From: Bordetella parapertussis
GTDB lineage: Bacteria > Pseudomonadota > Gammaproteobacteria > Burkholderiales > JACQAP01
DNA length: 64,000 bases
Direction: 5' to 3'
NCBI GenBank assembly: GCA_945900965.1
Contig: CAMDKM010000003.1
Coordinates: 73,715 to 137,714 of the forward strand
Shown here: piece by piece, positions 1 through 64,000 of the stretch
How positions within the stretch are numbered: position 1 is the first letter of the stretch
Layout: the number at the start of each line of letters is the position of its first letter
The notes under the pieces: generated by a model
What the model saw: the letters and a program-made list of their open reading frames with translations, nothing else
The model's database searches: none
What the model was told of the DNA's origin: nothing
Made by a program: the position numbers and the translations under genes

Positions 1-32
1 GCCCTTGGACTGCCTGCGGAAATTTTCCCAAT

Positions 33-953
33 ATGGACTGGATTCTCCTGCTAGAGCAGAGCCTCAATGGCCTGCAATTCGGGCTGATGTTGTTCCTGCT
101 CGCCGCAGGTCTGACGCTGGTGTTCGGCATCATGGATACTATCAATCTTGCCCACGGCTCGCTCTACATGGTGGGCGCCTACCTGGCGGCCACTTTATAT
201 CCTCTCACCGATTCCTTTGTCCTGGCGGTTCTGATATCGATGGCCGGCACCGCGCTGGTGGGCGTGCTGATGGAAGTGGCGGTGATGCGCCGCGTGTATC
301 AGCGCGACCATCTTTCCCAGGTGCTGGCGACATTTGCGCTGTTGCTGATATCCAATGAAGTGGTCAGGCTGATTTTTGGGCCTCAGGCATTGATGCTCAA
401 TACCCCGGCGGCACTTTCCGGACCGGTGGAGCTGTTGCCGGGATTTACTTATCCGTCTTACCGACTGTTGATTATTGCGGTGGGACTTGCGGTGGCGCTC
501 GCTTTGTACGGCTTGGTGGTGCACACCCGGGCGGGCATGTGGGTGCGGGCAGGCGCCTCGAACCGTCAAATGGCGATGGCCATGGGGGTGAACGTACAAG
601 GTCTTTTTACCGGCGTGTTTGCCGTCGGGGCGGCGCTCTCCGCTTTGGCCGGGGCGATGCTCGGACCCCTGCTGGCTGTCCAGGTCGGGATGGGGGAAAG
701 TATTCTGATTCTGGCCTTTGTGGTGATTGTTATCGGTGGAATTGGCTCGATCCGTGGAGCTTTTGCCGGCGCATTGCTGGTCGGTATGGTGGATACGCTT
801 GGCCGCTCGCTCCTGCCAATGTTGCTGCGACTGGTTCTGCCTCCCTCCGCGGCCGCCAGTCTCGGGCCCTCGCTGGCGTCGATTCTGATTTATGTGCTGA
901 TGGCCGCCGTGTTGTTTTGGCGGCCGCAGGGGTTGTTTTCGGCGCGCGGCTGA
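33..953 (+). CDS. livH: Branched-chain amino acid-type ABC transporter permease (LivH-like)
   Basis: 306 aa hydrophobic protein; GLTLVFG..INLAHG and VVIVIGGIGS motifs; C-terminal RPQGLF. Confidence 0.9.
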   Translation: MDWILLLEQSLNGLQFGLMLFLLAAGLTLVFGIMDTINLAHGSLYMVGAYLAATLYPLTDSFVLAVLISMAGTALVGVLMEVAVMRRVYQRDHLSQVLATFALLLISNEVVRLIFGPQALMLNTPAALSGPVELLPGFTYPSYRLLIIAVGLAVALALYGLVVHTRAGMWVRAGASNRQMAMAMGVNVQGLFTGVFAVGAALSALAGAMLGPLLAVQVGMGESILILAFVVIVIGGIGSIRGAFAGALLVGMVDTLGRSLLPMLLRLVLPPSAAASLGPSLASILIYVLMAAVLFWRPQGLFSARG

Positions 954-1918
954 TGAGCATCCGTCTCGATCACGGCCTGAATCCTGGCGTGGCCCTTGGG
1001 GTGCTTGCCGCGCTGGCTGCTCTGCCATGGCTGGCTCAGGTAATCGACCAACCGTTTTACATCGTGCTGGCAACGCGCATTCTGATTTTTGCGCTGGTGG
1101 CAAGCAGCCTGAATCTGCTGGTGGGATTCGGCGGCATGGTCAGTTTCGGGCATGCGGCGTTTTTCGGCGGCGGGGCCTATGTGGTAGGCATTCTGGCGCA
1201 GCACGGGGTGACCTCGGCATGGATAAGCTGGACTGCGGCCATGGTGTTTGCGGCGGCGGCGGCCTGGATCATCGGCGCCATCAGCCTGCGAACGCGCGGC
1301 GTGTACTTCATCATGATCACGCTGGCGTTTGCCCAGATGATGTTCTACGTGTTTGTGTCCCTGAAAGCCTATGGCGGCGACGAGGGCCTGCCGATCGCGA
1401 TGCGTTCGTCCGTAGGTTTGGGGATGAGTCTGAAATCCGACATGATTTTCTATTACCTGGTGTTGTGCCTCGTTGCCGCGGGCTTTTATTTCCTGGCTCG
1501 TTTGATCAACGCGCGATTCGGCCATGTGCTGCAGGGTATTCGCGAAAACGAAACCCGCATGGAGGCCATGGGTTACCCGGTGTTCCGTTACAAACTGGCG
1601 GCGTTTGTGATTGCCGGAGCCCTGGCGGGACTGGGCGGTGCGCTGCTGGCCAATCAAAATCTTCTGGCCAGCCCCAATCTGCTGCAATGGACCCAGTCTG
1701 GGATGTTGTTGATCATGGTGATTCTTGGCGGTGTCGGATTTTTGTATGGCGGGGCAATCGGTGCGGCCGTCATGCTGCTTCTGGAAGAAGTGTTGTCGAG
1801 TTACACCATTTATTGGCAGTTGGGTGTGGGTGTGGTGTTGTTGCTTGTGGTGTTGTTCGCGCCTCGCGGGTTGGCGGGTTTGTTTCGCGGAAAAGCCGAA
1901 GGGAACGGCCCATGCTGA
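953..1918 (+). CDS. livM: Branched-chain amino acid-type ABC permease (LivM-like)
   Basis: ATG at 953 overlaps livH stop (TGATG); SFGHAAFFG, GVYFIMITLAF and IRENETR motifs. Confidence 0.88.
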   Translation: MSIRLDHGLNPGVALGVLAALAALPWLAQVIDQPFYIVLATRILIFALVASSLNLLVGFGGMVSFGHAAFFGGGAYVVGILAQHGVTSAWISWTAAMVFAAAAAWIIGAISLRTRGVYFIMITLAFAQMMFYVFVSLKAYGGDEGLPIAMRSSVGLGMSLKSDMIFYYLVLCLVAAGFYFLARLINARFGHVLQGIRENETRMEAMGYPVFRYKLAAFVIAGALAGLGGALLANQNLLASPNLLQWTQSGMLLIMVILGGVGFLYGGAIGAAVMLLLEEVLSSYTIYWQLGVGVVLLLVVLFAPRGLAGLFRGKAEGNGPC

Positions 1919-2655
1919 AGCTTAACGGTGTGGTGAAACGCTTCGGCGGCCTGGCGGCCACCGATGGCGCCAATCTGGAAGTAAGTGGCGGAGAAATTCA
2001 CGCTTTGATTGGTCCCAATGGCGCGGGCAAAACCACTTTGGTCCACCAGATATCCGGCTTGTTGCGCCCCGATTCCGGGACCGTCTATTTTGACGGTGCC
2101 GATGTGACGTTGTTGTCGATGCATGAGCGAGTACTGCGGGGACTGGCTCGATCTTTCCAGGTCACCAGCATCTTTCCCCGGCTCAGTGCGCTCGACAATG
2201 CTCTGCTCGCTTCACAAGCGGGCATGGGCAGCAGTTTTCGCTTCTGGACGCCGATTCGGGCGGAAAATAAACTTGTCGAAAAGGCGCGGGCGGTGCTGGA
2301 CCGTGTGGGGCTTCTTGAGCGCGCTTACCAAGCCGCCGGTGCGTTGGCCCATGGCGAACAGCGCCGGCTCGAAATGGGGCTGTCCCTGGCAACGCAGCCG
2401 AAATTATTGTTGCTCGACGAACCGCTGGCCGGCATGAGTCCGGACGAATCCCGGCAGATGGTCGAGTTGATATCCGATCTCAAATCGACAGCAACCTTGT
2501 TACTCGTTGAGCACGACATGCAGGCAGTGTTCCGGCTTGCGGACCGAGTATCCGTGATGGTGTCGGGGCGTATTGTTGCCACCGGCACGCCGCAGGAAAT
2601 TCGTGCCAACGAGGAAGTCCGTGTTGCCTATCTTGGCGACCAGGCCGAGGCATGA
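1912..2655 (+). CDS. livG: ABC ATP-binding protein (LivG-like)
   Basis: Walker A GPNGAGKT; LLLDEP; EHDM; start trimmed to ATG 1912. Confidence 0.9.
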   Translation: MLKLNGVVKRFGGLAATDGANLEVSGGEIHALIGPNGAGKTTLVHQISGLLRPDSGTVYFDGADVTLLSMHERVLRGLARSFQVTSIFPRLSALDNALLASQAGMGSSFRFWTPIRAENKLVEKARAVLDRVGLLERAYQAAGALAHGEQRRLEMGLSLATQPKLLLLDEPLAGMSPDESRQMVELISDLKSTATLLLVEHDMQAVFRLADRVSVMVSGRIVATGTPQEIRANEEVRVAYLGDQAEA

Positions 2656-3362
2656 AAGAGTTGCTGCAAGTACAAGGTCTCGATGCCGGTTACGGCGCAA
2701 GTCAGGTATTGTTCGGCACGGACCTTTGCATTCGTGCTGGAGAAGTTGGCACCTTGCTGGGCCGCAATGGCATGGGCAAATCCACCTTGCTACGCGCGTT
2801 ATTCGGTTTCATTCCCGCTGTGGCTGGCTCGGTAATTTTCGATGGCGAACCGCTCGCTAACCTCGCCACGGATCGCATTGCGCGCCGCGGCCTGGCGCTG
2901 GTTCCCGAAGGCCGGCAGATTTTCCCCAACCTGAGCGTCGAGGAAAACCTGGCCGCCTTTGCGTTCGACCGACACCGCGCGGCCAAGCCGTGGACCCTTG
3001 CCCGCATCTACGAATTGTTTCCGCGGCTGCGGGAACGCCGGGCAAATCTCGGCAATCAACTCTCGGGAGGGGAGCAGCAGATGCTCGCCATCGGCCGGGC
3101 GTTGATGACCAATCCCCGCCTGCTGGTGCTCGACGAAGCCACCGAAGGTCTGGCGCCGCTGGTGCGCGAGGAAATCTGGCGCTGCCTGGCGGCGCTGCGC
3201 GCGACGGGGCAGACTATTCTGGTCATCGACAAGTATGTCGAACGCTTGATCAAACTCGCCGACCATCACACTATTCTCGAGCGGGGCCGTGTGGTCTGGC
3301 ATGGAAGCTCCGAAGAGCTTGGGCGCGATCACGGACTTTGGCATAGGTACCTCGGCATATGA
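2652..3362 (+). CDS. livF: ABC ATP-binding protein (LivF-like)
   Basis: GRNGMGKS; LSGGEQQML; LDEATEGLAP. Confidence 0.9.
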   Translation: MKELLQVQGLDAGYGASQVLFGTDLCIRAGEVGTLLGRNGMGKSTLLRALFGFIPAVAGSVIFDGEPLANLATDRIARRGLALVPEGRQIFPNLSVEENLAAFAFDRHRAAKPWTLARIYELFPRLRERRANLGNQLSGGEQQMLAIGRALMTNPRLLVLDEATEGLAPLVREEIWRCLAALRATGQTILVIDKYVERLIKLADHHTILERGRVVWHGSSEELGRDHGLWHRYLGI

Positions 3363-3427
3363 CAACCCGGACGATTAACAACGGGAAATAAATTGTCGAA
3401 GTCGCTGCTAATGAATCTGAAAAGCGC

Positions 3428-3561
3428 ACCACAGAGACACGGAAGCACGGAGAAGAACAATATTTCGATCGTTTCTCGTGCCAGCAGTATTCAACTTTTT
3501 GGCGAGTGCAAGGGTAGATGCGACAATTTGTTTTTCTCCGTGTTCTCAGTGTCTCTGTGGT
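3428..3561. repeat. Intergenic inverted repeat, about 33-bp arms built of CAC(A/G)GAGA-like units
   Basis: Left arm ACCACAGAGACACGGAAGCACGGAGAAGAACAA (3428-3460); right arm TTGTTTTTCTCCGTGTTCTCAGTGTCTCTGTGGT (3528-3561). Confidence 0.8.
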
Positions 3562-3614
3562 TCAACCGTTTTTTCTAGGATGAAAAATTGCCAGCGAGCG
3601 AAAAGGTGAAAAGC

Positions 3615-4940
3615 ATGCTGCAAGAATCGATTCCGGATATTTCAAAACTGGTCGAACCCGACCGGGTGCGCAAGGAGGCGTATACCGACGCGCGCATTTT
3701 CGAACTGGAAATGGCGCGCATCCATGAGCGAGTCTGGATCTACTGCGGCCACGAAACGCAGGTGCCAAAGGCCGGCGACTATTACACTGTGCAGATCGGC
3801 CGCCAGCCCATGATCATGGTGCGAGGCGCGGACGGCAAGGTGCGTGTTTTGTATAACCGTTGTCCGCATCGGGGCGCGATGTTGTGCGGCGACAGCCATG
3901 GCAATACCGGTGAATTTTTTCGCTGCTCCTATCATTCCTGGACTTTTTATCACGATGGGTCATTGCGCAATATTCCCATGATGGAGTCCGGTTACGCGGG
4001 CACCCGCTGGGGCCGCGACAATCCGGATTGCCGGGTGAAGCCGGCCGCCAGAGTGGAAAGCTATCGGGGGTTCGTGTTTGCCAGCTTGGCCGCCGACGGG
4101 CCGTCGCTGACCGATTTTCTCGGCGAATCCCGCGTAGCCTTCGACGACATGTGCGACCGGGCTCCGGAGGGCGAAGTCGAAGTGGTGCCGACTTGTTTTC
4201 GGGTGATCCAGAATTCCAATTGGAAGCTGTTTTTGGAAAATCAGCTGGACGCTCTGCACCCTTCAGTTACGCACCAATCCACCGGGCGCGCCGCGCGCGA
4301 GGTCGAGCTGCAAATCGAAAAAAAGACCGGCAAGGCGCCACTTTCCTATCACATGCTCTCCGCCTTCGCGACCGTCACCATCGACAAGTGGGACAATTTC
4401 CAGACCCTCAACTACGCCAACGGGCACTGCATCCTTAGCGGTTACATGGGTCTGCGTCCCAGCGACCCCGACACGCTGGAATACGAGAGCGTGTTGCAAA
4501 AGGCCTACGGAAAAAAGCGCGCGGAAGAAATTCTCGGCGTGAATATTCACCATGTCCTGCTCTATCCGGGACTGTCGGTGCAATCCCCTCTGCAGCAGTT
4601 GCGGGCGGTGCGTCCACTGTCCGTGGACAAGACGCTCACCGAGATCTGGCATTTCCGCCTGAAGGGCGCGCCTGAGCCGATCTACCGCCGTGCGCTTGCC
4701 TACTACAACCTGGTGAATTCCCCTTCGACGCTAATCAATGCAGATGATTTGGAGAATTTCTGGAAATGCCACCAGGGGCTTTCGTCCGACGGCGGGGACT
4801 GGGTGAGTTTTCATCGCCACCATGGGAGCGATCTGCAAAAAAATGGTCACGTGGAAACTGCCCCGGAAATGGGCACATCGGAGGCGCCGATGCGAAACCA
4901 GATGAAAGCCTGGGCGCAGTTCATGGCGGCGGAGCGCTGA
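3615..4940 (+). CDS. Aromatic ring-hydroxylating Rieske oxygenase, alpha subunit
   Basis: Rieske CPH...CSYH; mononuclear iron motif ENQLDALHPSVTH; C-terminal DDLENF. Start ATG 3615 or TTG 3588. Confidence 0.9.
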   Translation: MLQESIPDISKLVEPDRVRKEAYTDARIFELEMARIHERVWIYCGHETQVPKAGDYYTVQIGRQPMIMVRGADGKVRVLYNRCPHRGAMLCGDSHGNTGEFFRCSYHSWTFYHDGSLRNIPMMESGYAGTRWGRDNPDCRVKPAARVESYRGFVFASLAADGPSLTDFLGESRVAFDDMCDRAPEGEVEVVPTCFRVIQNSNWKLFLENQLDALHPSVTHQSTGRAAREVELQIEKKTGKAPLSYHMLSAFATVTIDKWDNFQTLNYANGHCILSGYMGLRPSDPDTLEYESVLQKAYGKKRAEEILGVNIHHVLLYPGLSVQSPLQQLRAVRPLSVDKTLTEIWHFRLKGAPEPIYRRALAYYNLVNSPSTLINADDLENFWKCHQGLSSDGGDWVSFHRHHGSDLQKNGHVETAPEMGTSEAPMRNQMKAWAQFMAAER

Positions 4941-5042
4941 CATGACGGATAAGGAAACAATTCGTCCACCGCGCTCTCACCGCAGAGGACGCAAAGGACG
5001 TGGAGGAAAATCATCTTGAAAAGTAAGGGGTCGAAAACTCCG

Positions 5043-5609
5043 ATGATTGCAAAAGGCAAGAAAACGGCGAAGAAAGCACTGCCGTCGCGGAAAACGGCAC
5101 CTGCCATCAAAACCCCGGGAAGCGGAGCAACTGGCAGTGACGTCCAGCACGAAGTGGAGCAATTCCTGTATCGCCAGGCCGAGTTGCTCGACTCGAAGCG
5201 CTGGCAAGACTACATCGACTTGTTTTCCGACGACGGCATCTACTGGATGCCGGCCGACCCGGCCCACACCACATGGGATGGCGTGCCGTCTATTTTTGCG
5301 GAAGACAAAAACTTGATGACTGTGCGCATGAACCGGGTGCTGCACCCCGATGCCTGGTCGCAGCGACCTCTGTGGGGCACCAATCACATTGTTTCCAATG
5401 TGATCATCGAGAAGAACCAAGCGGGAAGTATCGTGGTGCGCTCGCGATTCCACATGATGGAGCTGAGGCGGGACAACGTCCGGCATTTCGCTGGGTCCTA
5501 TGTCCACCATCTGAAGCGTGCCCGGGACGGCTTTCGCGTTGTGCTGCAAAGGGTGGACATGACCAATGCCCAGGCGACGTTCGATTACGTGCTGCAAGTC
5601 TGGGTCTGA
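5043..5609 (+). CDS. Ring-hydroxylating oxygenase beta subunit with Lys-rich N-terminal extension
   Basis: EVEQFLYRQAELLD..RW, YWMP, TNHIVSNV; follows the alpha subunit; start uncertain. Confidence 0.88.
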   Translation: MIAKGKKTAKKALPSRKTAPAIKTPGSGATGSDVQHEVEQFLYRQAELLDSKRWQDYIDLFSDDGIYWMPADPAHTTWDGVPSIFAEDKNLMTVRMNRVLHPDAWSQRPLWGTNHIVSNVIIEKNQAGSIVVRSRFHMMELRRDNVRHFAGSYVHHLKRARDGFRVVLQRVDMTNAQATFDYVLQVWV

Positions 5610-5648
5610 GTTGTACGGCAGACACATTCCGAACAAGGCACCCGGCTC

Positions 5649-6050
5649 ATGAGCGAGGGTTCCGGGCTTGGAGCCTTGTTCGTGAGCAGCTTTCTCGCCG
5701 CGACCCTGCTGCCCGGCGGTTCCGAGGTGGTCTTTCTTGGAGTGCTGATGAGCGGCACAAGCACCCTTTGGCCCGCGTTGGCAGTGGCCACTCTGGGTAA
5801 TACGTTAGGGGGGATGAGTTCTTACTTGATAGGGCGGCTCGTGCCTCTAAAAAAAGCGATTGCGGTGCGCCCCTTGGAATGGCTGCGGCACTGGGGTTCG
5901 CCGATTCTGCTGCTTTCGTGGGCGCCGCTGATTGGAGATCCTTTGTGTCTGGCAGCAGGGTGGTTGCGGCTCAATGCGGGCTGGGTTTTGTTGTTTATTG
6001 CGACGGGGAAATTGGGAAGGTATCTGGTGCTTGGGTTAGTTGCGCAATAA
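5649..6050 (+). CDS. yqaA: YqaA/DedA family membrane protein
   Basis: SFLAATLLPGGSE and GDPLCLAAGWLR motifs. Confidence 0.85.
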   Translation: MSEGSGLGALFVSSFLAATLLPGGSEVVFLGVLMSGTSTLWPALAVATLGNTLGGMSSYLIGRLVPLKKAIAVRPLEWLRHWGSPILLLSWAPLIGDPLCLAAGWLRLNAGWVLLFIATGKLGRYLVLGLVAQ

Positions 6051-6065
6051 TGAGGTCGACCAAAC

Positions 6066-6479
6066 ATGACGAACACTTGCGTATTTTGCGATTCCGCCGG
6101 GGGTGAAGTGCTTTGGGATGACGGGTTTGCGCGAGTGATCCTGGTAGGCGATGCCGATCATCCAGGGTACTGCAGGGTTATCTTGAACGCTCACAAGAAG
6201 GAAATGACCGATCTGACGAAGGCGGATCGCGCCAGACTGATGAAAGCGGTGTTCACTGTTGAACAGTTGCTTCTGGAACTGCTGCGGCCCGACAAGATCA
6301 ATCTTGCCAGCTTTGGCAACATGGTTCCGCACTTGCACTGGCATGTGATTCCGCGTTTTGGCGATGACCCGCATTTCCCCAATCCGGTCTTCGGGAAAAA
6401 ATTGCGCGAAGGCGCGCGCAGCCTGCCCGCGGGGTTTTCCCGGACGATGCGCCAACGCTTGTCGGGATTATCAGGCTGA
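6066..6479 (+). CDS. HIT family protein
   Basis: N-terminal CVFC; histidine triad HLHWH. Confidence 0.9.
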   Translation: MTNTCVFCDSAGGEVLWDDGFARVILVGDADHPGYCRVILNAHKKEMTDLTKADRARLMKAVFTVEQLLLELLRPDKINLASFGNMVPHLHWHVIPRFGDDPHFPNPVFGKKLREGARSLPAGFSRTMRQRLSGLSG

Positions 6480-7796
6480 CTGGGCGGCTTCCGTGTGGCC
6501 GGCGAGCCGCCGGGTGTCGGGGAAAACCACCGTGAACAGGCTACCCTGCCCCGGCTCGCTTTGAATATCCAGGTGGGCATGGTGGCGGTTGAGAACGTGT
6601 TTGACGATGGCAAGACCCAGCCCCGTGCCGCCGGTTTCGCGCGAGCGGCTGCGGTCGACTCGATAGAATCGTTCGGTCAGGCGGTCAATGTGTTGCGGCT
6701 CGATCCCGATGCCGCTATCGCGCACGCTGAATACCGGGTGGCCATTGCGGATTTGCCACTGGATTTCGATCTCGCCCTGTTCCAGGGTATAACGAATCGC
6801 GTTGCTCACCAGGTTGCCAAACGCACTGCGCAATTCCTCGGCGCTACCCTTCAGCCCGTCCTGGGTGTCAATCTTGAGTCGGATTTTATGCCGGCCGGCG
6901 GATAAGGCGAGGGCTTCCTGGTGAATTCCGCGCAGCAGTTCCGGCACATCGACATCTTCCTCCCGCAGCGGATTGTGCGCACCTTCGAGTCTGGAAAGGG
7001 TTAGCAAGTCCTCGACCAGACGGGTCATGCGATCGGTCTGTTGCATCATGAGTTTGATCGAACGCCGCGCCATGTCGGCATCCAGCGTATCCATGTCGTC
7101 GAGTGTTTCGAGAAAACCGCCCACCACCGTGAGCGGTGTGCGTAATTCGTGCGAGACATTGGCGACAAAATCCCGGCGCGTGGTTTCCAGCTTTTCCCAA
7201 CGCGTGATATCGCGCCCCAGCAGCAATTTCTGCTGGTCGCCATAGGGAACGAGCTGAATCGAAAGTATAAAGTCACCTCGGCTGCGGGAGAATCTCAAGG
7301 TGACCGTTTCGCCCACTTCGCCCGCCGCAATATGCTCGACAAATTGCGGCTGTCGCAGGATGTTCGTGATCTGCGCCCCCTGGTCGCGTTTATTGTCCAG
7401 ACCAAAATATTCTTCCGCCTTGGGGTTGCACCATTGCACATGACCTCCCTCGTCAAGAATGACCACCGCGTCGGGGAGCGCCGCGCCGGCCATCTCGAAG
7501 CGCTGCAAGGCCCGGTTCAATTCGCTTTCCGTCATCCTTTGACGTCTGAGCATGCGCAGGATCTGGGAAAACACATATTCCCAGGCGCCGGACCCAACGG
7601 GCACATGCTCCAGACGGGGCGCCTGCAGCCAGCGGAAAAGAGACGCCAGGTTTTTCAGATGATGCAGGAGAAGTACGACCAACAGGACACACAGGACAAA
7701 CAGGGCTGGGCCGGTACCGAGCGGTAACCAGACAAGGAATGCAATGGCTCCAGCCAGAAAGACAGAGGAGAGAGGTCGCCCCCGCATAAACTTCAA
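6471..7796 (-). CDS. phoR: Phosphate regulon sensor histidine kinase PhoR
   Basis: DFVANVSHELRTPLT H-box; PAS domain; ERFYRVDRSRSRETGGTGLGL; downstream of phoB; exact start uncertain. Confidence 0.93.
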   Translation of the reverse strand: MKFMRGRPLSSVFLAGAIAFLVWLPLGTGPALFVLCVLLVVLLLHHLKNLASLFRWLQAPRLEHVPVGSGAWEYVFSQILRMLRRQRMTESELNRALQRFEMAGAALPDAVVILDEGGHVQWCNPKAEEYFGLDNKRDQGAQITNILRQPQFVEHIAAGEVGETVTLRFSRSRGDFILSIQLVPYGDQQKLLLGRDITRWEKLETTRRDFVANVSHELRTPLTVVGGFLETLDDMDTLDADMARRSIKLMMQQTDRMTRLVEDLLTLSRLEGAHNPLREEDVDVPELLRGIHQEALALSAGRHKIRLKIDTQDGLKGSAEELRSAFGNLVSNAIRYTLEQGEIEIQWQIRNGHPVFSVRDSGIGIEPQHIDRLTERFYRVDRSRSRETGGTGLGLAIVKHVLNRHHAHLDIQSEPGQGSLFTVVFPDTRRLAGHTEAAQSA

Positions 7797-7866
7797 GCGT
7801 CCTGCCCGAGGAAGATGTCGGGCGCAATTATGTCAGATATGCTCTTGCCGGATGTCGGCAAGGCAT

Positions 7867-8553
7867 TCAATTGGTGGACATGCGATACCCGGTGCCGCGT
7901 ACCGTTTGTACCAGGCTGTCCAACTGGCTGGGCTCCAGTGCCTTGCGCAGACGGCGGATGTGGACATCAACCGTGCGTTCTTCCACGAAGACATGATCAC
8001 CCCACACCTGGTCGAGCAATTGGGCGCGGGAATGCACGCGCTCGGGATGGGTCATCAGGAAATGCAGCAGGCGGAATTCGGTTGGCCCAAGCGCGATGGA
8101 TTCGCCCCCGCCGGTAATCCGATGGCTGGCGGGATCGAGCTGCAATCCACCCAGTTGGACGAGGTCGTCGGTCATCTGCGGGGCCCGCCTGCGCAGCACA
8201 GCCTTAATTCGCGCGGTGAGCTCGCGCGGCGAAAACGGTTTGGTGATGTAATCGTCCGCGCCGGTATCCAGGCCTTGCAGTTTGTCTTGTTCGTCGGTGC
8301 GGGCAGTGAGCATGATGATCGGCACGGTCCGGGTGCGTTTGTCCGCTCGCAGGCGGCGCGCCAGTTCAATGCCGGACAGGCCCGGCAGCATCCAGTCGAG
8401 AAGGACAAGATCGGGCAGGGCGCTTTGCACGAGTTTGAGCGCGTGCTCGGCATTGTCGGCGCGAAGCGCCTGGTGTCCGGCCTGTTTCAGGTTAAAGGCG
8501 ATAAGCTCCTGGATTGCCGGTTCGTCTTCGACTACTAGGATAGTGGCGGCCAT
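7867..8553 (-). CDS. phoB: Phosphate regulon response regulator PhoB
   Basis: LLDWMLPG; GPTEFRLLHFLMTHPERVHSRAQLLDQVWG; TVRGTGY. Confidence 0.95.
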   Translation of the reverse strand: MAATILVVEDEPAIQELIAFNLKQAGHQALRADNAEHALKLVQSALPDLVLLDWMLPGLSGIELARRLRADKRTRTVPIIMLTARTDEQDKLQGLDTGADDYITKPFSPRELTARIKAVLRRRAPQMTDDLVQLGGLQLDPASHRITGGGESIALGPTEFRLLHFLMTHPERVHSRAQLLDQVWGDHVFVEERTVDVHIRRLRKALEPSQLDSLVQTVRGTGYRMSTN

Positions 8554-8593
8554 TGAGCAAGGATTCGGTAGGATGTCGAGTGCTTGCAATACT

Positions 8594-8634
8594 ATGACGC
8601 AATTGTTACAAAGGGGTGACAGTAATTATGACAG
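8594..8634 (-). promoter_or_regulatory. Pho boxes upstream of phoB (autoregulation)
   Basis: Minus strand CTGTCAT-aatta-CTGTCAC-ccct-TTGTAAC-aatt-GCGTCAT: four Pho half-sites spaced 12, 11 and 11 bp. Confidence 0.8.
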
Positions 8635-8719
8635 CCGCCGTGTGTGACCAGGCCGGGAATGGGCGTATTCCCGGGGGTCGTATCCGATCGAAGAACCGCG
8701 AGAATCAGCGAATATAGCC

Positions 8720-9148
8720 GTGGCCGGACTTAAACCGGGCGATCCTCGCCCGACAGAAATACGACTCCTTCAGAAATCCCGCGTGCTCGAAATCAGCTTC
8801 GACGACGCTCGGGAATTCCGTTTTCCTTTCGAGTTCTTGCGAGTCTATTCGCCCTCCGCGGAAGTACGCGGGCACAGTGCCGGGCAGGAAGTGTTGCAGA
8901 CCGGCAAGCGCGATGTCGAGGTTATCGAGCTGGAACCGGTAGGCAACTACGCGATCCGGCCGCGTTTCAGCGATGGCCACGACACCGGCCTTTATTCCTG
9001 GGATTATCTCTACGAACTGGGCAAGAACCAGGATGATTTATGGCGCCGTTACCTGGAAAAAATGCAAAAAGCCGGGGCCACCCGCGATGCCGGCGGGGAG
9101 AATGTCCCTGTGACCGATGCGGTCAAGCCTGGCTGGAAAAAAATCTGA
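8720..9148 (+). CDS. DUF971 (gamma-butyrobetaine hydroxylase N-terminal-like) protein
   Basis: [36 protein letters not shown]; usual neighbour of ubiE. Confidence 0.88.
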
Positions 9149-9156
9149 GCACCGTC

Positions 9157-9915
9157 ATGCCCATGGAAAACAAGACCGAGGAAAACAAGACCACTGATTT
9201 CGGTTTTCAAGAAGTGCCGGAGCAGGAAAAGGCCCGCAAGGTGGACGGTGTGTTCCGCTCGGTGGCGGCACACTACGATTTGATGAATGACGTGATGTCG
9301 GCGGGCCTGCACAGGGCCTGGAAGCGATTTGCCATCGCCATGAGTGGCGTACGCGAAGGGGGCCGGGTGCTGGACGTGGCTGGCGGCACCGGCGACTTGG
9401 CGGCATTGATGTGGTCGCGGGTCGGGTCGGCTGGAGAGGTCTGGCTCACCGATATCAATGCAGCCATGCTCTCGCGAGGCCGCGATCGCCTGTTGGATCA
9501 AGGCCGGGTGACGCCTGCCGTGCGATGCGACGCGGAGCACCAGCCCTTTCCAGACAATTATTTCGACTGCGTCATCGTGGGCTTTGGCTTGCGCAACATG
9601 ACGCACAAGCAGCAGGCGCTGGCGCAGATGTACCGAGTCCTGAGGCCCGGCGGCAAAATGCTGGTGCTGGAATTTTCCCAGGTCTGGGAGCCGTTACGCC
9701 CGATCTACGATGCCTATTCGTTCAAGACATTGCCGGCGCTGGGAAAACTCATCGCCAAGGATGCCGACAGCTACCGATATCTTGCCGAGTCGATTCGCAA
9801 ACATCCGGGGCCCGAGGAATTGAAAACAATGATGGAGCAGGCGGGCTGCGAAAATGTCGAGTACTACCGTTTGAGTGCAGGGGTCGTGGCGTTACACGTC
9901 GGGTGTAAGTTCTAG
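9157..9915 (+). CDS. ubiE: Ubiquinone/menaquinone C-methyltransferase UbiE
   Basis: [41 protein letters not shown]. Confidence 0.95.
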
Positions 9916-10503
9916 ATGCTGTCACAGGCCTTTAGCGCATTCTCCAACCACCTGCTTGACCCCGCGCCGTGGGCGGCTCAAAAACTGGCGGCGCATGCCG
10001 GCAAATGCGCCCGATTCCAATTTTTGAATCTGCATATCGAGGTGCAAGTTCGCGACAACGGTGCACTGGAAGCGGTTTCCGGCGAGGTGTCGCCCGCGGT
10101 TTGCTTTCGCTTGACGCCGGCCACGCTAATGGAAATTCTCGCCGACCGGAAGGCGGCCTGGAAGAACGTGGTAGTGGAAGGCGATAGCGATTTTGCCCAG
10201 GCCATTGTCCAGGTGATGGGCCATCTGCGATGGGATTACGAAGAGGACCTGAGCCGCGTGGTGGGCGATATCGCCGCGCATCGAATGGCCCAAGCCGGTC
10301 GCTCTTTGGCCCATTGGCCACGGGAGGCCGCCGGCAATGTTGCCGCTGGCGCCGCGGAATACTTGAGCGAGGAAATTCACCTGCTGGTGACCCCTCTCGA
10401 TGCCCGGCAATTCGGGATTGACGTCGATGAATTGCGGGAGGCGGTCGAACGCCTCGACCAACGCATAGAGTTGCTCCGGCAGACGGCGAACCGGCCCGAA
10501 TAG
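9916..10503 (+). CDS. ubiJ: Ubiquinone biosynthesis accessory factor UbiJ (SCP2 domain)
   Basis: [18 protein letters not shown] motif; between ubiE and ubiB. Confidence 0.85.
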
Positions 10504-10505
10504 CC

Positions 10506-12020
10506 ATGCATCTATTGCGGCTGCTGAAAATACTGCGGGTGTCCCTGCGCTTTGGGCTGGACGAATTTTTCCTTGGCCACGAGCGCGTACGCGGGCTGCG
10601 CACCGTGCTATCCGTGCTGTTGTTCTGGCGCCGGCTGGGGCGTCCGCGGGGCGAAAGGCTGCGTCTGGCGTTGGAGACATTGGGACCTATATTCGTCAAG
10701 TTCGGTCAAGTCCTCTCCACCCGCCGCGACCTGATTCCCCTCGACATCGCCGACGAACTGGCGAAACTGCAAGATCAGGTTCCGCCGTTTCCGGCCGAGC
10801 AGGTGTACGTGGCACTTGCGCACGCGTACGGAAAACCCGCGGAGCAAGTCTTTGAGCGGTTCGACCCGGTTGCCATCGCCAGCGCCTCCGTGGCTCAGGT
10901 CCATTTTGCGACCCTGCCCGGCGGGCGCGAGGTGGCCGTCAAGATTCTGCGGCCGAAAATCGGGCGAGTGATTGTCGAAGATATTGCCCTGCTGGACGTG
11001 GCGGCGGGTCTGCTGGAGCGCTTATGGCGCGATGGCCGGCGGCTCAAGCCCAGGCAAGTGGTGGCGGAATTCGAAAGGCATCTTGGCGATGAATTGGATC
11101 TGCTGCGGGAAGCCGCCAACGCCAGCCAATTGCGGCGCAATTTCGCCGGTTCGCCCTTGCTCAGGGTTCCGGAAATTTTCTGGGATTTCTGTGCCACCGA
11201 GGTCATGGTGATGGAAAGAATGCCCGGCATTCCGATAAGCCAGGTTGATGCCTTGCGCAGCCAGGGGGTGGATATATCAAAGCTGGCACGGGCCGGCGTT
11301 GAGATATTTTTTACCCAGGTATTTCGCGATGGTTTTTTCCATGCCGACATGCATCCCGGCAATATTTTTGTTGATGCCGACGGGCGTTATATCGCGCTGG
11401 ACTTCGGCATCATGGGAACCCTGAACGACACGGACAAGAATTACCTGGCGCGCAATTTTCTGGCTTTCTTTCAACGCGACTACCGGCGGGTAGCGCAAAT
11501 TCACCTCGAATCGGGCTGGATTCCGGCGCAGACCCGGGTCGATGAATTCGAAACCGCCATCCGGGCGGTGTGCGAGCCGATATTTGATCGACCGCTGCGG
11601 GAAATTTCCTTCGGCAAGGTGCTGCTGCGCCTGTTTCAGACCTCCCGCCGCTTCAACGTCGAAATTCAGCCGCAATTGGTATTGCTGCAAAAAACGCTGC
11701 TTAACATCGAGGGACTCGGCCGCGATCTGGATCCGGATCTGGATCTTTGGAAAACCGCCAAGCCTTATCTGGAACGCTGGATGTCCGAGCAAGTCGGCTG
11801 GCGCGGCCTGCTGCGTCACCTGAAAGCCGAAGCGCCTCAGTGGGGGGTGTTGTTGCCGCAACTTCCCCGATTGCTGCACCAGCGTCTGGCCGGGCAGGCG
11901 GCGGATGGCCTTCCCACCGCAGTGGTGTCCTTGGCCCGATCACAGCGGCAACAAAACCGCTTGCTGGCGGCAATATTACTGGTATTGCTCGCGATTCTCG
12001 TCGTCCAGACGCTTCCCTAG
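10506..12020 (+). CDS. ubiB: Ubiquinone biosynthesis kinase-like protein UbiB
   Basis: [30 protein letters not shown]. Confidence 0.95.
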
Positions 12021-12050
12021 TCCTTTTGCGCCGGGGGGTGTGTCTCGGCG

Positions 12051-12093
12051 CTGTCATATTTCAGTTATAAGTCAGTCATTTTCTTGTCACATT
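12051..12093 (+). promoter_or_regulatory. Tandem Pho boxes upstream of the porin
   Basis: CTGTCATattt CAGTTATaagt CAGTCATtttc TTGTCAC: four half-sites at exact 11-bp period. Confidence 0.85.
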
Positions 12094-12207
12094 CCGGTCT
12101 CAGACTGCGATCCCATTGAGGTGGCGGGCATCCGGCCTGCAACGTCCTCGTTGAGAACTTTGCCCGGCGATAAGCGGGCGCACAGCTTTCTAACCCGGGA
12201 GAAAACC

Positions 12208-13815
12208 ATGCAATCAGCTTTCAAAATGCCGAAGCCACTCATGCTGGCGGCAGTCATCGCATCCTTATTCGTCGCTTCACCTTTGCCTGTGCTGTCCGCC
12301 GACATGGAAACCTTGATCGAGAAGCTCAAGGACAAAGGGGTGCTGAGCGAAGAGGAGTTTCAGGAGATGCGCACCGAAGCCCGCGCCGATCGGCGGGCAG
12401 AGGCGCTCCGGCGCGCTCAGGAAACCGAGAAAGCGGAAAAGGCTGCGACCACTTTGGGAAGGGTCAAGGGTAATGGTTTTGGTATCGAGTCAGCCGACGG
12501 CCAAAGCTCGATCAATCTGACCGGGCGCATGCATTTTGACGCTCGTCAGTTTTCCCAGGACATGTTCAAGGGCTCCGATGATCGCGATACAGCGTCGGTG
12601 GCCAACAATTTTGAAATTCGCCGTGCCCGTATCGGCTTTAACGGATTGATTTTGAAAGATATCGGATTCGAGATCGTGGCCAACGCAGTGGGTTCAAACG
12701 CCAACCTGATTGATACGGCATGGCTGAATATGGGTTTTCTGCAAGGAGCCCAGTTGCGAATTGGCCGCTTCAAACAACCCTTCAATCTCGAAGAACTGAC
12801 CAGCTCGAATAACATCGATTTCATGGAGCGGTCGTACGTAAATCAACTGGCGCCCGCCAAAAAAATCGGGATCATGCTTCACGGTGAGCCCATTGCCGGA
12901 TTTGTCTATGGGGTTTCCGCATTCCAGGAGGACTTTGCGCAAAATTCCGCCAACGAAGACATCCAAGCCGCGGCGCGTGTCGCTGCCAACATTGCCACCT
13001 TCACCGGTTGGACGAACACCGTGCTCCACTTGGGTCTCTCTGGCACCGCTGGTCAGTATCAGATCAGGCCGGCGGTTTCCTCACAGACAACCAGTGCGGC
13101 ATCCGGAACCACCAGAGCGACGATTGTAGGATTCCGCAGTGAAAACAGGGGTCTGCAGAATGTTTACCGCGCGCAAATCAATGGAACGGCCCTCAACACG
13201 GCCGGCACTATCGCCGGCGCCGTTGACGAAATCGCTGCTGACGTGGACAAGGACCTGAAGGGCCTGGAACTCGCCGCAACCTATGGGCCGTTCAAGCTTC
13301 AAGCTGAATTCGTCAAGGCCAATTTTAATGCGACTCATGCCGCAGCTGCCGTAAATACCGTGGAGGGTGACGTCAAAGCCCAATACTTGGAAGCGATCTG
13401 GAACATCACCGGCGAGAAATGGTCAGACGCGTACCGGGGTGGGGTCTTTTCCGGAATCAAGCCGATGACCAATTTCAATGTCGGGAATCTACAGGGCACG
13501 GGAGCTTGGCAATTGGCGCTGCGCCGGTCAGCATACGATGCGAGTGACATTGCCGTCGGAAATAACACAGCGCGGCAGCAAAACAACAACAAGGCAAACA
13601 CGTTGACTGTTGGGGTGAATTGGGTGCTCAATCCCAATGTCCGAATCATGATGGATTACGCCAAGACCAAGTTCGACGGCCAGTGTTTCAGCGGCACCGG
13701 TAATACCACAAGCACCACAGCGTGCGTCAAAGCGCTGGATGTATCGAGTCCCGCCGCACAAAATCCCATAGATTCGGAAACCGTCATGAGCCTGCGTGGA
13801 CAGGTGAACTTCTAA
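12208..13815 (+). CDS. OprO/OprP-family phosphate-selective porin
   Basis: Signal peptide; FEIRRARIG; GRFKQPFNLEELTSSNNIDFMERS; GVNWVLNPNVRIMMDY; terminal Phe; Pho boxes upstream. Confidence 0.88.
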   Translation: MQSAFKMPKPLMLAAVIASLFVASPLPVLSADMETLIEKLKDKGVLSEEEFQEMRTEARADRRAEALRRAQETEKAEKAATTLGRVKGNGFGIESADGQSSINLTGRMHFDARQFSQDMFKGSDDRDTASVANNFEIRRARIGFNGLILKDIGFEIVANAVGSNANLIDTAWLNMGFLQGAQLRIGRFKQPFNLEELTSSNNIDFMERSYVNQLAPAKKIGIMLHGEPIAGFVYGVSAFQEDFAQNSANEDIQAAARVAANIATFTGWTNTVLHLGLSGTAGQYQIRPAVSSQTTSAASGTTRATIVGFRSENRGLQNVYRAQINGTALNTAGTIAGAVDEIAADVDKDLKGLELAATYGPFKLQAEFVKANFNATHAAAAVNTVEGDVKAQYLEAIWNITGEKWSDAYRGGVFSGIKPMTNFNVGNLQGTGAWQLALRRSAYDASDIAVGNNTARQQNNNKANTLTVGVNWVLNPNVRIMMDYAKTKFDGQCFSGTGNTTSTTACVKALDVSSPAAQNPIDSETVMSLRGQVNF

Positions 13816-13869
13816 GCCTTGCGAAGCAGACCGCTGTTCCTCACGCGGCTCTGTTTCGAGATTTCCAAG

Positions 13870-13903
13870 AAGCCGCCGGGGTAAAGTTGCCGGCGGCTTT
13901 TTT
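13870..13903 (+). terminator. Rho-independent terminator after the porin
   Basis: AAGCCGCCGG-ggtaaagttg-CCGGCGGCTT followed by T run. Confidence 0.8.
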
Positions 13904-14002
13904 GGCCCTTTCCGTTTGACAATACAAAACTTATCCCCATAACTTTCAAGCCCTTGCTAGAATCCCGCGTCCGAACGACCCAGACCGGAGTTTTAGCAGG
14001 GC

Positions 14003-15088
14003 ATGGCACTTCTCGAAATTCGTAATGTCACGCGCCGCTTCGGCAAGTTCACCGCGGTGGACGACGTCAGTCTGAGCATCGAAAGCGGCGAGTTTTTCAC
14101 CCTGCTGGGCCCTTCGGGCTGCGGCAAAACCACCCTTCTGCGGATGATCGCAGGCTTCGATGTCCCGGATGCCGGGCAGATTATTCTTGACGGCAAGGAC
14201 ATGAGCGGTATTGCGCCGGAGTCGCGGAATATCCATACTGTTTTCCAGAGTTACGCCTTGTTTCCTCACATGACGGTCGAAGAGAACATCGCTTTTCCTC
14301 TGAAAATGGCCAAGGTCGATCCCTCCCAGATCGGGACGCGCATCGAGGAAACCCTGGAAGACGTGCGGCTGACCGGCATGAACAAGCGTTATCCGAGTGA
14401 GCTATCCGGCGGCCAGAAACAACGGGTGGCGGTTGCCCGGGCGCTGATCAACCGGCCCAAACTGCTGTTGCTGGACGAGCCTCTCGCGGCGCTGGATGCC
14501 AAGCTCAAGGAAAGTGTGCAGATAGAGCTGATCAATCTGCAACGGGAGGTGGGGATCACCTTCGTTTACGTGACTCACGATCAGGGTGAGGCGCTGGCGC
14601 TGTCCCATCGCATCGCCGTGATGAATGAAGCGCGCGTCGAGCAGGTGGATGAGCCCTCCAAGATTTATGGCTTTCCAAAAAATCGCTTTGTGGCGGACTT
14701 TATAGGCCAGTGCAACCTGTTCGACGGCGAAATCACGTCCTGCGAGGGAGAGCGCATGACGCTGGAGTTGGCCGGCATCGGTTCGGTATCGGCCTTGAAT
14801 ATGGAAAACGACGACCCCGGACTGGCCGGGGTGCTGGCTCTGAGGCCGGAAAAAGTGGCGATCGGCAGGGAGTTGCCCGAGGGCCCGGACCTCAACCGCT
14901 TTTCCGGCAAGGTGCAAGACTGGCTTTATCTGGGCGATGTGACCGTTTACATCGTGGAACTCGAGAGTGGCAAACGCGTCGAGGCCTTGTTGCCAAACTC
15001 TGCCGCAGGCCGCGCCAAATTTTTCGAAGACGGCGACAAAGTTCAGGTGAGCTGGCGCTATGACGCCGGGCATTTCTTGAACGACTGA
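14003..15088 (+). CDS. potA: Polyamine ABC transporter ATP-binding protein
   Basis: GPSGCGKTT; TVFQSYALFPHM; LSGGQKQR; TOBE-like C-terminus. Confidence 0.88.
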   Translation: MALLEIRNVTRRFGKFTAVDDVSLSIESGEFFTLLGPSGCGKTTLLRMIAGFDVPDAGQIILDGKDMSGIAPESRNIHTVFQSYALFPHMTVEENIAFPLKMAKVDPSQIGTRIEETLEDVRLTGMNKRYPSELSGGQKQRVAVARALINRPKLLLLDEPLAALDAKLKESVQIELINLQREVGITFVYVTHDQGEALALSHRIAVMNEARVEQVDEPSKIYGFPKNRFVADFIGQCNLFDGEITSCEGERMTLELAGIGSVSALNMENDDPGLAGVLALRPEKVAIGRELPEGPDLNRFSGKVQDWLYLGDVTVYIVELESGKRVEALLPNSAAGRAKFFEDGDKVQVSWRYDAGHFLND

Positions 15089-15094
15089 AGCGGC

Positions 15095-15985
15095 ATGGCG
15101 TCCGGTCCGAATCGCTTGCACAAATGGCTGATCGGCGGGCCGCCGCTCGCCTATCTGCTGTTTTTCTTTGCCATTCCCGTGTTGATCATGGTGGTGGCTT
15201 CGCTGCGCAATCCGGGCACCTTTGGCGGCTTGGCGCCCATATTTCTGGATGTCGAAGGCGGGCGCCAACTCAATCTGACCGGGGAGAGTTACGCGCGGTT
15301 TTTTTCCGACTTTCTTTATGTCGGATTGTTCCTCAAGTCTTTTGCGTATGCGGCGATTACCGCGCTGGCCTGCCTGATCATCGCCTACCCATTGGCAATG
15401 CTGATTGCCCGCAGTCCGAAAAAACATCGGGATCTGCTGGTCTTATTGGTGATATTGCCCTTCTGGTCGAATTTCCTGATCCGCGTCTACGCCTGGATCA
15501 TCATTCTGGGCCCGCAGTCGGTATTTGTGACTTTGCTTAATGTTGTGGTCGGCTGGTTTGGCGCAGAACCGGTGACGCTTCTGTACACGCCTTTTGCGGT
15601 CATTGTCGGCCTGGTTTATGTGCATCTGCCCTTCATGGTGCTGCCGCTCTACGCCAATCTGGAGAAACACGATCCGGCACTTCTGGATGCCGCCCAGGAT
15701 CTTGGCGCCAACGGCTGGCAGCGCTTCTGGCGGGTGACTTTCCCGCTGTCGCTCCCTGGGGTGTATGCAGGCGCCGCGCTGGTCTTTATTCCCGCGTTGG
15801 GGATTTTTGCCATCCCCGATATTCTGGGTGGTACCCAGGGCATCATGATCGGCAATGTCATCAAGCAGCAGTTTCTCGATACCCGCGACTGGCCGTTCGG
15901 CAGCGTTCTATCGATCGTCTTGACCGTTATGGCCATTGCGCTGGCTGGTCTTGCGGCCTGGGTCGGGAGGAAGTCGCGGGTATGA
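15095..15985 (+). CDS. potB: Polyamine ABC transporter permease
   Basis: ILPFWSNFLIRVYAW; LLDAAQDLGA; RDWPFGS. Confidence 0.88.
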   Translation: MASGPNRLHKWLIGGPPLAYLLFFFAIPVLIMVVASLRNPGTFGGLAPIFLDVEGGRQLNLTGESYARFFSDFLYVGLFLKSFAYAAITALACLIIAYPLAMLIARSPKKHRDLLVLLVILPFWSNFLIRVYAWIIILGPQSVFVTLLNVVVGWFGAEPVTLLYTPFAVIVGLVYVHLPFMVLPLYANLEKHDPALLDAAQDLGANGWQRFWRVTFPLSLPGVYAGAALVFIPALGIFAIPDILGGTQGIMIGNVIKQQFLDTRDWPFGSVLSIVLTVMAIALAGLAAWVGRKSRV

Positions 15986-16755
15986 ACCGCCGTCCGGGCT
16001 GGCTGTGGTCTGCGGCGATCGCGGCCTACGTATTCCTTTATGCACCGCTAGCCATCGTGGTGGCCTACTCGTTCAACGATTCGCGCCTGAACGCGGAGTG
16101 GGTCGGATTCACTTTCGACTGGTATCGGAAACTGTTTCAGAACGAACGCATGCTGGGGGCGGCCTGGAACTCACTGGTGATTGGCGTGGTCACCAGCGCC
16201 GTCTCCACGGTGCTGGGAACGATGGCTGGCTATGCCCTGTACCGGTTCAAGACCCGGCTGCTGCCCATCCTGGTGCTGGCGCCGATTGCCATTCCGGAAA
16301 TTTTGATGGGCGTCTCGTTATTGATCTTTTTCGTGATGCTCAATCTCACTCTGGGCATGGTCTCGATTATTTTGTCGCACATCGCGTTTTGTATCGGGTT
16401 TGTCGCCATCGTCGTGCGCTCGCGCCTTGCCGGCATGGACGAAAGCCTGACCGAAGCGGCGCGCGACCTGGGCGCGAGCCCTTGGCAGGCTTTCAGGCTG
16501 GTGACCCTGCCGTTGATCATGCCGGGCGTCATTGCCGGCGCCTTGATGGCTTTTACCCTGTCGATCGATGACTTCGTCATCACCTTCTTTACCGCCGGCG
16601 TGGGGTCTTCGACTCTGCCCTTGCAGATCTACACCATGGTCAAGATCTCGGTGACACCGGAGGTCAATGCCGTCTCCACGCTGCTAATGCTTCTAACCCT
16701 GGCGCTGATCATGATTGCGAGCAAACTCTCACCTGACATGCTGAAAGGGCGATGA
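15982..16755 (+). CDS. potC: Polyamine ABC transporter permease
   Basis: EAARDLGA; FTLSIDDFVITFF; TPEVNA. Confidence 0.88.
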   Translation: MNRRPGWLWSAAIAAYVFLYAPLAIVVAYSFNDSRLNAEWVGFTFDWYRKLFQNERMLGAAWNSLVIGVVTSAVSTVLGTMAGYALYRFKTRLLPILVLAPIAIPEILMGVSLLIFFVMLNLTLGMVSIILSHIAFCIGFVAIVVRSRLAGMDESLTEAARDLGASPWQAFRLVTLPLIMPGVIAGALMAFTLSIDDFVITFFTAGVGSSTLPLQIYTMVKISVTPEVNAVSTLLMLLTLALIMIASKLSPDMLKGR

Positions 16756-16874
16756 ATGCCGAATCCGGAAAGTCTTACTAAAAACCGCTGGACGCTGATA
16801 CGCCGATTGCCTAATCTTGCGTCCGCGCAATGCTTTGCCATTCGTTTCGACGATACTTTGCCACGGAGGGGACC

Positions 16875-17930
16875 ATGAAAAAACTGTTGTCGCTGCTGTT
16901 ATTTGTCAGTCTGCCGTCACTGGCCGCGGACGAGTTGCATCTTTATAACTGGAACGATTACATCGACCCGGAAGCGGTCAAACGCTTCGAAGTGTCCTGC
17001 AAGTGCAAGGTGGTGCAGGATTACTACGGCGCCAATGAAGAGCTGATGGCGAAGCTGGCCGCAGGCGCCAAAGGTTACGACGTGATGATCCCGACCTCGA
17101 ACTATGTCGCGGGCATGGCCAAGGAAGGCTGGATACAGCCTCTGGACAAAGCCAAGCTGCCCAATTTCAAGAACATCATGCCGGCTTACCTGAACACCGA
17201 TTTCGATCCCGGCAACAAGTATTCGGCGCCCTATGCGATGTCCATCACGCTGCTGGGCTACAACGACCTGAAGATGAAGGAGCTCGGCATCACGGTCGAT
17301 TCCTGGGCGGTTATTTTCGACCCGAAGATACTGAAGAAGATCAAGGGCAAGGTCACGGTGTACGACAGCCAGGACGAATTGATGGCCGCAGCACTGAAGT
17401 ATCTGGGCTATTCGATGAACGATCGCGACCCGGCACACTGGCAACAAGCCAAGGAAACCATTCTCAAGGCAAAGCCCTATTGGGCGGCATTCATGTCGCA
17501 GGGCTATATCAAGGAATTGGCCGCAGGAAACCTGTGGGTGGTGCACGGATTTTCGAACGACATTTTCGGAGCCGACGCCGGCGCCCAGGAAGCCAAGAAA
17601 AAATTCCGCATCCGCCATGCCTTGCCCAAGGAAGGTGCTGTCCTGGCTCTGGATGCGATGGTGATCGCCAAAGGCGCGCCGCGTCCCGATCTGGCGCACA
17701 AGTTCATTGACTTCATGCTGGATGGCAAGAATTCCGCAGGATTGACCAATATCACCGGTTCCGGCAATCCAAACGCCGAAGCGATGAAACACATCAAGCC
17801 GGAAATCAAGTCGATCAAGGCGGTGTTTCCCGACCCCGAATCGGCCAAACGCCTGGAGCAGTTGAAGGACATGAGCCCCGAACAGCGGCAATTGCTCAAC
17901 AAGATCTGGACGGAAATCAAGGTCAAATAG
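16875..17930 (+). CDS. potD: Polyamine ABC substrate-binding protein (PotD/PotF family)
   Basis: GGAGG RBS; signal peptide; LHLYNWNDYI; PKEGA. Confidence 0.85.
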   Translation: MKKLLSLLLFVSLPSLAADELHLYNWNDYIDPEAVKRFEVSCKCKVVQDYYGANEELMAKLAAGAKGYDVMIPTSNYVAGMAKEGWIQPLDKAKLPNFKNIMPAYLNTDFDPGNKYSAPYAMSITLLGYNDLKMKELGITVDSWAVIFDPKILKKIKGKVTVYDSQDELMAAALKYLGYSMNDRDPAHWQQAKETILKAKPYWAAFMSQGYIKELAAGNLWVVHGFSNDIFGADAGAQEAKKKFRIRHALPKEGAVLALDAMVIAKGAPRPDLAHKFIDFMLDGKNSAGLTNITGSGNPNAEAMKHIKPEIKSIKAVFPDPESAKRLEQLKDMSPEQRQLLNKIWTEIKVK

Positions 17931-17937
17931 AACTTCT

Positions 17938-17972
17938 GCACGGCGCGAAGGAGTAACTTCTTCGCGCCGTGC
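17938..17972. terminator. Hairpin between convergent genes (probable bidirectional terminator)
   Basis: GCACGGCGCGAAG...CTTCGCGCCGTGC. Confidence 0.65.
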
Positions 17973-17991
17973 CCGGACTGCCTTCCCGCAG

Positions 17992-18948
17992 TTACGGTTC
18001 CCAGCCGCGTTCCAACTGGGCAATAAAATCGGGCAGCGAATGATTGGGAAGAAACGATATCCCGGCGGCGCGACCACGCCCCCCGCCGGAGTCGAATAAA
18101 CGGGCGATTCCAAGCACGTTCGCGCGCTCCGGTCCGCGCAGGCTTACCCGGTATCCTCCCGCTGTGCGCCCGAGCAGGGCAACGACCCTATCCGGATTTT
18201 CTCGCGCCAGTTCGTTACCCAGAACCCCGGATATGCGCCGGCTCCAGTCGGTATCCGGCAACAAAACCAGCAAGGAATATTTTCCGAGTTCGCGCCTGGG
18301 CAATTGACGGGCCTTTTCCAGATCGCCGGCAAGCCCGGCGCGCAACACGGCCATTTCCGGCGCGCGGGCATAAAAATCGAGCGGATGGACGAAGGGCCGC
18401 AATCGCAGATACAGGTCGACCGGGTCATAATGCAGATCTGCGGGCGAATTACCGTAGGCGTTGTAGTTCAGGCATTCGCCCACTTCACGCAATGCGCCAA
18501 GCTGTGTCTTATCGAGCCCTAAATTCGCGGCGGTTGCCATCGCCGCGTCGTGAAGATTGTCGCCAAATGCGGCGGCGATCGCCCAGGCCCGATGGGCGCC
18601 ATTGAGGTGGCGATCCACCATCAGGCTGGTGCAAATCTCCGCCGAGGTGTCGATTTGCGCGTCGAGCCGCGGATGGGCCGGAATGTCGCCGGCGAAGTGG
18701 TGATCAAAGTAACGAACGGTGGCGCCTCGCTCCAGCATTGCCAGCAATTCCGCGCGGTTGGCATCGAGCGAAATGTCCAGGACCGTCACTTGGTCGCCCT
18801 CGCCAGGATGGACTTTTTTGAGCAGGCTGATGTCCCGTTTGACGCCCGAAACCAAAACCGACTCAAGCGGTTCGCTCAAGCGCAATTGATGCAGGGCGCA
18901 GATTCCATCGGCGTCGCCATTGAATATGTCATAGAATTTCACGGGCAT
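17992..18948 (-). CDS. DHH family phosphoesterase
   Basis: NGDADG motif; YFDHH; C-terminal SGGGR (DHHA1-like). Confidence 0.75.
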   Translation of the reverse strand: MPVKFYDIFNGDADGICALHQLRLSEPLESVLVSGVKRDISLLKKVHPGEGDQVTVLDISLDANRAELLAMLERGATVRYFDHHFAGDIPAHPRLDAQIDTSAEICTSLMVDRHLNGAHRAWAIAAAFGDNLHDAAMATAANLGLDKTQLGALREVGECLNYNAYGNSPADLHYDPVDLYLRLRPFVHPLDFYARAPEMAVLRAGLAGDLEKARQLPRRELGKYSLLVLLPDTDWSRRISGVLGNELARENPDRVVALLGRTAGGYRVSLRGPERANVLGIARLFDSGGGRGRAAGISFLPNHSLPDFIAQLERGWEP

Positions 18949-19041
18949 TTGCTTCTTGATTGCACAGTATTATCGGTGGGTAATTCGCCCTCGATTTGCC
19001 GGGGTCGCCCATGGAAAGGCTAGGCAAAACACACCTATCAC

Positions 19042-20160
19042 ATGAGCGAACCGACTAACTCCCTTGTTGCGCCCGACCGTCGACGCTCTCGTCTGGTGCG
19101 ATATTTGACCCTAACCTACTCGGGTGTGGTGGTCTACGCCAGCCTTTATCCTTTCTCCGACTGGCGCGCGCCGGTTGAGGATCCGGTCGCGTTTGTGCTG
19201 GCCCAATGGCCGCACTACGTGACTTTATCGGATATTGCCCTCAATACCCTGGCCTATTTCCCGATCGGGTTTTTGCTTGCCTTGCTGTTCATGGAGCGCA
19301 TGCCACGTCCGGTCGCCATTTTGCCAGCAGTGGTTTGCGGCGCCATTTTCAGCCTCTTGATTGAATTGACGCAGGCCTTTCTGCCCTCACGAGTTCCTTC
19401 CAATCTGGATCTGCTGACTAACGCGTCTGGAGCGCTGCTGGGCGCAATGGCGGCCTGTTGGCAAGGCGCCTGGTGGAATTCGTCCGGCCGCCTGTATCGG
19501 CTGCGCAATCGATTCTTTCATCAAGGATTTTTGGCGGACCTCGGCTTTGCCTTGCTGGCGTGCTGGCTCTTCACGCAACTCAACGCGGAAATCTGGCTGT
19601 TCGGCAACGGCGAGTTACTGAATTGGTTACCGGGACAGATCGGCTTGAGCTATTCGGCCAAAACCTATCCTTATTTCGAAGCAGCGGTGGCGGTACTTAA
19701 TTTTTCCGGGGTGGCGTTCCTGGTGTCGGTGTTGGCATGTTCCGCCACAGTTGCAGGGACAACCCTCGTGGCACTCACGGTATTGGCGCTGACGCTAAAG
19801 TCGATCGCCTCGTCCGCATTGTTTGTATCCGGCAACCCTTTGCTCTGGATAACGCCTGGTTCAATCGCCGGCCTGGCGATTGGTGTCGTGGTCTGGCGTT
19901 TGTCGCCCCGGAATTCGGTAGGCGGACTGGCCAGGGCCTCGGCGGCATGTCTTGCATTGGGCACGGTGGTGGTGAATATTGCGCCGGTGAACCCGTATCT
20001 GCTCGATACCCTCCGGGTGTGGCGTCACGGGCATTACGCGAGTTTCGACGGCATCACCCATGCGATATCGGCGGCTTGGCCTTTTCTTGCGCTGGCCTAT
20101 TTGATCGTTCTGATGCGTCGTCGTGCCGGAACCTCACCCTTCATCGAGCAGAACGCATGA
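19042..20160 (+). CDS. VanZ family membrane protein
   Basis: YASLYPF; D..LN.LAYFPIG; ELTQAFLPSRVPSNLDLLTN. Confidence 0.8.
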   Translation: MSEPTNSLVAPDRRRSRLVRYLTLTYSGVVVYASLYPFSDWRAPVEDPVAFVLAQWPHYVTLSDIALNTLAYFPIGFLLALLFMERMPRPVAILPAVVCGAIFSLLIELTQAFLPSRVPSNLDLLTNASGALLGAMAACWQGAWWNSSGRLYRLRNRFFHQGFLADLGFALLACWLFTQLNAEIWLFGNGELLNWLPGQIGLSYSAKTYPYFEAAVAVLNFSGVAFLVSVLACSATVAGTTLVALTVLALTLKSIASSALFVSGNPLLWITPGSIAGLAIGVVVWRLSPRNSVGGLARASAACLALGTVVVNIAPVNPYLLDTLRVWRHGHYASFDGITHAISAAWPFLALAYLIVLMRRRAGTSPFIEQNA

Positions 20161-20486
20161 CGCCCGAACACAACCCGCTCATCGCCCTTCGCAACCAACT
20201 GCGCGAATTTGCCGAGGCCAGAAACTGGGAGCAATTCCACAATCCCAAGAATCTTGCGATGTCCGTGGCCATCGAGGCCGCGGAAATCATGGAGTATTTT
20301 CAGTGGCTCACCCTTGAACAAAGTCGTGCGCTGGCAATGGAGCAGCGACGCGAAGTTGCCCATGAACTGGCCGACGTGATGCTCTACCTTATCCGGCTGG
20401 CGGATGTGCTGGGCATCGATCTCGAAGATGCGGCCGTCAGAAAAATCGCTCTCAACGCCCTCAAGTATCCGGCCAACAAAGGCTGA
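20157..20486 (+). CDS. MazG-like nucleotide pyrophosphohydrolase
   Basis: RNWEQFHNPKNLAMS..IEAAE; ELADV; ATGA overlap with the VanZ gene. Confidence 0.88.
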   Translation: MTPEHNPLIALRNQLREFAEARNWEQFHNPKNLAMSVAIEAAEIMEYFQWLTLEQSRALAMEQRREVAHELADVMLYLIRLADVLGIDLEDAAVRKIALNALKYPANKG

Positions 20487-20534
20487 TGTTCAGGCGGCGG
20501 CTATAATGTTCGCCGCTTCGAAGAGGAACCGCCG

Positions 20535-20843
20535 GTGAGCCACTATCAACATCACGTATTTTTCTGCTGCAACCAGCGCGCCAACGGCGAAGCCTGCTGC
20601 AACGATCATCATGCCCAGAAGATGCGCGACTACGCCAAGACCAAGGTGAAGTCACTGCAGTTGTCCGGGCCGGGGAAAGCGCGCATCAACATGGCCGGTT
20701 GCATGGATCGCTGCGCAGAGGGTCCGGTGATGGCCATCTATCCGGAAGCCGTGTGGTATACCTATATCGACAAGGACGACATCGACGAAATTATCGAGGA
20801 GCATCTCGTTAATGGTCGTGTGGTAGAGCGTCTGCGCATTTGA
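20535..20843 (+). CDS. Thioredoxin-like [2Fe-2S] ferredoxin
   Basis: HVFFCCNQR..CC; AGCMDRCAEGP; YPEAVWY. Confidence 0.9.
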   Translation: MSHYQHHVFFCCNQRANGEACCNDHHAQKMRDYAKTKVKSLQLSGPGKARINMAGCMDRCAEGPVMAIYPEAVWYTYIDKDDIDEIIEEHLVNGRVVERLRI

Positions 20844-21451
20844 GCACGGCGCAACGAACTTTCATCGACGGTCCGGCGGGCCGCATTGAAATTGCGGTAA
20901 GCGAAGCCGTTGAGCCGCGACGCGGCATCGCATTATTGGCCCACCCTCATCCGCTTCATGGCGGAACGCTGGATAATAAAGTTATCCAGACGCTGGCCAA
21001 GGCATTCTCTCGCAGCGGGTACCACGCGATTCGCCTGAATTTTCGTGGCGTCGGCGCAAGCGAAGGTAGATATGATGAGGGTCGTGGCGAAGTCGAGGAT
21101 TTTCTGGCACTGGCGGAGCATGCAAGGCGTACCTATGGTGCGGGCGAACTGGTCATGGGCGGGTTTTCCTTTGGCGCCCATATTGCCGCCGCCGCGGCGG
21201 CCCAAAAAGAGCCGGTGCAGTTGGTGCTCGTGGGGCTGGCAGTAAATCACTTCCCGGTTGCGGCAGTTCCTGCCCAGACCTTGGTTGTGCATGGCGAACT
21301 CGACGACGTTGTGCCCTTGAAAGACGTCCTGGACTGGGCTCGCCCGCAACAACTGCCCGTGGTTGTTTTCCCCGGCGCCGGGCATTTCTTTCATGGCGCG
21401 CTGGTCAGGCTGCAAGCGCTGGTCGAGCAGCACTGCCGCCGCCAAGAGTGA
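20840..21451 (+). CDS. Alpha/beta hydrolase
   Basis: HPHPLHGG; GFSFG nucleophile motif; GAGHFF. Confidence 0.88.
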   Translation: MSTAQRTFIDGPAGRIEIAVSEAVEPRRGIALLAHPHPLHGGTLDNKVIQTLAKAFSRSGYHAIRLNFRGVGASEGRYDEGRGEVEDFLALAEHARRTYGAGELVMGGFSFGAHIAAAAAAQKEPVQLVLVGLAVNHFPVAAVPAQTLVVHGELDDVVPLKDVLDWARPQQLPVVVFPGAGHFFHGALVRLQALVEQHCRRQE

Positions 21452-21473
21452 GCAACCATTTCGGGAGAGTGCA

Positions 21474-21887
21474 GTGCTCTGGGTAAAATCGTTTCACATC
21501 GTCTTTATGGTCACCTGGTTCGCAGGCATGTTTTACCTGCCCAGACTATTCGTTTATCACGCCATGAGCGAGGACGCGATCAGCCGCGAGCGCTTCAAGA
21601 TCATGGAGCGCAAATTGTTCTGGGGCATCATGACCCCAGGAGCCGTCCTGACTATTTTTTTCGGTTTTTGGCTCTGGCTCGGTTATGGACTGAGTGGCGG
21701 CTGGCTCACGGCAAAATTATTGCTGGTGGTGATTTTGGTCGCCTATCATGTTTATTGCGGTGTGCTGCTGCTCGACTTCAAGCAAGAGCGAAATCGACGC
21801 AGCCATGTTTTCTTCCGATGGTTTAACGAATTTCCGGTGTTGATCCTGATTGCCATTATTCTGCTGGTGGAGTTTCAACCATTTTGA
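21474..21887 (+). CDS. hemJ: Protoporphyrinogen oxidase HemJ-like (UPF0093) membrane protein
   Basis: WVKSFHIVFMVTWFAGMFYLPRLFVYH; FRWFNEFP. Confidence 0.8.
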   Translation: MLWVKSFHIVFMVTWFAGMFYLPRLFVYHAMSEDAISRERFKIMERKLFWGIMTPGAVLTIFFGFWLWLGYGLSGGWLTAKLLLVVILVAYHVYCGVLLLDFKQERNRRSHVFFRWFNEFPVLILIAIILLVEFQPF

Positions 21888-22261
21888 CCCGTGTGGTACT
21901 GGTGCTCGCCGTGTTGTTCGCCGGCGTCCCCAGTGTCGAGGCGCAACAGATCCAGGCCCGCATTCTCGTACAGAATTCGAGGCTGGCCGGATTTCAGTAT
22001 CACGAAGCCAAGGCGGTGTGGCAACAGATGCGGGTCGGAGATCCGCTCGTTCTGGTCCGTGAGCCCAACAATCCGCACGATGACAAGGCGGTGCGGGTGG
22101 ATTGGAACGGGCATACCCTGGGTTATGTGCCGCGTGCCGAAAACGCGGCGGTGGCCCGCCAGCTCGATCGCGGCAATCGACTGCAAGCGCGGATCGTGAC
22201 CCTGTCGAAACATCGCGATCCGCGTAAGCGGATTGAATTCGAAATTTTTCTTCCGCTGTAG
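21884..22261 (+). CDS. Stand-alone HIRAN domain protein with N-terminal hydrophobic segment
   Basis: LAGFQYH; REPNNPHDDKAV; LGYVPR. Confidence 0.8.
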   Translation: MTRVVLVLAVLFAGVPSVEAQQIQARILVQNSRLAGFQYHEAKAVWQQMRVGDPLVLVREPNNPHDDKAVRVDWNGHTLGYVPRAENAAVARQLDRGNRLQARIVTLSKHRDPRKRIEFEIFLPL

Positions 22262-22294
22262 ACGTTATCGGCGTCAAAAAGCAGCGCACTCGCA

Positions 22295-23461
22295 ATGACT
22301 GATAAGGCAACACACAGGTTTTTCTGTCCATGCCCGCGCGGACTTGAGGGGATTCTGCGCGCGGAACTCGAAACGCTGGGCGCTACCCGGGTGGAGGATG
22401 CCGAAGGCGGGGTAGGATTTGGCGGACCATGGTTGCTGGCCTACTCTGTGAATCTTCATAGCCGTATCGCCAGTCGAGTGTTATGGCAAATTGGCACGGG
22501 TCGATATCGTGACGAGGACGACATCTACCGCAGCGTTAATGCATGGGACTGGCAGCAACTGATTTCTCCCGATTTGAGTATTCGCGTAAAGGTTTCGGCG
22601 ATTGCGAGCCCGCTGCGGAGCCTCGAATTTATAACCTTGAAGATCAAAGACGCGGTCTGCGACAAATTGCGCGCGCAAACCGGGCGGCGGCCCAATGTGG
22701 ATACGGCACAGCCGGACGTGCGTATTCATGCCTTTCTCGAGACCGATCGCTTCACCTTATATCTCGACACGTCGGGTGAGCCCCTGTTCAAGCGCCGTAC
22801 GCGGCCTTACTCGGGCGAGGCGCCGATGCGTGAGAACCTGGCGGCGGGGATTTTGAAGTTGGCCGGGTGGGCGCCCGGAATTCCCCTGCTGGACCCGATG
22901 TGCGGCAGCGGCACCTTATTGATCGAGGCAGCGCAAATGGCCCTTTGCGTTGCCCCGGGGCTGCGCAGGACATTCGCATTCGAGAAACTTGCCGGTTTCG
23001 ATGCTGATTCCTGGGCAAAAATGAGAACGCAGGCGCAGAGCGAGGTAAAAATATCGGCCCCGCTGCCAATTTATGGGTCCGACCTGTATGGCGACGCGTT
23101 AAAGCTCGCGCGGCAAAACCTGGAAGCGGCAGACTTGGCGGGAGTGGTAGGCCTCAACCAGGCAAATGTGCTGGAAATTTCGGCGCCCGCGCCGGACGGT
23201 TTGCTGGTAACCAATCCGCCCTATGGGATTCGCGTCGGCGAGCAGGACACACTTGCTGCGTTTTATCCGCAACTGGGCAATGCCTTGAAAAAGAAATTCT
23301 CCGGATGGCGTGCCTACGTATTCACTGCCGACATGCGCTTGCCAAAGCTCATCGGCTTGTCGCCTTCCAAACGCACGCCGCTTTACAACGGGCCACTGGA
23401 GTGCAGGCTGTACGAATTTCGAATGGTTGCGGGATCGATGAGGAAAAAGCGTGAACAGTGA
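22295..23461 (+). CDS. rlmL: THUMP-domain class I SAM RNA methyltransferase (RlmL-like)
   Basis: LHSRIASRV; LDPMCGSGT; NPPYG. Confidence 0.8.
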   Translation: MTDKATHRFFCPCPRGLEGILRAELETLGATRVEDAEGGVGFGGPWLLAYSVNLHSRIASRVLWQIGTGRYRDEDDIYRSVNAWDWQQLISPDLSIRVKVSAIASPLRSLEFITLKIKDAVCDKLRAQTGRRPNVDTAQPDVRIHAFLETDRFTLYLDTSGEPLFKRRTRPYSGEAPMRENLAAGILKLAGWAPGIPLLDPMCGSGTLLIEAAQMALCVAPGLRRTFAFEKLAGFDADSWAKMRTQAQSEVKISAPLPIYGSDLYGDALKLARQNLEAADLAGVVGLNQANVLEISAPAPDGLLVTNPPYGIRVGEQDTLAAFYPQLGNALKKKFSGWRAYVFTADMRLPKLIGLSPSKRTPLYNGPLECRLYEFRMVAGSMRKKREQ

Positions 23462-23530
23462 ACGGTAACCAGTGAACGGGATTTACGTGCCGGGTTTACC
23501 GATCACCAATTGCCGATTACCGTTCACCGT
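23451..23530. repeat. Inverted heptamer array (GTGAACG)n / (CGTTCAC)n
   Basis: gtgaaca gtgaacg gtaacca gtgaacg ... cgatcac caattgc cgattac cgttcac. Confidence 0.8.
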
Positions 23531-24666
23531 CATACGATGTTCAGGTGATCCACCCCGGTGGTCAAGTCGCGATCCTTGGCTTCCTTGCCGTGTAGTTTGA
23601 TGGCCAGACGCAGTTCATTCATGGAATCCGCGTTGCGCATTGCATCTTCGTAACTGATTTTTCCGGCCTCGTAGAGATCGAAGAGTGCCTGGTCGAAGGT
23701 TTGCATCCCCAGTTCGCGGGATTTTTTCATGATCTCCTTGATTTCATGCACTTCACCCTTGAAGATCAAGTCGGAAATAAGCGGCGAATTGAGCAGGATT
23801 TCCACTGCCGCGGCACGGCCCTTCGTGTCTTTGAGCGGGATCAGGCGCTGGGAAATCAGACCTTTCATGTTGAGGGAAAGGTCCATCAGCAACTGCGCGC
23901 GGCGTTCTTCCGGGAAAAAGTTGATGATCCGGTCCAGTGCCTGGTTGGCGCTGTTGGCGTGCAGCGTACACATGCATAAGTGACCGGTTTCCGCGAAGGC
24001 AATGGCGTGTTCCATGGTTTCGCGGTCGCGAACTTCTCCGATCAGGATAACGTCCGGGGCCTGCCGCAGCGTGTTCTTCAAGGCGGCCTCCCACGAGTCC
24101 GTATCCACCCCCACTTCCCGCTGCGTAATCATGCAGTTCTTATGTTCGTGTACGTATTCGATCGGGTCTTCGATGGTGATGATATGTCCGTGGCTGTTTT
24201 CGTTGCGGTAGCCGACCATCGCGGCCAGCGTGGTCGATTTGCCGGAGCCGGTACCGCCGACCATGATGACAAGGCCGCGCTTGGTCATGGCCACGTCCTT
24301 CAATACTGGCGGCAGGCCGAGATCCTCTATCTTGGGAATGGTGGTCGTAATGGTTCGCAGCACGACCCCCACCCTTTGCTGCTGAACAAAAACATTGACC
24401 CGAAAACGTCCGATGCCAGGCGGATTGATGGCGAAGTTGCATTCCTTCTTTGCCTCAAATTCCCCTGCCTGCTTGTCATTCATCAAAGAGCGGGCAAGCT
24501 CCTGGGTATGCTGCGGCGTCAGACTCTGGTTGGAGACGGGCGTCATCTTGCCGTCGACCTTGAAAGCGGGAGGAAAGCCCGCGGTAATAAAGAGGTCCGA
24601 GGCTTTTTTCGCCACCAGGCCGCGCAACAGTTCATGGATAAATTTGACGGCCTGATCTCGTTCCAT
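23530..24666 (-). CDS. pilU: Type IV pilus retraction ATPase PilU
   Basis: GGTGSGKST; TIEDPIE; LRQAPDVILIGE; follows pilT. Confidence 0.93.
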   Translation of the reverse strand: MERDQAVKFIHELLRGLVAKKASDLFITAGFPPAFKVDGKMTPVSNQSLTPQHTQELARSLMNDKQAGEFEAKKECNFAINPPGIGRFRVNVFVQQQRVGVVLRTITTTIPKIEDLGLPPVLKDVAMTKRGLVIMVGGTGSGKSTTLAAMVGYRNENSHGHIITIEDPIEYVHEHKNCMITQREVGVDTDSWEAALKNTLRQAPDVILIGEVRDRETMEHAIAFAETGHLCMCTLHANSANQALDRIINFFPEERRAQLLMDLSLNMKGLISQRLIPLKDTKGRAAAVEILLNSPLISDLIFKGEVHEIKEIMKKSRELGMQTFDQALFDLYEAGKISYEDAMRNADSMNELRLAIKLHGKEAKDRDLTTGVDHLNIV

Positions 24667-24712
24667 TAGTTACTCCTGGATTGGGCGGAAAATGTCCGGT
24701 TATTGTCAGCCA

Positions 24713-25753
24713 TCAAAGGAAGGCGTCCTTGTTGGCGGCCTTGGCCCGTGCCTCTTCTTTGGCAATCACGTTGCGTTTGACCATTTCGGCCAAATTCTGA
24801 TCCAGGGTTTGCATACCTATGCTCTGCCCGGTCTGGATGGCCGAATACATCTGGGCAATTTTGGCTTCCCGTATCAGATTGCGGATCGCCGGGGTGCCGA
24901 TCATGATTTCATGGGCCGCCGCGCGACCGCTGCCGTCTTTGGTCTTGCATAAGGTCTGCGATATGACCGCGCGCAAAGACTCGGACAACATCGCCCTGAC
25001 CATTTCCTTTTCGGCGGCCGGAAACACGTCGATGATCCGGTCGACGGTTTTTGCCGCGGAACTGGTGTGCAGGGTGCCAAATACCAAGTGTCCGGTTTCC
25101 GCCGCGGTAAGGGCCAGGCGAATGGTTTCCAGATCGCGCAGCTCGCCGACCAGGATGATGTCCGGGTCTTCCCGCAAGGCACTGCGCAACGCGTTGTTGA
25201 ACGACAGGGTGTGTGGCCCGACCTCGCGCTGGTTGATCAGGCATTTTTTGCTTTCGTGGACGAATTCGATCGGGTCCTCCACGGTCAAGATGTGGCCGAA
25301 TTCGTTTTCGTTGATGTCGTTGACCATTGCCGCCAGAGTGGTGGACTTTCCCGATCCCGTCGGGCCGGTGACCAACACGACGCCGCGCGGGTACTTGGCA
25401 ATCTCCTTGAAAATGGGTGGCGCCTTGAGGTCTTCGAGGGATAAAACCTTGGACGGAATCGTTCGCATCACCGCGCCGGCGCCGCGATTTTGCACAAAGG
25501 CGTTGACCCGGAAACGCGCCAGATTGGGAATCGCGAAGGAAAAATCGCATTCGAGATTTTCTTCGTAAAACTTGCGCTGCCCGTCGTTCATGATGTCGTA
25601 CACCATGGCGTGTACGTCTTTATGTTCCATCGGCGGCAAATTGATACGCCGGACATCACCATGTACGCGGATCATTGGCGGGAGCCCCGCGGAAAGATGC
25701 AGATCCGAAGCCTTGTTCTTGACCACGAAGGCGAGCAGTTCAGAGATGTCCAT
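24713..25753 (-). CDS. pilT: Type IV pilus retraction ATPase PilT
   Basis: ASDLHLSAG; GPTGSGKST; AIRNLIRE; GMQT. Confidence 0.96.
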   Translation of the reverse strand: MDISELLAFVVKNKASDLHLSAGLPPMIRVHGDVRRINLPPMEHKDVHAMVYDIMNDGQRKFYEENLECDFSFAIPNLARFRVNAFVQNRGAGAVMRTIPSKVLSLEDLKAPPIFKEIAKYPRGVVLVTGPTGSGKSTTLAAMVNDINENEFGHILTVEDPIEFVHESKKCLINQREVGPHTLSFNNALRSALREDPDIILVGELRDLETIRLALTAAETGHLVFGTLHTSSAAKTVDRIIDVFPAAEKEMVRAMLSESLRAVISQTLCKTKDGSGRAAAHEIMIGTPAIRNLIREAKIAQMYSAIQTGQSIGMQTLDQNLAEMVKRNVIAKEEARAKAANKDAFL

Positions 25754-25862
25754 TTATAATTCTCCGAGGATATGAAACCGGAAAGCAGGTAAAAATCGCT
25801 TTCTCCATGAATAGAAAACTCCCGTAATATTCGGTGCTTACAAAGGAATTTGCAAGGGAATT

Positions 25863-26549
25863 ATGACAACAATAACGGCCCGCTTGCAAGCAGTCAAAGC
25901 GCGTATCGAGGCAGCGGCACTGGCGGCGGGGCGTAGGCCGTCGGATGTCGGGCTATTGGCAGTCAGTAAATCCTTTTCCGACAAGGACATCATGGAGGCC
26001 TATCGTGCGGGCCAGCAGGTATTCGGCGAAAACTTTGTTCAAGAGGGCGTCGAAAAAGTGGCTTGTCTTGCCGGATTATCGATCGAATGGTCTTTTATCG
26101 GTCCGGTCCAAAGCAACAAAACACGACTGGTTGCGGAAAATTTTGACTGGGTTCATAGCGTTGACCGCTTGAAAATTGCCGAACGTCTAGCGCATGCGAG
26201 ACCAGAAAGCCGTCCTCCGCTGCAGATATGTATCCAGGTCAATGTGAGCCAGGAAGCCTCAAAGAGTGGCGTAGCTCCCGACGAAACCCTGGTGTTGTCG
26301 CAAAAAGTCGCTGGGCTTTCCGGGCTGAGTCTGCGCGGGCTGATGGCGATTCCCGAACCCACGAGCGATGTCGCGTCGCAGCGCCGGCAGTTCAGGATGC
26401 TGCGGGAAATTCGCGACGAGATCGTTCGCCACGGTATTGTCCTGGATACCCTGTCGATGGGCATGTCCGACGATCTGGAAGCAGCCATTGCGGAAGGCTC
26501 GACGCTGGTTCGCGTGGGGCGCGCGATTTTCGGGCCACGCTCTGTTTAG
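25863..26549 (+). CDS. yggS: PLP homeostasis protein YggS
   Basis: LLAVSK; FGENFVQE; LSMGMSDD; VRVGRAIFG. Confidence 0.93.
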   Translation: MTTITARLQAVKARIEAAALAAGRRPSDVGLLAVSKSFSDKDIMEAYRAGQQVFGENFVQEGVEKVACLAGLSIEWSFIGPVQSNKTRLVAENFDWVHSVDRLKIAERLAHARPESRPPLQICIQVNVSQEASKSGVAPDETLVLSQKVAGLSGLSLRGLMAIPEPTSDVASQRRQFRMLREIRDEIVRHGIVLDTLSMGMSDDLEAAIAEGSTLVRVGRAIFGPRSV

Positions 26550-26647
26550 CGGCGAGACCGGCGTTATACTGCCAAAATTGCCCTGCAACTTCACGAAACA
26601 AGCCGTTTCGGCAGGTCTTTTCAATAAACTCAATTCCCACTTTATTC

Positions 26648-27460
26648 ATGCGAATTTTATTCGTCGGCGGGGGCAACATGGCCTCTGCACTGATTGGTGG
26701 TATGGTCAAACAAGGTGTTCGAGCCTCCGATATGAGAGTGGTGGAAATATCAGGACCGGCACGTGCTCGACTACAAGAGCAATATGGAGTGAGGCTGACG
26801 GATTCCATCGGGGACGCTGAAATCGATGAAGACGTCGTATTGATTGCTGTCAAACCCCAGCAGGCGCAGTTGGTTGCCGCCGACCTGAGATCCAAGTTGC
26901 AGGGACAATTGGTAATCAGTATCGCGGCGGGCATCCGGACCCGGGATTTTTCAAGCTGGCTGGGGGGGCATGAACGCATCGTTCGGGTGATGCCGAATAC
27001 CCCTGCTTTGGTCGGTTCCGGCATATCCGCCTTGTTTGCCGGGAAGCAGATTGGCCGGGCAGACCGGGAAGTCGCCAGGCAGATTCTGGCCGCGGTCGGC
27101 AAGGTGCTTTGGCTCGAAAATGAGGACCAGATGGATATCGTGACCGCAGTGTCGGGAAGCGGACCCGCCTATGTTTTTTATTTCATGGAAGCCCTGCAGC
27201 AAGCTGCCGAGAGTAGCGGCCTCAATGCCGAGCAGGCGCGCGAACTGGTGATCGAGACATTTCTGGGGGCGGCGAAACTCGCGGCCAGCGGCGATGAACC
27301 CACGGCCCTGCTTCGTCAGCGCGTGACCTCCAAAGGCGGTACCACAGAGCAGGCGTTAAAAGTGCTTGAGGCGCATGGTACGAAACAGAACATTGTCGAC
27401 GCCGTACGTGCGGCGGAGCAGAAATCCCGGGAGCTTGGTGATGAGTTGGGTAGTTCCTGA
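26648..27460 (+). CDS. proC: Pyrroline-5-carboxylate reductase
   Basis: GGGNMA; RVMPNTP; SGSGPAY; VTSKGGTT. Confidence 0.95.
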   Translation: MRILFVGGGNMASALIGGMVKQGVRASDMRVVEISGPARARLQEQYGVRLTDSIGDAEIDEDVVLIAVKPQQAQLVAADLRSKLQGQLVISIAAGIRTRDFSSWLGGHERIVRVMPNTPALVGSGISALFAGKQIGRADREVARQILAAVGKVLWLENEDQMDIVTAVSGSGPAYVFYFMEALQQAAESSGLNAEQARELVIETFLGAAKLAASGDEPTALLRQRVTSKGGTTEQALKVLEAHGTKQNIVDAVRAAEQKSRELGDELGSS

Positions 27461-27483
27461 GTACAACAGCGTCCACTAACACC

Positions 27484-28056
27484 ATGAATCAGGCTCTGAT
27501 TTTTCTCCTCGAAACATTTTTTGGTTTGTTTGCCTTGGCGCTTCTGCTGCGATTTTATTTGCAGGCGGTGAGCGCGCCGGCACGCAATCCCCTGTCGCAA
27601 TTTATTGCCGCACTGACAAATTTTGCAGTGATCCCCGCGCGGCGCGTGGTTCCCGGACTTTGGGGCTACGACTTGTCCTCCTTGTTGCTGGCCTGGCTGA
27701 CCGAATTGGTGCTGGTGGTCCTTGTGCTGCTGCTCAAGGGGTATGCGATGGGGGCCCTTTCCGGGACTGCGCTGGCGGTGTTGGCGGCCATGGCGGCACT
27801 CAGTCTGGTTCGCACGTTTCTGTACATTCTCATGGTCGCGGTATTTGCCCAGGCCTTGCTGTCCTGGATTGGCCAGAACAGCCCGGCGATGCCATTGCTT
27901 GCGGCGCTCACCCGGCCATTCCTGCGCATCTTTCAGCGCAGAATTCCGCTGGTGGGCGGTGTGGATCTATCGCCTTTGTTTGTGTTGGTGCTTTGCCAGG
28001 TGCTGTTGCTCTGGCCTGTCAGCAGTCTGGAAAAACTGCTAACCCGATCGATCTGA
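27484..28056 (+). CDS. yggT: YggT family membrane protein
   Basis: Two YggT repeats; GGVDLSPL; conserved synteny. Confidence 0.88.
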   Translation: MNQALIFLLETFFGLFALALLLRFYLQAVSAPARNPLSQFIAALTNFAVIPARRVVPGLWGYDLSSLLLAWLTELVLVVLVLLLKGYAMGALSGTALAVLAAMAALSLVRTFLYILMVAVFAQALLSWIGQNSPAMPLLAALTRPFLRIFQRRIPLVGGVDLSPLFVLVLCQVLLLWPVSSLEKLLTRSI

Positions 28057-28059
28057 CTC

Positions 28060-28374
28060 TTGTTTGCGACCAATTCCTGGTTTCGTTACGACCCGGGCAA
28101 GGATATTTTGAGCCTGTTTCTTTACGTTCAGCCCGGCGCGCGCCGCAATGCCTTCGTCGGACTACATGGGGGGCGCTTGAAACTCCAGGTGTCGGCACCC
28201 GCAACCGATAATAAGGCCAATGAACGAGTGGTCGATTTGCTGCGCGAACAATTCAATTTGCCGGCGGCCAAGGTCAGAATCAGCCATGGGCGCAATTCCC
28301 GAAGTAAAACCGTGGCAATTCTTGGCCCCGGCAGCGATGGCCTTGCCCGTCTGGCGACGCTGGCCGCCCCATGA
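28060..28374 (+). CDS. yggU: DUF167 (YggU) protein
   Basis: VQPGA; APATDNKANE; G.NSRSK. Confidence 0.82.
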   Translation: MFATNSWFRYDPGKDILSLFLYVQPGARRNAFVGLHGGRLKLQVSAPATDNKANERVVDLLREQFNLPAAKVRISHGRNSRSKTVAILGPGSDGLARLATLAAP

Positions 28375-30314
28375 AAAGCAATCTCGATGAACAGGTATCC
28401 CGGTACCAGAAGTGGCGGGACCAATTTAGAGGTTGCATCGAGGCCTATCAGACTTGGCTCGAAACACACGGCCATGCCGATATCCAGCATTCGCTCAAGA
28501 TTTATGACTTGATCGAACATCTGCGCAACGATCGTCTGGTTCTGGCATTTCTCGCCGAGTATTCCCGCGGCAAGTCCGAACTGATCAATGCCATGTTCTT
28601 CTCCAACTACAAGCAGCGCCTGTTGCCTTCGGACGTTGGTCGCACGACCATGTGCCCTACGGAAATTTTCTACGACGCAGCGGAAGAACCTTACCTCATG
28701 CTGCTGCCGATCGAAACCCGGCGCTCGGAGGAAAGTATCGCTTCGTTCAAACAAAAGCCGGTGGACTGGGTAAAAATTCGCCTGCTGCCGGATTCGCCGG
28801 AAGAAATGGCCAAGGCCATGTCCAGCCTGGTGCAGGTCAAGTCGGTACCGATGGAGGAGGCAGAAGCACTGGGGTTGCTCAACGAAACTGATTTTGCCGC
28901 CACGACCATGGTGGTCAAACAGGGGAACCGGATCGAGATTCCGTGCTGGCGTCATGCGATGATCAATTATCCCCATCCATTGTTGCAGAAGGGCCTGGCC
29001 ATACTCGACACACCGGGGCTCAATGCGCTGGGCACCGAACCTGAACTGACGCTCTCCATGATTCCGAGCGCGCACGCGGTTTTGTTCTTGTTGGCCATGG
29101 ATACCGGTGTAACCAAGACTGACCTCCAAGTCTGGCAGAAATACGTACAAAACTACGTGACGCGCCGGATTGCCGTGCTCAACAAGATCGATCTTGCTTG
29201 GGACGAACTCAAGTCCGAGGATCAGGTCCGGAACGGAATCGACCGCCAGCTTGAAGAAACGGCGCAGATCCTTTCGCTGCCGCGCGATTACGTCATCGCA
29301 CTATCGGCCAAAGTGGCGTTGATTGCCCGGATCAAGGGCGACCCGGAAATGCTTGCCAGGAGCCGCATTGTCGATCTCGAGAATCTGCTGGCCGAGGAAA
29401 TCATTCCGGCCAAACAGCAAATTTTGCGCGATTCAGCAACACGGGAAATCGGCGGCATGGTGGAAGTTTCTCTTCACGGGGTCATGCGTCAACTTCACGA
29501 TACGCAGAACGAACTGCTCGAAATGTCCAAACTATCGGGCAAAAACCGCGATCTTGCCAAAGCAATGGTGAGCAAAGTCGAACAGGACAAGGCGAAATAC
29601 CTCAAGCAAATGGAGATATTTCGAAACTCCTGCGACAGGGTAGCCAGGCAGGGGAAAATCTTGCTTGAAACTCTGTCCGAGGACCGACTTGCGACGCTAC
29701 TGAATTATAACCGGCAGGTCATCGAAGGAAGTTGGACTACCGCAGGCCTGATGAACAGCATGCGTGCCTTGTTCGACGCCTTCTCCGTCCAAGCCGACAA
29801 GTTCCTGGAATTTACCACTGAAACGCGAGTTTTTGTGGACCGGGTTTACAACGAATTTCATACCCAGTACGGATTTGCCAAAATTTCTCCGCCCGCGCTA
29901 AATCTCGAACGGCACGTTCTGGGCATGCGTGATTTACAGCAGAACACCGAGAAATTCTGCAAGGATCCGGCAAATATTTTAGGGCGTGAAAAACATTTTG
30001 TCGTCCGCCGCTTTTACGGCAGCTTGGTTAGTCGCGGTCGCGAGTTATTCGACAATCTGCGCCAGGACCTCGAGGCTTGGATCGGGGCCGCGCTGTCGCC
30101 CTTGTCCTTGCAATTGAAAGATCATCAGAAGTTGCTTGAACGACGAGTGGAAAATGCGCGCAAGGTCGCCGGTGATGTTGGCACGCTTCAGGAACGGGTA
30201 CGCCAGTTGGAGCAGCAAAAGCTGCAATTAAGCAGGCAGATCGAAGAACTTACGCAAATTCGCGGCGTCCTGTCGCAAGACCTTCCGACTATTCGAATCG
30301 CCAAAGTCGCCTGA
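28371..30314 (+). CDS. Dynamin-like GTPase family protein
   Basis: G1-like AEYSRGKS; TTMCPT; DTPG; NKID; long coiled-coil C-terminus. Confidence 0.8.
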   Translation: MKSNLDEQVSRYQKWRDQFRGCIEAYQTWLETHGHADIQHSLKIYDLIEHLRNDRLVLAFLAEYSRGKSELINAMFFSNYKQRLLPSDVGRTTMCPTEIFYDAAEEPYLMLLPIETRRSEESIASFKQKPVDWVKIRLLPDSPEEMAKAMSSLVQVKSVPMEEAEALGLLNETDFAATTMVVKQGNRIEIPCWRHAMINYPHPLLQKGLAILDTPGLNALGTEPELTLSMIPSAHAVLFLLAMDTGVTKTDLQVWQKYVQNYVTRRIAVLNKIDLAWDELKSEDQVRNGIDRQLEETAQILSLPRDYVIALSAKVALIARIKGDPEMLARSRIVDLENLLAEEIIPAKQQILRDSATREIGGMVEVSLHGVMRQLHDTQNELLEMSKLSGKNRDLAKAMVSKVEQDKAKYLKQMEIFRNSCDRVARQGKILLETLSEDRLATLLNYNRQVIEGSWTTAGLMNSMRALFDAFSVQADKFLEFTTETRVFVDRVYNEFHTQYGFAKISPPALNLERHVLGMRDLQQNTEKFCKDPANILGREKHFVVRRFYGSLVSRGRELFDNLRQDLEAWIGAALSPLSLQLKDHQKLLERRVENARKVAGDVGTLQERVRQLEQQKLQLSRQIEELTQIRGVLSQDLPTIRIAKVA

Positions 30315-30330
30315 GATCCGGGCTTGCTGG

Positions 30331-31497
30331 CTACCGGACCAGCGCTTGCCGGAATTTTTGGGCGAGTTCCCTGCCTGTGGTGCGATTCCAGGTGTCGTTG
30401 ACCTGCAGGACAAACATTGCGCCGCGTGATGTTGTCGCGTAACCGGGCAGCATGACTCCCCGGGACAGCAAACGTTCACGCAGCGGGTCGGCAAGGGTTT
30501 CAGGGACTATCAAGCGGAAAACATTGGTGCCACTGGGCACGCGCTCCACGTTGATCTTGCCCCCGGAGAGCGCTTCGAAAAAATCGTTGGAAACCACAAT
30601 AGCGGCAGCCAGACGATCCACATATCCCTCCGCGTAGCGCCGTGCCAGCAATGCGAAGGGCCAGGCACTAAATAACGCACCGCCAAACATTCTTCTGGCG
30701 TGGAACATGTTTTTCAGCAGCGACTCCGGGCCCGCCAGGATTGCGCCGTTCAGAGAGTTGAAGGTTTTCCACAGCGATATGTAAACGGTATCGAATGGCG
30801 CCGCGTAATCGGCCGGCGATATGCCGGTATACGCGGAAGCGATGAACAAACGCGCGCCGTCCAGATGTGTGGCGATATCGCGTTTTCGAGCTGCAGAACA
30901 AATCCTGTCCATCTCTGTGCGCTCGAACAATTCTCCGGACAGGCGGCGGACCGGGGATTCGATGGAGATTGCACCAATCTCCGTGGTGACCCGGCCGGAA
31001 GCGGTTTTTGCCAGGAGCCGCTCCACATCCGTCCAGTTGAAGCTTGCCCGCTCGGGCGCAACGGGAAGAAGCGTCAGGCCGCTGAGTATTTGGCTGGCAT
31101 CGCCGCAATCGTTGTATACATGGCTTACCTCCTGCACCACCACCCGTCGGCGTTCGCCCGCCAATGCCCGCAGCGCGAGTTGATTGGCAAGTGTGCCCGT
31201 AGGCATAAACAACGCCCGCTCCTTGCCCAGCAGCCGGGCAAAATAGGCTTCCAGATCCTCAACCAGACCGCCCAGGCCGTAAGTGTCGGCGGCAACATTC
31301 TGTGAGGCACAAAGTCGGGCCATTTCCCCGGCCGCTTCGGACGGGTGCAGATTGAGATTATCGTTCTGGAGAAATACCATTGTGCTGGTGCTCGCCGGTT
31401 TGGTAATGGCGGCGCCCGCCGAAGGCAGCGCTGCCCCCAGCGTTGCGACGCCCGCCGCGCTCAATTCCATAAATTGCCGTCGGGAAAGTTCATGCAT
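30331..31497 (-). CDS. Threonine aldolase / beta-eliminating lyase family PLP enzyme with Tat signal
   Basis: FMPTGTLAN; HLDGAR; SLWK; N-terminal SRRQF. Confidence 0.78.
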   Translation of the reverse strand: MHELSRRQFMELSAAGVATLGAALPSAGAAITKPASTSTMVFLQNDNLNLHPSEAAGEMARLCASQNVAADTYGLGGLVEDLEAYFARLLGKERALFMPTGTLANQLALRALAGERRRVVVQEVSHVYNDCGDASQILSGLTLLPVAPERASFNWTDVERLLAKTASGRVTTEIGAISIESPVRRLSGELFERTEMDRICSAARKRDIATHLDGARLFIASAYTGISPADYAAPFDTVYISLWKTFNSLNGAILAGPESLLKNMFHARRMFGGALFSAWPFALLARRYAEGYVDRLAAAIVVSNDFFEALSGGKINVERVPSGTNVFRLIVPETLADPLRERLLSRGVMLPGYATTSRGAMFVLQVNDTWNRTTGRELAQKFRQALVR

Positions 31498-31515
31498 CCG
31501 GATTCGGCTTGCCGT

Positions 31516-32970
31516 TCAAATCAATACGATATCGTATTGTTCCTGCATATAGATATTCTCGACCTGCAGCGACACGGGTTTTCCAATGAATTCTTCGAGC
31601 ATGGCCAGGCTCTGCGATTCTTCGTCGAGGAACATGTCGATGACTTTCTGCGAGGCGAGAATCCGGAATTCCCGCGCCTCGAATTGCCTGGCCTCGCGCA
31701 GCAGGTCGCGCAGGATCTCGTAGCACACGGTCTGGGCGGTTTTCAGCTCGCCGCGAGCCTGACAGGTCGGGCAGGGCTCGCACAAAATATGCGCAAGGCT
31801 TTCGCGTGTGCGCTTGCGCGTCATCTCCACCAGGCCAAGTTGGGTGAAACCGTTCACCGTCATGCGGGTGCGATCCGGCAGCAGGGCTTTCTTGAATTCG
31901 GAGAGCACTGCCTCGCGATGCGACTCGCTGTCCATGTCTATGAAATCGACGATGATGATGCCGCCCAGATTGCGCAGGCGCAGCTGACGGGCGATGGCCT
32001 GGGCAGCTTCCAGGTTGGTCTTGAAAATCGTGTCGTCGAAGCTGCGCCCGCCGACAAAGCCACCCGTATTGACGTCGATCGTGGTAAGCGCCTCGGTCTG
32101 ATCGATGATCAGGTATCCACCCGATTTCAGCGTCACGCGCCGTGCCAGCGCCTTCTCGATTTCTTCCTCGACGCCATACAGATCGAACAAGGGCCGGTCA
32201 CCGACATAATGGTGGAGTCGATCGATGAAGTTTCGCGTGTACTCCCGGGCGAAAGCCTGCATGCGCTGAAACGTCTCCCGGGAATCCACCAGAATGCGTC
32301 CGGTTTCATCGTTGAAAAAATCGCGCAGCACCCGCATCGCGAGCGTGAGATCCTGGTACAGCAAGGCTGGCGCCGCAGCCGTGCGCGAGCGCTCTTCGAT
32401 ATCGGCCCAGAGTTTGCGCAGATATGCGATGTCGTTCGCCAATTCCCTGTCGTTGGCCGTTTCGGCCATGGTGCGCACGATGAATCCACCGCTTTCCTCC
32501 GGTGGGATCAGGTGCTGCAATTTTTCCCGCAATAGCGCGCGTTCGGCTTCGTCCTCGATGCGCTGCGATATGCCGATATGCGATTCCTGCGGCAGATACA
32601 CCAGCAGGCGGCCGGCAATGCTGATCTGAGTGGAAAGCCGGGCGCCCTTGGTACTGATCGGGTCCTTGATGACTTGCACCAGGAGTTTCTGACCATCCTG
32701 CAAAATGCGCTCGATCGGTTTGCCTTCGGAATTATTCTGGCGATGCCCCCAGATATCCGCTACGTGCAGAAACGCCGCGCGGTCCAGTCCGATCTGGATG
32801 AAGGCCGACTGCATGCCCGGCAATACCCGGCTGACTTCACCCAGATAAATATTGCCAACCAGTCCGCGACTGCCGGTGCGCTCGATGTGCAGCTCCTGGG
32901 CTACGCCCTGCTGCATCACCGCCACCCGGGTTTCCTGGGGCGTAACATTGATCAGGACTTCTTCGTTCAC
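31516..32970 (-). CDS. rng: Ribonuclease G
   Basis: GNIYLG.V.RVLPGMQSAF; IDVNTG; LRLRNLGGIIIVDFIDM; CPTC. Confidence 0.95.
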   Translation of the reverse strand: MNEEVLINVTPQETRVAVMQQGVAQELHIERTGSRGLVGNIYLGEVSRVLPGMQSAFIQIGLDRAAFLHVADIWGHRQNNSEGKPIERILQDGQKLLVQVIKDPISTKGARLSTQISIAGRLLVYLPQESHIGISQRIEDEAERALLREKLQHLIPPEESGGFIVRTMAETANDRELANDIAYLRKLWADIEERSRTAAAPALLYQDLTLAMRVLRDFFNDETGRILVDSRETFQRMQAFAREYTRNFIDRLHHYVGDRPLFDLYGVEEEIEKALARRVTLKSGGYLIIDQTEALTTIDVNTGGFVGGRSFDDTIFKTNLEAAQAIARQLRLRNLGGIIIVDFIDMDSESHREAVLSEFKKALLPDRTRMTVNGFTQLGLVEMTRKRTRESLAHILCEPCPTCQARGELKTAQTVCYEILRDLLREARQFEAREFRILASQKVIDMFLDEESQSLAMLEEFIGKPVSLQVENIYMQEQYDIVLI

Positions 32971-33587
32971 AGCAATTGGAAGCCAAAGTGAGTCAACAAG
33001 CGGGCGGTCTCGAACATCGGCAGGCCCATCACGCCGCTGTAACTGCCGTGGATGTATTCGATGAACATCGATGCCTTTCCCTGGATGCCGTAAGCGCCGG
33101 CCTTGTCCATAGGGTCACCCGCCGCGACGTAACGGCGAATTTCATCTTCGCTCAATTCCCGGAATCGAACGTCGGTGGCGGACAGTTCTTCCTTGACGCT
33201 GTCATGGTATCTTACCGACACTGCGGTATAGACTTGGTGCGTGGTGGCGGAGAGCCGCTTGAGCATGGCGACCGCTTCTTCGCGATCCTTTGGTTTGGCC
33301 AAAATCTGGTCATCCAGCGCAACGGTGGTGTCCGCGGCCAGCACCGGGTGACGTATCAGTCGTCTTTGCTCGAGGCGCAGCCAGCCTGCCTGCGCTTTGA
33401 GACGTGCCACTCGTACGACATAGTCGCGAGGCAATTCGTCCGGCAACGGCGTTTCGTCGAAATCAGCATCCCGTCCGCTGCCGTCGCGCAACATCAGCAT
33501 CTCGAAATTGACGCCCATTTGCTTGAGCAGATCGCGCCGGCGTGCCGAGCGCGAGGCGAGATAGATGTGTTTTTCCAGTGCCGTCAC
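32967..33587 (-). CDS. maf: Maf family nucleoside triphosphate pyrophosphatase
   Basis: LASRSARR; AADT; DKAGAYGIQG. Confidence 0.92.
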   Translation of the reverse strand: MTALEKHIYLASRSARRRDLLKQMGVNFEMLMLRDGSGRDADFDETPLPDELPRDYVVRVARLKAQAGWLRLEQRRLIRHPVLAADTTVALDDQILAKPKDREEAVAMLKRLSATTHQVYTAVSVRYHDSVKEELSATDVRFRELSEDEIRRYVAAGDPMDKAGAYGIQGKASMFIEYIHGSYSGVMGLPMFETARLLTHFGFQLL

Positions 33588-33638
33588 AGTGCGTTCCCTA
33601 GGTCCGTAATGTTTTCGCGCCGCAAAATGACGCCAAGC

Positions 33639-34121
33639 TTATTCCCGATGGTAGGGATGATTCCGGTTCAGCGACAGTGCCCGGTAAAGTTGCTCGGCGA
33701 GTATCACTCGCACCATGGCATGGGGAAGCGTCATTGCCGACAACGAGAGCAAGATGTCGGCATCGTCTTTCAAGCCCCGATCCAGCCCATCGGCCCCGCC
33801 AATCATGAATGCGACGTCGCGTCCCTCCTGCTGCCAGCCGTCAAGCCGGCGCGCGAGTTCCCCGGTAGTCCACTGCTTGCCCTGTTCGTCGAGTGCTATT
33901 TTCACACAGGCCGGCGGGAGGGCGGCAAGGACGCGGGCTTTCTCTGCCAACAGAAGTCGCGCGGTACCTGCTGCTGACGGTTTTGCGCTGGAGCGAGATA
34001 CGGGTTTGATTTCCACCAAGGCAATGCGCGCGTCCCGCGGCATTCGCCGGGCATAGTCATCGAAGCCGTCCACCACCCAGGCAGGCGGGCGGTGTCCCAC
34101 CGCGATGACGTGAAGTTTCAA
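33639..34121 (-). CDS. rlmH: 23S rRNA m3-pseudouridine1915 methyltransferase RlmH
   Basis: IGGADG; EQLYRA; HPYHR. Confidence 0.95.
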   Translation of the reverse strand: MKLHVIAVGHRPPAWVVDGFDDYARRMPRDARIALVEIKPVSRSSAKPSAAGTARLLLAEKARVLAALPPACVKIALDEQGKQWTTGELARRLDGWQQEGRDVAFMIGGADGLDRGLKDDADILLSLSAMTLPHAMVRVILAEQLYRALSLNRNHPYHRE

Positions 34122-34127
34122 TCCGGA

Positions 34128-34514
34128 TTACGGCGGCGGCGGCGCTTCTGCCCCCGGCAAGTTGCGCCAGGGGGAGTGGTGTGGTGTAGGCGGGTGGCCG
34201 CCCCACAGGCTTTCAATATCGTAGTAGGCGCGTACCGCTGGTTGCATGACATGCACCACAACGTCGCCCAGGTCCACCAATACCCAGTCGCCGCTTTGTT
34301 CCCCTTCCAGCCCCTGGGCGCGAACTCCCTCTTCCCTAAGCTTATCCTGCACGTGGTTGGCCAGGGCCTTGGCTTGGCGCGCGGAATCCGCGGTGGCAAC
34401 AATCATGTAGTCGAACAGGGATGTCAATTTTCTGACATCCAGAACGCTAATGTCGCGTGCCTTGATATCCTCGAGAGCGGCAACCGCCGCCCGTTTAATT
34501 GCTTCAACTCGCAT
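34128..34514 (-). CDS. rsfS: Ribosome silencing factor RsfS
   Basis: ALEDIKA; WVLVDLGDVVVHVM; YYDIESLW. Confidence 0.93.
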   Translation of the reverse strand: MRVEAIKRAAVAALEDIKARDISVLDVRKLTSLFDYMIVATADSARQAKALANHVQDKLREEGVRAQGLEGEQSGDWVLVDLGDVVVHVMQPAVRAYYDIESLWGGHPPTPHHSPWRNLPGAEAPPPP

Positions 34515-35172
34515 TGTTTCCCTTGTAAAGACGATGTTTTTCAATATACGCGATCACTGCATCGGGCAGCAGGTAGCGCAGACTTTCCCCCCGCGCAATC
34601 AATTTTCGCAAAGCGCTGGCGGACACATCCAGCGCGGTGAGTTCGTGGGTAAAGATTCGGCCGCCTGGCTTCTGCGTCAATACCGCCCGTTCGGTGCAGT
34701 GCCGGTCGAGGTATTCCGCCTTGAGCGCGGCGGGCAGAGCGGCCGCCAGATCCTGCAGCGGATAGCCCGGCCGCCGCGCCACGACGATGTGGACCAATTC
34801 GATCAATTCCCGCCAGCGATGCCAGGTGGCAAGCTCCAGGAAGGCATCCGCGCCCATCAGAAGGCACAGGGGACGATCGAATTCTGCGCGCATTTCCCTG
34901 GCCGTATCGAAGGTATAGCTGGGTCCTTGCCTGGCCAGTTCCCGGTCGTCCACTTGGAAAAGGGGATTGTCGGCCACCGCGAGTCGCACCATATCCAGGC
35001 GATGCTGGGCGGAGGCAGACGGAGTGCCCCGATGCGGAGGCACGGCGGCAGGAACGAAACGAACCCGAGTCAGGCCAAAGGTGTCGGCCAGTTCTTCGGC
35101 CAGTCGCAGATGGGCCAGGTGAATCGGGTCGAACGTGCCTCCCAGTACGCCGATGGGGCCGTTGGAGGTCAA
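34504..35172 (-). CDS. nadD: Nicotinate-nucleotide adenylyltransferase
   Basis: GGTFDPIHLAH; PPHR; MGADAF; VSASALR. Confidence 0.93.
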   Translation of the reverse strand: MTSNGPIGVLGGTFDPIHLAHLRLAEELADTFGLTRVRFVPAAVPPHRGTPSASAQHRLDMVRLAVADNPLFQVDDRELARQGPSYTFDTAREMRAEFDRPLCLLMGADAFLELATWHRWRELIELVHIVVARRPGYPLQDLAAALPAALKAEYLDRHCTERAVLTQKPGGRIFTHELTALDVSASALRKLIARGESLRYLLPDAVIAYIEKHRLYKGNNAS

Positions 35173-35194
35173 ATGCCAATTGCCGGTTGAAGGG

Positions 35195-35294
35195 CGGTGA
35201 ACGATGAACGGTGAACGGTGAACAGCGAACGGTGATCGGTAGTCGGTAATAGGACTCGGTTTTGACCGTTCACCGTTCGCCGATTACTGTTCAC
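35195..35294. repeat. Inverted heptamer array (CGGTGAA)x8 / (TTCACCG)x4-5
   Basis: cggtgaa cgatgaa cggtgaa cggtgaa cagcgaa cggtgat cggtagt cggtaat ... ttgaccg ttcaccg ttcgccg attactg ttcac. Confidence 0.85.
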
Positions 35295-36592
35295 AACAGA
35301 ACCCGGCGGATATCTGTCAGTGTCGCATTGAGTTGAGTGATGAAGCGCGCGCCCTGAGCACCGTCCACCGCGCGATGATCATAAGACAGTGACAGCGGAA
35401 GCATCAGGCGCGGCACGAACTGGCCATCCTTCCAGACTGGTTTCATCGAAGCCTTCGATATGCCCAGAATGGCGACCTCGGGTGCGTTGACGATCGGCGT
35501 GAAATGTGTGCCGCCGATGCCACCGAGGCTGGAAATGGAAAAGCTGCCACCCTGCATGTCATTCGGCCCGAGTTTGCCCTCGCGCGCCTTGGCACTGATG
35601 TCAGCCAGTTCCTTCGCCAGTTGCAGCACGCCTTTCTGATCCACTTCGCGAATCACCGGCACCACCAGGCCACCCGGCGTGTCCACCGCCACGCCGATGT
35701 GGTAGTAACGTTTGAGAATCAGAGCATCGCCGGAGGGCGCCAGCGAGGCATTGAACTCCGGGTGGGACTTGAGGGCCGCGACCACCGCCTTCATGATCAA
35801 AGCGAGCGGGGTAATCTTGACGCCCAGCTTTTGCGCCTCGTCCGTCATTTGTTTGCGGAAGGCTTCCAGTTCGGTGATGTCCGCCTCGTCGTTCTGGGTG
35901 ACATGCGGAATCTGAACCCAGTTGCGGTGTAGTGCCGGCCCGGAAATTTTCTTGATGCGCGACATCGGCTGGCTATCCACCGGGCCGAACTTGGCGAAAT
36001 CCACCTGTGGCCAGGCTGGCAGACCCAGCGACATGCCGGCGCTACTGGTTCCGCTGGAAGGTTGCTGAAGCGCGGACTTCACGAAAGTGGCAATGTCGTC
36101 TTTGAGTATGCGTTGCTTTGGGCCACTGCCTTTAACCTTGCCGAGATCGACGCCGAGTTCGCGGGCGAAACGTCGTACCGACGGACTGGCGTGGGCCAGA
36201 CTGAAGCCCTGTTCGTCGATGGGCGTTGAGACCGGCAATGGTGAGGGCGTCGCAACCGGTGCCGGCGTGGGTTTCGCGGCGACGGGCGCGGGCGCCGCTG
36301 CTACAGGTGCCGGTTTCTGTGGTGGCGCAACGGCCCCAACCGCATTGCTTTCGGTAATTTCGATGCTGAGGATCGGCATCCCTTCCGATACCTTGTCCCC
36401 AAGCTTGATTTTCATTTCCTTGACCACGCCGGCAAACGGCGCCGGAACATCCATCGTCGCCTTGTCGGATTCCAGCGTGATCAGGGAATCTTCCGGCTTG
36501 ACGGCATCGCCCGGCTTGACCAGCACTTCGATCACCGGAATGCCCTTGAAATCACCGATGTCAGGAACGAGAACGTCTCTTAGGCTGCCCAT
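35291..36592 (-). CDS. aceF: Pyruvate dehydrogenase E2, dihydrolipoamide acetyltransferase (one lipoyl domain)
   Basis: LESDKATM; HASPSVRRFAR; DHRAVDGA. Confidence 0.95.
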   Translation of the reverse strand: MGSLRDVLVPDIGDFKGIPVIEVLVKPGDAVKPEDSLITLESDKATMDVPAPFAGVVKEMKIKLGDKVSEGMPILSIEITESNAVGAVAPPQKPAPVAAAPAPVAAKPTPAPVATPSPLPVSTPIDEQGFSLAHASPSVRRFARELGVDLGKVKGSGPKQRILKDDIATFVKSALQQPSSGTSSAGMSLGLPAWPQVDFAKFGPVDSQPMSRIKKISGPALHRNWVQIPHVTQNDEADITELEAFRKQMTDEAQKLGVKITPLALIMKAVVAALKSHPEFNASLAPSGDALILKRYYHIGVAVDTPGGLVVPVIREVDQKGVLQLAKELADISAKAREGKLGPNDMQGGSFSISSLGGIGGTHFTPIVNAPEVAILGISKASMKPVWKDGQFVPRLMLPLSLSYDHRAVDGAQGARFITQLNATLTDIRRVLL

Positions 36593-36619
36593 GGTTTTGA
36601 TTGGTAAATGGTTAAAAAT

Positions 36620-36799
36620 TGAAAGCGTGAAAAGTGAATGAGTGAATGAGTGAAAAGTGAACGCGTTGTCAGCGATTTACCGCTGTGGACCCGAAGATAC
36701 ATTCTGGGCCGGATAATCCTTGGGCTTTTATCCTTTATGGTCGCAGACCGGTACCCTGTGGGCACACATTCACCCTTATACGCCTTCACTGTATTTCAC
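36620..36799. repeat. Degenerate inverted GTGAA(A/T)-type 7/8-mer array between aceE and aceF
   Basis: gtgaaaa gtgaatga gtgaatga gtgaaaa gtgaacg ... cattcac ccttata cgccttcac tgtatttcac. Confidence 0.6.
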
Positions 36800-39465
36800 A
36801 CCGTCACCGGATTGGGTTTCTCCGGATCGATGCCGTATTTCTTGATGGCCTTGGTGACGGTGGCTGGCGGGATGGTGCCTTCGTCGGCAAGGGCCTTGAG
36901 CGCCGCCACCGCGACATAATAACGATCGACCTCGAAAAATTTCCGCAACTGCCGTCGATAATCCGAACGCCCGAATCCATCGGTGCCGAGCACAACGTAA
37001 AGTTTGTAGATAAACGGCCGGATCTGGTCGGCAAACAGTTTCATGTAATCGGTGGCAGCCACCACCGGGCCCGGTGAGGCATTGAGGCACTGGCCAACAT
37101 AGGTTTCGCGCGGCTTGTCTTCCGGATGCAGAAGATTCCAGCGCTGAACGTCCAGACCTTCGCGGCGCAGCTCGTTGAAGCTGGTGCAGCTCCACACGTC
37201 GCCGGCGACGCCGAAATCCTTTTCCAGCAATTCCTGTGCGGCAATCACTTCGCGCAGGATGGCCCCGCTGCCCAGCAATTGCACGCGCGGCGCGTCCTTC
37301 TTGCCCCCCGCCCCTCTTCCCTCCCGCAGCTTGTACATGCCCTTCAAGATACCGTCCTCGCAGCCCTTGGGCATCGCCGGGTGAGGGTAATTTTCGTTGA
37401 GCAGCGTGAGGTAATAAAACACGTCCTGCTGCTCGCCGAACATGCGCCGCAATCCGTCCTGGATGATGACCGCTACCTCGTAGGCGAACGTCGGGTCGTA
37501 GGAAATGCAGTTCGGTATGGTCGAGGAAATGATGTGGCTGTGGCCGTCTTCGTGCTGCAAGCCTTCGCCATTCAATGTGGTGCGCCCGGAGGTGCCGCCC
37601 AGCATGAAACCGCGCGCGCGCTGATCGCCCGCCGCCCACGCCAGGTCGCCCACACGCTGGAAGCCGAACATCGAGTAATAAATGTAAAACGGGATCATGG
37701 TGACCCCATGTGTGGAATACGATGTCGCCGCCGCGATCCAGGAAGACATCGCGCCCGGCTCGTTGATCCCTTCCTGCAGAATCTGGCCGTGTTTGTCTTC
37801 CTTGTAGAACATCAGTTGGTCCTTGTCTTCCGGCGTGTACAACTGCCCCACCGATGACCAGATGCCCAATTGGCGGAACATGCCTTCCATACCGAAGGTG
37901 CGCGACTCGTCGGGCACGATTGGCACTACGCGCTTGCCGAGGTTCTTGTCTTTGACCAGGATATTGAGAATGCGCACAAAGGCCATGGTGGTGGACATCT
38001 CGCGCTCTTCGGAGCTCTTGAGCAGCGGCTCGAAGGCGGTGAGCAGCGGGATCTCTAGCTGGTCGCCCTTCTGACGGCGCGAAGGAAGGTAGCCGCCGAG
38101 TTCCATGCGGCGCTTGCGCATGTATTCCAGCTCGGGCGAACCGTCCTTGAAGGTCAGATAGGGGATTTCATCGAGCTTGTCGTCCGGGATCGGCAGGTCG
38201 AAGCGGTCGCGGAAGGCCTTCAGCGAAGTGGTGCCCATTTTTTTCTGCTGATGGGTGATGTTCTGCGCTTCGCCGGCTTCACCCATGCCGTAGCCCTTGA
38301 TAGTCTTGGCCAAAATGACGGTGGGCTGTCCCTGCGTCTTGACGGCTGCGGCATAGGCCGCGTAAATTTTGTGCGGGTCGTGGCCGCCGCGATTCAGCCG
38401 CCAGATGTCGTCGTCGGACATGCTGGACACCATTTCCAGCAACTCGGGATATTTGCCGAAGAAGTATTTGCGCACATAGGCGCCGTCCTTGGACTTGAAG
38501 GTCTGGTATTCGCCATCCACCGCTTCTTCCATGCGCCGCATCAGCGTGCCGTTGCGATCCCTGGCCAGTAGAGAATCCCAGTACGCGCCCCAGATCACCT
38601 TGATGACATTCCAGCCGGCGCCACGGAAATCCGCTTCCAGCTCCTGGATGATTTTGCCGTTGCCACGCACCGGGCCATCGAGGCGTTGCAGATTGCAGTT
38701 GACGACAAAAATCAGGTTGTCGAGTTTTTCGCGCGCCGCCACGCCGATGGCGCCCATGGATTCGGGTTCGTCGCATTCCCCATCGCCGAGGAAACACCAG
38801 ACCTTGCGGCCGTCGGTATTGGCGATGCCGCGGTCTTGCAGATATTTCATGAAACGCGCCTGGTAAATCGCCATGATCGGCCCCAGACCCATCGACACCG
38901 TGGGGAATTGCCAGAAATCCGGCATGAGCCACGGATGCGGATAAGACGAGAGGCCCTTGCCATCCACTTCCTGGCGGAAGTTGTCCATCTGCTCATGAGT
39001 CAGCCGGCCCAGCATGAAGGCCCGCGCATAAACGCCGGGCGCCGAATGCCCCTGTACGAACACCAGATCGCCACCGTGTTTTTCCGAGGCGGCGTGCCAG
39101 AAATGATTGTAGCCCACGTCGTAGAGCGTGGCGGCGGAGGCAAAACTCGCAATATGCCCGCCCAGTTCCGAGGATTGCTTGTTTGCGCGTAGCACCATAG
39201 CTGCGGCATTCCAGCGCACATAGCAGCGGATGCGGTGTTCCAGTTCGTGGTCGCCCGGCGAGCGTGTTTCCTGGCCTGCGGGGATGGTATTGATGTAGGC
39301 GGTATTGGCGCTGTAGGGCAGGTGGGCGCCGGAGCGGCGGGCCCGTTCGATCAGCAGTTCGAGAATGTAATGCGCCCGTTCCGGGCCTTCGTGATGCAGG
39401 ACGCCCTCCAGGGCCTCCAGCCATTCGTTCGTTTCCTGGGGATCGTTATCCGGGAGTGCTGCCAT
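36796..39465 (-). CDS. aceE: Pyruvate dehydrogenase E1 (homodimeric type)
   Basis: GLSSYPHP; GDGECDEPES; GEGLQHEDGH; TDGFGRSD. Confidence 0.97.
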   Translation of the reverse strand: MAALPDNDPQETNEWLEALEGVLHHEGPERAHYILELLIERARRSGAHLPYSANTAYINTIPAGQETRSPGDHELEHRIRCYVRWNAAAMVLRANKQSSELGGHIASFASAATLYDVGYNHFWHAASEKHGGDLVFVQGHSAPGVYARAFMLGRLTHEQMDNFRQEVDGKGLSSYPHPWLMPDFWQFPTVSMGLGPIMAIYQARFMKYLQDRGIANTDGRKVWCFLGDGECDEPESMGAIGVAAREKLDNLIFVVNCNLQRLDGPVRGNGKIIQELEADFRGAGWNVIKVIWGAYWDSLLARDRNGTLMRRMEEAVDGEYQTFKSKDGAYVRKYFFGKYPELLEMVSSMSDDDIWRLNRGGHDPHKIYAAYAAAVKTQGQPTVILAKTIKGYGMGEAGEAQNITHQQKKMGTTSLKAFRDRFDLPIPDDKLDEIPYLTFKDGSPELEYMRKRRMELGGYLPSRRQKGDQLEIPLLTAFEPLLKSSEEREMSTTMAFVRILNILVKDKNLGKRVVPIVPDESRTFGMEGMFRQLGIWSSVGQLYTPEDKDQLMFYKEDKHGQILQEGINEPGAMSSWIAAATSYSTHGVTMIPFYIYYSMFGFQRVGDLAWAAGDQRARGFMLGGTSGRTTLNGEGLQHEDGHSHIISSTIPNCISYDPTFAYEVAVIIQDGLRRMFGEQQDVFYYLTLLNENYPHPAMPKGCEDGILKGMYKLREGRGAGGKKDAPRVQLLGSGAILREVIAAQELLEKDFGVAGDVWSCTSFNELRREGLDVQRWNLLHPEDKPRETYVGQCLNASPGPVVAATDYMKLFADQIRPFIYKLYVVLGTDGFGRSDYRRQLRKFFEVDRYYVAVAALKALADEGTIPPATVTKAIKKYGIDPEKPNPVTV

Positions 39466-39594
39466 GCATCTTTACCCTGGGTGAGGAGTCGGGGTATCGG
39501 GCGCCGGGATGTCTACCCTCTTGGCGTTTGTGACGCTGAGCCCAATATTGTGCAAAATTATAGCACCGGGCAGGCTTGCGCCCGGCGCCTGGGC

Positions 39595-40188
39595 TTACTT
39601 GGCGGGCTTGGCTGGCGGGGGCAGGCGCCCCATCAGGTAGAACTCGTCGTTGGCCCGCATATCGATCAAGTGCGCCATGCGGTTCGAGAGCGCAAAAAAC
39701 CCCGTAATCCCGCCGATATCCCAGATGTCTTCGGTGCTGAAACCATGAGAGCGCAGGGTTTCGTGGTCGGCGTCGCTAAGCGCTTCCGGCGTGCGCGAGA
39801 GTTTGCAGGCGAAATCCAGCATGGCTTTTTGGCGAGGGGTGATATCCGCCTTGCCATGATGAATCGCCATCTGGTCGGCAATCTGCGGATTTTTCGCATA
39901 AATGCGCAGGATCGCGCCGTGGGCAATCACGCAGTAAGGGCATTGGCTCCTGCCGCTGGTCGCCACCACGATCATTTCCTTTTCGGCTTTCGTCAGCCCG
40001 GATTCCCTGAGCATCAGCGCGTCGTGGTACGCGAAAAAGGCGCGGAACTCGTCCGGGCGGTGGGCCAGCGTCAGAAATACATTCGGAATGAATCCGGCCT
40101 TCTGCTGAACTTCGAGCATCTTCGTGCGGATGTCCTCGGGCAGGTCTTCTAGTTTCGGGACGGGGTACTTGCTGATCGGCTGGGTCAT
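39595..40188 (-). CDS. Peroxidase-related enzyme (AhpD/CMD family)
   Basis: KAGFIPNVF; EKEMIVVATS..QCPYCVIAHGA. Confidence 0.9.
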   Translation of the reverse strand: MTQPISKYPVPKLEDLPEDIRTKMLEVQQKAGFIPNVFLTLAHRPDEFRAFFAYHDALMLRESGLTKAEKEMIVVATSGRSQCPYCVIAHGAILRIYAKNPQIADQMAIHHGKADITPRQKAMLDFACKLSRTPEALSDADHETLRSHGFSTEDIWDIGGITGFFALSNRMAHLIDMRANDEFYLMGRLPPPAKPAK

Positions 40189-40206
40189 TGGAACTCCGAA
40201 AAAGTG

Positions 40207-40346
40207 AAAATCTCAACGCAAAGGCCGCAAAGAACGGCGAGAAAGAAAACCCAAAGTGTAAAACCGACATGTCTGTGGGTCCATGAGGTGGGATCAATCT
40301 CTTCTTTGCGATCTTCGCGCACTTTGCGTCTTTGCGTCGAGATTTT
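40207..40346. repeat. Inverted repeat built of CGCAAAG-core 8/9-mers
   Basis: AAAATCTCAACGCAAAGGCCGCAAAGAACGGCGAG ... TCTTTGCGATCTTCGCGCACTTTGCGTCTTTGCGTCGAGATTTT. Confidence 0.8.
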
Positions 40347-40568
40347 CTTTGTAGTTGCGATTGACGATGTTCGGATGTGACGATGGATTTGCAGTAGGTG
40401 AACTAGGTCGAATTAAATTCCCATTCCCATCGGCCGACCGAGCCTTGATCAATTTGGACGTTCTGGTATAAGGCAACCTGGAGATGTTACGTAAAAGGGG
40501 CTCGACGTGGCACGCTCGATCAATCCAAATAGAGGCGAGTTCCGGATCATCAGAGGAGTTGAAAAACC

Positions 40569-41180
40569 ATGAATCCAATTAAAAAGCAGTTTGGGAGGTT
40601 CCTATGTGCGATATTCATCCTGTCGCTGGGCGGGCTCATCGGTGCGGCCAGTGCCGCGGAGCGCAAGGTTCGGGTCAATGACAATTCGTTCAAGTGCATC
40701 ACCCAAATGACCAAGGTGCGCCATTTTTATGTTGACAACCTGCTCGGCAATCTCGACGAAACGTTGGATGTCGCGATCGAAGGCCGAGGCGACTACCCGG
40801 AGGGTTCAGTCGTGCAAGTCATGCCCAACGAGGTCATGGTGAAGCAGCAAAAAGGCTACAGTCCTGCCACGCGAGACTGGGAATTCTTCTGGATCGACCT
40901 GGATAAAAACGGCGCGAAGATTTTCACCCGCGGCTTTGCCGAGGTGAACAACCGTTTTGGATTGAACTGCTTCGCCTGTCACGTCAAGGCACGCCCGGAA
41001 CATGACTTCATCTGCGAAACCGATAACGGCTGCGACCCGATTCCCGTGAGCAAGGCGATGTTCGGCGCACTACAGCGGACGGATCCACGCTGCCCGGAAG
41101 CAGACCAGGTGAGCGCCGAGGACAGCGAACAACTCAGGCTGCTTGGCGAAATCGTCAAGGCGCTAACCGAAAAGAAGTAA
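40569..41180 (+). CDS. Secreted monoheme c-type cytochrome, cytochrome P460/c'-beta-like
   Basis: Signal peptide; YPEGSVV..VMVK..RDWEFF; CFACH in the C-terminal half. Confidence 0.55.
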   Translation: MNPIKKQFGRFLCAIFILSLGGLIGAASAAERKVRVNDNSFKCITQMTKVRHFYVDNLLGNLDETLDVAIEGRGDYPEGSVVQVMPNEVMVKQQKGYSPATRDWEFFWIDLDKNGAKIFTRGFAEVNNRFGLNCFACHVKARPEHDFICETDNGCDPIPVSKAMFGALQRTDPRCPEADQVSAEDSEQLRLLGEIVKALTEKK

Positions 41181-41495
41181 TCGCAATATACCTCCGCCCC
41201 GGGGCAGGCCCGGAACCTGTCCCGGCGGGTACCCTGACTTTATAGTCAGTGCGACGCCCCGAGTCGGACTGCGATTTTTACGAATTTGCAAACCTGTGCG
41301 CGTCTGATTGCGTTTTGCTTGAGAGGAAGAGACGTCCCTCACGCAAGCTCAGAGGAAGCAATTGGCGCGGTTTTCTCCGAACTCGTATCGGAAGCCGGCG
41401 CGGCGCGGTGCGCGGTCATGCGCGCGCTGTTGAAGCAGGAGTAATCTGTTGGGCTGGTACACGTGCAATCCAAACACTTTGCGGAGGAGAGCAAG

Positions 41496-42245
41496 ATGGA
41501 GCTGAAGGGCAGAGTGGCACTCGTGACCGGAGGCAATGGCGGCTTGGGTCAGCGCATCTGCCACGCGCTGGCGCGTGCGGGCTGCGATGTGGCGGTGGTG
41601 TATGCGCGTAGCCAGGGCGATGCGGAAAAAATCGCACGGGATCTAGTGAGCACGGGTGTTCGCGCGCAGGCCCTGGCGTGCGATGTGACCGATCCCTCGC
41701 AAGTACAGGCGTTGTCCGAGCGCGCGCTGAGTGCTTTTGGGCGGGTGGACATCTTGGTCAACGACGCCGCCTACAACAAATGGATTCCCTTCAACGATCT
41801 GGACGCCATTACCTTTGACGAGTGGCAGAAAATCCTGTCGGTGAACCTCACCGGCCCGATGCTGTGCATCAAGCACCTCGCTCCGGCGTTGCGCCGCAAC
41901 GGTACCGGGCGCATCGTCAATATCTCGTCTATCGCAGGTTTGGGTCCTCAGGGCTCGTCCATTCCCTACGCCGTCTCCAAGGCGGGCCTGATCCATCTCA
42001 CGCGCTGCATGGCCGTGGGTTTGGCGCCCGATATTCTGGTGAATTGCGTGGCCCCGGGCTATCTGGAGGACACGCGCGCCACCAACAATCTCGATCCCGC
42101 CTTTCGGCAACGCGCGAGAGAAGGATCTCTTCTGAAGCGAGCCGCCGATAAAGACGACGTAGCGCGACAAGTGGTCGGTCTATGCGAAACCGACAGCATT
42201 ACGGGGCAGACAATCGTGGTGGACGCCGGCCGGTTCTTTCACTGA
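41496..42245 (+). CDS. SDR family NAD(P)-dependent oxidoreductase
   Basis: TGGNGGLG; LVNDAA; YAVSK. Confidence 0.9.
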   Translation: MELKGRVALVTGGNGGLGQRICHALARAGCDVAVVYARSQGDAEKIARDLVSTGVRAQALACDVTDPSQVQALSERALSAFGRVDILVNDAAYNKWIPFNDLDAITFDEWQKILSVNLTGPMLCIKHLAPALRRNGTGRIVNISSIAGLGPQGSSIPYAVSKAGLIHLTRCMAVGLAPDILVNCVAPGYLEDTRATNNLDPAFRQRAREGSLLKRAADKDDVARQVVGLCETDSITGQTIVVDAGRFFH

Positions 42246-42267
42246 AGGCTAATGCTATGCAATCGAA

Positions 42268-42588
42268 TCAAAGGGGCCAGGCTCGAAGATTCCATTCCGT
42301 TGGCAATTCGCTTGCGTCCACGACATCCACCCGCATCGGCAAGTCGCTTTCGCTGAAAGCTTCGCGTAGCGCAAACGTCTGCTCCGGTTGCAGCGGTGGT
42401 CCCTCCAGCGCCAGATCGAGATCGGAATGCGGTTTGAGCCGCTGTCGATCTTCGGAGCTCAACACGACGCGTGAACCGAACACGAAAGCACGATGATGCG
42501 CTGCGTGAGTATTCAGAACCTGCGTCACTGTCGCCAACTGGTTCGGCGCCAATACCAGTTCTTGTCCCAGGCGGTTTTCTAGATTCAT
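42268..42588 (-). CDS. Minimal nucleotidyltransferase (MNT) antitoxin-like protein
   Basis: VFGSR...SDLDL; SDLPMRVDVVD. Confidence 0.8.
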   Translation of the reverse strand: MNLENRLGQELVLAPNQLATVTQVLNTHAAHHRAFVFGSRVVLSSEDRQRLKPHSDLDLALEGPPLQPEQTFALREAFSESDLPMRVDVVDASELPTEWNLRAWPL

Positions 42589-42983
42589 TTTGACGTAGCG
42601 CGCAAATTGGCAAGCAGGACTTCGGCATCCCGCAACAACGCAGGTAGCGCGTCGAACACCCGTGCGGCCTTGGCCGGATCGTAGACATGCGCGGTAATGT
42701 TGCGCAATTCGCGATAAGCGAACCAGGGCGTTTCGGCTGAGAGCAGTCCGCGCTCGATACCTGAACGGATCATGTCACGATAACCCAGCGCATCCACCTC
42801 GGATGGTGTATCGGACATGGCTTCGAGTTGGCGACGCAGCGATTTGACGCACAGTTCGTAAGTGTATTTAAAACGCTGAATGGAAGCATCGCGTACGAAC
42901 TCATCTCGCAGTCGAACCTTGGAAGCTTCCAGGGCCGCTGACAAAGATGCAATCGCTTTGGTTAATGAAGTGAAATCGAGCAT
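42585..42983 (-). CDS. HI0074-family HEPN (nucleotidyltransferase substrate-binding) protein
   Basis: RDASIQRFKYTYEL; RNITAHVY (RX4HXY); ATGA overlap with the MNT gene. Confidence 0.85.
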   Translation of the reverse strand: MLDFTSLTKAIASLSAALEASKVRLRDEFVRDASIQRFKYTYELCVKSLRRQLEAMSDTPSEVDALGYRDMIRSGIERGLLSAETPWFAYRELRNITAHVYDPAKAARVFDALPALLRDAEVLLANLRATSK

Positions 42984-43179
42984 CGACTTTGCTCAATAGG
43001 ATCAATAATAAGCATACTACATTCGGATACTGGATTTGAGCAGTTGTTCCATGGCGGTAGTCCATGGCTGCTCCTCCCGCCGGTAAATCGATACGCCGAA
43101 ATCGAAATTCCAAGTCCCTGAGCGCCGTTGATCCAGGAGCATGCGGCTGCGGCGCCCAAACGCGACGCGGGAAGTTCTC

Positions 43180-44415
43180 TCAGTCGTATTTGCGCAAATC
43201 CTCGATCACCTTGCCATCGTTCGGCAGCGAGCCGGCTTCGGTGAATTCGACTTCACCGCGCAGCTTGCAGATATCGCGCAGCGATGCTGCGATGGCTTGC
43301 GCGAGACTGTCGCTGCGGTTGCGGACTTCGCAGCGCAGGGTCATGCGATCGTTTTTCTCGGCATCGTGATCCACGGTGAGGCGGGCGCGGGTGATTTCGG
43401 GATGGCGTTTGATCACGTCGTTCACCTGCGAGGGATGTACGAACATGCCTTTGACTTTGGTGGTCTGATCGGCGCGACCCATCCAGCCTTTGATGCGCAT
43501 GTTGGTGCGGCCGCAGGGGCTTTTGCCGGCGGCGAGCGCCGACAAGTCGCCAGTTGCGAAACGAATCAGCGGATATTCGCTACATAGCGTGGTGACGACC
43601 ACTTCTCCGACTTCACCGGGCTGCACCGGGTCACCGGTGCCGGGACGCAGGATTTCTACGATGACGCCTTCGTCGATGATCAGCCCACCCATGGGTTCGG
43701 TCTCGTAAGCGATTAGTCCCAGGTCAGCACTGCCGTAACTTTGCCGTACTTCGATGCCGCGCGCCTTGAGCCATTCGCGCACCGGGGGCAGCAAGGCCTC
43801 GCCACCGACGCTGGCTTTTTTCAAACTGGAGACATCAGCCTTCAATTCTTCGGCTCTTTCGAGAAGAATTTTGAGGAAGGACGGCGTGCCAGCATATGCG
43901 CTGGGCTTTAGATCGGCGATTGTGGCGACCTGCATTTCGGTCTGCCCGACGCCGGCCGGAAATACCGCGCAGCCGATGGCTTGCGCGCCCAGATCCATCA
44001 TGAACCCGGCGGGTGTGAAGTGATAGCTGAAGGTGTTATGCACCAGATCGCCACGCCGGAAACCGGCGGCATAAAGCGCGCGACCGAAACGCCAGAAATC
44101 GCCGCGACCACCCTGGGGATCGTAAATCGGGCCCGGCGAGGCAAACACCCGGCTCAGGCCTCCAACGGCAACAGTCGTCATCCCTGCAAAGGGCGGCGCA
44201 GCTTTTTGAAGGTCAATCAGGGCGGACTTGCGGGTAACCGGCAGGTGCGCGAGAGCCTTGCGATCACGAACGGCTGCCGGATCGACGTCTTTAAGCAATG
44301 CAGAGAAATACGGAGCCGCGGATTTCGCATGGGCAATTTGTCCTGGCAGCGATGCGAACAAAGCTTGTTCGCGCTGCTCCGGGTCGCGGGTTTCCAGGTC
44401 GTCGTAGTAGTCCAT
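43180..44415 (-). CDS. Phenylacetate-CoA ligase family (AMP-binding) protein
   Basis: FASPGPIY; YAGTPSFL; YPLIRFATGD; GWMGRADQTTKVKGMFV. Confidence 0.82.
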   Translation of the reverse strand: MDYYDDLETRDPEQREQALFASLPGQIAHAKSAAPYFSALLKDVDPAAVRDRKALAHLPVTRKSALIDLQKAAPPFAGMTTVAVGGLSRVFASPGPIYDPQGGRGDFWRFGRALYAAGFRRGDLVHNTFSYHFTPAGFMMDLGAQAIGCAVFPAGVGQTEMQVATIADLKPSAYAGTPSFLKILLERAEELKADVSSLKKASVGGEALLPPVREWLKARGIEVRQSYGSADLGLIAYETEPMGGLIIDEGVIVEILRPGTGDPVQPGEVGEVVVTTLCSEYPLIRFATGDLSALAAGKSPCGRTNMRIKGWMGRADQTTKVKGMFVHPSQVNDVIKRHPEITRARLTVDHDAEKNDRMTLRCEVRNRSDSLAQAIAASLRDICKLRGEVEFTEAGSLPNDGKVIEDLRKYD

Positions 44416-44422
44416 CCTTGTG

Positions 44423-44545
44423 GTGAGGCGTGAGGGGTGAGGCGAGAGGCGTAACTACTGCGGTTTCGCCGCCTCACGCCTCACGCCTTACGCCTCTCGG
44501 CATTCAGGTAGTTCCCTCAATCCTCGATCCCCGATCCTCAATCCT
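44423..44545. repeat. Inverted (GTGAGGC)x4 / (GCCTCAC)x4 array, then a (CCTCGAT)x4 tandem
   Basis: Read directly at 44423-44453, 44471-44498 and 44515-44545. Confidence 0.85.
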
Positions 44546-44549
44546 GCTT

Positions 44550-45368
44550 TCAAGCCAGCCACCGCTTGCGCCGTCGATAATGTTTCGAGTCGCGGAAACT
44601 CTTGCGGCCGGCGGTGGAAAGGCCGAGGTAGAACTCCTTTACGTCTTCGTTGTTCGCAAGATCGGCGGCAGGGCCGTTCATGACCACACGACCGTTTTCC
44701 AGAATGTAACCGTAATCGGCGTTTCGCAGCGCGACATTGGTGTTCTGTTCGGCGAGCAGGAAGCTCACGTTTTCCGTCTTGTTCAGATTGCGCACGATGG
44801 AAAAAATCTCGTCCACGATCTGTGGCGCCAAGCCCATCGAGGGTTCATCGAGCAGGATCATGCTCGGCTTGGCCATCAGGGCGCGGCCGATGGCGGTCAT
44901 CTGCTGTTCGCCGCCCGAGGTATAACCCGCCTGACTCTTGCGCCGTTCCTTCAGGCGCGGAAAGAAGGCATAAACCTTTTCCAGGTTGGCGGCAATCTCG
45001 TTGCGGCTCGCGTGTCTGGTGAAAGCGCCGGTGAGCAGATTTTCTTCCACCGTCAGATGTGCGAAGCAATGGCGGCCTTCCATGACCTGCACCACTCCGC
45101 GCTTGACCAGTTCCGAGGGATTTAATGCCTCGACCCGTTCGCCGCGAAATTCGATCGAGCCCTTGGTGACATCGCCACGCTCGGCGCGAAGCAGATTCGA
45201 AATCGATTTGAGCGTCGTGGACTTGCCGGCACCGTTGGCACCCAGCAGCGCCACCACGCCGCCTTCCGGGACGTCCAGGGACACACCCTTCAACACCAGA
45301 ATGACGTGATCGTAGATCACCTCGATGTTTTTCAGGGCCAGCAGCGGTGCGGAAGCGGTGGACATCAT
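44550..45368 (-). CDS. ABC ATP-binding protein (LivF-like)
   Basis: GANGAGKS; TSGGEQQM; LDEPSMGLAP. Confidence 0.9.
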   Translation of the reverse strand: MMSTASAPLLALKNIEVIYDHVILVLKGVSLDVPEGGVVALLGANGAGKSTTLKSISNLLRAERGDVTKGSIEFRGERVEALNPSELVKRGVVQVMEGRHCFAHLTVEENLLTGAFTRHASRNEIAANLEKVYAFFPRLKERRKSQAGYTSGGEQQMTAIGRALMAKPSMILLDEPSMGLAPQIVDEIFSIVRNLNKTENVSFLLAEQNTNVALRNADYGYILENGRVVMNGPAADLANNEDVKEFYLGLSTAGRKSFRDSKHYRRRKRWLA

Positions 45369-45403
45369 AGTTTCCGAGCGAACAGGGTTTGGCTTGTCGA
45401 ACG

Positions 45404-45532
45404 CCCCCCTCCCCCTTGACGGGGGAGGGTAGGGGAGAGGGTGACGAACAGGAAGGCGAATTTCATGTGATGATCAGATTGCATATTGCTTTTGCCCCCT
45501 CTCCCTGACCCTCTCCCGCGAGGGGAGAGGGG
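45404..45532. repeat. BoxC/REP-like paired palindromes (CCCTCTCCC..GGGAGAGGG)
   Basis: CCCCCCTCCCCCTTGACGGGGGAGGGTAGGGGAGAGGG ... CCCCCTCTCCCTGACCCTCTCCCGCGAGGGGAGAGGGG. Confidence 0.75.
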
Positions 45533-45596
45533 ACTCATTGGTTTACATTTTTCAACAATTTGCCGGGGTGGAGCTTCACGCCTTAATTCTTTAACG

Positions 45597-45625
45597 CTAG
45601 CCCCAAGTCCCTAGTCCCCAGCCCC
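45597..45625. repeat. STRR1-like heptamer tandem (CCAGTCC-like x4)
   Basis: ctagccc caagtcc ctagtcc ccagccc. Confidence 0.6.
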
Positions 45626-45631
45626 TGCCGT

Positions 45632-46948
45632 TCAGGCCTTGCAATCCTTCGGCGTGATGTTCTTTTCCTTGGCGTATTTCGCGGCGGTCTCTTCCACCAT
45701 AGGGCGCAGGATCGAGTTGTCGCCTTCCAGCCAGTCGGACACAAATTTCCACTGCGAGCCGTCCCACTGGTGAATGCGGGCATGACGCACGCCTTCGTGA
45801 TCCAGGCAGGAGACTTTCAGAGGTTGAAGGATGCCGGCAAAGCCCAGTTTGGCGATGCGGCCTTGATCGAGATTCAGGTTCTCAATCCCCCAACGCACTT
45901 GTTCACCGGTGAGGGGCTTCTTTCCGAATTTTCCTTGCGCGGTGCGTATCGACTCCACCACCAGCATTGCGTTAAGCATGCCGCGGTTATAGAGCACATG
46001 ACCGACGTCTTCTTTCTTGGTCGCGCCTTTGCCCTTGTCGTAGACGAATTTCAGGATATCGGCGTGGACCGCACTTTTTCCGGACGAATGCTGGAGCGCG
46101 ATGCCGTTGTAGCCTTTCGCATCCTCGCCGGCGGGAAGCACGTCCGGTTCGGCCGAAGCCCACCAGACACCAAACATTTTCTCGCGCGGATAACCGACGG
46201 CCACGGCTTCCTTGATCGCCGTGGAGTTCATGACGCCCCAACCCCATAGCAGAACGTAGTCGGGACGAGCCTGGCGCACTTGCAGCCAAGCTGCCTTCTG
46301 CTCTACACCGGGATGGGTCACCGGAAGGGTGACCAGTTCAAAGCCGTGACGTTTGGCGCGAGCCTGCAAAAGCGGAATTGGCTCCTTGCCGTAAGGCGAA
46401 TCGTGATAAACCAGCGTGATCTTCTTGCCCTTTAGATTGTCCAGTCCGCCGTTGAGCTTCCCCAAGTGTTGAATAAGAATGTCGGCGGCCGTCCAGTAGG
46501 TGCCGAGCAGGGGAAAATTCCACTGGAAAACCCGGCCATCGGCCGATTCGGACCGACCGTAGCCCATGGTAATGAGTGGAATCTTGTCGCCCAGCGTCTT
46601 GTCGGTCAGCGCATAGGTAATACCTGTGGACAGCGGGCTGAACACGGCGGCCCCGGTCGGGCCTTTTCCCTTGAGGCGCTCGTAACATTCCACGCCACGG
46701 TCGGTCTTGTATTCCGTTTCGCATTCTTCCCAGATTAGTTTGACTCCGTTGATGCCGCCGTCGCGGGCGTCCACCAGATTCAGATAATCCACGAAGCCGT
46801 TGGCAAAAGGCGCGCCGTTGGGTGCATAGGGCCCGGTGCGATACACCAGGACCGGAATAAATTGTTCGTTCTCCGCCGCAACGGCCGGGCCGCCCAGACC
46901 GGCGAACGTCGCCAGCAACATCAACCACTTGTTTAACATGCGTTTCAT
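45632..46948 (-). CDS. Liv-type ABC substrate-binding protein
   Basis: Signal peptide; YRTGPYAPNG; DRGVECYERLK; YHDSPYGKEP. Confidence 0.88.
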   Translation of the reverse strand: MKRMLNKWLMLLATFAGLGGPAVAAENEQFIPVLVYRTGPYAPNGAPFANGFVDYLNLVDARDGGINGVKLIWEECETEYKTDRGVECYERLKGKGPTGAAVFSPLSTGITYALTDKTLGDKIPLITMGYGRSESADGRVFQWNFPLLGTYWTAADILIQHLGKLNGGLDNLKGKKITLVYHDSPYGKEPIPLLQARAKRHGFELVTLPVTHPGVEQKAAWLQVRQARPDYVLLWGWGVMNSTAIKEAVAVGYPREKMFGVWWASAEPDVLPAGEDAKGYNGIALQHSSGKSAVHADILKFVYDKGKGATKKEDVGHVLYNRGMLNAMLVVESIRTAQGKFGKKPLTGEQVRWGIENLNLDQGRIAKLGFAGILQPLKVSCLDHEGVRHARIHQWDGSQWKFVSDWLEGDNSILRPMVEETAAKYAKEKNITPKDCKA

Positions 46949-47026
46949 TTCACTTCCTCCTTATTATCAGGATGCCATTCGGCTTGCCACCTCAGGTTCC
47001 CATTCAACGTTCTTCTACTCAAAAGG

Positions 47027-48091
47027 TTAATACGGAAACGGCCATAAGCGCAGCTTTTCCTTGGCGATGCGCAGCAGCCGCGCCAGACCCAGCGGCTCCA
47101 CCACCAGAAAGAACACGATCAGACCGCCGAAAATCATGAACTCCAGATGCGAAACAAAAGCCGTTGACCAATTCAGCCCCAGCCATTTCGGAGTCTGATT
47201 CAACAGGATCGGCAGCACGGTAATAAAGGCCGCGCCAAAAAAACATCCGATGATGGAACCCAGCCCCCCTATGATGATCATGAACAGAATGCTGAAAGAA
47301 CGGTTGATGTCAAAGGCCGCCGCCTCCCATGAGCCCAGATGTACGAAGGCCCACAAAGCCCCGGCAACCCCGATAAAAAACGAACTGACCGCGAATGCCG
47401 AAAGTTTGGCATACATTGGCCGGATGCCGATGATCTCCGCCGCCACATCCATGTCGCGGGTGGCCATCCAAGCCCGTCCCATTCGCCCCCGAACGAGATT
47501 CTTCGCGATCAGCGCAAACAGCGTCAACAGCGCGAGGCAGAGAAAATACTTCTCCGTCGGAGAATCCAGCGTCCAGGCGAACAGAGTGATATCCGGCGCG
47601 GAAATCGAGCCAGACGGCGTGTAGTTGGTAAACCACTTGACGCGATTGAACAGCCATTCCAGAAAGAACTGCGCCGCGAGTGTTGCCACCGCGAGATAAA
47701 AACCCTTGATGCGCAGACTGGGAATGCCAAACAGTATACCCACCAGGGTGGCAAAACCTCCCGAGAGCAGAATGGCCACGATCGGGTTGAGTTCCGGAAT
47801 GCGCACGCACAGGTTGTAGGCCGCGTAAGCGCCCACCGCCATGAAACCGCCGGTGCCCAGCGACATCTGCCCGCAATAGCCCACCAGCAGGTTCAGCCCC
47901 AGTGCCGCGAGCGACATGATGAGAAACGGAATGAAAATCGCCCGGAACAGATATTCGCTGGCGAACATCGGCACCAGTACAAATCCTGCAATGAGAAAAG
48001 CGCCCAGCACCCAGCGGTCCTGGACGATCGGGAACACCGACTGATCGGCGCCGTAGGTGGTTTTGAATTGGCCGGATTCTCTATAGAACAT
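47027..48091 (-). CDS. Liv-type ABC permease (LivM-like)
   Basis: MFYRESGQF; GYCGQMSLG; LRIKGFYLAVATLA. Confidence 0.88.
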   Translation of the reverse strand: MFYRESGQFKTTYGADQSVFPIVQDRWVLGAFLIAGFVLVPMFASEYLFRAIFIPFLIMSLAALGLNLLVGYCGQMSLGTGGFMAVGAYAAYNLCVRIPELNPIVAILLSGGFATLVGILFGIPSLRIKGFYLAVATLAAQFFLEWLFNRVKWFTNYTPSGSISAPDITLFAWTLDSPTEKYFLCLALLTLFALIAKNLVRGRMGRAWMATRDMDVAAEIIGIRPMYAKLSAFAVSSFFIGVAGALWAFVHLGSWEAAAFDINRSFSILFMIIIGGLGSIIGCFFGAAFITVLPILLNQTPKWLGLNWSTAFVSHLEFMIFGGLIVFFLVVEPLGLARLLRIAKEKLRLWPFPY

Positions 48092-48092
48092 G

Positions 48093-48230
48093 GTGAGGCG
48101 AAAGGCGTAAGGCGTGAGGCGAAAAAAGAAAGGCATTAACGCAGCATCCGTTGCGGCGATGACTTGATACGAGTTCAAGCGAAAAGCAAACGCGAGTTTC
48201 CCGCCTCACGCCTTTCGCCTCACGCCTCAC
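48093..48230. repeat. Inverted (GTGAGGC)n heptamer array
   Basis: gtgaggc gaaaggc gtaaggc gtgaggc ... gcctcac gcctttc gcctcac gcctcac. Confidence 0.85.
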
Positions 48231-48237
48231 CTTTACT

Positions 48238-49140
48238 TCACACCCGATCAATGTGCTTCTCCCCAAACAGGCCCTCGGGCCGGAACAGCAGGAACACGAG
48301 CGCCAGAACATAAGCAAACCAGTTTTCGATGCCGCCGCCGACAAAAGGACCCAGATAAATTTCCGCCAGTTTTTCGCCCGAGCCGATGATCAGGCCCCCG
48401 ACGATGGCGCCCAGAATGGATTCGAAGCCCCCCAGTATCAGTACCGGAAGCGCTTTCAAGGCAATCAGCGAAAGCGAAAACTGCACACCCAGCTTGGAGC
48501 CCCAGGCCATGCCCGCCACCAGTGCGACCAGTCCGGCCACACCCCAGACGATGACCCAGATGTAATTGAGCGGAATGCCGACCGATTGTGCGGCCTGGTG
48601 ATCGTCGGCCACGGCGCGCAGGGCACGGCCGATGCGCGTCTTCTGAAAGAAAAACGCCAACCCTGCAACCAAAATGCCGGCGGCGACCGCGGCGACCAGA
48701 TCCTCGCTCGGCACCAGGATGCCGCCCTCGAATACGCTTTCGAAAAGCATCAGCGGTTTTTTGGGAATGCCCAGATCGAGTGTGTAGACGTCGCTGCCCC
48801 AGATGGTCTGACCCAGGCCATCGAGGAAATACGATACGCCGAGTGTCGCCATAAAGAGAGCTATGCCCGGCTGGTTCACCAGAGGCCGGAGCACGATACG
48901 TTCGATTATCACCGCCAACAGGGCCATAATCAGAATGGTCAGGATCAGCGCCACCATAAATGGCAGATGAAAGATCTCCATCAGCCGCACGAAAGTCAGC
49001 GCGGCGAACAACACCATGGCGCCTTGCGCAAAGTTGAACACGCCTGAGGCTTTGAAAATTAGCACAAAACCCAGAGCCACCAGCGAGTAGAGCACTCCCG
49101 CCAGAAGGCCACCGATGAGAACTTCGAGGAAGAAGGCCAT
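48238..49140 (-). CDS. Liv-type ABC permease (LivH-like)
   Basis: GFVLIFKASGVFNFAQG; ALRAVADD; RPEGLFG. Confidence 0.9.
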   Translation of the reverse strand: MAFFLEVLIGGLLAGVLYSLVALGFVLIFKASGVFNFAQGAMVLFAALTFVRLMEIFHLPFMVALILTILIMALLAVIIERIVLRPLVNQPGIALFMATLGVSYFLDGLGQTIWGSDVYTLDLGIPKKPLMLFESVFEGGILVPSEDLVAAVAAGILVAGLAFFFQKTRIGRALRAVADDHQAAQSVGIPLNYIWVIVWGVAGLVALVAGMAWGSKLGVQFSLSLIALKALPVLILGGFESILGAIVGGLIIGSGEKLAEIYLGPFVGGGIENWFAYVLALVFLLFRPEGLFGEKHIDRV

Positions 49141-49147
49141 TTAGGCG

Positions 49148-49286
49148 GTGAGGCGTGAGGCGAGAAGCGTGAGGCGTGACTGCCCAAGGCGGTCGCCAGC
49201 CGTGATCCATTGCCAGTTGGGGTGGTTTGACACGGTTATCTCGATATTAGGGATTGTGTTCTTATGCCTCACGCTTCTCGCCTCAC
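49148..49286. repeat. Inverted (GTGAGGC)n heptamer array
   Basis: gtgaggc gtgaggc gagaagc gtgaggc ... gcctcac gcttctc gcctcac. Confidence 0.85.
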
Positions 49287-49289
49287 CAT

Positions 49290-50081
49290 TTAGTGTGCCA
49301 CACCCAAATACGCATCGATCACGGTCTGGTTGGCGCGGATCTCATCAGGGGTGCCTTCGCCGATCTTGCGGCCGTAGTCGAGCACGACGATGCGGTCGCA
49401 GAGGTCCATTACCACGCCCATATCGTGTTCGATCAACACAATCGTGGTGCCGAATTCTTCGTTGACGTCCAGCACGAAGCGGCACATGTCCTGTTTTTCC
49501 TCGACGTTCATGCCGGCCATGGGTTCATCAAGCAGCAGCAGGGTGGGCTCCGCCGCGAGTGCGCGGGCCAGTTCGACGCGTTTTTGCAGACCGTAAGGCA
49601 GGCGTCCGACCGGCGTCTTGCGAATATGCTCGATCTGCAGGAAATCGATGATGCGTTCGACTTTTTCGCGGTGTTCCAGTTCTTCGCGTTGCGCTCGACC
49701 GAAATACAGGCATTGGGCGAGGAATCCGGCATGCATTTTCAAAGTGCGGCCGGTCATGATGTTGTCGAGCACGCTCATGCCTTTGAACAGCGCGATGTTC
49801 TGAAACGTGCGCGCGATGCCTCGTGTTGCTGCTTCGTGCGGACGCATCTGCGCGTGGGTCACGCCACGGTAAGTGATGCGCCCCTGCCCCGGGTGGTAAA
49901 CACCGTTGATCACATTGAGCATGGAGCTCTTGCCGGCGCCGTTGGGTCCGATGATCGCGAAAATCTCCCGCTCGCGGACTTGAAAGCTCACCCCGGAGAG
50001 CGCTTTCACGCCGCCGAAGGCGAGCGAAATATCCTCAACTGCCAGAATCGGTTCGCCGAGTGTTCGCGTCATGCTCGTCAT
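49290..50081 (-). CDS. ABC ATP-binding protein (LivG-like)
   Basis: GPNGAGKS; LPYGLQKRVE; LDEPMAG. Confidence 0.9.
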   Translation of the reverse strand: MTSMTRTLGEPILAVEDISLAFGGVKALSGVSFQVREREIFAIIGPNGAGKSSMLNVINGVYHPGQGRITYRGVTHAQMRPHEAATRGIARTFQNIALFKGMSVLDNIMTGRTLKMHAGFLAQCLYFGRAQREELEHREKVERIIDFLQIEHIRKTPVGRLPYGLQKRVELARALAAEPTLLLLDEPMAGMNVEEKQDMCRFVLDVNEEFGTTIVLIEHDMGVVMDLCDRIVVLDYGRKIGEGTPDEIRANQTVIDAYLGVAH

Positions 50082-52042
50082 GCTGCCTTTGCCGCGGGAG
50101 TCTGAACCAACACGTCGCGGATTTCGATGTCGGCGCGCACTTTGCCGCGGCGGCCGTCCTCGAACTTAACCTCTGTTTCAATTACGCAGCGACTCTTGCC
50201 GCCATACAAGGCGTCCAGCAGCGCGACGTATTTTTCCGCTACAAATCCGCGCCGCACCTTGCGGGTGCGGGTGAGCTCGTCATCGTCGGCGTCGAGTTCC
50301 TTGTGCAGCACCAGAAAGCGCCTGATCTGTGAGCCGGTGAGCGCCGCGTCGGCCGCGAGATCGGCATTGACCTTTTCCACGCATTCCAGGATCAACCCAT
50401 AGACCTCGCTCTTGCTGGCGAGATCGACATAACCACTATAGGCCAGCCCACGTTTCTCCGCCCAGTTGCCCACCGCCTGCATGTCGAAGTTGATGAAAGC
50501 GCAGACCATGTCGCGGCCATCGCCGAAACACACTGCTTCTTTAATATAGGGGAAAAATTTGAGTTTGTTCTCCAGAAACTGCGGCGCGAACAACGTGCCG
50601 TTCTTTAATTTGCCGACATCCTTGGCGCGGTCGATGATGTGCAAGTCGCCATCGGCATCGATGAAGCCGGCGTCCCCGGTCATGAAGTAGCCGTCTGGCG
50701 TGATCGACTCGGCGCTGGCATCCGGGCGCTTATAGTAGCCATCAAGCAGGCCCGGAGTCTTGACCTGCACCTCGCCGTCGGCGGCGATGCGGATTTCCAC
50801 GCCGGCCTGGGGCTGGCCCACCACGTCCAATTTGGTTTGACCGCTCCTTTGCTTGCACACGTAGACGCCGGTCTCCGTCTGGCCATAGAGCTGTTTGAGA
50901 TTGATGCCGATCGAGCGGTAGAAGCGGTAGAGGTCCGGCCCGATCGCCGCGCCCCCCGTGTAGGCCACACGCACCCGGCTCAATCCGAGCACGTTCTTTA
51001 ACGGACCGTAGACCAGCAGTTCGCCGAGCGCATAAAGCAGCCGGTCACTCAGGCCGACGGGCCGGCCGTCAAGGATGTCCGGCCCGCAGCGCTTTGCGAC
51101 GTTCATGAAATAGTGGTACAGGCCGCGCTTGATTCGTCCCGCATCGTCGATGCGGATGGTGACCTGGGTGAGCAGGTTTTCGAGCACGCGCGGCGGGGCG
51201 AAGTAATAGGTTGGCCCGATCTCGCGCATATCGATCATCACTGTTTCGGACGACTCGGGGCAGTTCACCGTGAAGCCAGCGGCGAGCGCCTGCATATAGG
51301 AAAACAGATGATCGCCGACCCAGGCCATCGGCATGTAGGACACCACCTCCTCGTTCTCGGTGAAACCGTCGAACGCGATGTCGCCGCGGGCCACGGCGAG
51401 CAGGCCGCGGTGCGTATGACAGACGCCCTTGGGTTTGCTGGTGGTGCCGGAGGTGTACAGAATCACGCAAATGCCCTCTGTTTTTCCGAGCGCCACTTCG
51501 CGTGCTAAAAACTCCGGCTGCGCCGCATCCAGCGCGCGCCCCTTTTCGCGCAGGCCGTCACAGGAATAAATTTGCGGCTGGGAATAGTTGCGCATCCCGC
51601 GGCCTTCATCGTAAATGATGTACTTCAGGCGCGGGCAATGCGGCAGCAAATCCAGAAGCTTATCGACTTGCTCCTGGTCTTCGACGATGGCGTATTCGAT
51701 CTCGGCATTGTCGAGCACAAAGAGCATCTCCTGCGCCACCGAATCCTGATACAGCGGCACCGGCACGCCGCCAAGACTCTGCGCGGCGGCAAACGCCCAG
51801 TACAGCCGTGGCCGATTGTCCCCCACGATGGCGAGATTCATCCCGCGCTTGAATCCCAGCTCCGCCAGCCCGCAAGCCATCCAGCGCACCTCGTCGGCAT
51901 ACTGCCGCCAGGTCCAGCTCTGCCAGATGCCCAAGTCTTTTTCGCGCATAGCGATGTGTTCGCCACGCACACGGGCATGCTCCAGCAACTGCCGGGGAAA
52001 AGTATCGGCTGCCATCGGCAAGCCGGCACTGGATTGGGTCAA
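50078..52042 (-). CDS. Long-chain fatty acid-CoA ligase (AMP-binding)
   Basis: YTSGTTSKPKG; YGQTE; TGDAG; AGGAGG upstream of the TTG start. Confidence 0.88.
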   Translation of the reverse strand: MTQSSAGLPMAADTFPRQLLEHARVRGEHIAMREKDLGIWQSWTWRQYADEVRWMACGLAELGFKRGMNLAIVGDNRPRLYWAFAAAQSLGGVPVPLYQDSVAQEMLFVLDNAEIEYAIVEDQEQVDKLLDLLPHCPRLKYIIYDEGRGMRNYSQPQIYSCDGLREKGRALDAAQPEFLAREVALGKTEGICVILYTSGTTSKPKGVCHTHRGLLAVARGDIAFDGFTENEEVVSYMPMAWVGDHLFSYMQALAAGFTVNCPESSETVMIDMREIGPTYYFAPPRVLENLLTQVTIRIDDAGRIKRGLYHYFMNVAKRCGPDILDGRPVGLSDRLLYALGELLVYGPLKNVLGLSRVRVAYTGGAAIGPDLYRFYRSIGINLKQLYGQTETGVYVCKQRSGQTKLDVVGQPQAGVEIRIAADGEVQVKTPGLLDGYYKRPDASAESITPDGYFMTGDAGFIDADGDLHIIDRAKDVGKLKNGTLFAPQFLENKLKFFPYIKEAVCFGDGRDMVCAFINFDMQAVGNWAEKRGLAYSGYVDLASKSEVYGLILECVEKVNADLAADAALTGSQIRRFLVLHKELDADDDELTRTRKVRRGFVAEKYVALLDALYGGKSRCVIETEVKFEDGRRGKVRADIEIRDVLVQTPAAKAA

Positions 52043-52154
52043 ACGGAAACTCCTCCTAAATTCTTATTATTGGCGGACCATTAAATGGTCTTACCATCCG
52101 GTCGCGCAGCTGGAAGCTTACACCACGCAGGGGCCAAAAGACCATGTCGGCATG

Positions 52155-53516
52155 CTAATTTGGCTGGCCTTGCGTGATCGCGATGGTGAAGCCCTTCGGG
52201 ATCAGCCGGTGTTCGTAAGCCTGCCGCTCAAGCGTCTCCCGAAAGTCCGGATGTGCGATCGATATCATTGCCTTGGCACGCTGGGCGATGGACCTGCCCT
52301 TAAGATTGACGATGCCGTATTCGGTCACGACATACATCACGTCGGAGCGTGGCGTCGTGACAACATTGCCGGGTGTAAGGTCAAAGACAATCCGGCTTCT
52401 GGGCGCGCCGCGTTTGTCGTAGGTGGAAGACATGCAAATGAAGGACTTGCCACCCTTTGAAGCGTAACCGCCGCGCACAAACTGCAACTGGCCGCCGGTC
52501 CCGCTGATGTGACGATGGCCGTCGCTTTCCGATGCGACCTGGCCTTGTAAATCCATTTGCGTGGTGTTGTTGATCGTCACCGCCTTGTCGTTCTGCATGA
52601 TGATGTGCGGCAGGTTGGTGTAGCGCGTCGGGTAGGCGATGAAATCCGGATTGCGATCAATGGTGTCGTAAAGATATTTCGAGCCCAATGCGAAGCTATA
52701 CGCGATCTTGCCGGGGTCAAGCGTCTTGGCGGCCCCGGTGATGAAGCCAGCCTTGTAGAGATCGACGATGCCGTCGGTAAGCATCTCGGTATGAACACCG
52801 AGGTTGCGCACACCTGACTCCAGCAACAGCGAGCACACGGCGTTGGGCATGCCGCCGATGCCGATCTGAAGGCATGAACCGTCTTCGATTTCGGTCGCGA
52901 TGAGGCAAGCGACGGCGCGATCAACGTCGGTTATGGGTGACTTTGGCAGTTCGAAGACCGGGGCATTGTCACCTTCAATGACGTAATCGACTTCGCTCAT
53001 GTGAATCGCGTTGTCGATCCCGTAACAATAAGGCAGAGTCGGGCAGGTTTCTACAATCACCAACCGGGCGCGTTCGATAATCGCCCGATGCCAGAGTGTT
53101 GCGGCGCTGAGATTAAAATTGCCATCTGCGTCGACCGGGCAGGTCTTGATCACCACGATGTCCACCGGGTCGATGTTGCGCGCGTAGTAGTCGTCGACCT
53201 CGCCCAGATTCACCGGCATGTAGTCGCAGCGGCCCGCGTCGTGCATTTTCCGGTCGTAGCCGGAGAAATGCAGGCTCATCACGTAGAAGTGCTCTCCATT
53301 GGGATCTACCTCCAACACGGCGCGAGGGCGCGTGGTGATGGCGCTCCTGATTTTTACGTCGCGAAGCTCGGCGGCGCGTGCCGCCAAGGCATTGTCGAAA
53401 CTGTCCGGCTGCGCCAGCACGCCGCCGTAATCCAGCCACATGCCGGACTTGACCAAGCTTGCCGCGGCTTCAGCGCTAACGGTCCGAGCGGGCGATGCGG
53501 CCTGCCTCCTGGTCAT
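52155..53516 (-). CDS. Acetyl-CoA hydrolase/transferase family CoA-transferase (butyryl/4-hydroxybutyryl-CoA type)
   Basis: LQIGIGGMP; HTEM; SGTGGQLQF; VVTEYG. Confidence 0.88.
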   Translation of the reverse strand: MTRRQAASPARTVSAEAAASLVKSGMWLDYGGVLAQPDSFDNALAARAAELRDVKIRSAITTRPRAVLEVDPNGEHFYVMSLHFSGYDRKMHDAGRCDYMPVNLGEVDDYYARNIDPVDIVVIKTCPVDADGNFNLSAATLWHRAIIERARLVIVETCPTLPYCYGIDNAIHMSEVDYVIEGDNAPVFELPKSPITDVDRAVACLIATEIEDGSCLQIGIGGMPNAVCSLLLESGVRNLGVHTEMLTDGIVDLYKAGFITGAAKTLDPGKIAYSFALGSKYLYDTIDRNPDFIAYPTRYTNLPHIIMQNDKAVTINNTTQMDLQGQVASESDGHRHISGTGGQLQFVRGGYASKGGKSFICMSSTYDKRGAPRSRIVFDLTPGNVVTTPRSDVMYVVTEYGIVNLKGRSIAQRAKAMISIAHPDFRETLERQAYEHRLIPKGFTIAITQGQPN

Positions 53517-53585
53517 GATGGTGCTTTCTCCGTCACTTGATGTGTCACAGAAAACATCTTCGGGAAGTTGAGTTGACTCAGGCGA

Positions 53586-53957
53586 TCAACGACCGAGTTC
53601 GCTTGCGGGAGCCCACGGCGGCAGAGGTTCGCCACCGGTGTAATGGTTCTGCGCTGGCGTCTCCCGAAAGAGCACGTAGATATCGCGTGCATCGACATCC
53701 AGTTCAGCTTTCAACAATGCGGCAATGGCATCCACCAGCGCCTTCTTCCGATCGTGTCCCCGCCCGGGGCGCAAATCGACAGTGACCAGCGGCACGCCAT
53801 CACCGATCGCAGCGCAGACTTCGCGCACGGCAACATAGTCGTATTTGGTTTCTTTTGGCGCGAGGGTTGCGAGGACGGCTTGCTTAACACCCTCGCGGAT
53901 ACGACGTTTCTTGTCTAGCGGCGTTCCTTCTGGCACTTCGACTCGGATGACGGGCAT
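53586..53957 (-). CDS. Tautomerase superfamily protein (two fused beta-alpha-beta units, catalytic Pro1)
   Basis: M-P-V-I-R-V start after AAAGGA RBS; internal repeat PLVTVDLRPGR..RKKAL. Confidence 0.78.
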   Translation of the reverse strand: MPVIRVEVPEGTPLDKKRRIREGVKQAVLATLAPKETKYDYVAVREVCAAIGDGVPLVTVDLRPGRGHDRKKALVDAIAALLKAELDVDARDIYVLFRETPAQNHYTGGEPLPPWAPASELGR

Positions 53958-53984
53958 GGTTTTTCCTTTCAATGTCGGAATGTC

Positions 53985-54299
53985 TTACGCCCGGGGAGCC
54001 ATTCCGCGCACCAGCGTCAGGAACTCGAGCTTGGTTCCCGCGCGACGATGTGCCGACAGGGCTTGATAGTCCGGATCGGCGTACCAGCGCCTCGCATGGT
54101 CTTCCGACGGGAATTTGAAAATGATGACGCGTCCCTCACGTGCTGCTGAACCTTCGAAGGTGTGAGTCTGGTCGTCGAAGGTGACCAACTCTCCGCCGTG
54201 GCGCTTGAGGAGCGGGAAAAACCCTTTCTCGTATTTGCGGTACTCATCCGCATCTCGAACAATCAGGTTCGCGAGCATGTAGGCAGGCGCGTCGGACAT
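53985..54299 (-). CDS. DUF1330 family protein
   Basis: PAYML; FPS...RRWYADPDYQ..HRR. Confidence 0.8.
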   Translation of the reverse strand: MSDAPAYMLANLIVRDADEYRKYEKGFFPLLKRHGGELVTFDDQTHTFEGSAAREGRVIIFKFPSEDHARRWYADPDYQALSAHRRAGTKLEFLTLVRGMAPRA

Positions 54300-54310
54300 G
54301 GTGTTCTCCA

Positions 54311-55195
54311 TCAGGGCAGCGCAGCAATCCAATCGGCCAGGGCATGCCCAATTTCATCGGGAGAATCTTCCTGGAGGAAATGCAAGCCTTCCACCGTGAC
54401 TTCTTTCTGATTGGGCCAGGTTCGACAGAATTCGCGCTGAGCCCCGACCAATATCGAGCCAGGCTCCGCATTGATGAACAATTTCGGGACGGCGCATTGT
54501 CGCAACCAATCGGCGTACTGCTGCACCAATGCGACCATGTGCGCAGGCTCGCCCGCGATGGGGATCTGCCGTGGCCAGTTCAACGTTATCTGGCGGTTGT
54601 CTTTCTCGACGAAGGGCGCGCGGTACTCGGCCATCTCTTCGTCGGTCAGCTTGCGCATGATCGAACTCGGTAACACGCCCTCGATGAACATGTTGCGGTT
54701 CAAGATCAGGTCCTCGCCCTTGGCGGAGCGGAATCCCTGAAATATGCCGCGCGCCTTTTCCGGCCAATCGTTCCAGGACGGCAAGGGCATGACGATGCCC
54801 TCCATATAGGCGAGGCCACGAACCGCTACGGGGTGGTTGTGAGCCCAGTGAAAAGCAAGCGCACTGCCCCAGTCGTGGAGAACGAAAATAACTTCCGAAG
54901 TCGCACCGATTTCCGTCAAGAGGCCATTCAGATAAGCATAGGTCACCTCAAAACTGTAACGACCGGGCCCCTCGCTGGCTGGGAGTTTTTCCGAGTCGCC
55001 ATGGCCAATCAGATCGGGAACAATGACTTTGCCGCTGCCTGCCAGATGCGGGACGATATTGCGCCACAAGTAACTCGATGTGGGATTGCCGTGCAGCAAA
55101 ACGATCGGGCGACCCGTACCCACTTCCGCATAGGCGAGACGACGTCCCTTGACCTTGCAGAACTTCTTGGGGAGTGGCGCTGCGGAGAATGCCAT
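54311..55195 (-). CDS. dhaA: Haloalkane dehalogenase (DhaA/LinB-type, HLD-II)
   Basis: LHGNPTSSYLWRN; HDWG nucleophile; YMEGI; G.HFLQEDSP. Confidence 0.88.
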   Translation of the reverse strand: MAFSAAPLPKKFCKVKGRRLAYAEVGTGRPIVLLHGNPTSSYLWRNIVPHLAGSGKVIVPDLIGHGDSEKLPASEGPGRYSFEVTYAYLNGLLTEIGATSEVIFVLHDWGSALAFHWAHNHPVAVRGLAYMEGIVMPLPSWNDWPEKARGIFQGFRSAKGEDLILNRNMFIEGVLPSSIMRKLTDEEMAEYRAPFVEKDNRQITLNWPRQIPIAGEPAHMVALVQQYADWLRQCAVPKLFINAEPGSILVGAQREFCRTWPNQKEVTVEGLHFLQEDSPDEIGHALADWIAALP

Positions 55196-55767
55196 CAGGC
55201 CGCGCTCCCCATCAGGCGAAACGCCGTGTCGATATTGGCAAGCTGCCGATCCCGTGCAACCCTGCGGCGGCTGGAAACGCGGATGCCTTCATTGAACAGC
55301 ATCAGGAAGCTGGCAAATTCGGCGGCACGCTTCGGCGCAAGTCCGGCATCTCGCAGGCATTTCTCGAACTCCGCCTGCATTTCAACCAATAGACCGCTGG
55401 CCCGCGCGCTGAGATCGTCATCGACTCCGGCCAATTCCAACACCGTATTGACCATCATGCATCCCCATGCGGTCTTCTGGCCGCGCTGCCCGGTTGCCGT
55501 GTACTCGAAGAAATTCCGCAGAGCATCCAGGGGACCCATGTTTTCGCGCGCCTTCAGCAGGATGTCCTTGGTACGCTTGCCAAATAGCTCCAGACATTCC
55601 ACATACAGGCTGCGTTTGTCGACGAAGGTTGCGTAAAAACTGCTGCGGCCGATGTCCATGGTCTCCAACAGGTCGGCGAGCGAAGCCGCCTGGTAACCCT
55701 TGTTCCAAAACAGCACAAGGGCTTTGTCCAGCGCCGCCGATCGATCGAACTCCAGGATTCTTGCCAT
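55195..55767 (-). CDS. TetR/AcrR family transcriptional regulator
   Basis: MAR..EFD; HTH LFWNKGY..SLADL..I.RSSFY; GCMMVN. Confidence 0.9.
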   Translation of the reverse strand: MARILEFDRSAALDKALVLFWNKGYQAASLADLLETMDIGRSSFYATFVDKRSLYVECLELFGKRTKDILLKARENMGPLDALRNFFEYTATGQRGQKTAWGCMMVNTVLELAGVDDDLSARASGLLVEMQAEFEKCLRDAGLAPKRAAEFASFLMLFNEGIRVSSRRRVARDRQLANIDTAFRLMGSAA

Positions 55768-55772
55768 GGCCC

Positions 55773-55802
55773 AATACTGTACCGATCGGTTCAGAATGTC
55801 AA
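55773..55802 (-). promoter_or_regulatory. Sigma70-type promoter with overlapping TetR-like operator
   Basis: TTGACA-N17-CAGTAT-N6-ATG; spacer contains palindrome CTG(A/T)ACCGATCGGT(A/T)CAG. Confidence 0.7.
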
Positions 55803-55858
55803 GCGTGACAATTGGCCTCGCGCTCGACCTTGGGGAAACACTGAATAAGTCCGGAGAT

Positions 55859-55927
55859 GTCATTCCCACGGAGACGAGAATCAAGGATTTTCAAAGAAAA
55901 CTGGTTCCCCGCCTTTGCGGGAAAGAC
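55859..55927. repeat. Degenerate GTCATTCCC..GGGAATGAC (dRS3/RPE-like) REP pair
   Basis: GTCATTCCCACGGAGACGAGAATCA ... TGGTTCCCCGCCTTTGCGGGAAAGAC. Confidence 0.6.
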
Positions 55928-55934
55928 ACCTATC

Positions 55935-56867
55935 TCAGTGTTTCCCCGAACTTTCAGGGCCCAACCAACGGCGAAGTTTTACGCGTGCACCGTTGGTCGC
56001 CGGGCCCAGTGCCGCGCCCATCTTCGCGCCGGCCGGCGTTGATAGCGTAAACCGGGCGGCGGCGAAATCCAGCATCGCGCCGTTCATTCCGGGCCAGCGC
56101 GCATGTCCACCGTCATATTCACAAAACAAGGTTCGCGTGCCCGGCGCGCAGCCAACATACTCAATACAGCCGTTGTTCGCAGCGATGGTCTTACTTTCGC
56201 AGCGGTTGCACTGTCCCCACCAATGCGCCGCATCGCGGCCATACTGCGGCGGCGGGAACAATTTGTCCTTTGTGCCGTGAATGACCATCACGGAGCGCGG
56301 TGCGGGGCAGGCGTAGGCGCGCAGGTCTTCCGCGCGCAATCCGGCCGCGCTGGCGACGATGCCCGTGACCGGGAGACTGGACTTGCCCAGAAACACCAGC
56401 GCGGAAGCGGCGGTGCCGCCGTCGGAGTGTCCCGCCAGCCAGACGCGCCGCGGATCGACGCACCAGTTTTTGGCGACGGTGGCCGGTACTTCGCCGAGCA
56501 CGTCGAATGTCTTCAGCTTGAGCGGGCGGTGGTCGGGATAAGCGACGATGAATCCGCGTGCCGTGGCATCGCGCGTCAAGCCGAGATATTTTTCGGAAGC
56601 GTGGCGATTCTGCCCTGCCGCCGGATAAACCACCAGCAAGGGATGGGCAAGGCTGGCGTCGTAGTTGGCCGGGGTGCGAACACTGATGCGCAATTCACCT
56701 GGCGTGGCGATTTCATTACTCGCGCCACTCGGGACTGCTGCCGCGCACTGCGTTGGCAGGGCGAGTGCCGCGTAGTCGGCTTGGCCGAGGTCGACCTTAG
56801 CGGGGCCGCAGGCGCATAGCATTGCCAGCAGTGCCAGCGCCGCACACCCGGCGTTACGGCTTGTCAC
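55935..56867 (-). CDS. PHB-depolymerase/LpqC-family esterase, predicted lipoprotein
   Basis: Lipobox LCAC; GFIVAYPD; GHSDG; IHGTKD; GGHARW. Confidence 0.75.
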   Translation of the reverse strand: MTSRNAGCAALALLAMLCACGPAKVDLGQADYAALALPTQCAAAVPSGASNEIATPGELRISVRTPANYDASLAHPLLVVYPAAGQNRHASEKYLGLTRDATARGFIVAYPDHRPLKLKTFDVLGEVPATVAKNWCVDPRRVWLAGHSDGGTAASALVFLGKSSLPVTGIVASAAGLRAEDLRAYACPAPRSVMVIHGTKDKLFPPPQYGRDAAHWWGQCNRCESKTIAANNGCIEYVGCAPGTRTLFCEYDGGHARWPGMNGAMLDFAAARFTLSTPAGAKMGAALGPATNGARVKLRRWLGPESSGKH

Positions 56868-56998
56868 TTTGCAGGGCGTTTCTTCTGGCGCAGCGGTTTG
56901 TAGCTGGCCGTCTGAGGCGAGGCGCCGGGCATTGTTACTTCGATATCCGCCATTGTTTCATCACAATTCTCCTCGTGGCTCAAACATGCTTCGCGCGA

Positions 56999-58957
56999 TC
57001 AATGCACATGATCATCGGGCGGCGGTCTGACTTCCGGCTCCGCCGCCAGCATCTTGATATGCGCACTCAGGCGGTCGATATCACGCCAGGCATCGCCCTC
57101 GCCGGGTGACCAGCGTGCGCGTACATAGCCAAAGCGATCCACCAGCAGCTCCATGTGCGCGGGCACCGGAGCGCGGTCCTGCGGATCGGCGTCAGTAAGT
57201 GTTCGGCGCAGCAGGCTGTAAGCGCTCACGGTTTCGGCGCCGCCTTCGAGCGCCACGCCGTACGGCGCAGGCAGCCGGGCGGCATATTTTCCGTCAACCG
57301 GAATGGCAATGATTCTCGCGCCTGCTTCATTCAGCCGCGCGTTGTTGTCCGTCAGTTGACGCATCCGTGCATCTGACATGGGTGCGGTAAAAAACACCAG
57401 TAACACCACGCTTTGTTGCCGGTAATCCTTGAGTGCCGCGGAAACGCCGTGCTGATCGGTGTAGTTGAAATCGATCGCACCCAGCCAAGGCTTGAGCGGC
57501 ACAGGGCGCTCACCAAGGATACGCGCCTGATAGCCCGCCGAAAGCGTGCGCAGGAAATTGATCAAGTCCCAGCGATCATCCCCCGATAGAACGGTGGCGA
57601 AGCCGGGCATGGTGTTCTTGCCGAATGTGAGCCACCAGAACATATCGCCCGCCGTGTGCAGCGCGGTGTGGGGCTCGGTGAGATTGGCGGCAGGAATCAT
57701 TGCGCTGGCGGCTGGGCCGTCGCCATGGCCGCTGCTGCCATGGCAATCGGTGCAATGGCGTTGAAACAGTTGCGCGCCCGCCGTGACGGAAATGGTTTGA
57801 TACAGCACGCTCGGCCTGCGATAAGTGTCGGGATAAGCCTCAACGGAAATTGCGGCCAGCGCAGCGCTCGCGGCACAGACGAACAACATGCCACCCAGCA
57901 CCACCGCTGCCGACATTCGGCGCTGAAGCAGAAAGCGCCAGAGCGCGAAGACCAAGCCCAAGGCGGCGGCAACAGCGCAGGCCAGCGCGATGGGAATCCA
58001 TTGCGTGTCACGGTTGGCATCAATGGAAAAGCGAAACGGCAGTAACCAGTCGATGGCATCGTGCGCCGCGGGAATGGTGCGCGCGATTTGGGCGGCGAGC
58101 AGCACGATGATCAGCGCGATCAGCCATTCGACCAGAATCCAGCGCGCGAGTTGTTTTGCCAGCGTGGCATCCCCGGCAAAACGCGGCAGTAGTTTCCAGC
58201 GCAACTGCGCGGCGAGCAACAAAACGCCTGCGAGCAGCAGAATTTTTATCAGCAGCGTCCATCCGTAAGCGGTGCCGAATAAGGCCGGAAAAGTCTGAAT
58301 GTGCACGACGCCGAGCCAGACGCCGCTGGCGACAATGAGCAGCATGAGCGGCAGCGCTAGGTTTGAAAATCTGGCGAACGATGCCAGCGCCAGCCTGCGT
58401 GCGTCGTCATCGCCGCGCGCCGCCAGCAGCGCCAGCGCACTCATCACCGGCAGTGCGCCCAGCCAAAAACCCGCTGCGAGCAGATGTGCGATATGCGCGG
58501 CTACTGCGGGCCACAACGGCACGGCGGTGGCCGAGTGTCCGGACCATGGCAGCGCTGCCAGCGCGACCCCCGCCAGCGCGAGAACGACGATGACCGGCAG
58601 CGCTGACTGGGCGCGCGCCACCAGCATCACTGCGAGCAGCACGCAAGCGGCGAGCAGCAAGGCTTCGCGCAACATCCAGACCGCGCCGAAGCGGCTTTCG
58701 AACAGCAGCCGGGAAATGGTTGCATCCAAAGGCAGTCCGGTCTGCGGCAGAGTTGCAATTTGCGCGGCGAACACCAGCACTCCGGAAAGCAGCGCGATCG
58801 CACCGCTGGCAAGAGCGAAAACCAGGACACGCCGCCACAACGCAGGCGAAGTCCGCGCTCGCGGAGCGCAGAAAATCAGAAAACCCAGACTCCCAGTCAG
58901 GATCAGACCGCCGCCCTGATGCAACCCGCGTGCAATCAGGAAAATCGCTTCGTTCAT
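56999..58957 (-). CDS. copD: CopD copper-transport domain fused to cytochrome c and a thioredoxin-like domain
   Basis: CopD motifs SGH, HLLAAGFWLG, RFS, YG..LLIK; CTDCH heme; C-terminal DFNYTDQHG..VVLLVFF; PPPDDHVH tail. Confidence 0.82.
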   Translation of the reverse strand: MNEAIFLIARGLHQGGGLILTGSLGFLIFCAPRARTSPALWRRVLVFALASGAIALLSGVLVFAAQIATLPQTGLPLDATISRLLFESRFGAVWMLREALLLAACVLLAVMLVARAQSALPVIVVLALAGVALAALPWSGHSATAVPLWPAVAAHIAHLLAAGFWLGALPVMSALALLAARGDDDARRLALASFARFSNLALPLMLLIVASGVWLGVVHIQTFPALFGTAYGWTLLIKILLLAGVLLLAAQLRWKLLPRFAGDATLAKQLARWILVEWLIALIIVLLAAQIARTIPAAHDAIDWLLPFRFSIDANRDTQWIPIALACAVAAALGLVFALWRFLLQRRMSAAVVLGGMLFVCAASAALAAISVEAYPDTYRRPSVLYQTISVTAGAQLFQRHCTDCHGSSGHGDGPAASAMIPAANLTEPHTALHTAGDMFWWLTFGKNTMPGFATVLSGDDRWDLINFLRTLSAGYQARILGERPVPLKPWLGAIDFNYTDQHGVSAALKDYRQQSVVLLVFFTAPMSDARMRQLTDNNARLNEAGARIIAIPVDGKYAARLPAPYGVALEGGAETVSAYSLLRRTLTDADPQDRAPVPAHMELLVDRFGYVRARWSPGEGDAWRDIDRLSAHIKMLAAEPEVRPPPDDHVH

Positions 58958-59334
58958 CGGCCTGCGGCGGGGGGCTCCCGGATTTCAAATTGGAAGCTGG
59001 ATTTGACGGTGTGGCCGTCAATGGAAAGGACTTGGAATTGCACGGTGTAAACCCCATTGCCCAAGCGGGGCAGCGCCAGCTCCAGCAGCTTTGCGTCTTG
59101 CGCGGCAACCACGGCTTTAATTTCGGTCACCGGTTTGCCGGTAGAGTCCAGCACGGTGGCGATGCTGAATGCGGGTTCGAGTGCCTCGTTAAACCATAGC
59201 CGCAACTGTTGGGGCGCCTGACTCATTACAGCGCGGCGCGCGGGCTCGGACTTTAGCAGCTTGGCGTGTGCCCAGGTTGTCGCCGGTTGCGCAATCAGAA
59301 CGCACAGCATCAGGGACGCGAAAAAACGCTGCAT
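58954..59334 (-). CDS. copC: Periplasmic copper chaperone CopC
   Basis: Signal ending TWA then HAKLLKSEP (His1); SIDGH. Confidence 0.9.
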   Translation of the reverse strand: MQRFFASLMLCVLIAQPATTWAHAKLLKSEPARRAVMSQAPQQLRLWFNEALEPAFSIATVLDSTGKPVTEIKAVVAAQDAKLLELALPRLGNGVYTVQFQVLSIDGHTVKSSFQFEIREPPAAGR

Positions 59335-59347
59335 CGGCGCGCGCCCT

Positions 59348-59902
59348 TCAACGGGTAAGTTTCGGGCGAAGCCGGGTGGTATAGAAGTACAGGCCGGCAC
59401 CAAAGGCCAGCGCGATGGCAATCCAGCCGTACATTGTCCAGCTCGCCCCGCTCCGGGCAACGGAAAACGGGAATCGGGCAACCAGCTTTTGTTTGTCGTG
59501 CACCGTTACCAAACCGATAAATTTGCCGGGCTCCGAGAAAGTGTGTTCAAAGTGGACCGAGCCCGTCGGATAAATACTGGCCGGCAGGTGAAACACCGTG
59601 ATGCCATCGAGATTGTCTTCCGTACCCGTATCGCGAATGATCCGAACCTCCGCCGATAGCGAGCGCAGTTCCTGATCTACATAGTCGAGCACTACGATGG
59701 TCTTGCCGGTACTCGGAATGTCTTCGCAAAATTCCTTTTCCGCGCTGCTCTCCGGTTGGTAGCCGACGAAGTGAATATTGTAAGGGCCGACTCGCAGGCG
59801 GCAGATGTCTTTATCCATGGACAATCCGCCGTGTCCGATGGCCAATTGCGGCAGCATCAAGACAACTGCCAGAAGAAACAGTGCGCGTGTCGAGGATGTC
59901 AT
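59348..59902 (-). CDS. pmoD: PmoD/AmoD family copper protein
   Basis: Signal then HGG; C-x9-H-FVGYQP; EFCEDIP; C-terminal TM; directly after xmoB. Confidence 0.82.
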   Translation of the reverse strand: MTSSTRALFLLAVVLMLPQLAIGHGGLSMDKDICRLRVGPYNIHFVGYQPESSAEKEFCEDIPSTGKTIVVLDYVDQELRSLSAEVRIIRDTGTEDNLDGITVFHLPASIYPTGSVHFEHTFSEPGKFIGLVTVHDKQKLVARFPFSVARSGASWTMYGWIAIALAFGAGLYFYTTRLRPKLTR

Positions 59903-59952
59903 CTTGCGAGGGAAGCACGACCGCCGGGGGCGGCCGTGCCGGATGTCGGGTT

Positions 59953-61209
59953 TCAGATGGTTTTCTTGAATACCGGCAGGACCGGCCCTGCAACGCTGGT
60001 GGTATACCGGGTTCCCTTGTCATCGAAGAAGAAAATCAGGGCGCCCACCCGGCTATCAACGTTGGACAAAAAGCCGACCAAGCGCTCCAGCTCCCAGGCT
60101 GCGTCGGTGGCGTCCAGCTTGACCACCCGGGTTTCGCCTGGGGCAAGCGGCGTATCTTCCGCGACCACCAGCCCGCTGGTCGGCAGCAGATCCTTGGGAT
60201 AAGCCGGGTCTACCGCAGCCACCGCGGCCGGAACCGCACCGTTGACGAAGCGCAGACTCGCTGTCAGGAACTCCCCAACCCGGATCGGACGCGTGGCATT
60301 GTTGCTGACTTCAATATTCATGCGCAGACTGCGCCCGGGGACATCGTATTCCGCCTTCTTGAATTTTACGCCGACGAGCTTTGGTGTTTCCGGCAAGGGC
60401 GGCGTATGGAGCGAACCAGCTTGCAGTGGAACCAGCCGAGGATAGGCGGCGGTGACACTCTTATAGCCGACAATGACAACCACCAGGATCAGGACCAGAA
60501 GTCCTGCCGCGACTTTGTCGTCCATTTTTGTGATCAACAAATCGTCCAGTCCTTTTTGCGCCGCCATCCAGCGCGGAACCAGCAGCGGCCGGCGCAGCCA
60601 CCAGAAGATCCAGGCGAGCGCGATCACGATGTATCCCGATTGCCACATCTGCGCCCGAGCCACGCCGTAGTTCTGCGTGTCTGCAATCTGAGTGCCGTCG
60701 ATCGTGGTGACGGGGTGCCGGAAATCCGCCGCGTTGCCGCTGACCTGCACCCAACTGCCGGGACCAACGATCGGTCCAGCCCCGCTCACATTGATCATTG
60801 GATGAAAGTGCCAGCGGCCTGGTATGCGCCCCTTCATCACCATTTTGAAGGTGTAATCACGTCCGATTTCCAGGTTTTTCAGGGACTGCATGGCCGGAAC
60901 ATCGTTGATATACGATTCCACCCGGGTGAGTACTGCTCCCGGCGAGGCGTTGGACATGAATACCAGGTTGGGTTTTTTTACGGCGTCCGGCCAATCCGCC
61001 ATAAGGTGAAATTTGCCCGACACAGTAACCGTGTCGTTGACGTTAATGTCCTGAGCCGACCACTTGACGTCATACCATTGAATGGTGCGTGTGCGAATGT
61101 AGGGTTCCGTTGCCCGCTCGCCGTGCGCCCATGCGGGCGGCGGAGCGACGGCCGAAACAAGCGTCAAAATAGCCAGTGCGCCGAGAACGATTTTTCCAAT
61201 GGGGTTCAT
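59953..61209 (-). CDS. pmoB: Copper membrane monooxygenase subunit B (PmoB/AmoB family)
   Basis: AHGERATEPYIRTRTIQWYD; GRWHFHP; GPIVGPG; YDVPGR; GEFLTASLRF. Confidence 0.95.
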   Translation of the reverse strand: MNPIGKIVLGALAILTLVSAVAPPPAWAHGERATEPYIRTRTIQWYDVKWSAQDINVNDTVTVSGKFHLMADWPDAVKKPNLVFMSNASPGAVLTRVESYINDVPAMQSLKNLEIGRDYTFKMVMKGRIPGRWHFHPMINVSGAGPIVGPGSWVQVSGNAADFRHPVTTIDGTQIADTQNYGVARAQMWQSGYIVIALAWIFWWLRRPLLVPRWMAAQKGLDDLLITKMDDKVAAGLLVLILVVVIVGYKSVTAAYPRLVPLQAGSLHTPPLPETPKLVGVKFKKAEYDVPGRSLRMNIEVSNNATRPIRVGEFLTASLRFVNGAVPAAVAAVDPAYPKDLLPTSGLVVAEDTPLAPGETRVVKLDATDAAWELERLVGFLSNVDSRVGALIFFFDDKGTRYTTSVAGPVLPVFKKTI

Positions 61210-62015
61210 TATTGCGCCCCCTTGTTGGCATAACCCAGTCCCATCGCCGCGCGGAAGCGCTTGCCTGTGGGAATGTAGGTCGGGATGCACAGTTTCGAGC
61301 CGATCCACCAGAAAATCATGTAGGCGAAAATACAAACGAAGCCGGAAAAGGCCGTGGATACCCACACAGCCGAATCCTCAAAGGTGCGCAAGGTGCCCCG
61401 TTCTATCATGCGAATGTATTCAGGCGTGGCAGAGCGCGGATAGGTGTACCCGATCAGATCGGCCAGCGAAACCATCTGGCCCATGTGTTCCACCGGCAGG
61501 AAATAAGGCGCCAGGTAGACCCAGTTGCTGGGGAAAAATAGCGCCGCGTAGAGCAGACCCCCGAACACGCCTGTCAGTACCCAGCTGCGGGTGATGGATA
61601 AAATTGCGTCCAGCGCAATAGCGCTCAAGAGGCAGGTGGATGGAACAACCAAGGCAAGCGGGAAATACGCCAAGGCCTCCCAACCGTGAAAACGTACAAT
61701 CCAGGTGCCGATCAGAAGCAAACCAACGCTGGCCGTGGCGCCGATGGGCAGGCGGAAGAGATTCCAAAAGACCCCCTGAAATGCGGCTGCCATCATCATT
61801 GTCACGATGGGCGTAACCAGCACCCAGAATTGCCGGTCTTTCCAGTCGATGAAAAAATCCCAATCCCCTGCCAGCAGGATAAAGTGGATCTGGGTGACCG
61901 AAATAATCAGAAAAGCGGCAACCACCACGACCATCCAGTCGAAGAGCCTCGACCATTTGGCCACTTGTGGCGATAATCCGGCGGAATCCACGATCGCGCG
62001 ATCATTCGCTGTCAT
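61209..62015 (-). CDS. pmoA: Copper membrane monooxygenase subunit A (PmoA/AmoA family)
   Basis: HFILLAGDWDFFIDWKDRQFW; FPSNW; SLADLIG; TPEYIRMIERGTLRTF. Confidence 0.95.
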   Translation of the reverse strand: MTANDRAIVDSAGLSPQVAKWSRLFDWMVVVVAAFLIISVTQIHFILLAGDWDFFIDWKDRQFWVLVTPIVTMMMAAAFQGVFWNLFRLPIGATASVGLLLIGTWIVRFHGWEALAYFPLALVVPSTCLLSAIALDAILSITRSWVLTGVFGGLLYAALFFPSNWVYLAPYFLPVEHMGQMVSLADLIGYTYPRSATPEYIRMIERGTLRTFEDSAVWVSTAFSGFVCIFAYMIFWWIGSKLCIPTYIPTGKRFRAAMGLGYANKGAQ

Positions 62016-62106
62016 GCTCTAGTCTCCCTGAATATAGTTTTTGTTCGCCCTGTTTTGACCCCAGAGCACTGCCCGGTATCAACCGGGCGACGGCCTGAAA
62101 ACTAAA

Positions 62107-62140
62107 GAGCCCGTCCACTAACGACTAGTTGGACGGGCTC
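62107..62140 (-). terminator. Stem-loop/terminator between xmoC and xmoA
   Basis: GAGCCCGTCCA-N12-TGGACGGGCTC followed by TTTAGTTTT on the minus strand. Confidence 0.7.
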
Positions 62141-62164
62141 CCAGTTTCCGAATATCTCCTGCGC

Positions 62165-62956
62165 CTAACGTGCCGCGGCGTTCTGTGTGGCACTTAATTC
62201 CTTGAACAGTTCTGCCATGCGCATGACAAGTTGCAAGAGCAGACCGCCCAGTCCGATGCCGGTCCAGCCCAGCACAACAAAACCCCAATGCAGGGGGTGC
62301 GTGAATATCTCCTCGGTCAGCCAGAATGCATGGCCCCACTCGTTGAATCCGAGATTAGGCAGAATCAAACCCGGTCCCAGAACAACCATGATGAGCGGCA
62401 CGGAAAAGTTGTTCGCGAATTTCGGCAGACGGGTCATCGCATAAAGCATGCTGGCCACGCCAAACAGGATGTAAGCGGGGATGGCGAAATAAAACAGCAC
62501 GACGTGGCTGGGCGTAAATACCGTGTCGCGCACCACCGTCTGATGCCAGGTGGCGTCCGCCTCGCCGTTAAAGCTGGCGATGAAAATAAAGGCGAAGGTA
62601 TATAACAGCAACCAGCCGACCAGATTGAAATACCGCTTCAGCTCGGTCTCGGCATCGAGTTTTTCCAGATGCCTGTCACGCGTCATCCACAAGTAAACCC
62701 AGGTGATTATTGACGCCGCGCCGATCAACACGATTTCCACCTTCAGCAAGGTCATCCAGTATTTCTGAAAATCCGCCGAGGTAGAGTCCAGCCCGAATTC
62801 AAAGGCGTACATGCCCTGGTAGGCGCGCAGCCCCATATAGATGGTAAACATCACGCCCCAGACAACGGCCAGTGGCACGAGCTTCACAATTTTGCGCGAG
62901 GCTGGTGCCGCGACGGTCCCCGCTGGCCTCACTCCCGATTCCATGACTGCGGACAT
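62165..62956 (-). CDS. pmoC: Copper membrane monooxygenase subunit C (PmoC/AmoC family)
   Basis: GLDS..FQKYWM; EADATWHQTVVRDTVFTPSH; PNLGFNEWGHAFWLTEEIFTHPLHWGFV; AGGAGG RBS. Confidence 0.95.
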   Translation of the reverse strand: MSAVMESGVRPAGTVAAPASRKIVKLVPLAVVWGVMFTIYMGLRAYQGMYAFEFGLDSTSADFQKYWMTLLKVEIVLIGAASIITWVYLWMTRDRHLEKLDAETELKRYFNLVGWLLLYTFAFIFIASFNGEADATWHQTVVRDTVFTPSHVVLFYFAIPAYILFGVASMLYAMTRLPKFANNFSVPLIMVVLGPGLILPNLGFNEWGHAFWLTEEIFTHPLHWGFVVLGWTGIGLGGLLLQLVMRMAELFKELSATQNAAAR

Positions 62957-63020
62957 AATTCCTCCTGTCGTAACATGTGGAACGCCGATATTGCGCCGCT
63001 TTCGGCAGCGCTTACCTGCC

Positions 63021-63065
63021 ATTCTAGTCCTTTATGTTGAAACAAAGTTGTCGTTTCAACGACAA
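63021..63065 (-). promoter_or_regulatory. Putative xmoC promoter: -10 TAGAAT plus perfect palindrome TTGTCGTT-TC-AACGACAA
   Basis: Palindrome at 63048-63065 lies about 42 bp upstream of the start site implied by TAGAAT (63021-63026, minus). Confidence 0.65.
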
Positions 63066-63075
63066 TTGGGCCCAT

Positions 63076-63750
63076 ATGAGAAATCTTGCGGAATTCTTGC
63101 GCGCCGCAACATGGACAAGCCAGCTCACGCCGGAACAGTTGCATCGTGTTATGGCTGAAACTCGGGGGCATACCTATGCCGCGGGGCAGACGGTCTGCCG
63201 CAGCGGCGGTCCGGTGGACTCCTGGATCGGCGTGATCGATGGACTGGTAAAGTTGCACGCCATTGCCAAGGAAGGCCGATCCGTAACCTACACTGGCATT
63301 CCGTCCGGAGGCTGGTTTGGAGAGGGCTCACTTCTTAAGGAAGAGCCTCGGCGCTATGACGTTCTGGCCTTGCGAGCCTCGCGCATCGCTCATGTGCCGC
63401 GCGCCACATTCGAGTGGCTGCTTGATAACAGCATACCCTTCAATCGCTTCGTCATGCGCCAGATCAACGAACGCCTCGGGCAGTTCATCGCGCTCGTGGG
63501 CTACGATCGTATGCACGACACCGATGCTCGCGTGGCGCTATGCCTCGGGGAATTGTTCCATCCGGTACTTCATCCCGACATTGGCCCGAAATTGCAGATT
63601 TCCCAGGAAGAGATCGGGCTGTTGACGGGCATATCGCGGCAGCGCGCCAATCAGGCTTTGCAAAAACTGCAACAAGAAGGTTTGCTGGCACTGGAGTATG
63701 GCGGCGTCCGGGTGATGAATGTCAACCGCTTGCGACGCTACGGTGCCTGA
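63076..63750 (+). CDS. Crp/Fnr family transcriptional regulator
   Basis: cNMP-binding fold WFGEGSLL..RRYDV; HTH ISQEEIGLLTGISRQRANQAL. Confidence 0.9.
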   Translation: MRNLAEFLRAATWTSQLTPEQLHRVMAETRGHTYAAGQTVCRSGGPVDSWIGVIDGLVKLHAIAKEGRSVTYTGIPSGGWFGEGSLLKEEPRRYDVLALRASRIAHVPRATFEWLLDNSIPFNRFVMRQINERLGQFIALVGYDRMHDTDARVALCLGELFHPVLHPDIGPKLQISQEEIGLLTGISRQRANQALQKLQQEGLLALEYGGVRVMNVNRLRRYGA

Positions 63751-63845
63751 GCCGCGTGCAGGCGGCGGGCTTGTCACCAATCAGTGGGCTGCTTATGCCC
63801 CGCCGGTCGTGGGTTCGGCAATTTTGTGGCGAATCCCGGCCGGTT

Positions 63846-64000
63846 CTAGTGATCGGATTTTCCGCAGTAAATCTCCAGGCAATTGTCTTCCGGATCGCGG
63901 ATCTGGAAGGCATTGAATTCCTCGCCCTGTTTGACCGGCATGCCGAACTTGAGGGCCCATTCGTTGAGCGACTTGTTGCCGGACACGCGAAAACCCACGT
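63846..64000 (-). CDS. VOC/glyoxalase family protein, C-terminal part (runs off the window)
   Basis: Manual translation: VGFRVSGNKSLNEWALKFGMPVKQGEEFNAFQIRDPEDNCLEIYCGKSDH*. Confidence 0.6.
   Translation of the reverse strand, partial: VGFRVSGNKSLNEWALKFGMPVKQGEEFNAFQIRDPEDNCLEIYCGKSDH

Follow-up and report, generated by a model that had tools for sequence, protein, structure and literature searches.

A copper membrane monooxygenase of the proteobacterial Xmo clade, inserted at a host locus in a heterotroph-type lake Burkholderiales bacterium

The locus described here raises two questions: what does a copper membrane monooxygenase (CuMMO) oxidise in an uncultured lake bacterium of heterotroph-type Burkholderiales, and how did it come to lie where it does? 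The stretch of DNA analysed, hereafter the window, is 64,000 nucleotides long and carries the gene set that a reading made from the sequence alone had described: xmoC, xmoA and xmoB, then pmoD and copC, then genes for a CopD-cytochrome c-redoxin fusion and a lipoprotein esterase. All are intact, in frame and on the minus strand. That reading placed the system, in what it took to be a heterotrophic betaproteobacterium, at 55935..63750; the genes and the kind of host stand, but the last part of the interval, 63034-63750, holds a gene of the host locus, encoding a CRP-family regulator on the plus strand. The features are as follows.

50078..52042, minus strand: acyl-CoA ligase, first gene of the host acid-uptake operon, right flank of the insertion
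52155..53516, minus strand: short-chain acyl-CoA transferase (acetyl-CoA hydrolase/transferase family), within the inserted block
53586..55884, minus strand: tetR, haloalkane dehalogenase (54311-55195), DUF1330 and tautomerase genes, passengers in the inserted block
55832..55947, no strand: miniature inverted-repeat element of 116 bp with 13-bp perfect ends, supplying the esterase stop codon
55935..56867, minus strand: esterase, alpha/beta-hydrolase, predicted lipoprotein (Cys20), triad S148/D201/H255
56999..58957, minus strand: CopD-cytochrome c-redoxin fusion, 652 aa
58954..59334, minus strand: copC, periplasmic copper-binding protein (PF04234, E 5e-22)
59348..59902, minus strand: pmoD/amoD-like gene, 184 aa, named from position and homologues
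59953..61209, minus strand: xmoB, 418 aa, signal peptide, start overlapping the xmoA stop
61209..62015, minus strand: xmoA, 268 aa
62107..62140, minus strand: hairpin with T-rich tail between xmoC and xmoA, from folding energy against shuffles
62165..62956, minus strand: xmoC, 263 aa, D144 present
63034..63750, plus strand: CRP/FNR-family regulator of the host, flanking the insertion on the left, with a likely start at 63076
63048..63065, no strand: conserved 18-bp palindrome, already part of the ancestral host locus, lying upstream of xmoC since the insertion

Membership of the CuMMO family is evidenced by the presence of all three homologous subunits and of the CuB, CuC and CuD ligands. All three subunits match their Pfam families far above cut-off (XmoC, PF04896, E 2e-83; XmoA, PF02461, E 1e-78; XmoB, PF04744, E 1e-135), and the copper ligands that the sequence-only reading had picked out, with sites as set out in PMC11725843, are D134, H138 and H151 (CuC) and N205, H209 and H223 (CuD), invariant across all 56 aligned XmoC sequences, and H29, H134 and H136 of XmoB (CuB), invariant in 11 of 11. 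The pmoD gene gave no Pfam or NCBIfam match in profile searches, and its name rests on position and on 34–75% identity to genes adjoining amo, pmo and xmo operons. The CopD protein combines the Pfam CopD family with cytochrome c and AhpC/redoxin domains, and similar proteins (37–42%) are held by comammox Nitrospira amo loci.

The cluster encodes a CuMMO of the proteobacterial Xmo clade, separate from the methane and ammonia monooxygenases. In a concatenated XmoCAB tree of 45 rows, the window enzyme groups with Rhodoferax, Acidovorax, Bradyrhizobium and Nevskiaceae (19 rows, support 100/100), and this group is nested in a 26-row clade of neither methanotrophs nor nitrifiers; in the XmoA tree, Solimonas aquatica joins the same clade, there of 33 rows (SH-aLRT 100). 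The trees place the enzyme outside AMO, pMMO, Pxm and actinobacterial HMO, as the sequence-only reading had proposed for the first three, and alignment bears out its observation that signature stretches differ from those of AMO and pMMO. The concatenated tree shows no nesting with AMO of ammonia-oxidizing bacteria (AOB) or comammox, nor within the pMMO clade; actinobacterial HMO membership is ruled out by identity and tree placement, and Pxm by its A-B-C rather than C-A-B gene order, 44–50% identity to one Pxm and a separate clade. The xmoCABD gene order in a host lacking HAO is as expected of the Xmo clade. Profile models divide differently: TIGR03080 and TIGR03078 for pMMO failed (247 < 318; 271 < 281) and TIGR03079 passed, whereas XmoB and XmoC exceed the NCBIfam 'AmoB/AmoC' cut-offs (536 vs 336; 319.9 vs 319). 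Such annotation labels the B and C subunits of the clade as ammonia monooxygenase and may therefore inflate nitrifier or methanotroph counts, in a clade that is widespread among soil and freshwater heterotrophs. The novelty claimed for this clade did not survive, as it has already been reported from Solimonas and Bradyrhizobium (Khadka 2018, PMC6215863), from Nevskia (nzgw585; PMC9562985) and, as cited in PMC8630023, from Rhodoferax and Polaromonas; the window cluster is a further member with its own sub-lineage. A search of 72,556 plasmids recovered no member of the clade: its 5 matches were all under 47%.

About 11 kb of extra genes separate crp from the ligase operon, whose acid-uptake and ligase genes directly face crp in 24 of 29 relatives. 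Judged by this gene order, the xmo cluster is an insertion between crp and the ligase operon, at a site empty in relatives. That operon, with its acid-uptake and CoA-ligase genes, made up the host locus before the insertion, and is therefore no part of the xmo system and no clue to its substrate, for which it had been taken. Within the genus, two of 37 genomes carry xmo genes. GC3 in the cluster's genes lies within 1 SD of the genome mean, giving no foreign compositional signal, which suggests that the insertion is not very recent or that the donor was similar. The genes for tetR, the dehalogenase, DUF1330 and the tautomerase are not conserved xmo partners, and the dehalogenase is incidental.

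The palindrome now upstream of xmoC is probably the operator of the adjacent CRP-family regulator, and of 25 further clade loci examined, 24 lack it ahead of xmoC. A genome-wide scan returned one exact site (0.19 expected) and 11 sites with a single mismatch (7.3 expected), which gives no basis for claiming a regulon; the single-mismatch site that precedes xoxF is no more than chance would give. The promoter scan found no sigma-70 promoter on the minus strand, and transcription would probably start from a host promoter that the insertion captured and that the CRP-family regulator controls. The hairpin between xmoC and xmoA (−39.8 kcal/mol, z −4.84, matched by none of 200 shuffles) has comparable counterparts in two other xmo loci (L001 and L002) and is probably a partial terminator, although the terminator scan did not list it. 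RNA runs X5 and X6 yielded short contigs of near-identical sequence (in X5, 258 nt from xmoB), which are not proof of transcription, and the high depth over xmoC stems from amoC/pmoC of other organisms. By landing behind a host operator, the cluster illustrates how an enzyme of this kind can be integrated into the regulation of a new host.

What the enzyme oxidises may be approached through XmoC. V146 occupies the position of A151 in HmoC, where Val is present in 3/3 of this sub-lineage and Ala in 15/17 of the sister group, with Ala in 2/2 HMOs, Asp in 17/17 pMMOs and Ser in 12/12 AMOs elsewhere; position 154 is Leu, as in HMO, rather than the Glu of 17/17 pMMOs. Both pMMO-type acidic residues are thus replaced, and a non-polar residue stands where actinobacterial HMO has one, as Val instead of Ala. 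According to a review (PMC13058606), the A151D change in HmoC reduced butane activity more than ethane activity, though this is one mutant, in a protein 34% identical, and the residue tested there was Asp whilst that found here is Val. XmoC carries Val where Asp would favour smaller substrates, and a Val/Ala/Asp/Ser series at this single position offers a direct test of what sets CuMMO specificity.

Among the systems compared, the window enzyme would work most like actinobacterial HmoCAB (Mycolicibacterium chubuense NBB4; Rhodococcus ZPP), with which it shares the full set of ligands, Leu at position 154, a hydrophobic residue where HmoC has A151 and an acid-activating enzyme nearby. Identity to HmoCAB is, however, 29–41%, in a separate clade, and the NBB4 hmo cluster, unlike the window's, has no annotated pmoD or copCD within 6 kb. 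The Xmo of Solimonas aquatica, Bradyrhizobium, Rhodoferax, Polaromonas and Nevskia is of the same clade, C-A-B-D order and heterotrophic hosts, with XmoA 59–68% identical; the window sub-lineage (XmoA 82–94% among six close clusters) differs in having Val, not Ala, and the window cluster in its insertion at the crp/ligase site behind a host operator. Ligands and gene order are also common to pMMO and AMO (Methylococcales, Methylocystis, betaproteobacterial AOB, comammox Nitrospira), and pmoD, copC and the copD fusion to comammox loci, but identity over full-length matches is 36–48%, the clades are separate, and in the window host neither HAO nor the C1-assimilation markers sought (hps, form I/II RuBisCO, MCH and Ccr) were found. 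The cycloalkane CuMMO of Porticoccaceae, described as separate from every other proteobacterial CuMMO (10.1101/2022.11.07.515388), was therefore not taken as a model.

We consider it somewhat better than an even chance that Xmo hydroxylates short-chain (C2–C4) alkanes to alcohols, which the host then oxidises and assimilates as acyl-CoA. XmoCAB would assemble as a membrane trimer loaded with copper by PmoD, CopC and the CopD fusion, and O2 would be activated at CuC/CuD. Oxidation of the alcohol would fall to PQQ or NAD dehydrogenases and to aldehyde dehydrogenases, and the co-inserted CoA-transferase would activate the acid; acetyl-CoA would enter the glyoxylate shunt, propionyl-CoA the methylcitrate cycle, and branched C4–C5 acyl-CoA may go via IcmF. 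The genome, 96.8% complete, encodes eight PQQ dehydrogenases, seven full-length aldehyde dehydrogenases, isocitrate lyase, prpBCD and IcmF. No HAO was found in it (no ORF with 3–23 haem motifs among 28,328), and neither were form I/II RuBisCO (nor any true RuBisCO), MCH, hexulose-phosphate synthase, Ccr or P450. The sequence-only reading had noted no hao or methanol dehydrogenase nearby, and the contig indeed has no PQQ dehydrogenase, but XoxF is encoded elsewhere in the genome, which alone does not refute the reading of a short alkane, alkene, ether or haloalkane as substrate; a small hydrocarbon is still likeliest, though the neighbouring genes fail as clues. Placement in the non-methanotroph, non-nitrifier clade, V146 and L154 favour an alkane, as does the aldehyde dehydrogenase following xmo in loci L004, L007 and L010 and the CoA-transferase following it in L004 and L010; within the genus, this CoA-transferase occurs in one of 37 genomes, that of the window. 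Propane-induced genes or other alkane evidence are reportedly known for Rhodoferax and Polaromonas, perhaps in lineages other than the window's. Against an alkane stand XoxF, glutathione-dependent formaldehyde dehydrogenase and formate-tetrahydrofolate ligase in the genome, a window cluster that holds no alcohol or aldehyde dehydrogenase, and a CuMMO paralogue that acts on acetone, not alkanes (PMC8630023).

PMO3 is a precedent for ketone-specific CuMMOs (PMC8630023), and the substrate might be oxygenated or cyclic (an acetone-like ketone, cyclic ether or cycloalkane), the esterase opening a lactone or ester and the CoA-transferase activating a hydroxy-acid. We think this rather unlikely. The esterase occurs in 13 of 28 clade loci, but also in comammox and Methylococcales, which do not use such substrates, making it a poor substrate clue; three Baeyer-Villiger monooxygenases in the genome are unlinked to xmo, and a 4-hydroxybutyrate dehydrogenase about 1 kb upstream of xmoC in locus L003 is a single case on the opposite strand. 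The CoA-transferase family includes 4-hydroxybutyrate CoA-transferase; this, the esterase, the L003 dehydrogenase and the Baeyer-Villiger enzymes were counted in favour. A search for soluble di-iron monooxygenases gave no match, and neither did its control, so it was uninformative. It is improbable that the enzyme oxidises methane, with XoxF and glutathione-dependent formaldehyde oxidation supplying energy and organic acids the carbon. XoxF with its cytochrome and MoxJ-type binding protein, the formaldehyde dehydrogenase and FtfL/FolD are all present, the window DNA is found in lake-water metagenomes, and CuMMOs are promiscuous (PMC6215863). XoxF, however, is found in 24 of 37 genus genomes against two with xmo, so that it predates xmo and does not track it; the enzyme is outside pMMO and has neither acidic residue kept in 17/17 pMMOs; the genome yielded no RuMP, Calvin or H4MPT marker, and in a weak motif test for the serine-cycle malate thiokinase only one succinyl-CoA-synthetase-like beta subunit. 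Were the clade to oxidise methane via inserted Xmo and resident XoxF, it would be a methane sink outside recognised methanotroph groups.

Also improbable is a monooxygenase for alkenes or haloalkanes that acts together with the dehalogenase nearby. The latter is a true family member by score (385 vs 241 bits, NCBIfam cut-off) in the same inserted block, and ethylene-assimilating Haliea possess CuMMOs (PMC6215863), yet a homologue occurs in none of the other xmo loci compared, in five xmo-negative relatives, and not in the other xmo-positive genome, and the mobile element separates it from the cassette; as a substrate clue it is discarded. Least probable is an ammonia monooxygenase for heterotrophic nitrification or co-oxidation, to which the AmoB/AmoC scores, the comammox-like PmoD, CopC and CopD and a weak cytochrome P460-like match at 40569-41180 (24 bits, under the cut-off of 27) might point, whilst XmoA is below the AmoA cut-off (272 vs 290), the enzyme is outside the AMO clade, and HAO and an autotrophic pathway were not found. 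Being compact and equipped with copper-handling genes, the cassette is a practical choice for expression in a heterologous host.

The esterase belongs to a CuMMO-linked family annotated 'PHB depolymerase', with a Ser-Asp-His triad invariant in 27/27 sequences. Its nearest folds are feruloyl esterase, PHB depolymerase and acetyl xylan esterase (15–22% identity), and it misses the cut-off of the extracellular PHB depolymerase model NF050058 (49.5 < 150 bits). The residue after the predicted lipidated Cys suggests sorting to the outer membrane. Among 401 Burkholderiales, the full-length esterase is found in exactly the four non-nitrifier CuMMO genomes, and it is present in 8/10 comammox and 5/6 Methylococcales genomes, which makes it a candidate general CuMMO accessory; it is probably an accessory of the monooxygenase and not a pathway step. 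In metagenomes, 39 of 80 esterase loci (13 of 27 among those of 8 kb or more) have no CuMMO-linked gene, so the association does not always extend to neighbouring genes. Palomo et al. (bioRxiv 10.1101/138586) read a comammox Nitrospira 'phaZ' PHB depolymerase as possibly left over from PHB metabolism. It shares its annotation with the window esterase and is probably of the same family, whereas the distribution seen here tracks CuMMO genes. It is a tentative and doubtful proposition that CuMMOs, comammox AMO and gammaproteobacterial pMMO among them, depend on the 'PHB depolymerase' as an accessory for building, repairing or remodelling the membrane that surrounds them, but one less radical and better supported than methane oxidation by the clade, and it offers a testable alternative for a comammox-specific gene left without a role. 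The inverted-repeat element at the end of the esterase gene has 27 further matches in the genome.

The copper membrane monooxygenase (CuMMO) cluster is real and intact, was inserted at its present site, and comprises the following features.

62165-62956, minus strand: xmoC, intact
61209-62015, minus strand: xmoA, intact
59953-61209, minus strand: xmoB, intact
same cluster, minus strand: a pmoD-like gene, copC, a gene for a 652-aa CopD-cytochrome c-redoxin fusion and an esterase gene, all intact

Each cluster gene is present in one copy in the host genome (G000), which is 3.88 Mb long, 96.8% complete and 0.06% contaminated. All 56 aligned XmoC sequences agree at the six copper-ligand positions and at D144, as do all 11 XmoB sequences at the three histidines, confirming the intact genes and copper ligands described in the sequence-only reading. 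Positions 50000-64000 are tiled by contigs of a lake-water metagenome run (X4) with nearly no differences, an even depth of 5.9-9.2 and one 50-base gap, and this run may itself be the source of the DNA.

XmoA shares 94 and 87% of its residues with two records from uncultured betaproteobacteria. Its identity is 60-68% to proteins of Methylibium, Rhodoferax, Acidovorax, Bradyrhizobium, Extensimonas and Nevskiaceae, 59% for Solimonas aquatica, and 38-48% when compared with AMO and pMMO. A concatenated C-A-B tree of the window and 44 of 84 extracted loci, with near-duplicates thinned out, placed the window in a sub-lineage of three rows, nested in a group of 19 and a clade of 26, each with 100/100 support. 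This clade is separate from AMO and from pMMO (with Cycloclasticus), as had been proposed, and also from one Pxm and from actinobacterial HMO, the trees having no named rows for verrucomicrobial, NC10, Haliea or archaeal enzymes. S. aquatica joins the same clade in the XmoA tree, and genome G055 is probably an AOB, judging by its three high-scoring copies. Cultured bacteria with related enzymes include Extensimonas soli H3M7-6, S. aquatica and two Bradyrhizobium strains. In the literature, the Solimonas and Bradyrhizobium enzymes are named as of unknown function (Khadka et al., PMC6215863), those of Rhodoferax and Polaromonas are listed likewise (Awala et al., PMC8630023), and the Nevskia nzgw585 cluster is mentioned (Mosley et al., PMC9562985). 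The view of a poorly characterised clade stands as regards function, but the clade itself was already known and the window cluster is a new member of it.

Within the genus, xmoA and xmoB occur in 2/37 genomes. In the xmo-negative genome G030, the same CRP-family regulator gene (crp) directly faces an acyl-CoA ligase and ABC transporter operon, and among the best 30 of 45 matches it faces the ligase in 24/29 other Burkholderiales loci with this regulator. Upstream of crp, again among the best 30 of 45 matches, lies an 18-bp palindrome in 22/29 loci (≤2 mismatches), compared with 1/30 control stretches; in the window (63048-63065) and in another xmo locus (L002) it is now upstream of xmoC. Comparison of these loci indicates that around 11 kb (roughly 52050-63040) is inserted between operator and ligase, and that the acid-uptake genes belong to the host; the earlier use of the acid-uptake and CoA-activation neighbours as substrate context does not hold. 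In L002, the insert stops after the esterase. The regulator may now control xmoCAB, and the captured operator is an addition to what is known. This apparently unnamed regulator and its operator, facing the ligase and transporter operon, are conserved across Burkholderiales (L218-L246 and window 63048-63065).

The CoA-transferase is 55% identical to genes within Rhodoferax and Vitreoscilla xmo clusters, and among the 37 genomes of the genus is found only in the window's own. The tetR-dehalogenase-DUF1330-tautomerase genes, in contrast, sit past a 116-bp mobile element and lack homologues in all other xmo loci that were retrieved; the dehalogenase, also offered previously as context, is present in five xmo-negative relatives and loses that role. 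The mobile element, of the miniature inverted-repeat kind (55832-55947), has 27 further matches in the genome, and in an esterase of another species (P0272, overall identity 76%) the 34-residue tail adjoining the element is the same. Elsewhere, two unrelated hosts have pqqE directly behind their xmo cluster (L001:3893-4954, L004:12960-13748), and in Nevskiaceae (L012-L021) xmoCABD lies amid acyl-CoA dehydrogenase, CoA-transferase III, MmgE/PrpD and citrate-lyase-like genes, not copCD. In genome G395, two apparent tandem xmoC-sized ORFs precede xmoA (L205:4051-5964), the first confirmed as AmoC family. From translations alone, window 42268-42983 resembles a toxin-antitoxin pair (nucleotidyltransferase and substrate-binding subunit).

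A review reports that the HmoC substitution A151D impaired the oxidation of butane more than that of ethane (PMC13058606). The equivalent XmoC residue is Val in 3/3 of the sub-lineage, Ala in 15/17 of the sister group and 2/2 HMOs, Asp in 17/17 pMMOs and Ser in 12/12 AMOs. At positions 131 and 133, small residues (Gly at the first; Ala, Gly or Ser at the second) occupy 20/20 clade members, where pMMO has Thr and Gln, suggesting an open, non-polar pocket. For Rhodoferax and Polaromonas, Rochman and colleagues reportedly presented evidence for ethane and propane in 2020. Because of this residue pattern and the aldehyde dehydrogenase and CoA-transferase neighbours, a route in which the host would convert alkane to alcohol, aldehyde, acid and acyl-CoA is favoured, if only modestly. 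Ammonia oxidation is highly improbable, and G000 has no HAO-sized multihaem protein. Action on an alkene or haloalkane, the latter evoked by the dehalogenase, is very unlikely, and methane oxidation scarcely less so. A ketone or ether substrate is unlikely but deserves more weight than these.

Of the genes proposed earlier for a genome-wide search (hao, xoxF/mxaF, PQQ-ADH and RuBisCO), G000 has XoxF (best match lanthanide XoxF, E 6e-286) and seven further PQQ dehydrogenases; its sole RuBisCO match is a RuBisCO-like protein next to a sugar-acid kinase, under all carboxylase cut-offs. XoxF does not track xmo, since it occurs in 24/37 genomes of the genus. Searches of G000 found no MCH, hexulose-phosphate synthase, Ccr or P450. 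Its genes include those for glutathione-dependent formaldehyde dehydrogenase, FtfL, isocitrate lyase, the methylcitrate enzymes and three Baeyer-Villiger monooxygenases, and an IcmF gene lies just outside the window. The host can oxidise methanol, without a clear route for its assimilation, and can assimilate C2-C4 acids. The eight PQQ dehydrogenases of this 3.9-Mb genome lie on contigs C1, C2, C6, C12, C15, C25 and C67, seven being distant from characterised types. Two adjoining genes (G000:C26:30789-35268) encode very large multihaem cytochromes, one with 26 haem motifs and the other with 24, that may form an extracellular electron transfer system, and a secreted monohaem protein (window 40569-41180) weakly matches the cytochrome P460 family, below cut-off.

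The esterase, annotated as a PHB depolymerase, is a predicted lipoprotein whose Ser-Asp-His triad and six cysteines are invariant in 27 aligned sequences, among 120 matches listed. Its model (pLDDT 85.7) has its nearest fold neighbours, 15-22% identical in sequence, among feruloyl, acetyl xylan and PHB esterases. The gene occurs in 13/28 clade loci. Of 401 Burkholderiales genomes, four have a CuMMO that is not of nitrifier type, and full-length copies occur in all four of these and in no other, no more than 8 kb from xmoA in each case; five AOB-type Burkholderiales genomes are without the gene, and half of it is present in one xmo-negative genome. In 41/80 metagenome esterase loci it is accompanied by pmoD, copCD or a CuMMO subunit, in many cases a comammox-type amoC by itself. 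It was found in 24/36 chosen CuMMO-bearing genomes: comammox 8/10 (one broken), Methylococcales 5/6, Nevskiaceae-type 7/7 (one partial), Hyphomicrobiales 2/2, others 2/2, Methylocystaceae 0/4 and AOB 0/5, counts in which related genomes are not independent and CuMMO-negative controls come from Burkholderiales only. Since it is not universal, some CuMMOs must work without it, and it is best read as a candidate accessory.

Palomo et al. (10.1101/138586) describe a comammox-only 'phaZ' of unknown role, which resembles Methylococcaceae genes and occurs without PHB synthesis genes; it and the esterase of the cluster are probably one family. No paper tying the esterase to CuMMOs was found in the literature searched, with most subscription journals outside its coverage, and this CuMMO-tracking esterase is an addition to what is known. 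In genome G056, only the C-terminal half of the gene is present (L206:10509-10820). It follows a formamidase-family gene whose counterpart in G395 (L205), of the same genus, stands ahead of a full xmo cluster, an arrangement suggesting that the cluster was deleted in G056.
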